Shown: in pieces, positions 1-64,000 of the stretch
How positions within the stretch are numbered: the first letter of the stretch is position 1
Layout: each line of letters begins with the position of its first letter
Source: Hydrolagus colliei
Lineage: Eukaryota
Assembly (NCBI GenBank): GCA_035084275.1
Contig: CM068745.1
Coordinates: forward strand, 82,770,001-82,834,000
Direction: 5' to 3'
Length of the DNA: 64,000 nt
The notes under the pieces: generated by a model
Told to the model about the DNA's origin: nothing
The model's input: the letters and a program-made list of their open reading frames with translations, nothing else
The model's database searches: none
Position numbers and translations under genes: made by a program

Positions 1-160
1 CGGATAGCGGGGGATAGCCTCGGGGCATCTCTTTGAGATGTCTCAAATTAAAACTCCCCAGTTTGGTTTGGATACTCACCATACTCACCAACTCCTCTGT
101 TGGGGTTTTTTTTTCGTGTGTGTCGGACAACCCGGCAGCTGAATTAAACCAAAGTAATAA

Positions 161-200
161 TGATGATGATGATGATGATGATGATGGTGATGGTGATGAT
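161..200 (+). repeat. (GAT)n microsatellite
   Basis: Direct read. Confidence 0.9.
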
Positions 201-217
201 ACACTGGTGTTTTCCAG

Positions 218-344
218 GGGTCTCCGTTCAACCTGACAGTGAAAAGTAAATTCCGCAAACACTCCGGAGCCTTCCACTGCTGCACGTTCTGCTCTAGCCG
301 GGGACAGAAGGATGTCCGTTGTGGCTGTGGGGGAACGATGCTGG
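218..344 (+). CDS. TRIM45: TRIM45 penultimate coding exon (end of filamin-type domain plus Cys-rich segment)
   Basis: ttttccag|GGG...CTG G|gtgagt. Translates GSPFNLTVKSKFRKHSGAFHCCTFCSSRGQKDVRCGCGGTML(G), recognisably the TRIM45 segment GSPF...HCCTFCSSGGQK..RCACGGTM. Not in the ORF track in this frame. Confidence 0.9.
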
Positions 345-388
345 GTGAGTAACGTTGTTAGCAACTCAACAACAACAACAACAACAAC

Positions 389-590
389 TAGCCTCCTCCC
401 TCGCCTCCTCCCTCGCCTCCTCCCTCGCCTCCTCCCTCGCCTCCTCCCTCGCCTCCTCCCTCGCCTCCTCCCTCGCCTCCTCCCTCGCCTCCTCCCTCGC
501 CTCCTCCCTCGCCTCCTCCCTCGCCTCCTCCCTCGCCTCCTCCCTCGCCTCCTCCCTCGCCTCCTCCCTCGTCTCCTCCCTCGCCTCCTT
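389..590 (+). repeat. 12-bp tandem array (CCTCCTCCCTCG)n
   Basis: About 16 near-perfect units running into L2-tail sequence. Confidence 0.9.
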
Positions 591-679
591 GAAGAAACGT
601 TCCCAACTTCTCTCCATTTCCAACATTAGACAGTCGAAAGCATCGCCGGTCTCAAGACCCTCCTTTTGGATCGTGCCTT

Positions 680-1170
680 CTGCCCTCCCTCCCACCTCTC
701 CCTCCCACCTCTCTCTCCCACCTCTCCCACCCACCTCTCTCTCCCCTCCCTCCCACCTCTCCCTCCCACCTCACTCTCCCACCTCCCTCCCACCTCTCTC
801 TCCCACATCTCCCTCCCACCTCACTCTCCCACCTCTCTCTCCCCTCCCTCCCACCTCTCCCTCCCACCTCCCTCTCACCTCCCTCTCCCACCCCTCTCTC
901 TCTCACCTCTCCCTCCCACCTCTCTCTCCCACCTCCCTCTCACCTCCCTCCCACCTCTCTCTCCCACCTCTCTCTCCCAACTCTCTCTCCCACCTCTCTC
1001 CCCCACCTCTCCCTCCCACACCTCCCTCCCACCACTCTCTCCCACCTCCCTCCCATCTCTCTCTCCCATCTCTCTCTCCCACCGCTCTCTCCCACCTCTC
1101 TCTCCCTCCCACCTCCCTCTCACCTTTCTCTCCCACCTCCCTCCAACCTCTCCCTTCCACCTCTCCTCCC
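680..1170 (+). repeat. CT-rich low-complexity tract
   Basis: ctcccacctctc-type degenerate units; source of many spurious ORFs. Confidence 0.9.
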
Positions 1171-1257
1171 CCGAGTGAATTCAAACCCGGTTGTTAGTCG
1201 ATTCCCAGATCCCCTTTTTCCTTTCAATCTACGACTGACCGGTTTGTGGGACACTAC

Positions 1258-1388
1258 ATAGATTCATAGAATTTTACGGCACAAAAGGAGGCCATTCGGC
1301 CCATCTAGTCTGTGCCGGCTCTTTGAAAAGAGCGATTCAATCCCACTGCCCTGCCCGCTCCCCATAGCCTAATAGACCCGTTCTCCCT
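1258..1388 (-). mobile_element. CR1 3' end, same family as 7259-10271
   Basis: Reverse complement of about 10135-10265. Confidence 0.85.
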
Positions 1389-1730
1389 ACAGAGCCTTGG
1401 GACGTCCTCCCGACATGAGAGGCGCTCTGTAAATGTAATTTGGTTGTTTTGCTTGTTTGTCCTGCATTGCAGTTGGCTCTGTCCAGCCTTTCAGCCACAA
1501 AATACACACTCGCTCCACTGTACACTATACTTTATGAAGCACGTCGGCAAGACTCATCACGTCTTGCCGACGTGATGAGTCGGTTTGGGTCAATGCAAGG
1601 ATTGTTATGATTATTATTATTATTATTTTCACATCTTTTTACTAAAGACCCAGCCGTCCTCATTTAGTGCGACTCTGGCAAACTGCGAAACTCTTTTCTG
1701 CTTGTTTGTTTTGTTTTGTTTACCCGTCAG

Positions 1731-1879
1731 GCGGGTACCAGGGCTGCGGACACGGACACAAAGGACATCCGGGAAGATCACACTGGTCCTGCTGCGGGAA
1801 GCTGTCTGAAACCTCGGAGTGCGCTCGACCTTTCAACGGCAGCTTATACCGGAGCCTGGTGAAGACTGTCGCTCTGTGA
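1731..1879 (+). CDS. TRIM45: TRIM45 last coding exon
   Basis: tttacccgtcag|GC, phase 1 matching the previous exon. GGYQGCGHGHKGHPGRSHWSCCGKLSETSEC...YRSLVKTVAL* matches the TRIM45 C-terminus (GCGHGHKGHPG..HWSCCGK ... RSLLRTVAL*). Confidence 0.92.
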
Positions 1880-3189
1880 CAAATTGGGACAGTGGTTAGA
1901 GAAGGGGTGGGTGGGTGGGTGGGGTGGTTGAGAGTAACCACCTTATGTTCTTATAAAAATAGAAGGATTAGGGGTTATGGGGATCGGGCAGGTAATCAGA
2001 GTTAGGTGAGAAGATCAGCCGTGATCTTGTTGAATGGCGGAGCAGGCTCGAAGGGCTGAATGGCCTACTCCTGCTCCTAATTCTTATGTTCTTATGTTCT
2101 AAACTGCAAACTTCACGTTGTTTGTGAAGAATTTGCTGCGACTAGTTGTTCGGTCAGCGAGGATACTTTTGAAGGTGAAGATGTGATTTTTTTCACAGCC
2201 CCCTCCCTCACCCCCCCCCACCCCCATTTTGTTCCACCCCGAACTCTTTTACCTCCCCTTCGTGTTTCACCCCTTCCCAAACACTCCCCTCCCAGCCCGG
2301 GTCACACGCCTCTTGTTCAGCGCCTTGGGACGTCCTCCCGACGTGAAAGGCGCTCTATAAATGTAAATTGTTGTTGTTGTTGTTGTTGTCCTTTCGATTG
2401 TCCTGATGTTGGAACTGGAGAGAAGTTGGGAACATTTCTTTTAAATGTATTATTTTGAGAACGCGTTGGACTGGGAGACGAAGACAGAAAGAAGAACAAG
2501 AGGATTGTTGTATTGGGAGTGGAATACTTATCCCAATCCGACTGACGCGCTGCTTCGAGGAAACTTTTGACTTCGACTCTTGTGCTGCTGAGGATCTGAA
2601 GAGAGATGTGGTCAATGCGTTGCGAGCGAGAGACCTGGGTTTGATTCCCGGCAGGCAGGGCTTCACTCCACGCGTCTGATAATCATCTCTCCAAACTAAT
2701 TACAGTAATTGGTCATTTCAATCCCCGACTGTGGGGGACACCGCCGCTGTGCGCAATCGGCTGCCGCATTTTGCCCACGAATGTACAGTCAATTCAGTTT
2801 CCAGTATAGTCTGTGAAGCCCTTTTAAGACATCTAGAAAACGTGAAGGGCAAGATATATCGAATGCAAGGATTACTATCATTATTATTCACGACAAAACC
2901 CGGATCAAACGTCGTTTAAAGTAATTACTGCTTAAGGATTGGGAGGTTAAGACGATATTAGGTTTCTCTTAACAATTTTTGTGCTTATCTTAACTGGTCA
3001 ATGACGCCTTCATAATAAACACTTCTTCTGTTAGGTCAATGCATTTAACGTTCTCTGTTCACTCGACGCAAATCAAGATTTCACGTAGATTTCAAGCCTT
3101 GTGAGCAGTCAAAGTAAACGAGATTGAATATTGCACAGCGGAAGATTAGCGAAATGGGTGTTTTTCTTCCTTATTTCAACAATAGTAAC

Positions 3190-4060
3190 CACAACAACAA
3201 CAACTTGCACTTTCATAATAACCTCCGAGCCGGGTAGTGCCTCAGACTCTTCACAGTGACAGAGGCTGACTCCCAAGCCACAGATGGGTGGGGTGGGGGG
3301 CAGTGTGGGGAGGTGACCGTAAGCACAGTCGGAAGAGGAAGGTTTTCAGGCGGGACTTGAAAAGGGGGAGAGAGGGGGGGCACAAGGCAGAGGGACTGAG
3401 GGAGAGAGTTCCAGAGTATAGGGGCGAGCAGGAGGCCGGTGCCAATCGAGTGGAGGAGGTCGAAGAGGTAGGGAGGTGAAGTTAGGAGCGGGAGGGAGAG
3501 AGTTAGGAAGGGAGGGAGAGAATTGGGAGGGGAGGGAGAGAGTTGAGAGGGGAGGGAGAGAATTGGGAGGGCAGCAGAAGGCACGATCGAAGAGGAGGGT
3601 CTTGAGATCGGCCTTGAAGGAGGTGAGTGAGGGAGCGAGGTGAAGGGACTGTGGGATGGAGTTCCAGAGTGTGGGGTTAGAGGCTGAAAGCCCGTCCGCC
3701 AATGGTAGGGCAGGTCAGGGCAGGGGACATGGAGCAGACCAGAGTCTGCTGAACGGAGGGGGCGGGGAGGTTCATAGGGGGACAGCAGGTCAGAGAGATA
3801 AGTGGGGTGGGGGGGCCAGGCCATGAATGGCCTTGAAGGCGAGGACGAGGATCTTGAATTGGATCCTCTGGGGGATGGGGAGCCAATGGAACTGGGCAAG
3901 GGTGGGAGTGATAGGGTCGCGGAGCTTGGTGCTGGTGAGGACATGAGCTGCAGAGTTCGATGATCTGCAGCTTGTGAAGGGAAGAGCTGGGAAAGCCGAT
4001 GAGGGAGTGTTTCTGTAGTCGAGGCTCGACGTGACAAATACGCGGACAAGCGTTTCGTTA
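3190..4060 (-). mobile_element. Older L2 3' fragments (approximate bounds)
   Basis: HWLP/LRSADSG/GGRAF/LWNSLP/FKSRLKTFLF remnants. Similar fragments at about 2190-2390, 18700-18950, 21450-22075, 38270-38600, 40960-41370, 47760-48090 and 58030-58620. Confidence 0.75.
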
Positions 4061-4220
4061 AAGGGTAATTCAGAGAATTAAATCTCATTCCAGATATGGG
4101 TTAGTTCCAAACAGGAGTGAACTGCAGAATGTCAGAATTTTCTTTCGCACCAGTCACTAAAAAAGGCAAACAAAAATTGGTGAAAACAAATTCTTAATTG
4201 GGCGAAAAAAAAGAGAAGCT

Positions 4221-4250
4221 TTGCATTGGTTAGAAAGGAAGGAAGTGGTT
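4221..4250 (+). promoter_or_regulatory. Candidate proximal promoter of gene A: reverse CCAAT plus tandem ETS core with adjacent RUNX-like motif
   Basis: ATTGG at 4225-4229 and AAGGAAGGAAGTGGTT at about 4235-4250, roughly 100 bp upstream of the leader ATG. Motif match only. Confidence 0.35.
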
Positions 4251-4347
4251 TCTTGTCAAATGATCCTACAAGAGTCTCTCACCACCAGTTTGTCTCCAAA
4301 TTCTTGTGCATTCCGGGACGTTTGGCGCTGCTGAGGAATCCTGAATC

Positions 4348-4378
4348 ATGATTTCTATGTTGGTGATGCTTTCACTCA
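4348..4378 (+). CDS. Gene A exon 1: signal peptide
   Basis: ATG ATT TCT ATG TTG GTG ATG CTT TCA CTC A|gtaagt (perfect donor, phase 1). Spliced to the V exon it gives MISMLVMLSLSVAAG|LRLLQSP, a typical leader. Confidence 0.75.
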
Positions 4379-4615
4379 GTAAGTATGTCAGTTACGAATT
4401 GTATAGAATTTCAACTTTTCACCAGTACAGTACAGTATATATGCTACGACACATTTCACAGTGTTAGTATTACAGAGAGAGACAAGTGTTTGTCTACAAA
4501 TAGTCACTGTACGTACCCGTAAGAATAAAACTGAAACGTTTCAGCAATGGGGTCCCTGTTATATTTCAAGGATTATTATTATTATATAGTTGAATAGTCC
4601 TTTATGTTAATACAT

Positions 4616-5343
4616 TTGACTTTGAAGGTGGCAGGACAGGTAGACAAGGCAGTTTTTTTTAAAAAAAATACATGGGATACTAGGCTTTATAAATAGGGAC
4701 ATAGAGGACAAAAGTCACGAAGTTCTGACTGTACTCTATAACACTTTGGTTAGGCTGGAGTACTGTGTTCAATTCTGGTCACCACATTATAGAAAGGATG
4801 TCAAGGCATTGGAAAGGGTGCAGAGGAGATTTACTAGGATGGTATAAGGAATGAGGGACTTCACTTCGCTAGAGAGGCTAGGTTTATTCTCATTGGAACA
4901 GAGAAGGTAACGAGGAGACCTAATAGAGAGGTTTTTAAGATCATGAGGGGATTTGACAAGAGTAGAAAGGGAAAAACTGTTTCCACTGGTGGGCGAGTCA
5001 GTGACTTCGATTAAAGTTTAAAATAGTTTTTAAATCTTTAGATTTAAAATAGTTTCTAAAAAGAAGCAGAGGAGAGTGGAGGAGAATTTTTTTCACTCTC
5101 AGTGAGTTGTTGGAATCTGGAATGCATTGCCCGGAGAAGGTGGTGGTGGAGGCCGATTTGCTAACAGCTTTTAAAAGAGAGGTAGACGTTTATTTGGGGA
5201 GGACGGGTTGCGAGGTTATGAGGAGAGAGAGAGAGAGAGAGAGAGCTGGGGAATGGGATAAAATTGCTCTGTTTAAAGAGCCGGCACAGACTCGATGGGC
5301 CGAATGGCCTCCTTTCGTGCCGTAAGATTCTACGATTCTATGA
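4616..5343 (+). mobile_element. Decayed CR1 3' fragment in gene A intron 1
   Basis: Diverged match to 9585-10265, ending in an attctatg tail about 60 nt before the V-exon acceptor. Confidence 0.85.
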
Positions 5344-5402
5344 TGTGCGAGATTTACAATTCGATCAAAGTTCTGTGTCTCAATGGAACTCTTTCCCATT
5401 AG

Positions 5403-5759
5403 GTGTTGCTGCCGGACTAAGACTTCTGCAATCTCCTTCCGAGGTTCATGCCTGCAGGCACCTGACTGCTGAGTTCAACTGCACTCTCCAACTCGACGGC
5501 AGATTGATAGAGAACCCCAGTTTTTATTGGCACATTATTAAACACGAATCTGCCGACAGGCAGACACGAATTAATATCAGTCAGGCAACAAGTGGTCAGT
5601 TCTCTGTGTTGAGTCCCAAAGCACCCAATTTCCACAGCGTTTTAAAGATCCGTGACCTTGACCTTGGGGACACTGGCGTTTATTACTGCAGTGTTATTAT
5701 CCACCAGCCTTCACGCACCGCACAGGTCACCGGCAACGGAAGCCAGCTTTTTGTTGAAG
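5403..5759 (+). CDS. Gene A exon 2: germline-joined VJ-type Ig V domain (NKp30/CD28-family/antigen-receptor-like)
   Basis: ttcccattag|GT ... GAA G|gtaagg, phase 1-1, 357 bp. Contains FNC, FYW, LKIRDLDLGDTGVYYC and a J-like G strand TGNGSQLFVE in the same exon. Confidence 0.9.
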
Positions 5760-6892
5760 GTAAGGTTTTGCAAGGCAGAGGTAGAGTTCGCCGAAGAAAA
5801 ACAGGTTTTTAAAGCGCTTGCATATTGTATTATATAGATTATTGTCACAGCACGCAAAAGAGGCATTTTTAGTTACACTTGTCCATCGCACGGTTTGGCG
5901 TAGAGGCCTGTAGCTCTGTGGTTAGAGCACTCACCCACCCACACAATCGGGTTCGATTCTCGACAAAGTTTCCTCCCTCCACACGGCTGATAATAATCAC
6001 ACACGCGCAAAAAAAAAATTTGGTCACTCAATCCACGACTGTTACTAGGCAATTGGCTGCCTCGTTTCACCCACAAATATACAGCCAATTCACTTTTTTT
6101 TTACAGTATGTTCAGTGAAGCGCTTTGCGACGTCCAGAAGATATGAAAAACGTGATATATCAAATGCAAGGATTGTTATTATTATGTACTATTATTATAG
6201 AGTCTACCTTAGGGTGATCCAGCCCTTTGAAAAATATAATGCTTAAGAATTGTACACAAATCCTAGATAAATGCTTTTATCTTCTCAGGCTGTAGATTTA
6301 TTGGAAATATTAAATTTCACCGGTTTATGAAGCTAAAATTACATACTTATAGATGGGTTTACTAATCTGATTGTCATGATATTTATTATAATAATAATAA
6401 TCTTTGTATTTGATATAGCGCTTTTTACATCTTATCGACGTCTCAAAGCGCTTCACAGAATATACCGTAAAGTGAATTGACTGTGTATGTATATATATAT
6501 ATATATATATGTGTGTGGACGAAACATAGCAGCCAATTGCGCACAGCAGTGTCCCCCACAAACAGTCATGGTTTGAAATGACCAATTTTTATTGTTGTGT
6601 TTTTTTGGGTGGGATTATTATTAGGCGTCTGTATGTGTATGTGGGGTGGGGTGGTGGGGGGGGGGATAAGGAAACCTGCCCAAGGTTTCACCCTGATCTG
6701 CCTGGATTTGAACCCAGGTCTCATGTTTGAAAGGCAAGTGCTCTAACCCACTGAGCTACAGAAGCTCCATGAAGCTCTGAAACACTGTCTGGTGTGGAGG
6801 GCGCTATATAACTTGTTGTTATTACTGCTGAAAAGTTAATGACTGAAATATTGTATATGAATAACTTACTATTAAAATCTGTTTACATATAG

Positions 6893-6934
6893 GACTGGAC
6901 AAACCTCAAACGCAACAGAGCAAATCTATCTACA
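6893..6934 (+). CDS. Gene A exon 3: stalk
   Basis: tttacatatag|GA CTG GAC AAA CCT ... ATC TAC A|gtaagc. 42 bp, phase 1-1, (G)LDKPQTQQSKSIY. Confidence 0.7.
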
Positions 6935-7258
6935 GTAAGCCCTTTCATTATGTTTCTTATTTAGATTCGATTTGCAATTAATACTTCAATTAACGGAATG
7001 CATGTGTGGTCTGATGAAGATTGTGTGTTGTGTGTGTGTGTGAGTTTCTGTGTGTANNNNNNNNNNNNNNNNNNNNNNNNNNNNNNNNNNNNNNNNNNNN
7101 NNNNNNNNNNNNNNNNNNNNNNNNNNNNNNNNNNNNNNNNNNNNNNNNNNNNNNNNNNNNNNNNNNNNNNNNNNNNNNNNNNNNNNNNNNNNNNNNNNNN
7201 GCTCCGGCACTGTTGAGCGCACTGACACATTAGACTGCGTAAAAAGTGCTACATAAGT

Positions 7259-10200
7259 ACGGGCTTTAAACTAATCCCGGGGGGTGAGGGTGGGAAACTG
7301 ATCAGTAGTTCAAATACGGGAGGGGTAATAAGGAGGACAGGGGTAAAGGGAAGACGGGAGAAAAATGCAGAGGAAGTAATTTGTGCCTTAGAGTGCATGT
7401 ATGTAAATGCACGAAGTTTGAGAAATAAAATTGGTGAGCTGCAGGCTCAGGTGGCTGCGAGGCGATATGATGTTATAGCAGTAACAGAGACTTGGCTCCA
7501 GCATAGGCAGGAATGGGAGTTGAACATTCCTGGTTATAATGTATTCAGGAGGGATAGAGAAGGGAGAAAAGGGGGCGGGGTGGCAATTTTAGTTAAGGAC
7601 TCAGTGACTGCCTTAGAAAGGAACGAGGTGGAAGAAGGACTAAAAACCGAATCTATCTGGTTAGAATTGAGGAATAAAAAAGGTGCAGTTACACTGTTAG
7701 GGGTATACTATAGACCACCAAATAGTGGGGAGGAGATAGACAAGCAGATCTGCAAGCGTATCACGGAGAAATGCAGAGCTAATAGAGTAGTGATAATGGG
7801 TGACTTCAACTATCCCAACATAGACTGGCAGAATAGTAGAGTAAAGGGCAAGGAGGGAGAAGAATTCCTGAAGTGTGTGCAGGACAACTTTCTTGATCAG
7901 TATGTTTCCAGTCCAACGAGGAAAGAAGCATTGCTGGATCTAGTTTTGGGAAATGAGGTAGGGCAAGTTCAACAGGTTTCTGTAGGTGAGCATCTAGGGA
8001 ATAGTGACCACAATATCGTTAGATTCAGAATAATTATGGAAAGGGATAAGGAACGATCACAGGTGAGGACATTCAACTGGAAAAGGGCTAATTTCAATGA
8101 GTTGAGGTGGGACCTAGCCAAGGTGGATTGGAAAGAAAAATTGGCAGGTAAGACAACTAACGAGCAGTGGGCAGCGTTCAAAGAGGAGATAGTTCAGGCA
8201 CAGGTCAAAAGCATCCCCACAAAGGTGAAATGTAAGGCATCCAAACCTCCCTGGATGACTAAGGAAATCGGGGCCAAAATAAAACAAAAAAAAGAGGCTT
8301 ATGATAAGTGTCAGGCTCAAAATTCAGAAGGGAACCAAGCAGAATATAGGAAGTGTAGGATAGAACTAAAAAAGGAAGTTAGAGGGGCAAAGAGACTGCA
8401 TGAAAAACAATTAGCGAGTAAGATTAAGGGGAACCCTAAGGTTTTTTACCAACATATTAAGAGTAAAAGGTTGGTCAAGGAGAGGGTGGGGCCAATTAGG
8501 GACCTAGGAGGAAATCTCATTGTGGAGGCAGAGGGCATGGCTGATGTACTGAATGAGTACTTCGCCTCTGTCTTCACAAAAGAAAAGGATACAGCCAATG
8601 CCATGGTATTAGAGGAGAGGGTAGGAGAAATGGATAGAATAATTATAACCAGAGAGGAAGTGCTAAAAAGGTTGACGTCGCTCAAGGTGGATAAGTCACC
8701 TGGTCCGGATGGGATGCACCCTAGGTTACTAAGTGAGGCACGGGAGCAAATAGCAGGGACTCTGGCCACGATCTTTCAATCTTCCTTGGACACAGGGGTC
8801 GTGCCAGAGGACTGGAGGATAGCTAATGTTACTCCCTTGTATAAAAAGGGGCAGAAGGACAAGTCTGGTAACTACAGACCAGTCAGTCTAACGTCGGTAG
8901 TGGGCAAACTTCTAGAGTCCATAATCAGGGACAAGGTAGATCTTCACTTAGAAAGATATAGGCTAATAAAGGACAGTCAACATGGATTTGTTAAAGGCAA
9001 ATCTTGCCTTACAAATCTGATAGAATTTTTTGATGAGGTAACGGAATGGGTGGATAATGGTAGCGCAGTTGATGTAGTTTACATGGACTTTCAAAAGGCA
9101 TTTGACAAAGTGCCACATGAGAGACTTATTATGAAATTAAAGGCCCATGGCGTAAAAGGGACAGTGGCAGCGTGGATCCACAACTGGCTGCGAGACAGAA
9201 AGCAGAGAGTTGTAGTGAGCGGCTGTTTTTCAGATTGGAGGGAAGTGAGCAGTGGTGTGCCACAGGGATCAGTTTTGGGACCATTGCTGTTTGTAATCTA
9301 CATCAATGATCTGGACTTGGGTGTACGGAGTACAGTTTCCAAGTTTGCAGATGACACTAAGTTAGGGAGAATAGTAAATAGTGAGGAGGATAGTAGCCAT
9401 CTGCAAGAGGATATAGACAAATTGGTAAAGTGGGCAGACACATGGCAGATGAAGTTTAATGCAGAGAAGTGTGAGGTGATGCATTTTGGGAGAAGAAATG
9501 AAGGGAGGCAATATAGGCTAGATAGTACAATTTTAAATGGTGTGAAGGAACAGAGAGACCTGGGGATTTGTGTTAGTGACTCGTTGAAGGTGGCAGGACA
9601 GGTAGACAAGGCTGTTAAGAAGGCATATGGGATACTAGGCTTTATAAATAGGGGTATAGAGTACAAAAGTCAGGAAGTGCTGACTAACCTCTATAGGACT
9701 TTGGTGAGGCCTCAGCTGGAATACTGTGTTCAATTCTGGTCACCACACTACAGAAAGGATGTGAAGGCATTGGAAAGGGTACAACGAAGATTTACTAGGA
9801 TGGTGCTAGGATTGAGGGACTTCAGCTATGAGGAGAGGCTAGATAGGCTAGGGTTATTCTCTCTGGAGCAGAGAAGATTGAGGGGAGACCTAATAGAGGT
9901 TTATAAGATCATGAGGGGTTTCGACAGGGCAAATAGAGAAAAACTATTTCCACTCGTGGGTGAATCTGTGACTCGTGGTCACAGATTTAAAATAGTTTCA
10001 AGGCGCAGTAGAGGGGAGCTGAGGAGAAATTTTTTCACTCAGCGAGTTGTTCGAATCTGGAATGCATTGCCTGAAAAGGTGGTGGAGGCTGATTCGATAA
10101 CAACTTTTAAAAGGGAATTAGATCTTTATTTAGGGAGAACGGGTCTATTAGGCTATGGGGAGCGGGCAGGGCAGTGGGATTGAATCGCTCTTTTCAAAGA

Positions 10201-10271
10201 GCCGGCACAGACTAGATGGGCCGAATGGCCTCCTTTTGTGCCGTAAAATTCTATGATTCTATGATTCTATG
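7259..10271 (+). mobile_element. CR1 LINE, 5'-truncated but with uninterrupted ORF2
   Basis: 928-aa EN+RT ORF, (ATTCTATG)n 3' tail, ATAAGT on both flanks (7253-7258 and 10272-10277). Confidence 0.95.
7397..10183 (+). CDS. CR1 ORF2: AP endonuclease plus reverse transcriptase
   Basis: YVNARS, VTETW, GVYYRPP, MGDFN and SDH (APE); [10 protein letters not shown] and KFADD (RT); no stops or frameshifts. Confidence 0.95.
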   Translation: MYVNARSLRNKIGELQAQVAARRYDVIAVTETWLQHRQEWELNIPGYNVFRRDREGRKGGGVAILVKDSVTALERNEVEEGLKTESIWLELRNKKGAVTLLGVYYRPPNSGEEIDKQICKRITEKCRANRVVIMGDFNYPNIDWQNSRVKGKEGEEFLKCVQDNFLDQYVSSPTRKEALLDLVLGNEVGQVQQVSVGEHLGNSDHNIVRFRIIMERDKERSQVRTFNWKRANFNELRWDLAKVDWKEKLAGKTTNEQWAAFKEEIVQAQVKSIPTKVKCKASKPPWMTKEIGAKIKQKKEAYDKCQAQNSEGNQAEYRKCRIELKKEVRGAKRLHEKQLASKIKGNPKVFYQHIKSKRLVKERVGPIRDLGGNLIVEAEGMADVLNEYFASVFTKEKDTANAMVLEERVGEMDRIIITREEVLKRLTSLKVDKSPGPDGMHPRLLSEAREQIAGTLATIFQSSLDTGVVPEDWRIANVTPLYKKGQKDKSGNYRPVSLTSVVGKLLESIIRDKVDLHLERYRLIKDSQHGFVKGKSCLTNLIEFFDEVTEWVDNGSAVDVVYMDFQKAFDKVPHERLIMKLKAHGVKGTVAAWIHNWLRDRKQRVVVSGCFSDWREVSSGVPQGSVLGPLLFVIYINDLDLGVRSTVSKFADDTKLGRIVNSEEDSSHLQEDIDKLVKWADTWQMKFNAEKCEVMHFGRRNEGRQYRLDSTILNGVKEQRDLGICVSDSLKVAGQVDKAVKKAYGILGFINRGIEYKSQEVLTNLYRTLVRPQLEYCVQFWSPHYRKDVKALERVQRRFTRMVLGLRDFSYEERLDRLGLFSLEQRRLRGDLIEVYKIMRGFDRANREKLFPLVGESVTRGHRFKIVSRRSRGELRRNFFTQRVVRIWNALPEKVVEADSITTFKRELDLYLGRTGLLGYGERAGQWD

Positions 10272-10436
10272 ATAAGTTGTGGTAGTGGGGAGGGTGTATG
10301 TGTGAGGAGTGTATGTGGGAGGCTCTGTGCTTTGCTGGGGGCTGATTAAGGATGTACTCCACTTTATATAAATAGAAGTGTAAATATACAGTATATACAT
10401 CAAATATAAAGAAACATATCTGTGGTAATCACATGT

Positions 10437-10745
10437 GGAGTCCTGTGTCTCAGTGGTTAGCTCACTCGCCTCACGAGCGAGAGAGATCCGGGTTCGATTA
10501 CCGGCCAGGCCAGGTCAGGTCGAAACCTTGGGCAAGTTTCCTTACTCCACACACGGCTGGTAATAATCCCTCGAAAAAGGAACAATTAATTGGTCCTTTG
10601 TCAATCCACACTGTTTGTGGGGCGCTGCTGAGCGCAATCGGCCGCCACATGTACAGCCTACACATAGACAGTCAATTCACTTTACACTACAGTATATCCA
10701 GCACTTTGGGAAGTCCTTCTGAAGTGATAGGTGCTACACAAATGT
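10437..10745 (+). mobile_element. tRNA-derived SINE with L2-type tail (dominant family)
   Basis: A box (t)CTCAGTGG and B box GGTTCGAT, Deu-like core ctgtttgtgg..gctg..gcgcaat.ggc.gcc, L2-like tail. Other + copies at about 2605-2890, 5902-6185, 16352-16725, 19277-19760, 20128-20430, 23115-23365, 25720-26460 and 27770-28015. Confidence 0.85.
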
Positions 10746-10800
10746 AATGTTTTCTGTCTGTGTGTCTGTGTCTGTGTCTGTGTGTGTGTGTGTGTCTGTC

Positions 10801-10832
<32 letters not shown>

Positions 10833-10979
10833 GAGTGCCTGTTCAGGGCCTTGGGATGTGAAAGGCGTTCTATCAAAGTAATGTTGTGATTGTTGCTGTG
10901 CGTGGAGTTGTGTAAGTGAGATCGAGAGAGTAATGTGGAATCCCATTTCTAATCTGCTGTTTTTTTTTCATCTCTGCAG

Positions 10980-11092
10980 ATTTTGTCAACAAATTGAATA
11001 GTTTCCTGTCAGTTTTCCGTTATATTTTGTTTCTTCTGCTACTGTGCTATTTCATCTTGGTCCAGATGTTCTATTACATTTGGAATTTGGAG
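10980..11092 (+). CDS. Gene A exon 4: transmembrane segment with intramembrane Arg
   Basis: tttttcatctctgcag|AT ... GAG|gtacag, phase 1-0. (N)FVNKLNSFLSVFRYILFLLLLCYFILVQMFYYIWNLE. Confidence 0.8.
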
Positions 11093-11147
11093 GTACAGTA
11101 TGTGAATGACCTACCGGACACCCCAGTGAGGCTTAATCACATAATAA

Positions 11148-11505
11148 TATTATAATAATAATAATAATCCTTGCATTTGATATCGCGACTTTTCACTTCT
11201 TATCGACATCTCAAAGCTCTTCACAGAACACACTGTAAAGCGAATTGACTGTATATATATTTGTGGGCGATACAAGGCAGCCAATTGCGCACAGCAGCGG
11301 GGTCCCCCACAAACAGTTGTGGATTGAAATGACCAATTTTTATTTTTGTGTTTTTTTTTTGAGGGATTATTATTAGGCGTGTGTGTATGTGTGTGTGGAG
11401 TAAGGAAACTTGCCCAAGGTTTCACCCTGACCTGCCTGCATTCGTACACACTCACTGTCTCACGCTTGTAAGGTGAGCGCTCTAACCCGCGGAGCTTCAG
11501 GAACT
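11148..11505 (-). mobile_element. tRNA-derived SINE, same family
   Basis: Reverse copy. Other - copies at about 6385-6770, 12555-12850, 29919-30415, 31815-32040, 33525-33820, 38745-38975, 41880-42240 and 49420-49715. Confidence 0.85.
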
Positions 11506-12422
11506 ACTTACATGCCTTGTCGAATGTCGACTGGAATCCTTTGGCAGAGCGAGGAGGGGAGTGGGGCGGGGTGAGATAAGTGGGGTTCCCTTGGAGCTGA
11601 AATGGCTGCCAATGATTGCCATGTCAGAATCGGGCCAGCCCTCTCTCCCTAGCCAGAGTGGATCCGCAGTATTCTAGAGCATCGCTGTGTTGACAGCCTG
11701 GCTTAGTCTGGCATCATCAGCAGTGCTTGGAAGGGGGCATGCCAGTCGCCCACACAAAACACACTCGATTCACTTCACAGAAATGTGCTGTCAAGCACTT
11801 TGTGACTTCGTCAGAGACGCGATCAGACACGCTATACCAAACGCAAAGATGGTTAGAATTTTTTGGTTTGGTTTGGATGCTCTTAAGGATCTTTTGCTGC
11901 TGTAGTCACTTACCAGCTCACTGGTACAAATCTTGGTAGTGTGTCTCACAGGATGTGTGTGACCTTGGTTTTACATAGATCATTCGCACGCACGCACGCA
12001 CGCACGCACGCACACAATGACCATAGAATTCAATTCTTTCCTCAATACAATGCACCCTGTAGAATTATTTTGAACAAGTAAATACTTTTGAGATACACTT
12101 TCATGTATGTTTCATTTGTTTTTATTTTGAACATGTTTTGGGGTATCTTGCAGATAGACACTGCCCACAATGACCAGACCTTAAGCACAATAAGAAATTG
12201 CTACACAAAGGGAAGACCCAGGTCCATCTAGTTGGCCTTCCACCATCCTGGTAGTCGCTTGACATGTCATGTGTTGTCTCCACCTACATACTGTATGAGG
12301 TTTGCAAGGAATTTGCAGTAGACGACAGCAGATACAGTAGAATGATATTAGTTCGACTGGGCAGTGGGCTGACACTCCACGTAACTCTAATTACAGTATG
12401 TGATTCTAACTCCACCTCCTAG

Positions 12423-12533
12423 GTCACAGACCATATCATTCAGAGGCTGCTTTGCAGAGAGAGAAAGACATATGAACAGCTTCCAGGCAGCTTTTCACAG
12501 CCTGCTTGTTTTTCAGCTGTTTTGAGGCTATAG
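12423..12533 (+). CDS. Gene A exon 5 (probable): cytoplasmic tail with YxxL
   Basis: Branch point ttCTAAC then tccacctcctag|GTC, phase 0. VTDHIIQRLLCRERKTYEQLPGSFSQPACFSAVLRL*. The full model is 217 aa. Confidence 0.55.
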   Translation, partial: VTDHIIQRLLCRERKTYEQLPGSFSQPACFSAVLRL

Positions 12534-13144
12534 TCTTTTATGTATACAGTAATATGATAATAATCCTTACATTTGATCTAGCACTTTTCACATCTTACCG
12601 ACATCTCAAAGCGCTTCACAGAATAGACTGTAAAGTGTAAAAAACAGACTGTATATTTGTGGGCGAAATGCGGCAGCCAATTGCGCACAGCAGTGTCCCC
12701 CACAAACAGCCGTGGGTTGAAATGACCAATTTTTATTATTGTTTTTTTTTGGAGGGATTGTTATTAGATTGTGTGTGTGTGTGGAGTAACAAAACTTGCC
12801 CAAGGTTTCGTAAGGCGAGTGCTCTAACTCACTGAGCTACAGGAGCTCCACGAATAATCAGAAGTTGGCCTTATTAAATGATAAAAAATGAAGAGCGTTG
12901 AAAAACATTAAATATCATAAATATAATGTTACAAAATGACACATTCTGCTTCCTCATTTCTCCAAAGGGGTCCTTTCCATACCTTTACTACTCACTTCTC
13001 TGAAGTGTTTCTGCAGATATGTTGTGAATTTTTCCCTCCTATACATCGTATGTCCTCTAGTTGTACTGTTCAGTACAAGATAAATCAGCTCATCAGCCTT
13101 CTCTTCTCCAGCATAAACATACCCAGTTTATTGAATCGCTCCTC

Positions 13145-13329
13145 CTAGTCCAGTTCCTCCATCCCCCTCAATAATTTTGCTCTGTATCCTCTGTTGTGGC
13201 ATAGAGCTGAGGTGTGTTTTTTGCAAACCGCAATGAATAAAATAATAATTACACCAACACAGGTAATGATGGTAGCAGTAATATTCCAAACAAATGTAGG
13301 AGTCCCATGGTGATCCTCAGAAAGAGATC
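13145..13329 (-). CDS. Gene B terminal exon: TM plus short tail
   Basis: ttcttctttactag|GA, phase 1. SLSEDHHGTPTFVWNITATIITCVGVIIILFIAVCKKHTSALCHNRGYRAKLLRGMEELD*. Confidence 0.75.
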
Positions 13330-13836
13330 CTAGTAAAGAAGAATTCTGTTAAAATTGAAGAACAAAAGTACAGCAGTCAAAATGAAACTAAAAAAAATCA
13401 CATGATTAATGTGGAAATAAAAACGAGATTTCACTTACTGCAATTGTATATGTTTTCAAAAAACAGTGAAAATTATTGCATTTATGATAAATAAGGGCAG
13501 GTAGACAAGTAGCTGTGAACCCTGCCCTGCTTGTGGAATAAATGATATTTTAAGGTGGCCATCAAGTGAATTCCCATACACTGTACGCTGTACGCCTTCA
13601 CTGGATAAGAAGGTAACTTCAACGTGATTGGAGATCTCGGCCTCACTTTCAATATACAGGACACGCATAAACCTTGTTAAGAATCTGGTACTTTAATTGG
13701 CTGCCGCATTTCACCCACAAAATATGATTCGCTTTACAATATGTTCTGTGAACTGCTTTAATACTTCTCGAAGACCTGATGAGGTTCTACATCAAAGGCA
13801 AGGATTATTATTCATCAGACGTTGGCCCTGTCAGCA

Positions 13837-15874
13837 ATATAACAACAACAACTTATAGAGCGCCTTTCCCGTCGGGAGGACGTCCCAAGGCGCTGCACAG
13901 GAGGCGTGTGACCCGAGCTGGGAGGGGAGTGTTTGGGAAGGGGTGAAACACGAAGGGGAGGTCGAAAAATTCAGGGGGGGAACAAAAGGCACGATCAAAG
14001 AGGAAAGTCTTCAAACCGGCTTGAAAGAGGAAAGGGAAGAAACAAGACGGACGGATTGGGGGATGGAATTCCATAGGGTGGGAGCGGAGAAACTGAAGGC
14101 CCGGCCTCCGATGGTGGGGCGGTTCGGGCGGGGGACTTGGCGGGTGGGCTTATAGGGGGAAAGTAAATCGGTTAAATAGGGCGGGGCAAGGCCATGTAAG
14201 GCCTTGAAGGTGAGGACGAGGATCTTGAACTCGATCCTCTGGAGGATGGGGAGCCAGTGGAGACGGGCGAGGGTGGGAGTTATGTGGTTGCGGAGGCGGG
14301 TGTGGGATAGTACACGGGCTGCAGAGTTTTGGATGACCTGCAGCTTGTGAATGGAGGAACTGGGGAGGCCGTCGAGGAGAGAGTTTCGGTAGTCCAGCCG
14401 TGAGGTGATGTACGCGTGCACGAGTGTTTCGGCAGCGTGGGGGGTGAGATAGTTGCGGAGCCTGGCAATGTTGCGCAGGTGGAAGTAAGCGGTGCCGGTC
14501 AAGGAGCAGATGTGGGGGAGGAAGGAGAGTTTATGGTCGAACATGATGCCGAGGTTCCTGATTGGCTTTGTGTGGTGGAGAGTGCAGCCTTGGATGTTGA
14601 GGCTGGCAGCGCCCGATGTGCGGAGGCGCTGGCTTGAGCCAATCAGGAGGGCCTCGGTCTTACTCACGTTCAATTGGAGGAAGTTGTCCCTCGTCCAGGA
14701 CTCAATGTCGGACAGACATGCTGTCAGAACATCGATGGTCTGGGGGTTGAGGGATGAGGCAGAAAGGTACAGCTGGGTGTCATCCGCATACATGTGGAAA
14801 TTTACCCCATGTTTGCGGATGACATCGCCCAGAGGGAGCGTGTAAATGGTGAAAAGGAGGGGGCCGAGGACAGAGCCCTGGGGGACTCCGTGAGAAACTG
14901 TGCAGGGGTTTGAGGAGAAACCGTTGGAAGAAACAAAATGTAGGCGGTGGGTCAGGTAGGAATGGAACCAGTCAAGGACTGTGCCTTGAAGGTTGAGGTG
15001 GGAGGAAAGACGTTGGAGGAGGATGGTGTGATCGACTGTGTCGAACGCAGCAGACAGGTTAAGGAGGACGAGGAGGCAGAGGGAGCCCTGGTCACAGGCG
15101 GTTAGGATGTCATTTGTGACCTTAACCAGGGCAGTTTCTGTGCTGTGGATAGGACGGAAACCTGATTGGAGGGGTTCAGGGAGTGAGTGATTTGAAAGGA
15201 AAGAGCGGTGCTGGGAGGCAACCACTCTTTCAAGGACCTTGGATAGAAACGGGAGGTTGGAGATGGGTCGGTAGCTTGATGGCTGCGACGCATCAAGGGA
15301 GGGTTTCTTCAGGATAGAGGTGATGGTGGCTGTTTTAAGGGAGGTAGGGACGGTGCCTGAGGAGAGGGAAAGGTTGATGGTGTCAGAGATGAGTGGGGCC
15401 AGGAGGTGGAGCTGGGTGCGGAGGAGGGGGGTGGGGATGGGGTCCAGTTAACACGTGGTGGGTTTCATGGAGGTGATTATTGGACTAAATTGATTATATG
15501 ACTAAAGGTGGGGATGAAAGTATGAAAAGGGGGGGTGGGTGGGGGTTGAAATAACGGATGGAGGGGCGGAGGTGGAGGAGAGGTGGGGGGAGGAAACCGC
15601 AGAGCGGATTCTCTCTATTTTGGACTCGAGGAAGTCCAACATCTCCTCGCAACATTCGTTTGAGGAGAGAATCTGCGAAGAGAGGCGGGGGGGGGGGGGG
15701 GGGCGGAGGAGCTGGTTGTTGGTGGCGAAGAGGAGGCGGTGGTTGTCCTTCGCTTCCAGGATTATCCTGGAGTAGAAGGCTGATTTGGCGGTGGCTAGGG
15801 CGGAGCGGTAAAATTTTATGCGGTCCAGCCAGATTTGCCGGTGGACCGTGAGGCCAGATTTGAGCCAGGTGCGT
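13837..15874 (-). mobile_element. L2 LINE, 5'-truncated, with RT ORF at 14011-15225
   Basis: [35 protein letters not shown]; (TTG)n tail; TCAGCA on both flanks (13831-13836 and 15875-15880). Confidence 0.92.
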
Positions 15875-16057
15875 TCAGCACCTGTCTGTTTGTTTCTGAA
15901 AACTCAACCAAAAAACAGCTGTAACGATTGATTTAGAGTTTTTAAATAATAAAGGCCTCTTTGTGTTACTGGTTGTTCACTGTTTGTTTTTTCCACCTGT
16001 GCTTTTGTTTTCCCCAAAAGGGTAAGGATTTGGAGCTGTAAATGAACATGGACTTAC

Positions 16058-16105
16058 TATTTTCACTGCTGGGTTTCGGCAACGGATCAACATTGGTCCC
16101 AGAAT
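16058..16105 (-). CDS. Gene B stalk exon
   Basis: catctctttgacag|AT ... AAT A|gtaagt. 48 bp, phase 1-1, (D)SGTNVDPLPKPSSEN. Confidence 0.7.
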
Positions 16106-16467
16106 CTGTCAAAGAGATGGTGTAGAATTAGATTGGTGGATCGAGCAGAACAACGGCAAATTTAATGAGAGGTTATACATTTGGAGAGGAAGCGTATTTA
16201 TTAATATAAGGCAAGCATTTCTGTTAACAAATTATGAGCTGGCACAAACAAGTTACAGACTTATCACTGATTCAGATTGTGAGAATCTCTATGAAATATA
16301 AAATGTGGTAAATTAACATTCGTTTAAATGCACTGTTATGCTATGCTATGTGGAGCTCCTGTGTCTCAGTGGTTAGATCACTCGCCTTGCAAGCGTGAGA
16401 CCTGTGTTCGAATGTAGGCAGGTCAGGGTGAAACCTTGGGCAAATTTCCTTACTCCACACGCACGCA

Positions 16468-16499
<32 letters not shown>

Positions 16500-16846
16500 C
16501 ACGCCTAATGATAATCCGTCCCCAAAAAAACCCACAATAATAAAATTGATCATTTCAATCCACGACTGTTTGTGGGGGACGCTGCTGTATGCAATTGGCT
16601 GCCGTGTTTCGCCCACAAATATACAGTCAATTCACTTTACAGTATATTCTGTGAAGTGCTTTGAGACACCGATAAGATGTGAAAAATGCTATATCAAATG
16701 CAAGGATTATTATATATTATTATTATTTTTATGCTGTAGCTATTGTACGCAATTCCCGATATTGAGGCAGAGAAAACCTGCCTCAGGCTTTCGAGATAAC
16801 TTGTCTTCCTTAATCCTCCCTCTGGCAAATTACAAAATGTACTTAC

Positions 16847-17191
16847 CTATGCCAGAGAGATAAATTTTAACGCTTCCGTGTTCATGTAAAGTGGAATAGC
16901 TGCATATGTAGATTCCTTCATCAAGAAGAGACATTTTCCGTAGTATAAGGGATGCCTGTAGTGTACCCTGGCTTATCTTTGGGAAAACCTCAGTTCTGTT
17001 GATGTAGGCTGGGTCCTTCTTTTGTTGAGGTTCGTTATTTATGATACGATACACAAAATTATTGGATCCTTCTTTAGTCCATGTAATCATAAGGTGTTCT
17101 CTGTTGTCACCGATGGGGAAGCTGCAGGGCAGTGTGATATTTTCCCCAATAATTGCTTTGACAGATTTAATCCGAGGATCTTTGCTTACAT
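16847..17191 (-). CDS. Gene B IgV exon, B7/butyrophilin type (VTCN1/HHLA2/ICOSL-like)
   Basis: tgtttccag|AT ... ATA G|gtaagt, phase 1-1, 345 bp. IGENITLPCSF, ITWTKEG, AYINRTEVF, ASLILRKMSLLDEGIYIC; no GxG J motif. Confidence 0.9.
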
Positions 17192-18486
17192 CTGGAAACA
17201 GAATAAAACAAAATACAAAACTCCAGTTTGAAGTTTGAAACAATGGATTATCTATTACTGTGATAATATCTACAACCGTAGAAACACTCAATTATTCCCC
17301 ATAAAACTTAAGAATTGTAGTGTTTTACAGCACAGAAAGAAGCCATTCAGCCCCAACTGTGTCGAAGGCTACCAACTCAACTTATGTTTTTTTTCACTAG
17401 GTGGCTTATTACAGCCTTATGTATAGGGAGTCCTTTTCAATGCCACATTAACTCCTTGTTAGGTAAACGCTGGTATGATTTAGACATTATTTTCTGACAC
17501 TATTCCTTTTATTGACTGTAAAAAATGTTGTTGGCCGAGAGCATGTGAGTGAGACACATCTCAGCAACATCAACTAGTGAATATGGTATAGTAATAACGA
17601 TAATTAATAATCCCTCTAAAAAAAAATTACAATAACAAAAATTGGTCATTTTCAATCCATGACTGTTTGTTCGGGGGGGACGCTGCTGTGCACAATTGGC
17701 TGCCGCGTTTCGCTCTCCACAGTATATTCTGTGAAGCACTTTGAAANNNNNNNNNNNNNNNNNNNNNNNNNNNNNNNNNNNNNNNNNNNNNNNNNNNNNN
17801 NNNNNNNNNNNNNNNNNNNNNNNNNNNNNNNNNNNNNNNNNNNNNNNNNNNNNNNNNNNNNNNNNNNNNNNNNNNNNNNNNNNNNNNNNNNNNNNNNNNN
17901 NNGATAGGGAAGTGCGAGGGCGTGAAGGTGATTTGGAAACGAGCAAGAGGATCTGGAAGTCAATGGTTTGGGTGGTTGCGAGCCGGCTGGCAAGGACTGT
18001 AGTGATGGTGGGGATGGGAGGGGGGGTCTGGAGCTGTGTGCGGGTTAGTATCTGGGCAGAGGATTGTTCTGAATCAATTGTATTTTATACACCGTAGAAC
18101 CGGGGAGGCCAGCGAGGAGGGCGTTTGAGGGAGGGACGGAGGGAGGGAGGGGGAGAGTGGGAGTGGGGGGGGGGGGGGGAAGGGGGAGAGGGAGGGCAGA
18201 GGTGGTGGAAAAAAAAAGGTGGTCCAAGTTAGGAAATGGATGTGGGGGAGAAAGGGTAGCGTGACTGACACATGGAATTACGCTCGGGCTCGGAGTGAGT
18301 CTGAGGGAGAGCCAGCGGGAGGCCGATGGCTCCACATCCTCTCTGCGTCGGTTGCATTAAATGATGTTTATTTCTGTCCTTTCTGCCGTTATCTCTGTGT
18401 TTAGGAAACTTTGTTCTGCGGCAATTATTTGTACTGTATCGACAAAATGATGAGTTTTTTTTAAGCTTTCGATGGGAATATCTTAC

Positions 18487-18533
18487 CCAAGCAGCGGATT
18501 TGAATTAGAAAAACCACGCACCACAACCCAAGC
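18487..18533 (-). CDS. Gene B leader exon 2
   Basis: tcttttctcgttttcag|G CTT GGG ... TGC TTG G|gtaaga, phase 2-1, LGLWCVVFLIQIRCL. Confidence 0.7.
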
Positions 18534-20228
18534 CTGAAAACGAGAAAAGATAATCTTCAATAGCGTCGTGTTAACATTATGACACAAATCACCTGGAAAA
18601 GTAAAATGTCAGCCAATTTCAGGACAGTTTAATTGAGGCAATCTCAGCCTCCATCCATCCAACAACAACTTTGATTTACGTCGTGTCCTCACGCCACGCC
18701 GGACGGCATCTCGGAGCTCGTCACAGTAACGGATCCCGGGATCGAGCCAGGGTGGGGGCAGGGGGTAGAAAGGTGACCAAAGGCGCGGTCGAAGAGAAAG
18801 GTTTTTAGCTGCGACGTGAAACTGGGAAGAGAGGGGGTGGGGGGGGGGGGGGGGGGGCAGGCGAAGGGGGTGAGGCAGGGAGTTCCAGAACCTCGGGTGG
18901 GGGCGGTGGGTGGGTAGTAGTGGCCGAAGGTACGGCCACCGATGCCACATCCACCCCTAGAGACTACAAAACTCTGTTATTATTCTAAGACTGGGAGAAA
19001 CGGGGTTTCGTGAACTAACGCTTTGCGGAGTCCTGTGGTGTTTCGAGCACTCGCCTGGGTTTGATACCTGGACAAGGTGAAACAACGGGCAGGTTTGTTT
19101 ACTGCTTCGCTTTTTCGGGAGTAATAATCTCTTAACAAAAATAATAATAGTATTCACTCAATCCACGACTGTTTGTGCGACACTGCAGTTCTCCCACAAA
19201 ACACACAGCAAATTCACATTACACGGTGTAGTCTGTGAAGCGCTTTGCGATGTCTCAAAGGTGTGATAAGCTGCTACATCCTGTAGCTCAGTGGGTTAGA
19301 GCACTCGCCTCACAACAACAACAACAACAATTTACATTTATATAGCGCCTTTCACGTCGTGAGGCCGTCCCAAGGCGCTAAACAAGAGGCGTGTGACCCG
19401 AGCTGGGAGGGGAGTGTTTGGGAAGGGGGGAAACAAGCATGAGACCTGTGTTTCGAATCCAGGCAGATCAGGGCTAAACCTTGGGCAAGTTTCCTTTCTC
19501 CATCCCCGCCCAACCCCACACACACGCCTATTAATAATCCCTCTAGAGAAAAAGACAACAATAAAAATTGGTCATTTCAACCCACAACTGTTTGTGGGGG
19601 ACGACGACGCTGCTGTGCGTAATTGGCTGCTGAGTTTTGCCCCAAAAATATACATACAGTCAATTCACTTTACAGTATATTCCGTGAAGCGCTTTGAGAC
19701 GTCAATAAGATGTGAAAAGGAGCTATATGAAATGCAAAGGATTTTATTATTATTATTATCATCAAACACAAGTATTAATATACACATAACAACAGCAATA
19801 AAAGCAAATTACATTTGTATAGCGCCTTTCACGGCGGGGTGGGGGAGTGTCAGGGATTTGGGATAAGTCAGTACATTAGCTGCAGAGTTCTGGATGATCT
19901 CACCCGAAACAACAACTGGCATTCCTGTGTAGCCCTCTCCACCTCGGGCTGTGGCTCAGACTCTGAACAACGACGGAGCCCGAGGCCGAGGCCGAGGCCA
20001 GCCAGAGGGAGGGGGAAGAGGGCAGTCAGTGCAGTTGAGGAGAAAGGTCTCTAGGCGCGAGCTGAAGGTGGTACCACCATCTTGTGGAAGGAAGTTTGGG
20101 AGGTCAACAAGCTGCTATGTTTGTGTTCGCTCAGTGGGCTAGAGCACTCGCTAAGTTGCCTTACAAGTGTCAGACTTGTGTTCGAATCCAGGCATGTCAG
20201 GGTGAAACCTTGGGCAAGTTTCCTTACT

Positions 20229-20266
<38 letters not shown>

Positions 20267-20880
20267 TGGTCATTTTCAATCCATGACTGTTTGTGGGGGG
20301 CGCTGCTGTGCGCAATTGGCTGCCGTGTTTCGCCCACACATATATGTATACAGTCAATTCACTTTACAGTACATTGTGAGACACTGATAAGATGTGAAAA
20401 GCCGCTATATCAAATGCAAGGATTATTTCTTCTTGTTATTAAAGGATATTTCAGTCACTCTCAAAAACTCATAATATTTCAAACTTAAAAATAACAATCA
20501 TATTAATCCTTGCGTTTGATTCAGTGCTTGTCATGTCTTCTTAGACGTCTCAAAGTGCTTCACGGAATACACTGTGATAAATAAATAAGGAAAATCAAAT
20601 AAAAAAAACACGTATTCACGAACCCCACTGCGGTACAATACTTTAGAACCCCAAATTTAAATCTTACATTGGATAAACTCATTTAAAAAAAAACCGGCCC
20701 TTTAAAATCTAGGGATTTGGGACTGTATTCTGATTCAATCAACTTTGTTTTTTACACACAGCGAGCACAAACACAAATCCAAGAGCGACAAAGCTTTCAA
20801 ATCAGAGCGAGAGTTGTCGCAAATGTTAGCCCACAAATCACAACATACATAACAGAGAAAACACCTACAGTATTTCTTAC

Positions 20881-20906
20881 CAGTTAGTGATGCACCCTAG
20901 CTTCAT
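20881..20906 (-). CDS. Gene B leader exon 1 (start codon)
   Basis: accATG AAG CTA GGG TGC ATC ACT AAC TG|gtaaga, phase 2. Joins exon 2 to give MKLGCITNWLGLWCVVFLIQIRCLD. The full model is 216 aa. Confidence 0.65.
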
Positions 20907-22929
20907 GGTAAAGTGTTTATTGTTTAGTGGTCTCGGCGGATATCTGGTCTCAGTGGGAAATCCAATCGAGTTAAAAGCTGGTCTAGTGTAAGCTGTCTCC
21001 AGGCAGAATACAAATTGACAGGTTATGAATTTTGTTCTCCGACAAGGAGATTGTGCAATAAATTCCTGTGGTGGTTTGTGTGTGTGCCTCTGTGTGTCTG
21101 TGTGCGTGTCTCTCTGTGTGTGTGGCGGGGAGTGGGGCAAACGGATGCATTTGAACACAGCTCCTAATGTAGCAACCCAAAGCGGTGAACAATAACGAGA
21201 AGTGATCTGGGTACTGCCTCGGGGGGGGGGGGGGGGGGGGCAGAAGGGGGAATGCAAATGATTTAAAGAGAATCTGTAAATTGGCTGCCTGACGTTTGCA
21301 GGGAATGAATACTTGGACAATGCCATTTTGTTTTAATGTCAAAAGAAAAGCAAAGAGTATAATGGTTCCATGAATTTATACCATAACTAAATAACTCCAA
21401 AGTTTTAAGTTGAATTGTGCATTCTTGTCGCTGTCACGATGAATGACACCCGCACCAAACTTCGCTCCCCAACCCCCCCCATTCCCCCCAGTCCTTGTTA
21501 GGTCAGACTTCACTGGCTCCCTGTACCGGAGAGGATCGATTTCAAGATCCTCACTCTTGTCTTCAAATCCCTCCACTCCCCTGCACTCCCCCTGTCTCTC
21601 TGATCTCCTCTCTCTCCAAACCAGCTCTCGTTGCCTTCGCTCCTCTGGGTCTGGCCTCCTCCATGTCCCCCCAAATCCTCCGCTCCACCCTCGGCAGCCG
21701 TGCCTTCAGCCACTAGGCCCCAAGGCTCTGGAACTCCCTTCATCACTCCCTTCACCCTCGCCCCCTCCCTCTCTTCCTCGTTTCAGGTCCCAGCTGAAGA
21801 CCTTTCTCTTCGACCGGGCCTTTGGTCACCTTTCTCCCCCTGCCCCTGGCTCGGTCCCGGGGTCCGTTATTGTGAAGCGCTCTGAGATGCCGTCCGGCGT
21901 GGAGTGAGGGAGGCCAAATAAACCAAAGTTGTTGTTGTTGTTGAATTAAATGAATGCCACACATTTTGACTATGGCGTACGTTTCACAAGAGTCAGGGAC
22001 ATCAACATTTTGGATCACAATTCTCTCACAATTCCTCCCGACGTGAAAGGCGCTCTATCAACGTAACTTTGCTGTTGTTATCCTCCTCATCTTACTAATG
22101 AACATAACACAATTGTCATATGCCGTTGCTTGTCTTCCCATTGTTATTTAGATTTTCTTGATTCAATCCTTGTGGAAATTCAGGTCTCTATGTTGTGTGC
22201 AGTCTAACTGCATGTGAAAGAATGCCTTTCCTCTACCCAATAATTCTTTTGTGTTTAATGTAGCACATTGTTGAAACTGCTCAAAGCCCTTTACAGGATC
22301 CTTACTCTGGAGTGTGTTACACATGTGTAGAGGAACGCCTGGCACACAGAAGAGCACAAGTAAGAATAATAATATGACTTCATTATTCTAATATTATTAT
22401 TGTTATTGCGTTTGAAATGATGTTTTGTGTTGGGGATAAGTCTCAATAGCTTCGTGTGAATTGTTGTTAAAAAAAAATACAGGGAACCTTTTGTGTTTCT
22501 ACGAGAATGTTATCAGGGTGAACAATATCCGGAGATGATCTGCAGCTTGAGTTTTCTGACAGGAAGTATTGTCTTTTAAAACCGCGAGCGACTGTGTTAC
22601 AGCTGCTTTCTGTCAGATTAAAATAAAACCCGAGCGATCTTGCTTGTTGGGAAAAGATGAACGGTACAGATACGGTTGATATTGTCAGTTTCTCTTTATT
22701 TTTCCGAACACATGAATGGGTGCAGCAATCGTAATTGTTATCCCACCGCGTCCTGCTGTTTAACTCTAAAGTCGCGACAGTAAAATGGACTCGCGTCTAG
22801 GATTGATTCGTAATATTTACAGTACAGTACAATAAAAAGAGTGGTGATGTACAAGTCTAAACATGTGCACTGGAAGAAGGAGAAAAAAGTATAGGAAAAT
22901 ACTGTAGTTTGTTCAATTCCGCCTGGTCT

Positions 22930-22979
22930 TCAACCCATTTCGTTATCATGACTAAAATCCGGATTTGTCAAAGCTGATT
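22930..22979 (-). CDS. Gene C candidate cytoplasmic terminal exon
   Basis: tttttcatttag|AA, phase 1, (E)SALTNPDFSHDNEMG*. AATAAA lies about 230 nt downstream (near 22700). No homology support. Confidence 0.4.
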
Positions 22980-23625
22980 CTAAATGAAAAATAATGATAA
23001 TAATATTAATAATAACAGGCAGATGATTCACTGTGTTACTGCATTAATGCACATTCACGTTTCCTGGTCTGCACATTTCCTTAGTACTCAATGTGTTAGA
23101 TGTTTAGTGATAACACACGCCTAATAATAATAATAATCTGTCCCCCCGAAAACCCCCCACAATAATAAAAATTGGTCATTTTCAATCCACGACTGTTTGT
23201 GGGGGGGACGCTGCTGTGCGCAATTGGCTGCCGTGTTTCGCCCACAAAATACATATACAGTCAAATCACTTTACAGTATGTTCTGTGAAGCGCTTTGAGA
23301 CATCGATAAGATGTGAAAAATGCTATATCAATAATTACATTTATCAAATGCAAGGATTATTATTTTTATGTATAAAAGTCAGTGGGCGCTCAGACTGAAC
23401 GCTAAAACTTACAACTTTCTAAAAGTTTTTTTTTTTGTACATTAAACTACACTGGCTGTTTTTCGCTTCCCCGAGGCATGGCAGGCAGTGGTAGTGTAAC
23501 ATAATGTGGACAAGCAATGTTGTGCAGAAGATACCTCTTCCCTCCCACCTTCCTGAGTTAACACAAAGCTGACACTTAACCAGACTGACATAAATTCACG
23601 TTCGGTTGATGATTTTTATCAACCA

Positions 23626-23714
23626 CCCGGGTAGCAAGCCCATATGGACCCCACATGGGACAAATTGGTGTTGATCCATGACCATATGGGCCCCACATGG
23701 GCTTGCTACCTGGG
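23626..23714. mobile_element. Tiny palindromic MITE, CMC/EnSpm-like termini
   Basis: CCCGGGTAGCAAGCCCAT...ATGGGCTTGCTACCTGGG, flanked by CA on both sides. Confidence 0.6.
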
Positions 23715-23827
23715 CAAATTAGCATTAAGAAAAACAAATTAGCATTAAAAAAAATGAATTAAGGTATTGTATCATCTTTTGTTCCCCTTTCTTTGTCAGA
23801 TATATTTTGACCAGCTCTTTGCACCAA

Positions 23828-25128
23828 CTCATAAGAACATAAGAATTAGGAGCAGGAGTAGGCCATTCGGCCCTTCGAGCCTGCTCCGCCATTCAATAAG
23901 ATCATGGCTGATCTTCTCACCTAACTCTGATTACCTGCCCTATCCCCATATCCCCTAATCCCTCTATTTTTCAAAAATCTATCAGTCTCAGCCTTGAAAA
24001 TGTTCAACGACTGAGCATCTACAGCCTTCTGGGGGAGTGAATTCCATACATTCACTACCCTCTGAATGAAGAAATGTTTCCTCAACTCTGTTCTAAAAGG
24101 CCGACCCTTAATTTTAAGACTGTGACCCCTGGTTATAGATTCTCCTACCAGGGGAAACAGTCCCTCAGTGCCTACTTTATCCAGCCCTTTAAGAATCTTA
24201 TATGTTTCAATAAGATCCCCCCTAATTATTCTGTACTCCAGAGAATACAGCCCTAGTTTATTCAACCTATCCTCATAGGTCAGTCCCCTCATCCCAGGAA
24301 CTAACCTAGTGAATCTATGCTGCACCCAATCAAAAACTTTCCTTCCTCCCCCACATCCGCGCCTTGACCGGCACCGCTTATTTCCACCTGCGCAACATTG
24401 CCAGGCTCCGCAACTATCTTACCCCCCGCGCTGCCGAAACACTCGTGCACGCGTACATCACCTCACGGCTGTTCTACGGAAATTCTCTCCTCGTCGGCCT
24501 CCCCAGTTCCTCCATTCACAGGCTGCAGGTCATCCAAAACTCTGCAGCCCGTGTACTATCCCGCACCCGCCTCCGTGACCACATAACCCCCACCCTCGCC
24601 CGTCTCCACTGGCTCCCCATCCTCCAGAGGATCGAGTTTAAGATCCTCGTCCTCACCTTCAAGGCCTTACACGGCCTTGCCCCATCCTACCTAACCGATC
24701 TACTCTCCCCCTACACGCCCACCCGGACCCTCCGTTCAGCAGGACTTGGCCTGCTCCAAGCCCCCCGCCCGAACCGCCCCACCATCGGAGGCCGGGCCTT
24801 CAGTTTCTCCGCTCCCACCTTATGGAATGCCATCCCTCAATCCCTCCGTTTCGTCTCTTCCCTTTCCTCTTTCAAGGCCGGTTTGAAGACTTTCCTCTTC
24901 GATCGTGCCTTTTGTTCCACCCCAAACTCTTTTACCTCCCCTTCGTGTTTCACCCCTTCCCAAACACTCCCCTCCCAGCTCGGGTCACACGCCTCCTGTG
25001 CAGCGCCTTGGGACGTCCTCCCGACGGGAAAGGCGCTATATAAATGTAATTTGTTGTTGTTGCACCCCCTCTAAGGCAAGTATGTCCTTTTTTAAATAAG
25101 GAGCCCAAAACTGCACACAATACTCGAG
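23828..25128 (-). mobile_element. Second CR1 family 3' fragment, split by an L2 insertion
   Basis: EYCVQFWAPYLKKDILALEG | VQHRFTRLVPGMRGLTYEDRL continues across the L2; (TTCTTATG)n-type tail. The same family 3' end is at about 1955-2100 (+). Confidence 0.85.
24328..25060 (+). mobile_element. Young L2 3' fragment inserted in CR1
   Basis: Near-identical to 13837-14520; TGCACCC target duplication (24321-24327 and 25061-25067). Confidence 0.9.
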
Positions 25129-26015
25129 GACATACATCTTATGTGTGTCAGAGAGCTTGGGGGACAGCTACAACAACAACAACAACAGTAACATCGAAAT
25201 TACACTTGTGTAGTGGCTTTCACATCGGGAGGACGTCCCAAGGCGCTAACTCTACAACTCGATTCCCCTTCCCTCCTTCAGTCCATCAAATCACCGCTGG
25301 ACGCCAACCATTCAGGAACTGCCTGGTTTGGGATCATTGCAGAAATATGCTGGTGACTGACTGACTGACTGACTGGATGACTCTCGCCCCTAGTCAAGAT
25401 CTAACTAACCACAATTCGCTTCAGATGAGTGAGAGCACTGGACATGTTACGCTACAGCAGTGACTTGCACCCATCCGGGCAGCCATGTCCTCGTGTTTAA
25501 TTATATATAGACCTTTCATATCATCAACACCGACTGATCTACTTTCACAATTGGAAACCTCAGCGACGTTGCTTTAAACCACACAAAGGATCTGGGTCAT
25601 GTTTTTTCTTGGTGTGTTGGTTGGTTTGGAGAGAGCCGTTATTGTCAAGCGGTTATTTTTGTGTTTTTCAGCCAGTTTTGTTGTCTCGCTCTCGCTCTCG
25701 CTCTCTCGTACCAAACAAAAGAGCTCCTGCGGCTCAGTGGTTAGAGCGCTCGCCTTACAAGAGAGACCTGTGTTCGAATCCAGGCAGGTCAGGGCGAAAC
25801 CTTGGGCAAGTTTCCTTACTCCACACATACACACACACACACGCACACGCACACGCCTGCTAATAATGCCTCCAAAAAAACAATAATAAAATGGGTCATT
25901 TTCAATCCACGACTGTTTGTGTGGGGGACTCTGCTGTGTGCTATTGGCCGCCGCCCACAAATATATATTTCACCCACATATATATATATATATATACAGC
26001 CAATTCACTTTACAG

Positions 26016-26367
26016 CATCAAAACACAAAATACTACAGACGCTGGGAATCTGAAACAAAACCAAAAGTTGCTGGGGAAACTCAGCAGGTCAAGCAGCATC
26101 CATGGAGAGAGGAAAAGGAGTCAACATTTCGGGTCGACAACCCTTCGTCAGGACTGGGGCTTGTTTGGAGGGAAAGGTTTCTTAAAGACGTTAAAGGCAA
26201 AAACTCCCTTCCTTGTCCTGCCTCTCTCCCCTTTAATGTCCTTAAGAAATCTCTCCCTCCAAACAAGCCTCAGTCCTGACATAGGGTTGTAGACCCGAAA
26301 CGTTGACTTTTTTTCCTTTCTCCATGGATGCTGTTTGACCGGCTGAGTTTCCCCAGCAACTTTTGTT
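26016..26367. mobile_element. Penelope-like fold-back element inserted into a SINE
   Basis: Two inverted arms of about 150 bp; 12-bp duplication TTCACTTTACAG (26004-26015 and 26368-26379); hammerhead-type cores in each arm. Confidence 0.75.
26119..26155 (-). ncRNA. Minimal type-I hammerhead ribozyme motif
   Basis: AGTC-CTGACGA-A-GGGT(tgtcg)ACCC-GAAA-TGT-T-GACT; stems I and II pair and the core is conserved. Confidence 0.55.
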
Positions 26368-26484
26368 TTCACTTTACAGTAGATTCTGTGAATCGCTTTG
26401 AGACGTTGATAAGCCGTAAAAAAGCTGCTGTAATCAAATGCAAGGATTATTATTATTAATAAGAGGCAATTAATTTGGACGCAC

Positions 26485-26589
26485 CTTTCCTGCGTGCAAT
26501 GGCGTATACGATCTCTCCCAGTAATAGCACAAGCCACAGAGATACCACAGCCAGGCAGCGAACAAGGAAGATGGCAAGGTATCCGTTTC
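26485..26589 (-). CDS. Gene C transmembrane exon with intramembrane Arg and Glu
   Basis: ttcactctatag|GA ... AGG AAA G|gtgcgt, phase 1-1, 105 bp. (G)NGYLAIFLVRCLAVVSLWLVLLLGEIVYAIARRK. Confidence 0.8.
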
Positions 26590-29038
26590 CTATAGAGTGA
26601 ACAATAAGAACGCTTTGATAAAGCTGCTTTTCACGTCAGGAGAGTGTCTTTAAACTCCTCACACAGTTGTCTGGGAACCTGAAATTGGATATTAAGGGAG
26701 TTTTGGAGGGTGTGGGGGGCGTTAAGTGGGAGAGTAAAGGATGGAGGTAAGGCTGAGAGACACTGGGATGGTTGTGGAGTGAGCTATAAGGTGTTAGTCG
26801 ATTGGCAAACCGCTTTCCTGGGGGTAATAATCCCCATTTTTAAAAAATAAACAAAATTGGTCACTCAATCCCCGACTAGTTTTGTGGGTCAATCGGCTGC
26901 TGTGTTTCGCCCACAAAATATACAATTCACTTTACACTATATTACGTGAAGCGCTTTGAGACGTCTCAACGACTGTGATGAGCTGCTATGTCAAAGGCAA
27001 AGTTTTTTTGATTATCAAGGAGAACAGATAGCTCATATGGGCTATAATGGAATAGTAAATAATCTAGGTAGTTGAAACACTGTATACATGTACAAAACAC
27101 AACTCATAATATAAGGAAAACTGATGTGGATTCATTTAAAATCTTCTATTTTTTATAAATGGATTATATTTATGAACCCCCGCACGACACACACACACAC
27201 ACACACACAGCCACGCACACGCACACAGACACCNNNNNNNNNNNNNNNNNNNNNNNNNNNNNNNNNNNNNNNNNNNNNNNNNNNNNNNNNNNNNNNNNNN
27301 NNNNNNNNNNNNNNNNNNNNNNNNNNNNNNNNNNNNNNNNNNNNNNNNNNNNNNNNNNNNNNNNNNNNNNNNNNNNNNNNNNNNNNNNNNNNNNAATAGT
27401 GCATCCAGTAGGTCAGTTAATTCCGTTGAAGTGAAATTCACTTCTCAAAAGACCAAACAATTGATGGGTATTGATAGTAGAAAGTCACTGCTGAAAGACA
27501 GAGCTGTGAAGACCTTTTTTTTAGTCTGAAGTATATAAAGCCACGGACACTAACATTTGAAACGTGTGCCTGGCAAGCTTCCAGTGTTTGCCCAGCTCAG
27601 CCATGACTCTGGAAATCTCACCAAACTAATTATTCTTAGTCTATTTGCCTTAAAATTTTAAATCGTATAAATGGTATGTATGTGTGTATGTGTGGGGGTG
27701 GCGGGGGGGGGGTTGCTGATCAGGGTGGTGGAGAGAGGGAGTGAAGTTTTTGGAAAATATTTAAAGTATTGTGGACTAATAATAATCCTAAAAAAAATCA
27801 CAAAACTAAAATTGGTCATTCTAATCCACGGCTGTGTGTGGGGGGGGCGGGGGGGGGGAACGCTGCTGTGCGCAATTGGCTGCCGCGATTCACCCACAAA
27901 TATACCGTCAATTCACTTTACAGTATATTCTATGAAGCGCTTTGGGACGTCGATGAGATGTGAGAAGCGCTATATCAAATGCAAGGATTATTATTATTAT
28001 TATTATTATTATTAAAAGCAATTTCCAAATAATGGCTTAAAACTGAAGTGTTTTTTTCTACCATTCTGCTATAACTTCCATTTGAAGGCAGGTTAGGTCT
28101 GACGGGCTAATATATTCCCATATAATGTTTTGTATAAAGTAACTGCAATAAAATATTTATTGTTTTGCCCAAACATGACTGAGTGAGCCTGCACAATACA
28201 GTCAATAAATACACTTGACAGTGTATACTATAAAAAAAGGAAAATATTTATCTTTACTTCTTACAAAATATACAAGAACATTTATTATTTTATCTGACAT
28301 ATAAGGAGCTATAAAAATGCAAGGATTATTATTTATTACTAAATTTTTTACTGTAGATGCTGAGAGTATTTGATGTGATACTTAGAATCAGAGACTGCCT
28401 ATTTATTATTTTACACTATTTGCTGCAATTGACACCATTTTAAAATCTGAACATCGCACATTGGATTTTATAGATCCGCCAATGTACGTGAATTGTGTTA
28501 TATAGTTATAGATCCACCAACCTAGCAGCAAACATCACTGTCAGTGTGATATTTACATGTTATATATGTGCGCTTGCCTTGTTTCGCTTACTATTTGGTA
28601 AATACAGTCAATTCACTTTACAATTATATTATATATATTACATTATATTCTGTGAAGCGCTTTGTGATGATGTGATAAGGCGCTATATCAAATGCAAGTA
28701 TTATTACTTATTCTTCTTATTGATATCTAACACAAAAATAATTAGCCATACAAACATTGTATTTATTGTTTGATAAAACTGGGATTTGTGTTGGTTAATC
28801 AGAGGCAATAAATTATCGAATTTAATCGCCTCCTTATTACAAGATTAAAACCTGTAATATATCGTTCTTTTTCAATCCACGACTGTTTGTGTGGGGGGGT
28901 GGGGGGGGGGGGGGGTCGCTGCTATACACAATCGGCTCTTCCACAAATATATACAGCCAATTCACTTTACAGTATATTCTGTGAAGTGAAAAGCCGCTGC
29001 ATCAGATGTAAGCGAGGATTATTATTAATATGACTTAC

Positions 29039-29338
29039 CCGGGTTGAAACTGATCCTTTTGCTCACTGGTGGGTTGAGGGTGATGTGCTGAACCTGACAG
29101 GTCACAGCTTTGCCCAGTTCCCAGTCAGAGGTTTGGATCCTCAGCCGTGAGCTCAGCCTGAAGGTCCCATTGCTGTTCACTGTGAGAGACGTGGGCTCTG
29201 TTTCATAGGGTCCATCTCCCTCCACCGTCCAGGAAACGTTCAGATCTCTTGGGAAAAATCCCTCGGCCACACAAGTCAGGGTCTGATTCCCAGAGGCTTC
29301 ACTCTCCGGATCAGCAAAGAGATGGACTTGGGGTTTGG
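29039..29338 (-). CDS. Gene C Ig C1-set domain exon
   Basis: tttattttatag|CC ... CCG G|gtaagt, phase 1-1, 300 bp. LTCVAEGFFPRDLNVSW, NSNGTFRLSSRL and VTCQVQH are C1-set hallmarks. Confidence 0.9.
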
Positions 29339-29718
29339 CTATAAAATAAACAATTATCTTATAGATAAAGCAACTCACGTTAGACGCAGAAATGTCAGAG
29401 TATTGTTCGACACTTGCACTTATCAAGCAGTGACTCTGGCCCACTTCAGTTGCTAATCTCCACCACAATATATATGTTCATTGACATCGGAAGCCTGACA
29501 GCAAAGATAGCTAAAGCTAAAGGTGTAAATGTCTGATTGCCTTCCACGCTTTTAAATAACGTTTCTTTTTCTGTCACAAAACCCCCCCCCCAAACCAAAC
29601 ACATGAAAGAGACCCCAGAAATCTCAACATCAACTGAACACTCTCGCTCTATCCCCACATGCGGGGACCTCGAGAGGGAACTAGTGAACTACACGTAGAA
29701 ACGGCAATGAATCTGTGA

Positions 29719-29918
29719 NNNNNNNNNNNNNNNNNNNNNNNNNNNNNNNNNNNNNNNNNNNNNNNNNNNNNNNNNNNNNNNNNNNNNNNNNNNNNNNNNN
29801 NNNNNNNNNNNNNNNNNNNNNNNNNNNNNNNNNNNNNNNNNNNNNNNNNNNNNNNNNNNNNNNNNNNNNNNNNNNNNNNNNNNNNNNNNNNNNNNNNNNN
29901 NNNNNNNNNNNNNNNNNN
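29719..29918. other. Assembly gap (N)
   Basis: N run. Other gaps at 7057-7200, 17747-17901, 27234-27394 and 30908-31540. Confidence 0.99.
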
Positions 29919-30641
29919 GTAATCCTTGCATTTGATATAGTGCTTTTCACATCTTATCGACGTCTTATAAATCTAAGTTGTTATAGCGCTTCACAGAATA
30001 TACTGTAAAGTGAATTGATTGTATATTTGTGGGCGAAACGCGGCAGCCAATTGCACATAGCAGTGTCCCATATACAGTCGTGGATTGAAAATGACCAATT
30101 TTTATTGTGTTTTTTTTGGACGGATTATTATTAGGCGTGTGGAGTAAGGAAACTTGCCCAAGCTTTGGCCCTGATCTTTATTAACATAATAATCCTTACA
30201 TTTGATATAGTGATTTTCACATCTTCTGGACATCTCAAAGCACTTCACAGAATATACTGTAAAGTGAATTGATTGTATATATGTGGGTAGCCCACGGCAG
30301 CCAATTGCGCACAGCAGTGTCCCACAAACAGTCTTGGATTGAAATTACCAATTTTTTTTTTTTTTAACCCAGGTCTCATGCTTGTTAGGCAAGTGCTCTA
30401 ACCACTGAACTACACATCAGCTTTAGTTTGATATCACTGTGATATGGGTATGTGAAGGCAGACATATCTGTTATTCTGAGCTACAGGACTCCTCAAAGAT
30501 ATCTAACCACTGCGCCTCAACCAGGGGAAAGCAAGCTGAATAACCATACCCCAAATTCACATCTCATGAGTTTCATAATTTAGTAATGTTAGTGTCAAAT
30601 GTTAGTTAAAACTCCAAACCTCAACAACCTCCATATAACTA

Positions 30642-31705
30642 CCGTAAATACCCGCGTATAAGGCGCACTTTTTTTCACGGCGGAAGATCTCGAAAGTTGG
30701 GGGTGCGCCCTATACGCAGGTACAATAAATTTTGAGCCTCGGAAATAAGCAGGAGAGGCGGCCGGCGCCCTGTCAGCCGGGCTTTGGACACCGTGTCCGG
30801 CGGCGGTTGGGGGGAGCGGGTGATGGGGCTTCGGCCTCGGCCGCCCGGGCAGTGGCAGCAGCAGTGGACTTCAGTGCTGTGCCTGCTGCCTGCCTTCTGC
30901 CAAACCCNNNNNNNNNNNNNNNNNNNNNNNNNNNNNNNNNNNNNNNNNNNNNNNNNNNNNNNNNNNNNNNNNNNNNNNNNNNNNNNNNNNNNNNNNNNNN
31001 NNNNNNNNNNNNNNNNNNNNNNNNNNNNNNNNNNNNNNNNNNNNNNNNNNNNNNNNNNNNNNNNNNNNNNNNNNNNNNNNNNNNNNNNNNNNNNNNNNNN
31101 NNNNNNNNNNNNNNNNNNNNNNNNNNNNNNNNNNNNNNNNNNNNNNNNNNNNNNNNNNNNNNNNNNNNNNNNNNNNNNNNNNNNNNNNNNNNNNNNNNNN
31201 NNNNNNNNNNNNNNNNNNNNNNNNNNNNNNNNNNNNNNNNNNNNNNNNNNNNNNNNNNNNNNNNNNNNNNNNNNNNNNNNNNNNNNNNNNNNNNNNNNNN
31301 NNNNNNNNNNNNNNNNNNNNNNNNNNNNNNNNNNNNNNNNNNNNNNNNNNNNNNNNNNNNNNNNNNNNNNNNNNNNNNNNNNNNNNNNNNNNNNNNNNNN
31401 NNNNNNNNNNNNNNNNNNNNNNNNNNNNNNNNNNNNNNNNNNNNNNNNNNNNNNNNNNNNNNNNNNNNNNNNNNNNNNNNNNNNNNNNNNNNNNNNNNNN
31501 NNNNNNNNNNNNNNNNNNNNNNNNNNNNNNNNNNNNNNNNCTGCCTGCCTGCCTCCCTCTCTCCCTACCTACCTGTCTCTCCTCCCTCCCTCCCTTCTGC
31601 CGGCAATATCATCGAAAATGCTTCTGTTTTTTTTCACCAAGAAAAGGTCAAAAGTGGGGGGGTGCGCCTTATACGCGAGTGCGCCTTATACGCGGGTATT
31701 TATAG
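30642..31705. mobile_element. Tc1/mariner-superfamily MITE spanning an N gap
   Basis: TIRs CCGTAAATACCCGCGTATAAGGCGCAC and GTGCGCCTTATACGCGGGTATTTATAG, with TA on both sides. Confidence 0.8.
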
Positions 31706-34700
31706 TACTCACTCCTTTTTACACCCCTACTGTTCCATGTGACAATGTTACCAATTGTTCACACTTTGGAAGTTTGGAAACATAAAACCCTCATCTTCAC
31801 TCTTGTTCAGACTAAATAATAATAATATCCCTTGCATTTGATATAGCGCTTTTCACATCTTCTAGACATCTGAAAGCGCTTCACAGAATACCCTGCAAAG
31901 TGAATTAACCGTATATTTGCGGGCAAAATGCGGCAGCCAATTGTGCACAGCAATGTCCCACAAACAGTCGTGAAATTACCAATTTTCTTGTTATTTTTAG
32001 CGATTATTATTAGGCGTGTGGAGTAAGGAAACTTGCCCATTTAATGTTTATTTTGTGGACAAAACGCAGCTGCCAATTATTGTACATAACACACTCCCAT
32101 AAAGTCATGGGCTGAGTGACCAAATTATTCTCAATTTTTTTTAGGGGGATTATTAATACCCCTGGAAAGCAATCCACTATTCAGCTAATAACCATGTTGC
32201 TACTTATTGCTTAGTAATCAGGCGTGTGGAGTAAGAAAACTAACTAAGGTTTCACCCTGCCCAGGAATAAAGACTCCCAATAGGGCATTGAATCCATTAA
32301 CTCCCGGAATTTAAATGGCTTGTTAGGCATTATTTGGTAACCACTCTGAGATGCCAAAAAGGTGGCTTTTATGGGAAATGGAGATTCATAGTTTGATGTC
32401 ACCATTAAAAGCAACTCCCGTGAGTTTCAACTCCGGTTTCTTCTGCAGTGCCTCTTTCACAGGAATATTAGGTGCAATGCTAAAAATAGATCTTTGTGTT
32501 TAGTGGGCTTGAGGAAGAGTGTGTTTACACATTGCTGTTTGGATTGTAGCCTTTTTTCTGCCAAGGTTGGAAGAACAAAGCATACTGCACTGAACCCAGC
32601 TGCTCATCCACTACCGCAGTCCACTGTGCTACATTGCTGGGGTCATGAATGTTTCTTTCAAACCATATGCAATGGATGTGTTAATTCTAATTGTCACAAT
32701 TGTAGAAAACTTTTAACAAAACATGTGAAACATTGAATGGGGGGTGGGGGGAGAAATAGAAATGATGATTGTCCGAGGAGCTGCAGGGTCCCGGTTGTAA
32801 TTAACATACTTCTTTAGCATCTTTTATATATTGAATTACCCATCTGCTTTGCTGTACTAAATCCTTAATTAACTGGGAGTGGACGTTGTAAAGTCATTAC
32901 CAGGACTGGTAGTATAAGTAGCAATCTGGCCAAGTAACATTTGTTTTAAATGTGAGAAATAATTATTGCTCAAATGGAGTGGGTGCAAGAAAATCCATCC
33001 TTGATTATTCTGCAAAAGAAGATAGATGAACAGAGATTTCAGGACATTTCATTCATGTTCTGGTTGGCATGGATACCTATTTGAGACTTTAAAGGCGATA
33101 ATGATGGTGTTAGTTTCACAAGAAAGTGATTTTTGATTTGTTGTTCATCTGGCTATGGATTATAAAATACTGAACTGCTGAACTTGTGTTTGCTGTTTCA
33201 ATAACAGATATTAAACTTTCATCTATTATCTGTTTTGCCAGCTAGTCAACAGTGTTTAAGAGAATGCACAAATAGTGTCCAGTAACATTTCAATGTGCCA
33301 CCTCAGTCTGGAGTCCGATTCATTCGCTGGAAATATTAGAACCCTGTTAACATGACAGTTGAGGTCCATAATATACCAACCCATTACTATAATGGGATGT
33401 AATTGTTGTTTGGTGGTTTTAGGTTCACTGGTCATGTGTGCAGAAAAATAAAGTTTGTTGTTTAACCCTAACAAAATAATTTGTTTCCTGGTACTTTTAA
33501 CTGACCAGGCATGGAAAGACATACTACTACTACTAATAATCCTTGCATTTTAATATTGTGCTTTTCACGTCTTCTAGACATCTCAAAGCACTTCAGAGTA
33601 CACTGTAAAGTGAATTGACTGTATATTTGTGGGTGAAACTCATTGGCAGCCAATTGTGCACAGCAGTGTCCCAAAATCAGTCGTGAGTTGAAATGACCAA
33701 TTTATTATTTAATTTTTAGGGATTAGAGAAATTTGCCCGAAGTTTCACCCTGCCTGGAATTGAACCCAGGTTTCTCGTTTGTACGGTGAGTGCTCTAATC
33801 ACTGAGTTACAGGACTCCACATCAGCTTCAGTTTGATATCACTGTGACGTGGGTGTGTGAAAGGTAGACATCGCCAATAATTTAAAAAAAATTATAATTG
33901 AATCTTTTTTTACTTGCCAACACTGTAATTGTTTACTGTTGGCTCTTTTAGCTTGAAGATTAATTTAAAAGAATAAAGTGACAACCTGCATTCACTTATT
34001 TTAGCAGATGGGCATTTCCTGTGATTTATCCCTCAACAGTTAATTGGGAATTACTCCAATTGGGATCTTACCAAAATAACCGAATCAAATCTGTATACAG
34101 TGCCATACATCCAGCAATAATAACTTAGAAACTGCCTGCTTTCACTATGTATACACTGTATTTTATTTTTCTCATGAGATACATTCTTACTGGTATGAGA
34201 AGATTTTAGAATTTGTTGTAAGCACTTGGTGCTATTTCAGATTATTTGAATGCTTGACTTCCTTTTCTGATCATAATTGCATTCATCATCAGAGCCACAT
34301 TATGGCCTGTTTTTCAGTGAAATGACTTGGTTTATAATTGTGAGATTGAAGGATCATTTTTTATGGTTCTCTTCACAGTGAATAGTGAAGCAGTTTTTCA
34401 GTTTAAAAAGGGAGCTAACTGATGGATGCTACAGATGCTTCATGAAATTAGAATATTGTTTGATTATCTTACTGTATATGATGATTCAAAGTGCTCATTG
34501 GAACTGAGATTATTTTGTCATTGGCACTTTAAAATACTATTTAATTATCAATCTTGTTTTCCCCCATAACATAACACTTAGTTATGGGTCATTGAAAAAA
34601 ATCATGTAATTTGTTTCTGCTGTTTGTTCCAGCAAGTGAGCTAGACTTAAATAAAGATGAGATTTGATAAGGAACATTCCAACTAATGGGACTATTTGAT

Positions 34701-35869
34701 AGCAAAATGGAGCATTTTCACAATATGAGCAAAGCCAGTCTATAAATTCCAGTCTGCTGGTAGCAATGGCACTGCGCTATCACTGGTTCAATGGATGAAT
34801 GCTCAAGCATTGGTTATCTAAATGATTTAGGTTTTTGTTCTGTCAGATTGCACTCTTGCACTCTGGATAGTTATGTTTACTGACCTCCAGCTTGTTCATA
34901 AAAGCTAGCTCATTTAGAGATCAAAGAAGGAAAAAATTCTGTCCAGCAATGTCTCCATACAGTGAAAATTTGATCTTGGTTAAGCTTCCAGGAGAGGGTT
35001 AAATACAAAAATAATGAGAAAACCAGAGGGTGAATGAGATCAAGAAAGATTCAGTCAGTGAAAAAATATACAAGCTGTATTTTAGATTGCTATGTTTTTG
35101 CCAACATTTTTAAAAGTGTAAATGCATTGATCAATAGATTTAAATTCATGGTTGACTTAGAAGTCCATTTTTGACAATGGTTCAACAACCTGACACAAAT
35201 ACATGTTGAATTAAATAAAATATCTAATATATAATATTATTTCTTGTATTAGATATGTGTGATTGAAAACATTGTTTTGATTTTCGTATTGGAGAGAAAA
35301 CATAATGAGAGATTGAATCTTGAATCCAGACAACAAAACAACAAACAACAACAACATTACAATTCTAAGAGCACCTTTCACGTCAGGAGATGTCCCAAAT
35401 CTTTATATCTCTTTTAAAGTCAACATTCTGTTTTTTATATATTACAGTTGTGTGATTGGGCACTGAAATGACTCAGTGTTTAAACTTATTTTATCGTACA
35501 AGCGGAAAGCATTTCAGGTTTAATAGCCTGCCTGCTCTGGGTTAGCTGACCTTTGCTAGAGCAGTGGTAAGAGTGCTTATTTGGCATCGGGATACCCAGA
35601 TGACAGAGGAGAAATATTAAATCGGATTCATATTTCTACTAACTGCCCAATGACCCATGATGGAAAGTCCTATGTGTCCTTGTTGAGTGAGGAATGAATT
35701 GGGCTTGGCTTCGATAGCCTGACAGCCAACGAGTTGCTGACACAAATACATGTTGAATGACCTTTTGAATAAAGGTACGGGAGCGATGTTCATATCTATG
35801 AGCCAGATGAATGATGAACGTTAATAGCACCTGTAATGTCATAACCTCTCAAAGCGCTTAATGGTGATA

Positions 35870-36310
35870 TTCATAGATTCATAGAATTTTACGGCACAAA
35901 AGGAGGCCATTCGGCCCATCTAGTCTGTGACGGCTCTTTGAAAAGAGCGATTCAATCCCACTGCCCTGCCCGCTCCCCATAGCCTAATAGACCTGTTCTC
36001 CCTAAATAAAAATCTAATTCCCTTTTAAAAGTTGTTATCGAATCAGCCTCCACCACCTTTTCAGGCAATACATTCCAGATTCGAACAACTCGCTGAGTGA
36101 AAAAAATTCTCCTCAGCTCCCCTCTACTTCGCTTTGAAACTATTTTAAATCTGTGACCACGAGTCACAGATTCACCCACGAGTGGAAATAGTTTTTCTCT
36201 ATTTGCCCTGTCGAAACCCCCCATGATCTTATAAACCTCTATTAGGTCTCCCCTCAATCTTCTCTGCTCCAGAGAATAACCCTAGCCTATCTAGCCTCTC
36301 CTCATAGCTG
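35870..36310 (-). mobile_element. CR1 3' fragment, near-identical to the full copy
   Basis: Encodes RGDLIEVYKIM...GERAGQWD and carries the tail. Confidence 0.9.
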
Positions 36311-37840
36311 TTACACACAATGACTCTTTTGTCTGCAAGTGCAGTGGGTCTGAAAAAATTAACATTAAAATTATTGGACATGACACCTGGAGAAACTTCA
36401 TTAAATGAGAGATCTTTAACATCCAGCTGAAGAACATTCCGATGGAATCTTGGTTTAGCCTTTTGTCCAACGGATGAAACCTTCAACAATACGTTACTGA
36501 ATGGAGCATCAGGCTGTGTTTGACTGAACCCCAAACCAATTTAGGCTTGAACTTGACCCAGAAACAATCGTGCTACTGACCGAATCAGGTTGACGGATAA
36601 GCAATCCAAGATGAGAGAGAAGTTTTGAGTTGAAGAGCTTCAAAATAATTGATTATGAATACATATTCTGTACCTGACTACAAAATTTGTAATTTGAATC
36701 CATCAAATCAACTTTTAACATGAGTAATCTGGTAACAACAACATAATTTGAATTTTCTGTGAGTTACCTTGCCATTTTTAAAATCTGGCTAATTTGGTGT
36801 AATCTGTAAATTGTCATGCAATTTGTTTTATTTTGTATGTTAAAGTCTACCAGGTATTGTACGCTGAGGGTTTGTAACTTCTTAATAGCAGCTTTGATAA
36901 CACTGCAGAAATAATTAAACTACATGCTTTAATTAAGATATTGAATTATAAATATTTTCTTCATACCGTACAGTAGTGTAGCTTCAGCTGTCATCACTTG
37001 ACTCATTACAACAGTAGAAAGTAATAAGCTTTCTGCTATTTTTCACCAAAACTAGAATCATTTTTAATTGATGTGACTTTTTAAACAGTATTTTTTGCAC
37101 TTTTCAAAGTGAGAATCAGTGTGCAAAACAACCTTACATTGAACTTATTGACCCTAAATAGATGAATGAGAATTGATGATTTTAAAATAAATTGTCGTTT
37201 GTAGATTATGTGGGGGATAGGGGGGAAAATGGACTGTATTTGCAAACTACTGTATCGCTTATGCGAATAGCATATTAATCAAGTACTGTGAGTTGTGATC
37301 AGGTATTAGGATGTTGCTGTTTACTACAATTATGCCACAGAAAATCATTTAAGTGAATCTTAGTTTAGCTGAACTGGAGTTCCCTGGATTATTCCCTGCA
37401 TGAATAATGAATTAACTGTCTGCAAGTACAGTATTGTGCTCATACTCAAATATTGTATTACGCATATGTAGGTAGATATTGGATCAATTATTTCAGCAAT
37501 ATGAACTTGGCTATAGAAGAAAATGTATGTTTCATGATGTGCACAGTAAACACAATTGAAAGCATGGACTTGCTGTTCAGCTGGCGTATTTTGCTCGCTC
37601 GTTGTGAATCGTTGGCACATTGAAGAATTAGCTTCTTGCTTAATTCTGCCGTACTAATGACCTTGTGCAGTGTAACAATTCATTTGAGAGGAGACGAGTG
37701 TTTGAAACACATTAGGTTGTACACAAGAGAAGATGCACAACTGGCTAATTGTTTCAGGTGGATTGTCAGCCAAATCTATGTACTGTATATTGTACTTAGT
37801 CAGCCGTCACGTAAAGAATTTAATGTTTTTGCATTTTTAG

Positions 37841-37959
37841 GAAATTCTCAGATGGGGGCTACCATAGTGGATGCATTAGATACTCTCTACATCATGGGTC
37901 TTTTTGATGAGTTTCGAGATGGGAAAGAATGGATTGAGAAGAATCTAGATTTCAGTATG
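37841..37959 (+). CDS. MAN1A2: MAN1A2 (GH47 Golgi alpha-1,2-mannosidase IB) internal exon, first visible
   Basis: ttttag|GA...ATG|gtaagt. GNSQMGATIVDALDTLYIMGLFDEFRDGKEWIEKNLDFSM; SQMGATIV and LYIMGL favour MAN1A2 over MAN1A1. Confidence 0.93.
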
Positions 37960-40132
37960 GTAAGTCATAATGGTTCTGTTGTATCTATACATCTGATTCT
38001 ATACAACCATTCCTAGCCTCCTTGAAGTCCCACCTCAAAACCCTCCTCTTCGACGGTCTCATTGGTCACCCCAAATCCCCTCCACCCTCCCCGATCTCGA
38101 CCCTTGCTCAGGTCTGAAATACTTACTGTCCAGCGCCTTGGGACGTCCTCCCGACATGAAAGGCGCTATAACAAATGTAATTTTGTTGATGTTTTGTTCA
38201 ACATAGAATTGCCAAATGTAAATATTTTATCTGAGCTGCCAGTGAGGTGACTTTTTTTAATGCTATTAGAATGCATCCTCAATCTCATCTTTAAAGTTTT
38301 CCAAATTCTTATGCCTACCTATCTCTGCGACCCACCAAAGCTTTAACAAAGCTTTTTTTTTTGCCCTCTCGGCGGGTACATGTGTGCTCCATGGCCCTGC
38401 ACGCTCCATCATCGGCAGTCGGACTTTCAGCCTTTCTGCCCCACCTTCTGGAACAACATCCCAAGGCCCCTCCCTTGCTTCTTTCAAGGTATATCTCAAG
38501 ATCTTCAACTTTGACCGTGCCTTCGATCATTTCCCCACCTCCAGCTCTGGTGAAAGCCCTTTACGATGCAGCACCATCGGACGTCCTCCTGACTTGTTAG
38601 GTGCTCCATACGTGCAATTTGTTTGTTATTGTTGCTTCCTATATCCAATTAATGTTACTGTTTGGCTGGGGGTGCTCGAATGATTGCAAGTACAGTATTT
38701 ATATCGCCTGGCTGTGAAGTATATTTTGAGAGGTGAGCTGCCATAATAATAATAATCATAATAATAAAAATAATAATAATTGTTGCATTTGACGTAGAGC
38801 CTTTCACGTCTTCTAGATGACTCAAAGTGCTTCACAGAATGTACTGTAAAGTGAATTGACTGTACATTTGTGGGTAAAATGCAGCAGTGAATTGCTCACA
38901 GCAGTATTCCACAAACAGTTATGGATTGAGTGACCAAATGATTATTGTTGTTTTTTTTGACGGATTATTATCAGCCATCTTGTAATACTGCATGTCTAAC
39001 ATTAATTAGGCTTGAAGATTTCTGATGCTGTTAAATCTTTATTTGACTTGATCTTTAATAGAGTTTCATCTAATAAATGAGAATTAGAACCAGCCTCTGT
39101 ATATACAACCCATGTTTATACTGAGTGTTTTCCTTATTGATTACCGGTATGAGATGTTATTTGAAATATAGAGAAGTGCAAGGTTTCAGAAGGACACATT
39201 GAAAGAGGTTTTATAGTTACTGGGTGTTAAAGTAACAAACGGGCTGCTGAGATATCAATTTTGATAGTGTATAGTCGACAGGTGTTGCAAAGACGTATTT
39301 CAGAATTTTTAATCCAGTAGAATTTATATCCCACTTTCAAGTCAATTTGTTGATGTAGCTTTGTGCAGTAGTTTGAACAGTGAGCAATAAGCTATAGTGA
39401 CAATATATGAGGGGAAAAAAGGACAGGAGCTCTGAGCATATAAACATTCAGAAACTGATTTATGCCATTTCCTTTGATTGTAAAATATTTTTCAGATAGA
39501 AGAAAGCAGATCATTAATACAGTAGTCGTTGTTAGCTTTAAAAACTGCCCATTAGCCACATGATATTGTACTGAAATTATTTTGCTTTGGGCCCTAATTT
39601 TATAAGAATTTCTAGAACTGTGACAAGCATTTTGACGTTGGTATGCTCTTCCTCTTTACTGATCAGGATGATTCATAAATTTGTTAATTTAATGATTTAT
39701 CAAATGTAATGGTCCAGTGAAAGTGTATTTGCCTGACTTGTTTACATCTGTTTATACGCTGGAATGCTAGTCATTTATTAATTTTCGCGTTGGTGTCCAA
39801 GCAGAAATCTTCTGCATAACAAACATACTCATGAAACATGTGGACTCGTTTTCCAAGAAGATATTGCCATCTCGTTTCAACTTTGGTTATCTTAACATTT
39901 ATGAACATTTTCCAACTCTACTGACTGCTATTTTGATTTATAGTGATGCCCAGTTAGGAATCTGCTTGGCAAAATTAAACTGCATTGATGTGCTAAAACT
40001 GGTGAACAACAAACTTATGCAAGTATTGTAATTAGTCACCATAATAAGGGTTAAGAAAGCTATAAAATATTCCCATCTTTTAGAGATGCTTAAATGCATC
40101 TGCTTAATTCACTTTGTTTCCCTCTCCTCTAG

Positions 40133-40213
40133 AATGCAGAAGTCTCGGTCTTTGAAGTGAATATTAGGTTTATCGGAGGCCTGCTTGCTGCCTACTATCT
40201 CTCGGGAGAAGAG
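40133..40213 (+). CDS. MAN1A2: MAN1A2 internal exon
   Basis: ctctag|AAT...GAG|gtatag. NAEVSVFEVNIRFIGGLLAAYYLSGEE. Confidence 0.95.
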
Positions 40214-43200
40214 GTATAGTTAAACTTTTTTTTAACTAAACTACCTTTCCCTCTAATCTTGTGATGCTATCTACACCGTTCTGTCTCAACACGAATTCAT
40301 CAGGGTAAGTAACCTCTGTATAGTAACACACAATTTTTATTGTTTTGCCACTACATGATTTCATCAGGATAAATTATATATTTTGTAAAAACTCCCATAG
40401 GGAGAGAGATGAACATTAAAATGATTTAAGCAAACCCAGGAGCAAAAATGGAAAAAAAACTATAAAAAGATAAAGCATGATGAAAAGGAAAACTTGAAAA
40501 GAAACACATCTGGAAGGTATTTTAAAAAGAAAAGGTTAGAAAGGAAATGTATGAAGATACTTTAGTTTGCTGCCTATTTTGAGAATGATTTTGATCAGGT
40601 TGTAATTTTTTTGTCTCTGGAGTGCGGGCGGGGGGAAAAGCAATACTGTTACATTGAGTGGGACAGCTATGACTAATGGATACCCCAGAGATTCATCTTG
40701 AGACTTCTTCCTTCGCCAATATTTTAAGCGATCCATCTGTCATTTGTCTTTGGAAAAAAAGGGCTGAAATTCAGAGTTATTGTTTTAAAAACCGATGAGA
40801 GGAAAACAATAAAATAATGTCCCAAGCATGAGAGCTTTATTGCTAAAAGTAACTTAAGAAAAATATATAATTGTAATAGTTGATTGAAAATGTGATCGCA
40901 ACATTCTGCGACAGATGGAAGGGTACAATGCAGTACAAAATTACAACTGTAAAGCCCCATTCACGTTGGGAGTACGTCCCAAGGCACTAAACAGTCAGGT
41001 CAGAGACAAGGATCCGAGGTGGTGGGGGGGTGGGTTGGGACAATAGGAGGGTGGCCGAAGGCATGGTCAAAGAGAAAGGGCTTGAGGCATACTTTGAAGG
41101 AGGCAAGGGAGTGAGGCAAAGGGAAGGTGGGATGGAATTCTAGGTGGGTGAGGGCAGAGAGGCTGAAGGCCCGACCGCCGATGGTGGGGCGGGTCCGGTG
41201 GGAACATGGAGCAGGCTGGAGCCTGCTGAGCAGAGGAAACAGACAGGTTGATAAGAGGTTAGCCTTGCCCCCTCCTACCTCTGAAGTAGGATAGGGCAAG
41301 GCCATGGAGTACCTTGAAAATGAGGACGAGAATTTTTAACTTGATCCTCTGATGCATGGAGAGCCAGTGTGGAGCCGGGTAAATAAATGATGGGATATAA
41401 AAATAAACCCTTAGTATATAAGAAGCTAAATAGTTGTAATGACTTACGTCAAAGTGATTACTGTGAAGAGTTGTAATAAATTCATGGAAAATAGTAGAGA
41501 AGTTTGGATGAAGGAAGCCATTTGGCTCATTTGATCCACCGTACTATTTTCTCATTGCAAGATCAGGCTGTTTCCTAAATACGCATAGTGGCCTGTCATC
41601 CTTTGTGCAAATCACTGCCAAATTTCTACAGAGCCATGTACCATTTGCCTGCACTCTTGGACTGAATACAAGAAAATACTTGTCTGATTATTCTAACCTT
41701 TTGGCAGCTGTCCTCTTTGTATTTTATGAACTGTCAATCTTGCAATCCAGAACTAATTTCCTCCTCTCACTTTTATGTAAGGATTCCAAGTCTCACCTTT
41801 TTTCCGCCTCTTACCAGCTTTAGGTGTTAGCATTGCCACGCCAATCTTAATTCATTCCTTTTGCATTTCTCTAATATTTTGTAATAATCCTTGCATTTGA
41901 TATAGTGCTTGATCATATCTTTGAGATGTCGCAAAGAGCTTCACAGAATATACTGTAAAGTGAATTGACTATATATTTTGTGGGTGAATGAAGCGCGGTA
42001 GCTACTTATTAGTGGTCCACAAACAGTCGTGGATCGAAGTGACCAATTCGTTATTTTTTTTGAAGGAATTATTTCCCCAACAAAAGTGATCTGCTAATCA
42101 ACTAACAACCGAGTTCCTACTTATTGCTAAGTAAACAGACATGTGGAGTAAGGAAACTTGCCTAATGTTTCACCCTGCTGGGAATCGAACTCAGGTCTCT
42201 CGCTTGCAAGGCGAGTGTTCTAACCACTGAGCTACAAGACTCACAAAAGCAGCAATAAAGCAGTGTATATTGTACAGTACAATATAGATTTATGTTGCAT
42301 TGGCTAAAGCCAGATAATTATGTTTACGTGGAGCATATATTGATTCCAAGAATGGCTTGAATATTCTATATCAAGCAATTAAGTTATAGAACCTTTGAAC
42401 CTAACCTTGGAATTTATCAAAAGTCAGATCAAGCAGCTATGAAATTATATCCCTCGGGTACCATTCTTGTGTTCCATGCTTCTCTTTTAAAATCATTGAA
42501 TAATTTATAAATTTTAAACATGGAATGCTATGGCTTTGTGGGCTAGAAGCATGCATGTGTGTGTCAAAAAAAGTATCTTTGTCTATATGTTTATGCATTC
42601 AATTGATAAGCCATTTCTCACCTGAAAAGTTGTGGAAACATTTGGGTTTCTGGAATTAATTATTTTTGGTGGAAGTTGATCTTGTAAACTCTTGAGATAG
42701 TGAAGTTTGATTTGTAATGGGATAAGGAGGAAAATGAGTCCAATATACCAATGCCCTATAACAATGTAATGACACTCATGTCATTGTAAATGCTTAAGGA
42801 AAGTTGGAGTGCTCTATTTCCATTCTAAGATGCAGTAGAAGGTAACTCATAAATCAATAGAAATGTCTGCCTCCAGCTGGAAAACTGCACAGTGATTTGA
42901 ACCCACAGTGACCTTACTTTGAGTATTTCTTTTTTTTTAAAGAAAAACTTGTGTAATTTAAACAAAATAAAGTGGCCAGCAATTTTGCTGCATTTGTGAA
43001 GATAGCACTAAAATGATGTCTTTTTATGTAACCTCAACTTTTATCATCAATTGCCACTACTAATAAAAGGGAAAGAGGAGCAATGAATGGTACTTTGAAG
43101 TTGGACAAATAAGTCTTACTGTGCTAATATATACCCCCTTTGAAATGCAGGGGGTATATATTTACTTGCAACTATGAAAGATGAGAAGACTGGTCCTGGG

Positions 43201-44394
43201 CTGAATGTTGAGTTTACTGGTCTTGCACTTGCTCCTGATTCTGATCAATGTTTGGTTTCAAACCAACAATTTGCCTTTGTTTAGGATGACAGTTAGTACT
43301 CCCATGCTAAGGGATTAATGATGAATCAATTAGCTACGATGCTGCGCAAGTTTGTTCCAAAATAATCTTGTCATAAAGAAGCCATAAAGTAATAGTATGA
43401 TTTTTTTTTTTAAAAAACATAATTATCTAAAAATTTAAGATAACGCAAAATTTAGGAAAATGCTCTTAAATGCAGTTCTGATTCAGGAGCAAATTTTACA
43501 CATTTCATTTTGTTACTGTAGAAACCTGATTCCAATTGAAGAAAACAGCTTTTGGTGGAAGCATGAGGATAGAGGAAAGATAACTAAAGTGTTTTAAGTT
43601 TTTTTTTAAAAGTGTTAAATCTATTAACAATTTGGGCAACCAAGTGTTCACCTGTCCTGCAATGCCTGCGCTTTGTGTTGAAGAATATATCTTCCACTTG
43701 CCTTTAGTTGCTGTGGTTTGACCATAACACAGGAGAATACATTGCTTCCTGCTTCTGCAGTATCCTACCAATATGTTTATCATAGAATTTGTAAGATTAA
43801 AGCCATTTTAAGAATGATCAAAACCTGCTTGTGTGGCACGGTAACTACATGCACAACCACATTTAGCACTCTATTAACTTAATACATATGATGTTTTTGT
43901 GAAACCGATCAGAAAATACGGCAGGAGCATTTTAAGTGTATATCCTGATCTGAACTTTTAGAGGATTTTTTTTATCTTTCGATGTTTAGTTTTCCCAGGC
44001 AGGGAGAAACCTTAGGCAAGTTTCCTTGCTCGCATTTTTCTGTTTATTTCAGAGTAAGTAGGAACCCATTTATTAATCATTTGGTAGATCACTTTCTGGG
44101 GGTAATAATCCTATTTTTTTTTAAATTGGTCGCTTAAGTCCTTGACTGTTTATGGTACACTGCGGTGCACAATTGTAATTGCTCTGCATATACAGTCAAT
44201 TTATTTTACAGTATATTCTGTAAAACACTTTGAGACATCACAACGATATGATAAAGCCCTATCTCAAATTCATAGATTATTATGAGGATGATTATAGTAT
44301 TATTATTTAATAGCCTAAAGTTGCCATCAATCTTCAGTGATAATAGACACCTGGGTTTAGTGTATGTGGTAAATGTGAGTGGTTAGCACATCCA

Positions 44395-44720
44395 TGTGTC
44401 AGCCTGTCTCAGTTAGTCTCTTGCTGTTGAATCAGGTGGTTGTGGGTTCAAGAGCACTTTGCAATTTTAAATGTTGTCTAATCTACACTCTAATCCAGTG
44501 TCACGGTAGGTGCCATCCTTCAGATGAAACATTAAACTTGGGTAGTGTATGATTGTTCAGATGGAAGTTAACAATCCTTCTTTTAAAAAGAGAAGGAAAT
44601 TTTTTCGAGTGTTCCACCCAACAGTCTTTGAAATAAAATCAGTTATGGTTTGCATAATTGGGTTCCGTGACCTCATCTCTTTGCCAGACATAAAGCTCAT
44701 TCCTCAAAAATTTATTGGGA
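44395..44720 (+). mobile_element. Old, diverged Deu-domain SINE relic
   Basis: tRNA-like head remnant then ggtgccatccttcagatgaaacattaaac...ttcagatggaagttaacaatcc, resembling the AmnSINE1/SacSINE1 Deu domain from memory. A similar relic is at about 36335-36595 (-). Confidence 0.5.
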
Positions 44721-45317
44721 TAGTTTTATGCTTCTTTGCCACGTAGTCAAAGTTGGATTTATTGCTTTTAGAATGTTGGCATTAGTAATTCCTATAAATT
44801 CCTATTGTGTACAAGCATCAACTATTTGCTTCATGAAGACAATTAAACCTGCTTCATTATGGGGAATACGAAAAAAGAAGAGGGAATGTTTCTCGTAAGG
44901 GTTTCCATTGCAGTTCAGAAAATAAATTTAGATCTTGTTGCTGATAAAAATGTATTCAAAGCAGAACTTTTTTTATTGACATTTTTAGAAGCTACTTTAA
45001 AACGGGTCAATTGCATGAATTATGTATTTGTATTCTGCAATGCTTGGAATATGACCAATAAGCAAAGACATGTTCTACTAGAATGAAGAATTTCCAGAAC
45101 AGTAATATCACATCATAATATACCCTCTTTAATGTTGGATTTCTTATGGCATAGGAACATAAGAAATGCCAGACGAGAAAGTTTGCCTTCCAGCTCTTTG
45201 GCGGTCACGTGTGGACCCATACTCTGCTTTGCTTCAATCATTGTTAACAAATGGCTGACTTCTATGGCATTAGTTTTCCACCGATAACACTTCCTATGCA
45301 GGCAACATATAGGAGTT

Positions 45318-45763
45318 ATAGATTCATAGAATTTTACGGCACAAAAGGAGGCCATTCGGCCCATCTAGTCTGTGCCGGCTCTTTGAAAAGAGCGATTCAA
45401 TCCCACTGCCCTGCCCGCTCCCCATAGCCTAATAGACCTGTTCTCCCTAAATAAAGATCTAATTCCCTTTTAAAAGTTGTTATCGAATCAGCCTCCACCA
45501 CCTTTTCAGGCAATGCATTCCAGATTCGAACAACTCGCTGAGTGAAAAAATTTCTCTTCAGCTCCCCTCTACTTCGCCTTGAAATTATTTTAAATCTGTG
45601 ACCACGAGTCACAGATTCGTCCACGAGTGGAAATAGTTTTTCTCTATTTGCCCTGTCGAAACCCCCCATGATCTTATAAACCTCTATTAGGTCTCCCCTC
45701 AATCTTCTCTGCTCCAGAGAGAATAACCCTAGCCTATCTAGCCTCTCCTCATAGCTGAAGTTC
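45318..45763 (-). mobile_element. CR1 3' fragment, near-identical to the full copy
   Basis: Encodes FSYEERLDRLGLFSLEQRR...GERAGQWD and carries the tail. Confidence 0.9.
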
Positions 45764-46991
45764 AGCAAACTGATGTTCCAAAAGTCTGTCAATTTCACTT
45801 CTCACGGGCCAGCCAGTTTCGAAAGAAAAAATGGCCAACTTCCAGGTCAAGTTGCTGCCAATTTTGTGTCCTGAATGCTGCAGGAAATATCTGCTGAGGA
45901 CTTGTTGGGGGGGGGGGGGGGGGAACAGAATACATGCTGCACAGACAGACTCTTAAGCACTTTCCATCATGCTTTTTGATGGAATGATCCATATCCTGCT
46001 CACTGCAAGGATCAATTTTAAGGATCTTAAAAGGGTTAGGGAAATCATTGTTGTGCGTGAGAATATTGCATCTTGAGTAGAAAACTTGGATTAAGTTCAC
46101 ATCTGCCAAATTGACCTCACGAATAAGATTTTATTAAACATTTTGATCTTAATCTTAAAAGTTTTGATCTTTGAGGCTAAGCATGTCTACACAGCTTTTG
46201 TTTCCACATATCCCTAAAATTGCCTGAATAACTTTGCTGGTAAATAGATGAAACATGAAGCACACATTTTGGATACACTCGACCCATCATTCATAAGTGT
46301 GAAATCTTTGTTTCAGAATGGATAATTAGCTGTAGGCCATTGTATTCAACTTAATATGGATCAACCAATTCCAATTTTGTTATTTTTTGTGTTGCCACAG
46401 CTTCTATATACAATATTGTCTGTTTCTAAGTATCGAACAGAATAATACTTAGAATTGCTTCTGTACTAGTTTTGGGGCACAGTACCAAACCTGGTCTTCT
46501 GACACAGAATTGAGAGCAGAATTTCTGGCAACTCTCTGAGGGGGCAGACATAATACAATGCTGTTGTGAGAGTGTAAAGATACATAATTTATAGGAAGAG
46601 TAACCATGTGTGTGAGTGTGTTATATGTATTAACCTAGCTTGAACTTCAGATATTGATGAAAAAGTACTCAAGTTTCACTCTTGCAGATTGATTGCTTTA
46701 AAATTCCACACTACAGTGTCTATTTCTCAAACATTGAATTCAATTGCTATCCCAAGCAAGATGAAAATTGTAAAAGGATTATAGTGTTGGATACAAGCTT
46801 GATTTTAATTGGAATAATTCCTGTTCTTGGAAGTGAGAGTCCTGTTTCCTTTACATTTCTCTTTCATTAACTCTCCCACACACAGTGGGGTGATTGATTA
46901 CTCAAATTCATCCGCATGGACAGTATTGTAACTTCATCCATAGAGGATGGGAGACGTTCTTTTCTTAAGGAGTATTTTTATTCTTTTGCAG

Positions 46992-47086
46992 GTCTTTAAA
47001 CAGAAAGCTGCACAGCTTGCTGAGAAGCTACTGCCTTCATTCAATACTCCCACAGGCATCCCTTGGGCAATGGTAAATCTGAAGAG
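46992..47086 (+). CDS. MAN1A2: MAN1A2 internal exon
   Basis: ttttgcag|GTC...AAG AG|gtgagc. VFKQKAAQLAEKLLPSFNTPTGIPWAMVNLK. Confidence 0.95.
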
Positions 47087-48215
47087 GTGAGCTGATGTAT
47101 CAATATTTGCATATTGCATTGATGGAAATGGTAGAGAAAATGTAGGATTCCGAATAGGAACATCTTTCAAAATATTCCAAGAATAGTAAGGTATTTACCA
47201 CCTATACCCTGGAGTATACATGAATTATTTACACTGGAACCTTCTGGAGACTAAAGGTTATTTTCTTCATATTTTTAGCCATTATATCCATGGTTTTTCC
47301 AGTAGATCCTAGATGGGTTTCAAGTATTCACGCTTAATTCACATCGATTATTTTACAGTAGGTTTCCATCCCATTGGGTTGGGTTGATGATCAAGGTTTC
47401 ACTTTATTCTAATTTATTATAAGAATGCGCTGAATTAAGAATAATCTCTTATTCTGTACATCACTCTAATTGTATTTAGAATATGTATGAGACCAATACA
47501 TTTTTAGATGTATGAAACCAAAAAGAACAAATTTGATGCATTGAAATAGTATTTTCAAGATGTTAAATTGTTTAAAAAGGTTGGTTCCACCTTATTAAAA
47601 CTAGATTTTATCAATGTGGAGTACTTATGATTATAATCAACCTGTGCGGAAGTGGATAGATTCATTGTATTCAGATGCCTGCAAAACAATGCTGACTCTG
47701 TAGCACATAGTGAGTGTAAGGAGTAAGTAAGGAAGAGTTCAAAATCCTCATACTCGCTTTCAAAGCTCTGTAGGACCTTGCTCATCCCTACCTCTGTGAC
47801 CTGATCACTCTCCCTCTCTGGCTTGCTCCATGTCCCTGCCTTTCCCGCCCCATTATCTATTGGCAGTTGGGCCTTCAGACATTGTGCCCCTTCGAAACTC
47901 TATACCACAGTCCCTTCGACCTGCCTCTCCCTCGCTTCTATTATAAGGCATGTCTCAAGTCTCTCTTCGTCCATGCTTTTAGTCACCCTCACTGCTTTCC
48001 ATCCTTCCTCATCCCAACCCTCAGCTCGGAAATCCTTGATTGTCCATCGCCTTAGGACATCCTCCAGGCATGAATGGCCAATACAAATGTAACTGTTGAG
48101 TTGGCTCCAAGATGATGTGCTTGGTAATCAAATGTCATAATTGAGTAAACCCTCGATAGCTGTCTTAGTCGTCTACTTCCTGAGTCGGATAGGTCCACAG
48201 TACTCCAACACTCTA

Positions 48216-48555
48216 CAGTAAAACCTCTATAGTCCGACATTCTGAAAGCTGGCAACTCCCCGAAACTGGTAAGATTTTAAAATATATACAGCATTAGATT
48301 TTTTCAGATGTCGTAACATCGGAAAAAATCTCCCAAAGTTCGGAACAGCCGCGTGCAGTTCCTGGTGTTGCAGCTCTTGTCACCTGGCGCTGTGGGTGGA
48401 GCTTGAGCATTTGTTGGGCTTCAGTGCTGTGTTTAAGGACCAAGTGGTATATGTGGCAGCTCTTCCTCAGCCTAGGGTTGGTTCTAAATACTGGCAAACT
48501 CTGAAATCCGGAAGGTGAGTGGACCCAACTGTGCCAGATTATCTAGATTTTACTG
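48216..48555. mobile_element. Tigger/pogo-type MITE
   Basis: CAGTAAAA(C)CT ... AGATTTTACTG termini, TA TSD. Confidence 0.7.
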
Positions 48556-51500
48556 TACTGACAGACTAGCTAACTTTGTTCAATCAGGAATATCTAGAGC
48601 GACAGATCAGTAACTGGGTGCAGGAATTCCTCCCACTTAGCTCCCGCTAATTCCCTACGACAAAAGACCAAATAGGGAGGATGATCCTTTTTGAATAAGC
48701 ACTGAAAGGGTTGTCAGACAATGGCAAGCAATGTAGTTTTATCTGGTTCTATTCCAGCCATACCCCAACGCACTCTATGGCTCTTGCATAACTGAAGCAT
48801 ATGTAAATGTAGTGAAATTGCTGGGAATTGTGGAACATTTCTAAGGGTTGCAGTAAAAGGCTCCACAGTATCTTTAGCAATTTGGTGTACTCTTTGTTAA
48901 ATGTTTTAATAATAATATTTGGCTATCTGTTTTAGGGTGTTTGTCTCCCACTCCACTTTGTAATTAAAGTATGAATTTACAGTATGTTGCCCAGATATTA
49001 GATGCGTGCTGTAAATCCTGACCATGGTGGAATGTAACTGCTTTCTACGCCCACCCGTTTTCTTCTAGCAGATTCTACTACTTTTTTTTCAGAAAAAAAG
49101 AATGCAGTTAGTTGCTGCAAATTGTGTAGGATTTGATGTCTTATTTTGCATGTATGCAGGATGGTATACAGAGTGCAAACGAACAAACAAAATTGCACTA
49201 ATAAAGCGCCTTTCACGTTGGGAGGACGTCCCAAAACGATGGGATGTCCCTAAGCAACTACTACTGAAGCTTTGCGATATCCTTCTCCGTATTGGACTTT
49301 CTAGAGGATGGTAGCAATGAACTTGCATGTTTCTTGCTCACTGTACTGAATAATATAATGAGCGAGACCTCAAAGTTGCACTTGACAGTTGTTTGATGAC
49401 CAACTGTTATTATTTTCTTGTAATATAATAATAATAAACCTTGCATTTGAAATAGCGTCATCTACAGGTCTTAAAGCGCTTCATAGAATATACTATAAAG
49501 TAAATTAACTGTATATTTGTGGACGAAATGCAACAGCCAGTTACGCACATCAGCGTCCCACAAACTGTTGTGGTTTGACCAAATTATTATTGTTTTTTTT
49601 GTTGAGGGATTATTATCAGGTGTGTTGGAATAAGAAAACTTGTCCAAGGTTTCACCCTGCCGGAAATCGAACTCAGGTTTCTTGCTTGCAAAGCGAGTGC
49701 TCTAACCACTGAGCTACAGTGGAACTTTTGTTTGGATATTCTTAAGCATGGAGAGAATTGTGGTCTCTCTGGGGCCGAGTTCACTCCATTGTGCCTCACT
49801 TGCCAACACGAGAATGGAAAAGTTATTCTCTGTGAGTGGCTTGGTGATCTAATATCTGAACCAGGTTGGCACCATTCAGCCTGACTCTTCAGCGGACTTA
49901 AAAGGGGTAGGTATATGATTGGGAGATGTGGGTTCTTTTAACCGAGCTTGTTTTATACTTCTATACTAATACTAATTGACCTAATCTGATGAGCTAACAT
50001 TACATATTGGTTGCAATTAAGATTACTCTGCCAGCCTAATTCTTTGGTGTAGGAAAGATGAATTCTCAATAAGAATATTATTGCAGTCAAAAAGCAAAAA
50101 TACTGTGGATGCTGCATGTCTGAAACAAAAATGGAAATCACAGGGAACATTCAGCAGATCTTTCTATGGAGAGAGGAAAGCGAGTCAACATTTGAGGATT
50201 ATGACCCTTCGTCAGAACAGTTGCATACTCTCTGACGCAGAATGGTGGGCCCGAAATGTTGCTTCACTTTCCTTTCTCCATAGATGCTGCTATTATTGCA
50301 TTCAGTTATTTTCACTAGTTATTTAACTCAATGGGCAAAAAAAGGGTAAAATTCCTTTTTTAAAGTATTTGCATCCTGTTCAATTTTGATACATTTGACT
50401 ATGACCTATATTGCTTTAAAGTTAATCATCTTATCAAAGAGGTTAGAAATGTCTGTGTCTACAATCCTGACATCCTGCTGTGCTTTGAGAGAATCTCTTT
50501 CTGGACCAAATCATCACAAATGTCTGTTTTGCTTTGAAAGCAAATTGCTGACAAGTTAGCAGGTGGTTATCAGAGAGATGGTCCGACAGCTTTTGACTTG
50601 CTGTTAGTTCTGGGATTTTCAATATGATGGTAATTTTTCCTTGTTTGAATCCTTTGAAAAATGAGCAACTGCAACCTCATTCAGTTCTCAGACCCTATAG
50701 CTGAACATTAGGATTATAATTGCCTACATATTGTGCCCAAATGCAATTATGTATTGGGATTGATGAGATGGACTAGGATAGTCTTATATATTCCTGCGTC
50801 CTCCTTCATCACAATAGTGCGGATATCGGTAACTGGAAGAAGCAATTTGCAATGTGCATTTTTTTTCTTGCCATGCGATTTTAAGCATAGCTATTCAGCT
50901 AGAGTTTGATATAGTTTAGCAAGATTAGATAAATACAGCCTTTTTTAGATGTTCGTTGTTGGGAAAGTCTGTGTGAGCTAAGTCAACCACATCTGATCCC
51001 ATAAGAAATTGGAGCCAGGGTGGTGAAGGAACATTTAAGACTGTATGAATCATGTTTTTTTTTCGGTGGGCTGGATTGTAATCTGTATGAGCCTCGCAGG
51101 AACCGAGTATTCTTTCAGAGTTTTGCTCTCTTCATTTGGAGTTTCTCCAAACCTCTGATTTCTGGTGGAAGAGAAAATAAAATCATGCCTTCTGCATGTT
51201 TAGGTGCAGGTGTGGCACAAAACTGCATTGCATGATGCTGACTGAGTGACTCTAGTTCATTGTTTTCTGCTGCTCCTGTTGTTTTGTATTTTTTCAATAT
51301 AACTTGACTCATGGGTTTATTGCTCATAAAAAAATCTTGTTACCTTGACCTAAATGGACTAACCTAGCACTTTACTTTTCACAAATCAATTACTCATTGC
51401 AGAGGGCAGGCGTTCATGACAATGTGACATCTGAATATACTCGAGTAGTGAAGAATTATGTGTAAAATTTACTTATTTAAATGAATTTCAATCGCAGGTG

Positions 51501-53219
51501 ATAGGAGGACATCAGGTGCATAGACATTGTTGGATATATACAGTGGTGTCTCTGCATGAGCAAAAATGTGAATCTTTGAATCCTAATGATTGGCAGAACC
51601 AAATTTCCTCATATTTAAGCCCAGCACTCAACCTGCTCTACTGTTTAAAGTTGAAATCATGAGGTGAGGGCTACACATTGAGTTTCATTGCATGCGAAGG
51701 CTAGCAACATTATTGTACGGTACGCGATGTTGTTATTTGCAGATTTTTTTTTTTTAAATGATCCTGTGCCAAGAAGGATAATTAAGTGACAATGCTGCCG
51801 CTTTGTGTTGCTTTCTGTTCCAACAGGAGGCGGTCTGAAACTCAACATAAATCTCAACAACCTGTAAGATAATCTGTCAGTTTCTGCCAAACTCCAGGTG
51901 CAAGTAATGGATAATACAGTAGTAGGACTCAAAATATATTTTTCCAGTAGATCACTGCTGCACAGAATTGAAAACTGATTAGCAGTTGGTAATGGTAGGG
52001 TATAAATACCAGGTGAAATGATGCAACATAACTTATTTTCCAGATAGTACAGTAGTATGAAGCAACATATAAAAAACAATGTTGGATATAATGAGCAGGG
52101 TAGGAAATATGACTGAAAATTGACTGATGTTACACTTGTGCCTCCTTTGTTTCCCTTCCTTCTCCAGTTCGTACACCTTGATTTCTCCTTACTTTGAATC
52201 CGATTTGTGTCTTGAGTTATTTCATTCCTTTTTGTGTCTAATCCATTTGAATAATTAAAACCCACTAACAGCCGGTGGATTTTATTTATTCAAAATGGTT
52301 GAAAATGTCAGTGTGTTTGTATTGTTAAATGGAAGACACATGCCCCTCATTTTTTCCCTTCCCACCTCCCATCAACTTAAAAACATGACTCCTATTAATG
52401 ACCTTAAGACCAGTTTTGCTGAGACGACAACAGTTGGTTACTATTTTAGAGAAAATTGGATGGTGTGGAGATATATGGACAGCTTGCCTCTCCACTACAA
52501 TCGATTACTATGATCAGCATGTGGAAAGCATTTACTACAAAGGTGGTTTTAATGGGTAGATTCAATGAAGAAATGAACCGGGAATTGGAATTCTAAGTAT
52601 TAGATGTGTTGCTTGACATTTCACTTTAATCCTATCTCTGGTGATGATGCATTGAGGATGGAGCAACAGTGCAGTATTTCACTCGCGGGCTGGAATGAAC
52701 AGATTCTAAATGCATTGTATTAGCTGGGAGTTTACCAGTGGAAGCAATCTCTCTTTTACAAACTATCAGGTATTATAGAGAGAGCTTTTCATTATTAATC
52801 TAAACGGCCCGCCAAAGGTTGGGCACCAGCACCTCTGCCGCAGGCATTTTAGATGTTGCAACAACAAATGACATCTGTAAAATGCCTTTCATGTCGGGAG
52901 GTTGTCCCAAAGCAATCTCTTGATAATTAAAATCTTGAGGGGTTGTTCAATCCGGTCCGAAGGTAGATGTGAAGAATTTGATTGATTTCTTTAACCCTTT
53001 TGAAACCCTTTTGATTTCTTTAACCCTTTTGCAACAAACTTAAGATTTGTGAAGTGATGTGCCATGTTTTCATTCACGTTTTTAGAAGCTGCAGAGAAAA
53101 ATGCATTTTCCAAATAAAAGTTTACATGACTTTTTATGAAATGACTGGACAAGATTTTATATACTATAATGATTTATTTTTATGAGAGCAGTTATATATG
53201 CGTTTTGATTTGTTTCAAC

Positions 53220-55116
53220 TAGGGTCCGTCGATATGGAAATTTTTCGATATCGATATATCGGTGGGCTCATATCGAGGTATACCAATATATCGATATTTC
53301 CGGGCTTTTTTATACTGCGCATGCGCGCAGGTGCGCACATTCGGAGGTGCGCGCGCATTCGGGGGTGCGTGCGCACACTGAACTAAAAGACCTGGAATGC
53401 TCATCTCCCCCACAAAGTGTCGTCCGAGGTCGCCATTTTGGTTGGTTCTCGACGCGACGAGAGAGTGTGTGACAGGGGAGAGAGAGGGATAGGGGAGAGA
53501 GAGAGACAGAGAGAGGGAAGAGAGGGACAGAGAGAGTGTGACAGGGGAGAGAGAGAGTGTGACAGGGGAGAGACGGGAGAGTGAAAGTGTGACAGGGGAG
53601 AGAGGGGAGCGAGAAAGTGTGACGGGAGAGAGAGAGAGAGGGACAGGGGAGAGAGGGAGGGGGGGAGGATGTGGATCTGACTCAGGTGTTGGCTTATCTC
53701 CTCAGGAGGTAAATACTGTATCAACAACAACTTAAACTTATAAAGCGCCTTTCACGTCGGGTGGGCGTCCCAAGGCACTGCACAGGAAGGCGTGTGACCC
53801 GAGCTGGGAGGGGAGTGTTCGGGAAGGGGTGAAACACGTAGGGGAGGTCGAAAAGTTCGGGGGGGAACAAAAGGCACGGTCAAAGAGGAAAGTCTTCAAA
53901 CCGGCCTTGAAAGAGGAAAGGGAAGAAACGAGACGGAGGGATTGGGGGATGGAATTCCACAGGGTGGGAGCGGAGAAGCTGAAAGCCCAGGCCAAGTCCT
54001 GCTGAACGGAGGGTCCGGGTGGGCTTATAGGGGGAAAGTAAATCGGTTAAGTAGGGCGGGGCAAGGCCGTGTGAAGGTGAGGACGAGGATCTTGAACTCG
54101 ATCCTCTGGGGGATGGGGAGCCAGTGGAGACGGGCGAGGGTGGGGGTTATATGGTCGCGGAGGCGGGTGCAGGATAGTACACGGGCTGCAGAGTTTTGGA
54201 TGACCTGCAGCCTGTGAATGGAGGAACTGGGGAGGCCGACGAGGAGAGAGTTTCAGTAGTCCAGCGGTGAGGTGATGTATGCGTGCACGAGTGTTTCGGC
54301 AGCGTGGGGGGTGAGGTAGTTGCGGAGCCTGGCAGTGTTGCGTAGGTGGAAATAAGCAGTGCCGGTCAAGGCAGGGATGTGGGGAGGAAGGAGAATTGAT
54401 GGTCGAACGTGATGCCGAGGTTCCTGACTGGCTTTGTGAGGTGGAGAGTGCAGCCTTGGATTTTGAGCCTGGCAGCGCCCAATGTGCGGAGGCGCTGGCT
54501 TGAGCCAATCAGGAGGGCCTTAGTCTTGCTCACGTTCAATTGGAGGAAGTTGTCCCTCGTCCAGGACTCAATGTCGGACAGACATGCTGTATCTCTCTTT
54601 CTGTGTGTCTCTCTGTCTGTGTCTCTCTCCTCTCTCCCCCTCTCCGTCTGTCTGTCTGTCTGTCTGTCTGTTATACTGTATATTATCACATTCCCTCTCT
54701 CTCCCCCCCTCCCTCTCTCTCCCCCTCTCCCCCCACCCCTTGTATACCTGTATATTGTAATTGAGGACTACGCAATATGGCGGCTTGATGGCAACACCTC
54801 AGTCTTTGCATTGTGTATAGAGATGAGCATTCTGGGTCTTTTAGTTCAGTGTGCGCGCATTCGGGGTGCGCACGCATTCCGTGCTCTAGGCCCAGGAGGT
54901 TGCAATGCCGGCGACGAGGTAAGCTGGAAAAGATTGCATTATACCGATAATACCGATATATCGCTGGAAATGATATACCGATATTTACGATATTCCGATA
55001 TATATTTTTAATACCGAATTTTTCGATATATCGATATATTTTTAATTCCAATATTGGCATATCGATATGAAAATTATATCAATATAACCGATATATCGAT
55101 ATATTGCCGGACCTTA
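53220..55116. mobile_element. Non-autonomous hAT DNA transposon with subterminal CGATAT repeats
   Basis: TAGGGTCCG...CGGACCTTA termini; perfect 8-bp TSD GTTTCAAC (53212-53219 and 55117-55124). Confidence 0.85.
53723..54586 (-). mobile_element. Young L2 3' fragment inserted in a hAT element
   Basis: Near-identical to 13850-14725; CTGTATC duplication (53716-53722 and 54587-54593). Confidence 0.9.
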
Positions 55117-55606
55117 GTTTCAACCATATTCCTATTGCCATTTTTCACTTTGATCCTCACTGGTACTTTAGATGAGGATGAGATAAACTGGTCTGTGAGC
55201 CTCTCCATTTTAGTCTCATTGTGGTTACTTGAGGAGAGTTGCAACTGTATGTATATGACACTTGCTAATTTCCAATATTTTACCCTTTGCCCTTCCACCT
55301 CCACCTCCTTGCTGCCTTCCATTAGTTTACCAGAGCCCCCCAAAGTGGCTTTCCTTTAAACTCTGATTCGGTTGATGGGCTTCTATTACCAGATCCATGG
55401 CAACTTTATTTCCTAATTAATCAGCAAAGAAAATGTGAAGCAGGTGGGATAGAAATGACAGTATATAGGATTTAATATCATTTTAAGGTGTTGATTAATG
55501 GGACTCAGGATGTTTATTTTGGGAAGCATCCACCCTCCCAAAAAAACATATTGTCCTTGAAGAAAAATTACAAACCGTGTGCTTGCAGTTTTTAATGTTA
55601 TACTAA

Positions 55607-55831
<225 letters not shown>

Positions 55832-56495
55832 TAAAAGAATAAATACACCGTCCTTTTTGAAATATAAGAATCCCGACCATTACCTCCCCCTTTTTTTAAG
55901 ATTATATCCTGTGTCATGGAAATTGTACTGCAAAATACTAGACTTCTGAGAGATTGCTTTACAATTAGTTTTTGTTTGTAGATGGTCAGGAAGGTATTAC
56001 CATTTTTTTTTACAGATGAAAAGTGCGTATGATTCAGACATGAACTGTGTTTTGAATTATGCTTATTTTTGCATGTGAAGTTGATATAAACTTGATATAA
56101 TCAGAATAATTGTCATTTTTAGAAATTGCTTTGCCTTGAAAAAATGATTGTTCTGACGCTGATCACTTGATGATCACTTGAGGTGCTGCAATTTGCTTCT
56201 GTGCCCATGAGTTAGGAAAGGGAAAAATAGGACAAGATTCTTGCTACTCATTGTCATCTAGTTAACTGGATGGCAATTTCCTGGAATTTATACATCAGAT
56301 GAGGACAGGATTGGTATTGATTGTTGACTGGCACTGAAGACCCACACTTGGATTATGATGCACTTTCATCTGAAGAATTTGTGAGGGAAGAGTTAAGAGA
56401 TTATTTGTGAAAATAGAGTTGTAAAGTAAGAATCAATTCAACTTAGATAATTAAGGAGAAATACTGAATGAAGCTATGATTTAAACCAATTGCAG

Positions 56496-56589
56496 GTGTT
56501 GCATATTCGGAAGCTCTTGCTGAAGATGGATAGACCTAATGGCTTGTACCCCAACTACCTTAATCCAAGGACTGGGCGGTGGGGGCAAC
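56496..56589 (+). CDS. MAN1A2: MAN1A2 internal exon
   Basis: ttgcag|GTG...CAA C|gtgagt. VLHIRKLLLKMDRPNGLYPNYLNPRTGRWGQ. Confidence 0.95.
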
Positions 56590-59340
56590 GTGAGTACTAT
56601 TTTGTCTTTTTGAGTTCTTGTGTCTTGTGTCTATTTTGTTTTGTGAGGCATATTATATTATATTAATCAGAATGTGCGCTCACAGTCTAATCCATTTCAC
56701 TTAATCAACCTGCTTGGGTGCAAGTCCCTGACTGTCCAGCGGCTTGGAACATCTTCTTGACGTGAACCGCGCTATGCAAACATAATTTTGAATTGTATCT
56801 TTAGTGCTTTTCTATTTTTGTTGGAGTGTGGGGCTGATAAAAGTAGCTGTTTTACATACCTTGAATGTTTTTTAAAATAAATATAGAAAGCTTTAGTGTC
56901 TAATGTAAATTGTATGATGCTGTTTGCTTAATATCCAGATTTTATTTTCTGATTCCCATCTTTGTCTAAGCAGTCCCTTAACGTTAAATAAATCCGGCTT
57001 TACAATTACAGAATAATGAAGGGAGATTTGGATTCTTTCTTAATCATGCTTTTGCCAGTATGATTCAGACGGAAGTTGAAGGAACCTAAAAAGAGATCAT
57101 TAATATTCTGCTTTACAAGGCAGGCTAAGTAGATCTCTGAAACAGCTCAACCTAGCGGTCGTATGGAGAAGGGAATATTAAATAAATCTAAAATTGATTT
57201 ACAAATAACTTATTTGCAGTTAAGCAATTTGTCAAAAATAACATACAGTATCAGTTTCAAGATGCCTATTTTATAGTCAGTGAATAAAGTTCAGAATCTA
57301 CCTCGAATGGATTTGATTATAAATTATTTGTTGAAGTTGATCATCAAAGGCATAGAAAAGTCATATCAATATCAAATTTATATTGCAGTTGGGAAAATAA
57401 AGTTCTCCAAATAATTTGAGGACACAAATTGATAAACAGATTCTAGCTATTATCAATGAAAGGTATAATTTTTAGCTGAAAGTCAACACTTATTTGTAGA
57501 TGTTTAACATTTTATTGTTGAATCGAGCTGTAATTTGTACTGGTTCGTTGTTAAAGGGAGCTTCAGTAGTCCTGCAACTTACTGTGTTTCTAACTTTATT
57601 TCTGCCCCAATTCCTTCTTTCTAACAGAATTTTGTGCATTTGGGTTTTTGATAGAGGAATACTTTTCAAACTTTGGATTAAGGCACTATACTGTAATTTT
57701 GTTGTTGTAATCTTGTAAAATTGTCTTCTGTGTCTATGCACGATACAATGTGTTATCCAGACTAATACGATGGAACGGGTTACAAATGAAGCTGAAGCAA
57801 TTTGTAACTCTTCACAGCAACGTGCAATTTTTCGAGATATAGTACGTAGGAGTCCTGTAGCTCAGTGATTAGAGCACTCGCCTTACAAGCGTGAGACCTG
57901 TGCAAGGATTATTATTAGTAACCTGCTCCAATTGGTGATTATCTTATGCATAAACATTTGTCATCCATCAAGTAAATCTTACAGACATTGTGCACATTAT
58001 CTGTACAGTGGCGATTTGCCAATTCAGTTATTGCTGCAAGCATTTGAGGTATCCAGAAGATATTGTCTCCCTGCTTGACAGTCTCCCCAAATCCTCCCTC
58101 CACAGGCTGCAGATTATCCAGAACTCTGCAGCCCCTTTTCCTCTCCTGCACCAGGCTCCAGGACTCTTATTAACTCGATCCCTTCTCGACTTCATTGGTT
58201 ACCCGTCACCTGGAGTGTACAATTCAAGATCCTTGTCCTCGCCTTCAAAGCCTCTCCATGACCTTGCTCCTCCCTACCTCTGTGACTTCCTAACCCCCTA
58301 CCAACCTGTCTACTCCCTCTGTTCAGCAGGTTCCAGCCTGCTTCATGTTACCCACCTTGCCTTCAGACCTTCTGCCTCTGCCCCCACCCTCTGGAACACC
58401 ATCTCACAGTCCCTCTGCCTTGTCCCCTCCCTTGCCTCCTTCAAAACCTGTCTCAAGAACCTCTTCTTCGACTGTGCCTTCGGTCACCCTCCTACCCCTA
58501 ACCTCACTGCCCTCCATCCCTTCTGATCACAACCACCAGCTTGGGTGCAGATCTCTGACTGCCCAGCCCTTCGGGATGTTTTCCTGATGTGAAAAGCAGT
58601 ATACAAATGTATTGTGTTGTTGTCTCCATCTGTATCTACATTATTGTGCTTTCTAGCCTCAAATGGTATGTTGTAGTTGATGTTCAAGCTTGCTATTCAG
58701 CTAACAACTTATGTGTACAGGATTTCTATATGATATGAATCCACCCCTGCATGATATCCTCCCACACCCCAACACCCCCCGCTCGGGTCCCGACCAGACT
58801 GTTCAGCGCTTTGGGTAGTCCTCCCGACGTGAAAGACATGAAAGTGCAATTTTGTTGTTGTTGTTGAACAGTGCCAAATGAGGCTTTCACCTACAGTTTA
58901 CTCTGCCTTAACCGAGCGTAGAATTTTGCTGCAGCATTCCTTTCTGTTGCCTTAATTGACAGGTTTCTTATTTTGTGGAATTCAGCAGAATGTATTTAAT
59001 GATGTTTACACTGCTGGAAGGTTTCTGCAGTAGAGCAGTTTCTGTTAAACATCAGCATCAGGATCGCGTCACCTTGACACAAAATGTGCAGTATTATCAC
59101 TGCTTAGCTTTGAAACTGAATTAATTTGTTCACCCTCTCCTCACAGATATGAAAACATATATCTCGGAAAATTAATAAATTGCTTGAAGCTTCTACTGTA
59201 GTCGCTCCTTCTAGGACACATACCTTGGTACTAAATTTAAGGAGAAGGGTTATCTGATATACTTTGGTGCTCAAGATAATTGAATACCTTCAGACCTAAG
59301 GTTTACCAGGACTGCCAGTCATTTATTCAATTGCCATATA

Positions 59341-60039
59341 CAGTAGAAGCCCGTTTATCAGGCCATTGCCGGCTAAAGCGCCTGCCGGATATTCGGTCGG
59401 CCCACGGCCGAAAACCTACCACAAAAAAATTAAAGTTCTTTTAACACACACCATACACACCAGACTAAATAATAACAGAATATTGTATTGGTACTTATTG
59501 CTAAAACTACTCTCTTGCGCTTCTCACCTTTAGCGATTGAGGTTTACAGTCCAGTGATACTTTTTTAAATGAAGGACGCCAAGTGGGTGAAAAAAAGGCA
59601 GCGTGATTTTAAAGTCGTGCGACTTTTCTACCGGCAAGCCGATAACCCTAGACTCTACTAGCAGCAAACCAAAATACTACACCTGTATGACAATGTGGGT
59701 TATCGGCTTGCCGCTAGTATGGCTTTACAATCGCTCTCCGTTTTTTTCACCCGCTTGGCGTGCTCCATTTTAAAAAGAATCGCTGGACTATAAACCTTAA
59801 CCGCACCATCATGGCTTCAAGCGCAGTATCTACTGGCAAAGGTGAGAAGCGCAAGAGAGTAGTTTTAACAATAAGTACCAATACAATATTCTGTTGTTAT
59901 GTTATTATTGATGCATTTACAAATGCTCCACCGCTATTGTTCCAGATAAGTTCCGGTTTATCGAATGGTGACTTTTTTTTCCATCGTGCTGGTTATACAG
60001 AAGTGCTAGTTCGAGTCACGGATAAACGGGCTTCTATTG
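59341..60039 (+). mobile_element. Tigger/pogo deletion derivative
   Basis: TIRs CAGTAGAAGCCCGTTTATC and GATAAACGGGCTTCTATTG, TA TSD; internal MASS...KRKRVVLTI transposase N-terminus remnant. Confidence 0.8.
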
Positions 60040-62176
60040 TATATGTGACAAGTCCTGCTTAAAATTAGCTGCATGTTACTTGGATAATAGAATGCCACTG
60101 ATTAAATTGTGTAAAGGTTCAGCACCTAGTCCATTGCTGGGGCTTGGGAAAGAATGAATGGTAATTAGAATGCCTTATTATTGCATGTACATTTATATTG
60201 GGGTTGGGAAAGACTTCTTCACAATTTCTTGTAAATTGAATAGGGTTTCTTATCAATTACTGGGACAATGTTGGCTACATCGCTAGAAGTGCTTGCAACC
60301 AAGGGTATCCTTCCTTAGCTGGAGGGAGTTGCAGTGTAAGCCTGAAGAGAAAAAAAACTAAATCGCAAGCAAATTTTTGTAAGGTATCGTTTTTTTTAAT
60401 CTTTAAAAATGTTTCAGTTCTATGTTCATGGCTTGAATCGGAGCCTTAATAGGTGAACAAATGGTTCTACAAGTGATGTAATACAATGTATCATACACCT
60501 TTTTAATATATTTGTAGTTTTTATTATTTTTATTTTTTCATTTTGTTCTGTGCAGCATCTTCCTTAGCTGGACCTGAATTATGTAAGTGTATACAGACTA
60601 CCTTAATGGCTAGATAGGAGTCAGTCACATAGAGCATCCATCCTGTGTTCTCTGCATTCCCAGTACCCGTTCTGCATAGATTTAGCAAACCCATTCAGCT
60701 ATAGTTTTATTATCCTCCCGAATTTTATTGTTTTAAAAGGGAAAGTAGTGCTCCACAACATTTTGCTGTGTACAATTGCTGCTTGTTAAGAGAATGTCTG
60801 CACACATACAATATGTCTAAATATATACTATAAAAAATGTTTTACTTGGACACGGTGAATTCACTTGTAAATTCCTGGAAGTTAAGCATAAAATAACATT
60901 AAATAAAAATGAATATAAGTGAATATAAAGCCTTGAAGCTGGCATTGAAGCCAAGCGTCTGAATAGCAAGATTAATTTGGTTCATTGAAATGCTCATTAC
61001 ATTTTGTGATGTTTGGAGGCAGAATATTCCGTTTTTCACTCTTTTAAAACTGGATCTCTATTTGGAAGCTTGATGCCACTGCCTGCTTTTAATTATGATC
61101 ACAGTTATATTGAAGAATTGAAGGAATATTTCAGAATTTCTTTTAAATTACATTGGAAACATAATATTTATGAGTCATTTGGGAATATTTTAAATGTCCA
61201 GCCACTCCATATATTTGCTTTTCCTCACTGCCTGGTTACAAAATAAATGTAGATACCTGTGGGTTTGATTCTGGTGTAGCTTCTCTTTAAGAAGATTTGT
61301 GAAGTGGAAAGGAAAACAGATGTTGTCAATTCACCCTGCATGGTAAAGCTGAACATGATTAGTGGAAGATCCATCACGATCCCAATGAATCATATTTTAC
61401 TCTTGCTTGCTGATTTCCGTGTGAATAGGGAAATGTTCTTTGGAGAGCTGGATCAATGTGCAACATTATTGCTCCTTGAAATCACAGCTTAACCTGTCCA
61501 AAACTGACTGTTTTTGTTTTATAAAACAAAAGGTTCTGTTTTGAAGTTCAAGACTGTTCTTTGGTGCTGCACTGTGGTTGTACAGTACAGTCCTTTGGGT
61601 TACACAGTGATTAAGTGAGTGTTATATCTGGCTGGCTTTGGACCCTGCATTCCATCTATTATTATATACTTTATTCAAAGCTCCTATTCTTGGAATGGCA
61701 TGATTTTAATTAATGGTAAAGCGCAACTTCTTACCACCAAGACAAACAGAGTTTCAATCTTGCTCTATTTAGTTCCTAATCCAAGCAACAGTAGAGGGTC
61801 AGGTCCAAGCCTGAGCTCTCCCACGTGGGTTACAAGGGGGGTATTTGCACCATCTTGGGAGTAGGGTACTTGTGATTCATTTGCCCAAGGGACAATTTTA
61901 GATGTAAACGGTGATTGTCTATTTAATTGTGGAGAGCACTGTGGAGAGGTACTGAGTCCAATCTTGTCTAAATGTGTACTTTGTAGCAACCACCTCTGGG
62001 ATAATCATCAGAAGCCCTTGTTACTTATATTTGCTTTTAAAAGTGTCCCAATTGCTACTATGGCCTCTTGTCATCTTGTTTACAGATACAGTCACAAAAC
62101 TACACAGAACCCTCTTAGGTGCATTGAAAAGACAGCCACAAAACATATTATTTGTAGACAAACACTGACTTTTTAA

Positions 62177-62314
<138 letters not shown>

Positions 62315-62518
62315 TAAAATAGTATTTTACTGCAATTAAACATTTTTTATTAAAATGCAGAAGCTACTATATAAGATAGCAGGACAAATTATATTGATTC
62401 ACTTATTATACAGTTGTTCTGCTCCTGATACTCAACTCAGTTTGCTAATTTTAAGTTTGGTTATCATTCTATAGAATATTTTGTAAATTAAATCCTCAAT
62501 TTGTAGAGTTTAGTTTAG

Positions 62519-62800
<282 letters not shown>

Positions 62801-63591
62801 TAGTTATCTGGAAGATGTATATGATCACACAATAGGACAGTGTAGAATCTCAGAGAGGAAATTCATTTGCACGTTAATTAGTATTTTATGCTTATTGCAT
62901 GTTTCTGCCCATTAACTGAAGACTTGAGGATTTTGATTTTCTGAATTTAACATTAATTAGCACAATGCCCTATCAACTCTAGGACCTGATCCAAATTTTA
63001 CTCTGGTGCTGTGGTTGAATCTCTTCTTTGTCAAAAGAGGTAATGCATGATAAGTCTATTAGAACAGCTTTGTTAATGCTTATTGAAGTAGACATGTACA
63101 AAGGTTTAAGTCAAAGTCTAATAAATGGGTTTAATGTCTAGTCTGTTAAGCTTTATTTTGGTTGATTTGAATCATGTTGCTGGAAAAGTTGTCCTTGCTG
63201 GAGCTGTGATCTCGATTCCATTCCCCATAATGAGTAGGGCAGAAGTGAATCTTTTGTTCCCAGTTGATTAAAGCATCTAAAGCAGCACATCAAGTGCTTG
63301 GTGTTATTGACAACAAGGGCATTTAATTTCCACTGGGAGTGGAATGGAATAGAGTGGAATTCTAGCAATTCTTTGTTTGGGCATTAAATTCATCAAAACC
63401 AGTTTTGAAAATGGCACAATTCCAAAAAATCACATTTCTTTTACCATATAATGAAAAAATCAAAAGCTGTGTTTCCTTTGTAAAATTCTTCACCATATTA
63501 GGAATGACTTCATGCCTATTTTCAGGCATGACTTCATGCCTATTTTCAGCTACGCATTCAGAGACAATTGGCAAATAGATCAAAATCTTGA

Positions 63592-63828
<237 letters not shown>

Positions 63829-64000
63829 TAACATTATAGCAGTACTGCACAACTTGTCATTATGAGCACTGGTGAGCAAGCTTCCTCTGCTTATCCAGCC
63901 TCAACCACCTTCGTTTAGGGCTTCGACTTGCAGAGCGAACAAAACCCAAGTGGAAAGAATTTCTGCTTCCGGTATCTGCCCTCCCAACTCCAATTAGCCG

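Follow-up and report, generated by a model that had tools for sequence, protein, structure and literature searches.

What kind of gene is represented by a C1-set immunoglobulin exon that is followed by a charged transmembrane (TM) exon and has neither a V exon nor a leader in view? The question is raised by gene C, whose exons lie on the minus strand of the window (the whole 64-kb stretch of DNA that we analysed). The features on which the argument turns are collected in Table 1.

Table 1. Positions in the window of the exons of gene C, of the gaps and of the sequence around them.
Feature	Position	Strand	Details
Candidate last coding exon, weakly supported	22930..22979	-	encodes ESALTNPDFSHDNEMG and a stop (22932-22930); phase-1 acceptor with pyrimidine tract
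Transmembrane exon	26485..26589	-	105 nt, phase 1/1; AG 26591-90, GT 26484-83; encodes GNGYLAIFLVRCLAVVSLWLVLLLGEIVYAIARRK
Assembly gap in C1-to-TM intron	27234..27394		adjoining (GT)n run; flanks colinear with C. milii
C1-set immunoglobulin domain exon	29039..29338	-	300 nt, phase 1/1; Pfam PF07654, PDB matches, splice sites (AG acceptor 29340-39 after pyrimidine tract; GT donor 29038-37)
Sole readable DNA upstream of C1 exon (V-to-C1 intron)	29339..29718	-	380 bp; aligns to C. milii L001 10364-10038, up to contig end
Gap at contig end, expected place of VJ and leader exons	29719..29918		380 bp upstream of C1
Repeat-only stretch, junction zone of IgSF block and MAN1A2	29919..32312		multi-copy SINE/TE matches only
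Second gap, within element bounded by terminal inverted repeats (TIR)	30908..31540		arms 30640-30669 and 31678-31707

The C1-set domain and its relatives

An earlier note had recognized the C1 exon by its GFFP, LNVSW and CQVQH motifs, and this reading holds: the translation matches the Pfam C1-set profile PF07654 over profile positions 1-85 of 86 with an E-value of 1.5e-19 and a score of 70.6 bits (the gathering threshold is 21 bits). C1-set domains have been defined by exactly 13 residues from the B-strand Cys to the C-strand Trp, by (F/Y)(F/Y/H)P opening the BC loop, and by xVxH following the F-strand Cys (Hatherley 2009, PMC2785349). All three features are present in gene C, which has 13 residues in C-VAEGFFPRDLNVS-W, FFP and CQVQH. 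Among the best 60 PDB matches are constant domains of Ig, IgY and UrIg2, with Ig CH3, IgY and UrIg2 scoring best. The C1-set domain of gene C is genuine, and its exon is the only C1 exon in the whole window. Outside antigen receptors and MHC molecules, such domains are found in only a small number of relatives, the SIRPs for example (PMC2785349 among other sources).

In a protein search, the only close relatives of the gene C C1 domain were proteins of C. milii. One of these, P0001, has a C1 domain 72% identical to that of gene C and is built as VJ (FTGNGTDLRIQ), C1, TM and a tail with the motifs VYYATV and TEYAAL. Full-length orthologs of P0001 with the same architecture occur in six elasmobranchs (P0005-P0013; Heptranchias, Mobula, Heterodontus, Stegostoma, Hemiscyllium and Scyliorhinus), where they were automatically named SIRP-alpha-like or SIRP-beta-like. 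(The automatic annotations of P0001 and P0005-P0013 read 'tyrosine-protein phosphatase non-receptor type substrate 1-like', 'SIRP beta-1-like' and 'Ig kappa light chain-like'.) The architecture of this cartilaginous-fish family is leader-VJ-C1-TM-tail with tyrosine motifs, and in the full-length relatives the leader and the VJ exon, with its J-like G-x-G-T-x-L, lie 0.64-1.2 kb upstream of C1 (0.9-1.16 kb in sharks). With the C. milii copies the C1 domain of gene C shares 70-74% identity, with the shark and ray orthologs 48-59%. A C1 tree that took in family members only, with no outgroup families, likewise places gene C as sister to three C. milii copies with 100/99 support, the shark and ray orthologs falling outside. 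Gene C also has the family motifs GFFPRDLN(V/I)SW and VTCQVQH, and it is like the family in its exon phases, in the very short length of its stalk and in a TM exon some 105 nt long. On these comparisons, the C1 domain of gene C is that of a chondrichthyan SIRP-like VJ-C1 family. The term SIRP-like refers here to resemblance in sequence and leaves orthology to SIRP aside: the V-C1 ectodomain of the family aligns contiguously to d1-d2 of SIRP-alpha (2wng; 81 bits) and of SIRP-gamma (75 bits), and the alignment to SIRP-alpha is at least as good as that to Ig light chains. The proposal that gene C is an antigen-receptor-precursor-like VJ-C1 gene is thus upheld as regards a VJ-C1 family, but the family is described here as SIRP-like, a term that leaves a relation to PRARP aside.

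The membrane anchor and the 3' end

The C1 and TM exons join in phase 1, as the earlier note had claimed, and the junction reads ...ISFNPG followed by NGYLAIFLVRCLAVVSLWLVLLLGEIVYAIARRK. The hydrophobic run of the TM is 29 residues long, with an Arg in its outer third, a Glu close to its inner end and RRK directly after it. Both charges had been placed in the membrane; this stands for the Arg, which is clearly within the span, whereas the Glu, given the length of the hydrophobic run, may lie at the boundary with the cytosol. Between the window and the C. milii ortholog the TM exon is 84% identical in DNA, and a 17-residue TM core, RCLAVVSLWLVLLLGEI, shows 4 synonymous differences but no amino-acid change (p about 0.008 for this conservation, the statistic having been picked post hoc). 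In the shark genes the TM exon, as deduced from residues present in P0005 but absent from isoform P0009, is 108 nt long and is like the 105-nt exon of gene C in size, phase and position.

We consider it quite unlikely that this hydrophobic exon instead provides a signal or signal-anchor for gene B, the B7-like gene downstream, or that genes C and B are one transcription unit, the C1 exon then having no membrane anchor of its own. The C. milii NCBI model LOC121848858 (P0004) does join the TM exon with the gene B V exon, and is the only annotated protein with the gene C TM, but this chimeric model starts in intronic sequence and has the C1 exon in the wrong frame, and is therefore a poor one. 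The leader of gene B looks degenerate in both species (MASFCAVKHYNS and a stop in the window, the ATG lost in C. milii; the leader of the neighbouring B7-like gene, for comparison, is MAFLSCVVLSLIILIAG), and all these exons are in phase 1, every combination being in frame. However, neither species has an in-frame ATG in the ORF of the TM exon, and RRK at its position would, by the positive-inside rule, act as a stop-transfer signal and favours a type I orientation. Moreover, V(B) is further from the exon than C1 is (in C. milii, 1.9 kb as against 1.0 kb), and the exon fits the family TM exon in size and phase.

The 3' end of gene C is one that we infer. The earlier note had implied a last exon at 22979-22930, with an AATAAA nearby at 22700, but this exon is no more than a candidate: several other last-exon candidates are phase-compatible, and the C. 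milii ortholog has no counterpart of it. Alternatively, reading through the donor of the TM exon would give ...RRKGASKLIASY and a stop. The window contains no tail exons with tyrosine motifs like those of P0001 or P0005, and the tail of gene C is apparently short. Typical members of the family have an uncharged TM and a long ITIM/ITSM-like tail, whereas gene C has a TM with Arg and Glu and shows no exons of such a tail in the window; it is therefore a variant and not a typical member.

The contig end and the missing upstream exons

Colinearity with C. milii L001 extends over positions 202 to 29718 of the window, from the 3' end of a TRIM45-like gene to the region upstream of C1, and makes this stretch the positional ortholog of the C. 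milii block between TRIM45 and MAN1A2. (That L001 might be a mere paralog was dropped after comparison of the flanks and with an intron substitution divergence of about 15%, gaps excluded. Nesting of the IgSF block in a MAN1A2 intron was also rejected: as in C. milii, the left flank of the window continues with the TRIM45-like gene, and the C. milii MAN1A2 locus has no IgSF exons.) The MAN1A2 genes of the two species have introns that are 80-83% identical and differ in 2 of 345 residues, which shows that the window belongs to a holocephalan distinct from C. milii. In C. milii, VJ-C1 family genes and MAN1A2 share one chromosome-scale record, and the same linkage, judged from equal record size, is found in Scyliorhinus, Heptranchias and Heterodontus.

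The earlier note had seen neither V nor leader and had placed the 5' exons of a non-rearranging VJ-C1 gene in an assembly gap. Indeed, there is no V-like or leader-like ORF on the minus strand from 29339 to 37600, but the readable DNA stops after 380 bp. The gap that explains the missing V is the one at the contig end, beyond the stretch from 22930 to 29338 described as gene C, and not the one between the C1 and TM exons. The latter is estimated at 161 nt, which is too short for an Ig exon; it is intronic and is therefore crossed by no reading frame, and the corresponding intron of the C. milii ortholog, with flanks in the same order and on the same strand, is 1.0 kb long, gap-free and without an extra Ig exon. 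Upstream of C1, the C. milii ortholog has a VJ exon 0.64 kb away, which is 354 nt long and ends 317 bp past the position matching the edge of the contig-end gap. Because the contig ends so close to C1 and the VJ exon of the relatives lies further upstream, the V-less appearance of gene C is best explained as an effect of the assembly. These observations support the idea of a VJ-C1 gene that has lost its 5' exons to a gap.

Unique colinearity with C. milii resumes at 32313, within MAN1A2 intron 3, and about 112 kb of C. milii sequence, including MAN1A2 exons 1-3, is unrepresented between 29719 and 32312. To judge from this alignment, the sequence missing at the contig end is probably far more than 200 nt. 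For those who use this locus, the practical message is that the scaffold misrepresents about 112 kb and that gene C probably owes its V-less look to the assembly. (A V exon concealed in the second gap was considered and rejected, as this gap is flanked by the 30-nt inverted terminal repeats of one element, with arms that are 93% complementary; two separate copies of the element may, however, have been joined there.)

Also present in the window are a V exon of B7 type and a VJ exon. The VJ exon, at 5399-5764 on the plus strand, was rejected as the V of gene C, being on the opposite strand, 24 kb away and on the wrong side; C. milii has the same layout and, in addition, its own VJ exon upstream of C1. 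A relation to B7H6/NKp30 was also rejected, since the relatives of the C1 domain bear J-like VJ domains and not B7 V domains, and no match to NKp30 was obtained with the plus-strand VJ exon.

The earlier note had also raised the alternative that gene C is truly V-less, with a leader spliced directly to C1 and a charged TM; it would then encode a surrogate or invariant partner chain that, like pre-TCR-alpha, pairs with another receptor chain, encoded away from the TCR and Ig loci, in a B7 neighbourhood that is MHC-paralogous. No V can be seen, the basic TM residue is as in pre-TCR-alpha, and the normal partner of a C1 domain is a second C1 domain (Hatherley 2009, PMC2785349). Against this, the absence of the V coincides exactly with the contig end, the ortholog and all relatives have a VJ exon at the expected distance, and the 380 bp available hold no leader-like ORF. 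In addition, the best matches are Ig CH3, IgY and UrIg2 for the C1 domain and SIRP for the family ectodomain, with no pre-TCR-alpha match to either among the best 60. Nothing speaks positively for this alternative, and we give it very little credence.

Constraint, likely function and comparison with known receptors

The C. milii ortholog of gene C is recently broken: its VJ exon is degenerate, with an in-frame stop and the second Cys lost, and a 1-nt indel shifts the TM exon out of frame with C1. The gene must therefore be dispensable in at least one chimaera. It is accordingly conceivable, though rather unlikely, that gene C itself is a recently dead or dying duplicate with a degenerate or deleted VJ, and that its C1 and TM exons are an unexpressed relic without disabling mutations as yet. 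In C. milii, adjacent genes of the block likewise have a degenerate look (a stop in VJ(A), a lost Cys in V(B)), SINE and LINE insertions crowd the introns of the window copy, and no protein models with the gene C C1 exon were found. However, the reading frames of both exons are open, none of the four splice sites and none of the canonical C1 residues has been lost, and the C. milii frameshift is lineage-specific. Moreover, the coding sequence of gene C has a single indel in 402 nt between the window and C. milii, when about 12 would be expected (Poisson P about 8e-5; the expectation comes from 26 gap openings per 865 aligned intron columns), and on the window lineage there are none, compared to about 6 expected under neutrality (P about 0.003). 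The dN/dS ratio between the two species is 0.45 (Fisher p 0.0025). There is thus selection against frameshifts in the exons of gene C. Note that the dS of C1 (0.32) is larger than the substitution divergence of the introns (about 0.15); this may point to gene conversion in C. milii and complicates arguments from rates.

Taken together, the sequence comparisons make it probable that gene C is the C1 and TM 3' portion of a non-rearranging, activating-type SIRP-like VJ-C1 receptor gene of a chimaera, with the leader and VJ exons beyond the contig end; we infer that the VJ exon is intact in the real genome. In paired-receptor families, the activating partner has a charged TM and a short tail. An Arg in the outer third of the TM together with a short tail would fit this usual design, and gene C has an Arg inside its TM and an inhibitory relative, P0001, with a similar ectodomain. 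The VJ domain would bind ligand, the C1 domain would be a spacer or a dimerisation module, and the buried Arg would, by analogy, recruit an Asp-bearing ITAM adaptor of the FcR-gamma/CD3-zeta or DAP12 type, on which surface expression might depend. There is, then, a conserved SIRP-like VJ-C1 family in cartilaginous fishes, beside B7-like genes near TRIM45 and MAN1A2, which in chimaeras seems to include a charged-anchor variant besides the tyrosine-motif form. Should the charged-anchor variant be functional, VJ-C1 receptors in activating and inhibitory pairs would have existed at the base of jawed vertebrates.

As assembled, gene C resembles pre-TCR-alpha (PTCRA) in having a C1-type domain followed by a TM with basic residues, but PTCRA is V-less by design, whereas the missing V of gene C coincides with an assembly break and its relatives carry a VJ. 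With UrIg/UrIg2, PRARP and NKp30 the family shares a germline-joined VJ and an immune-gene neighbourhood, and UrIg2 is among the best PDB matches of the C1 domain; UrIg, however, is antibody-like with several C domains, and NKp30 has no C1. Non-rearranging VJ-C1 genes are discussed as relics of the antigen-receptor precursor (PMC2785349 among other sources).

Mammalian SIRP-alpha and SIRP-beta are like the family in that a VJ-type V is followed by a genuine C1 and inhibitory members have tyrosine motifs. The family differs from them in having one C1 rather than two (a recent internal duplication in Mobula is the exception) and in its neighbourhood of TRIM45, B7-like genes and MAN1A2, which we take to correspond to human 1p13-p12, an MHC-paralogous region, and not to the SIRP cluster. 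Gene C itself, as a putative activating member with a basic TM residue and a short tail, resembles SIRP-beta with DAP12, although its TM has Arg and Glu in place of the single Lys of SIRP-beta.

Exons of gene C and the family of its C1 domain

The DNA of the window is of vertebrate origin and is interrupted by five N gaps. The in-phase splice from a C1-set exon to a TM exon described in the earlier note for gene C, a minus-strand gene fragment, is real and far beyond chance: the C1 exon, which translates as KPQVHLFADPESEASGNQTLTCVAEGFFPRDLNVSWTVEGDGPYETEPTSLTVNSNGTFRLSSRLRIQTSDWELGKAVTCQVQHITLNPPVSKRISFNP, matched the Pfam C1-set profile with an E value of 1.5e-19, and the splice signals and phase are intact. 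C1 domains are told from other Ig sets by a Cys-Trp spacing of 13 residues, FFP, and CxVxH (PMC2785349), all three of which are present, and PDB matches were to the constant domains of Ig, IgY and UrIg2. The TM exon reads G-NGYLAIFLVRCLAVVSLWLVLLLGEIVYAIARRK, that is, a hydrophobic run of 29 residues and then a basic stop-transfer cluster; its Glu may sit where the membrane meets the cytosol instead of inside the bilayer. The further exon proposed at 22979-22930 does have a good acceptor and an AATAAA downstream, but it is without a counterpart in the ortholog and has competing candidates.

Features of the window and their coordinates
Feature	Position	Strand	Description
C1 exon (gene C)	29338-29039	minus	300 nt; pyrimidine tract + AG (29340-39) before, GTAAGT (29038-) after
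TM exon (gene C)	26589-26485	minus	105 nt; AG and GT intact; phase 1 from C1
Flagged gap	27234-27394		within C1-to-TM intron, beside (GT)n run
Gene B	17191-~16850, 16106-16059, 13330-13181	minus	B7-family V exon, small exon, TM exon
VJ exon	5399-5764	plus	intact, germline-joined; …DTGVYYCSVIIHQPSRTAQVTGNGSQLFVEG; opposite strand from gene C
Retroelement ORFs (LINE/RT-like)	7226-10180 (+), 14014-15447 (-)		985 aa, 478 aa
TIR-bounded element	30640-31707		30-nt inverted terminal repeats (TACCGTAAATACCCGCGTATAAGGCGCACT), G+C-rich interior, gap 30908-31540 inside
MAN1A2 (mannosidase IB), GH47 exons	37807-63816	plus	exon 4 onward

A protein search with the C1-TM region of gene C yielded just four proteins, each of them from Callorhinchus milii. 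One of these, P0001 (72% identical), has the layout ...DSDTYYC...FTGNGTDLRIQ-C1-uncharged TM-long tail, with the tail motifs VYYATV and TEYAAL. Full-length orthologs of P0001 in six sharks and rays read leader-VJ-C1-TM-tail, carry the tail motifs LHYASV, TEYAVLKV and SVHYSTV, and have been named automatically by NCBI as SIRP-alpha-like, SIRP-beta-1-like or Ig kappa-like. The ectodomain of one such ortholog, P0005, aligns in one stretch to SIRP-alpha d1-d2 (2wng, 81 bits) and to SIRP-gamma (75 bits), a match at least as good as that to Ig light chains. A tree of the family's C1 domains placed gene C next to three C. milii copies as their sister (100/99), the elasmobranchs branching outside. Gene C is a real, incompletely assembled, charged-anchor variant member of a SIRP-like VJ-C1 family that is already present in automatic annotation; we found no description of this family in the literature searched.

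Several observations concern other family members. In the Mobula birostris ortholog P0006 the C1 domain occurs twice in tandem, the two copies being 89% identical, so its SIRP-like three-domain layout arose through a recent duplication inside the gene. In C. milii P0014, an unrelated V domain, CD2/SLAM-like by eye, is followed by the TM and tyrosine-motif tail that P0001 also has, which would suggest that exons were shuffled within the cluster. Among themselves the three C. milii C1 copies (L001 10367-10663, P0001 and P0002) show 88-89% identity, against 70-74% with the positional ortholog in the window; because they are closer to each other, and because the C1 dS (0.32) is above intron divergence, the sequences suggest gene conversion among the C. 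milii C1 exons.

Neighbourhood of gene C and its missing V exon

Window 202-29718 corresponds colinearly to a C. milii locus, L001 (MU249835.1, 12.24-12.27 Mb), with which it shares the order TRIM45-like 3' end, opposite-strand VJ exon, gene B, hydrophobic exon, C1 exon. Given this order and an intron substitution divergence of ~15% (gaps excluded), L001 is the positional ortholog of the window block. In C. milii, MAN1A2 is on the same scaffold, with L001 70-95 kb upstream of it; MAN1A2 itself differs between the window and C. milii at 2 of ~345 residues, and its introns are colinear and 80-83% identical. These differences show that the window belongs to a holocephalan other than C. milii. The 3' part of the C. 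milii TRIM45-like gene (RING, B-box, filamin) is matched uniquely at window ~200-1900 (+). The gene order, TRIM45 / IgSF block / (B7-like) / MAN1A2, is reminiscent of the human order, TRIM45-VTCN1-MAN1A2.

The earlier note had inferred that the 5' exons of gene C most likely fall in an assembly gap. The contig does break upstream of C1, and the relatives do carry a VJ exon, but the relevant gap is 29719-29918. The gap at 27234-27394 is intronic, so that no reading frame crosses it; both of its flanks are colinear with the orthologous locus in the same order and strand, its estimated 161 nt are too few for an Ig exon, and the gap-free C. milii C1-to-TM intron (1.0 kb) holds no further Ig-like ORF. 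In sharks, 0.9-1.16 kb separate C1 from the VJ exon upstream of it; in C. milii the distance is 0.64 kb. Alignment of the window to L001 ends exactly at 29718, the edge of the gap, and the VJ exon would be expected to start ~317 bp past this point and to span ~354 nt, too large for 200 N. On the far side of the gap the sequence consists of SINE/TE copies alone plus a second gap, the one set between 30-nt inverted terminal repeats, and unique colinearity with C. milii restarts at 32313, within MAN1A2 intron 3. MAN1A2 exons 1-3 and a B7-like gene seen in C. milii are absent from the scaffold, and in total ~112 kb is unrepresented relative to C. milii, skipped in a junction zone (29719-32312) at two gaps that have repeats only on their flanks. 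Since MAN1A2 is otherwise intact, this loss is an assembly discontinuity, and it points to a misjoin in the junction zone or to gap lengths set far too low there. The absence of a V exon at such a contig edge is therefore what the assembly predicts and is no evidence for a V-less gene; that gene C is truly a V-less chain, as had been entertained, is highly improbable.

Functional state of gene C and its neighbours

The C. milii ortholog of gene C is disrupted: a stop codon interrupts the frame of its VJ exon, where the second Cys has also been lost, and because of a 1-nt indel its TM exon no longer shares the reading frame of C1. (NCBI model LOC121848858, P0004, translates the C1 exon in the wrong frame and joins gene C exons to those of gene B.) The copy in the window has open exons that join in frame. 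Within 402 coding nt the two species differ by a single indel, located in C. milii, when ~12 are predicted from the gap-opening density of the introns (26 per 865 columns; Poisson P ~8e-5, or ~0.003 for the window lineage alone). The dN/dS of the coding exons is 0.45 (Fisher p 0.0025), and the 17-residue TM core, Arg and Glu included, is identical in the two species despite four synonymous changes, a post hoc observation. Judging from the indel deficit, dN/dS and TM core identity, selection has acted on the exons of gene C over most of the period since the two chimaeras diverged. That gene C, like its C. milii ortholog, is a relic, only recently dead, we consider unlikely, though it deserves some weight.

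Gene B, a B7-like gene downstream on the same strand, has a V exon whose best PDB match is CD276 (1e-15), with MOG and VTCN1 also matched; it has no C-domain exon. The C. milii gene B V has lost its first Cys. An upstream leader-like remnant (ATG at 17346, MASFCAVKHYNS*) appears degenerate in the window and in C. milii alike, which favours the idea that the hydrophobic exon assigned to gene C instead serves gene B. However, that exon has no ATG, its hydrophobic run is followed by RRK, and it matches the family's TM exon, making its use by gene B improbable.

The VJ exon at 5399-5764 is distantly related to the family V (28% identity, E 6e-10 to P0005); in the PDB its TCR/Ig V matches are weak and NKp30 was not matched. 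In C. milii its counterpart is interrupted by an in-frame stop. The window VJ exon is not followed by a C1 exon, and a gap (7057-7200) and a LINE lie directly downstream. Many copies of one SINE family (…AATAATCCTTGCATTTGATATAGCGC…) occur throughout the window's introns, and positions 1-1300 are a low-complexity tract.

A putative paired system

Receptors that use Asp-bearing ITAM adaptors for signalling are marked by an Arg in the outer third of their type I anchor together with a short tail. With its Arg anchor and putative short tail, gene C would be predicted to signal through such an adaptor; beside a relative with an inhibitory tail, this design suggests a paired activating/inhibitory system resembling SIRP-beta/SIRP-alpha.
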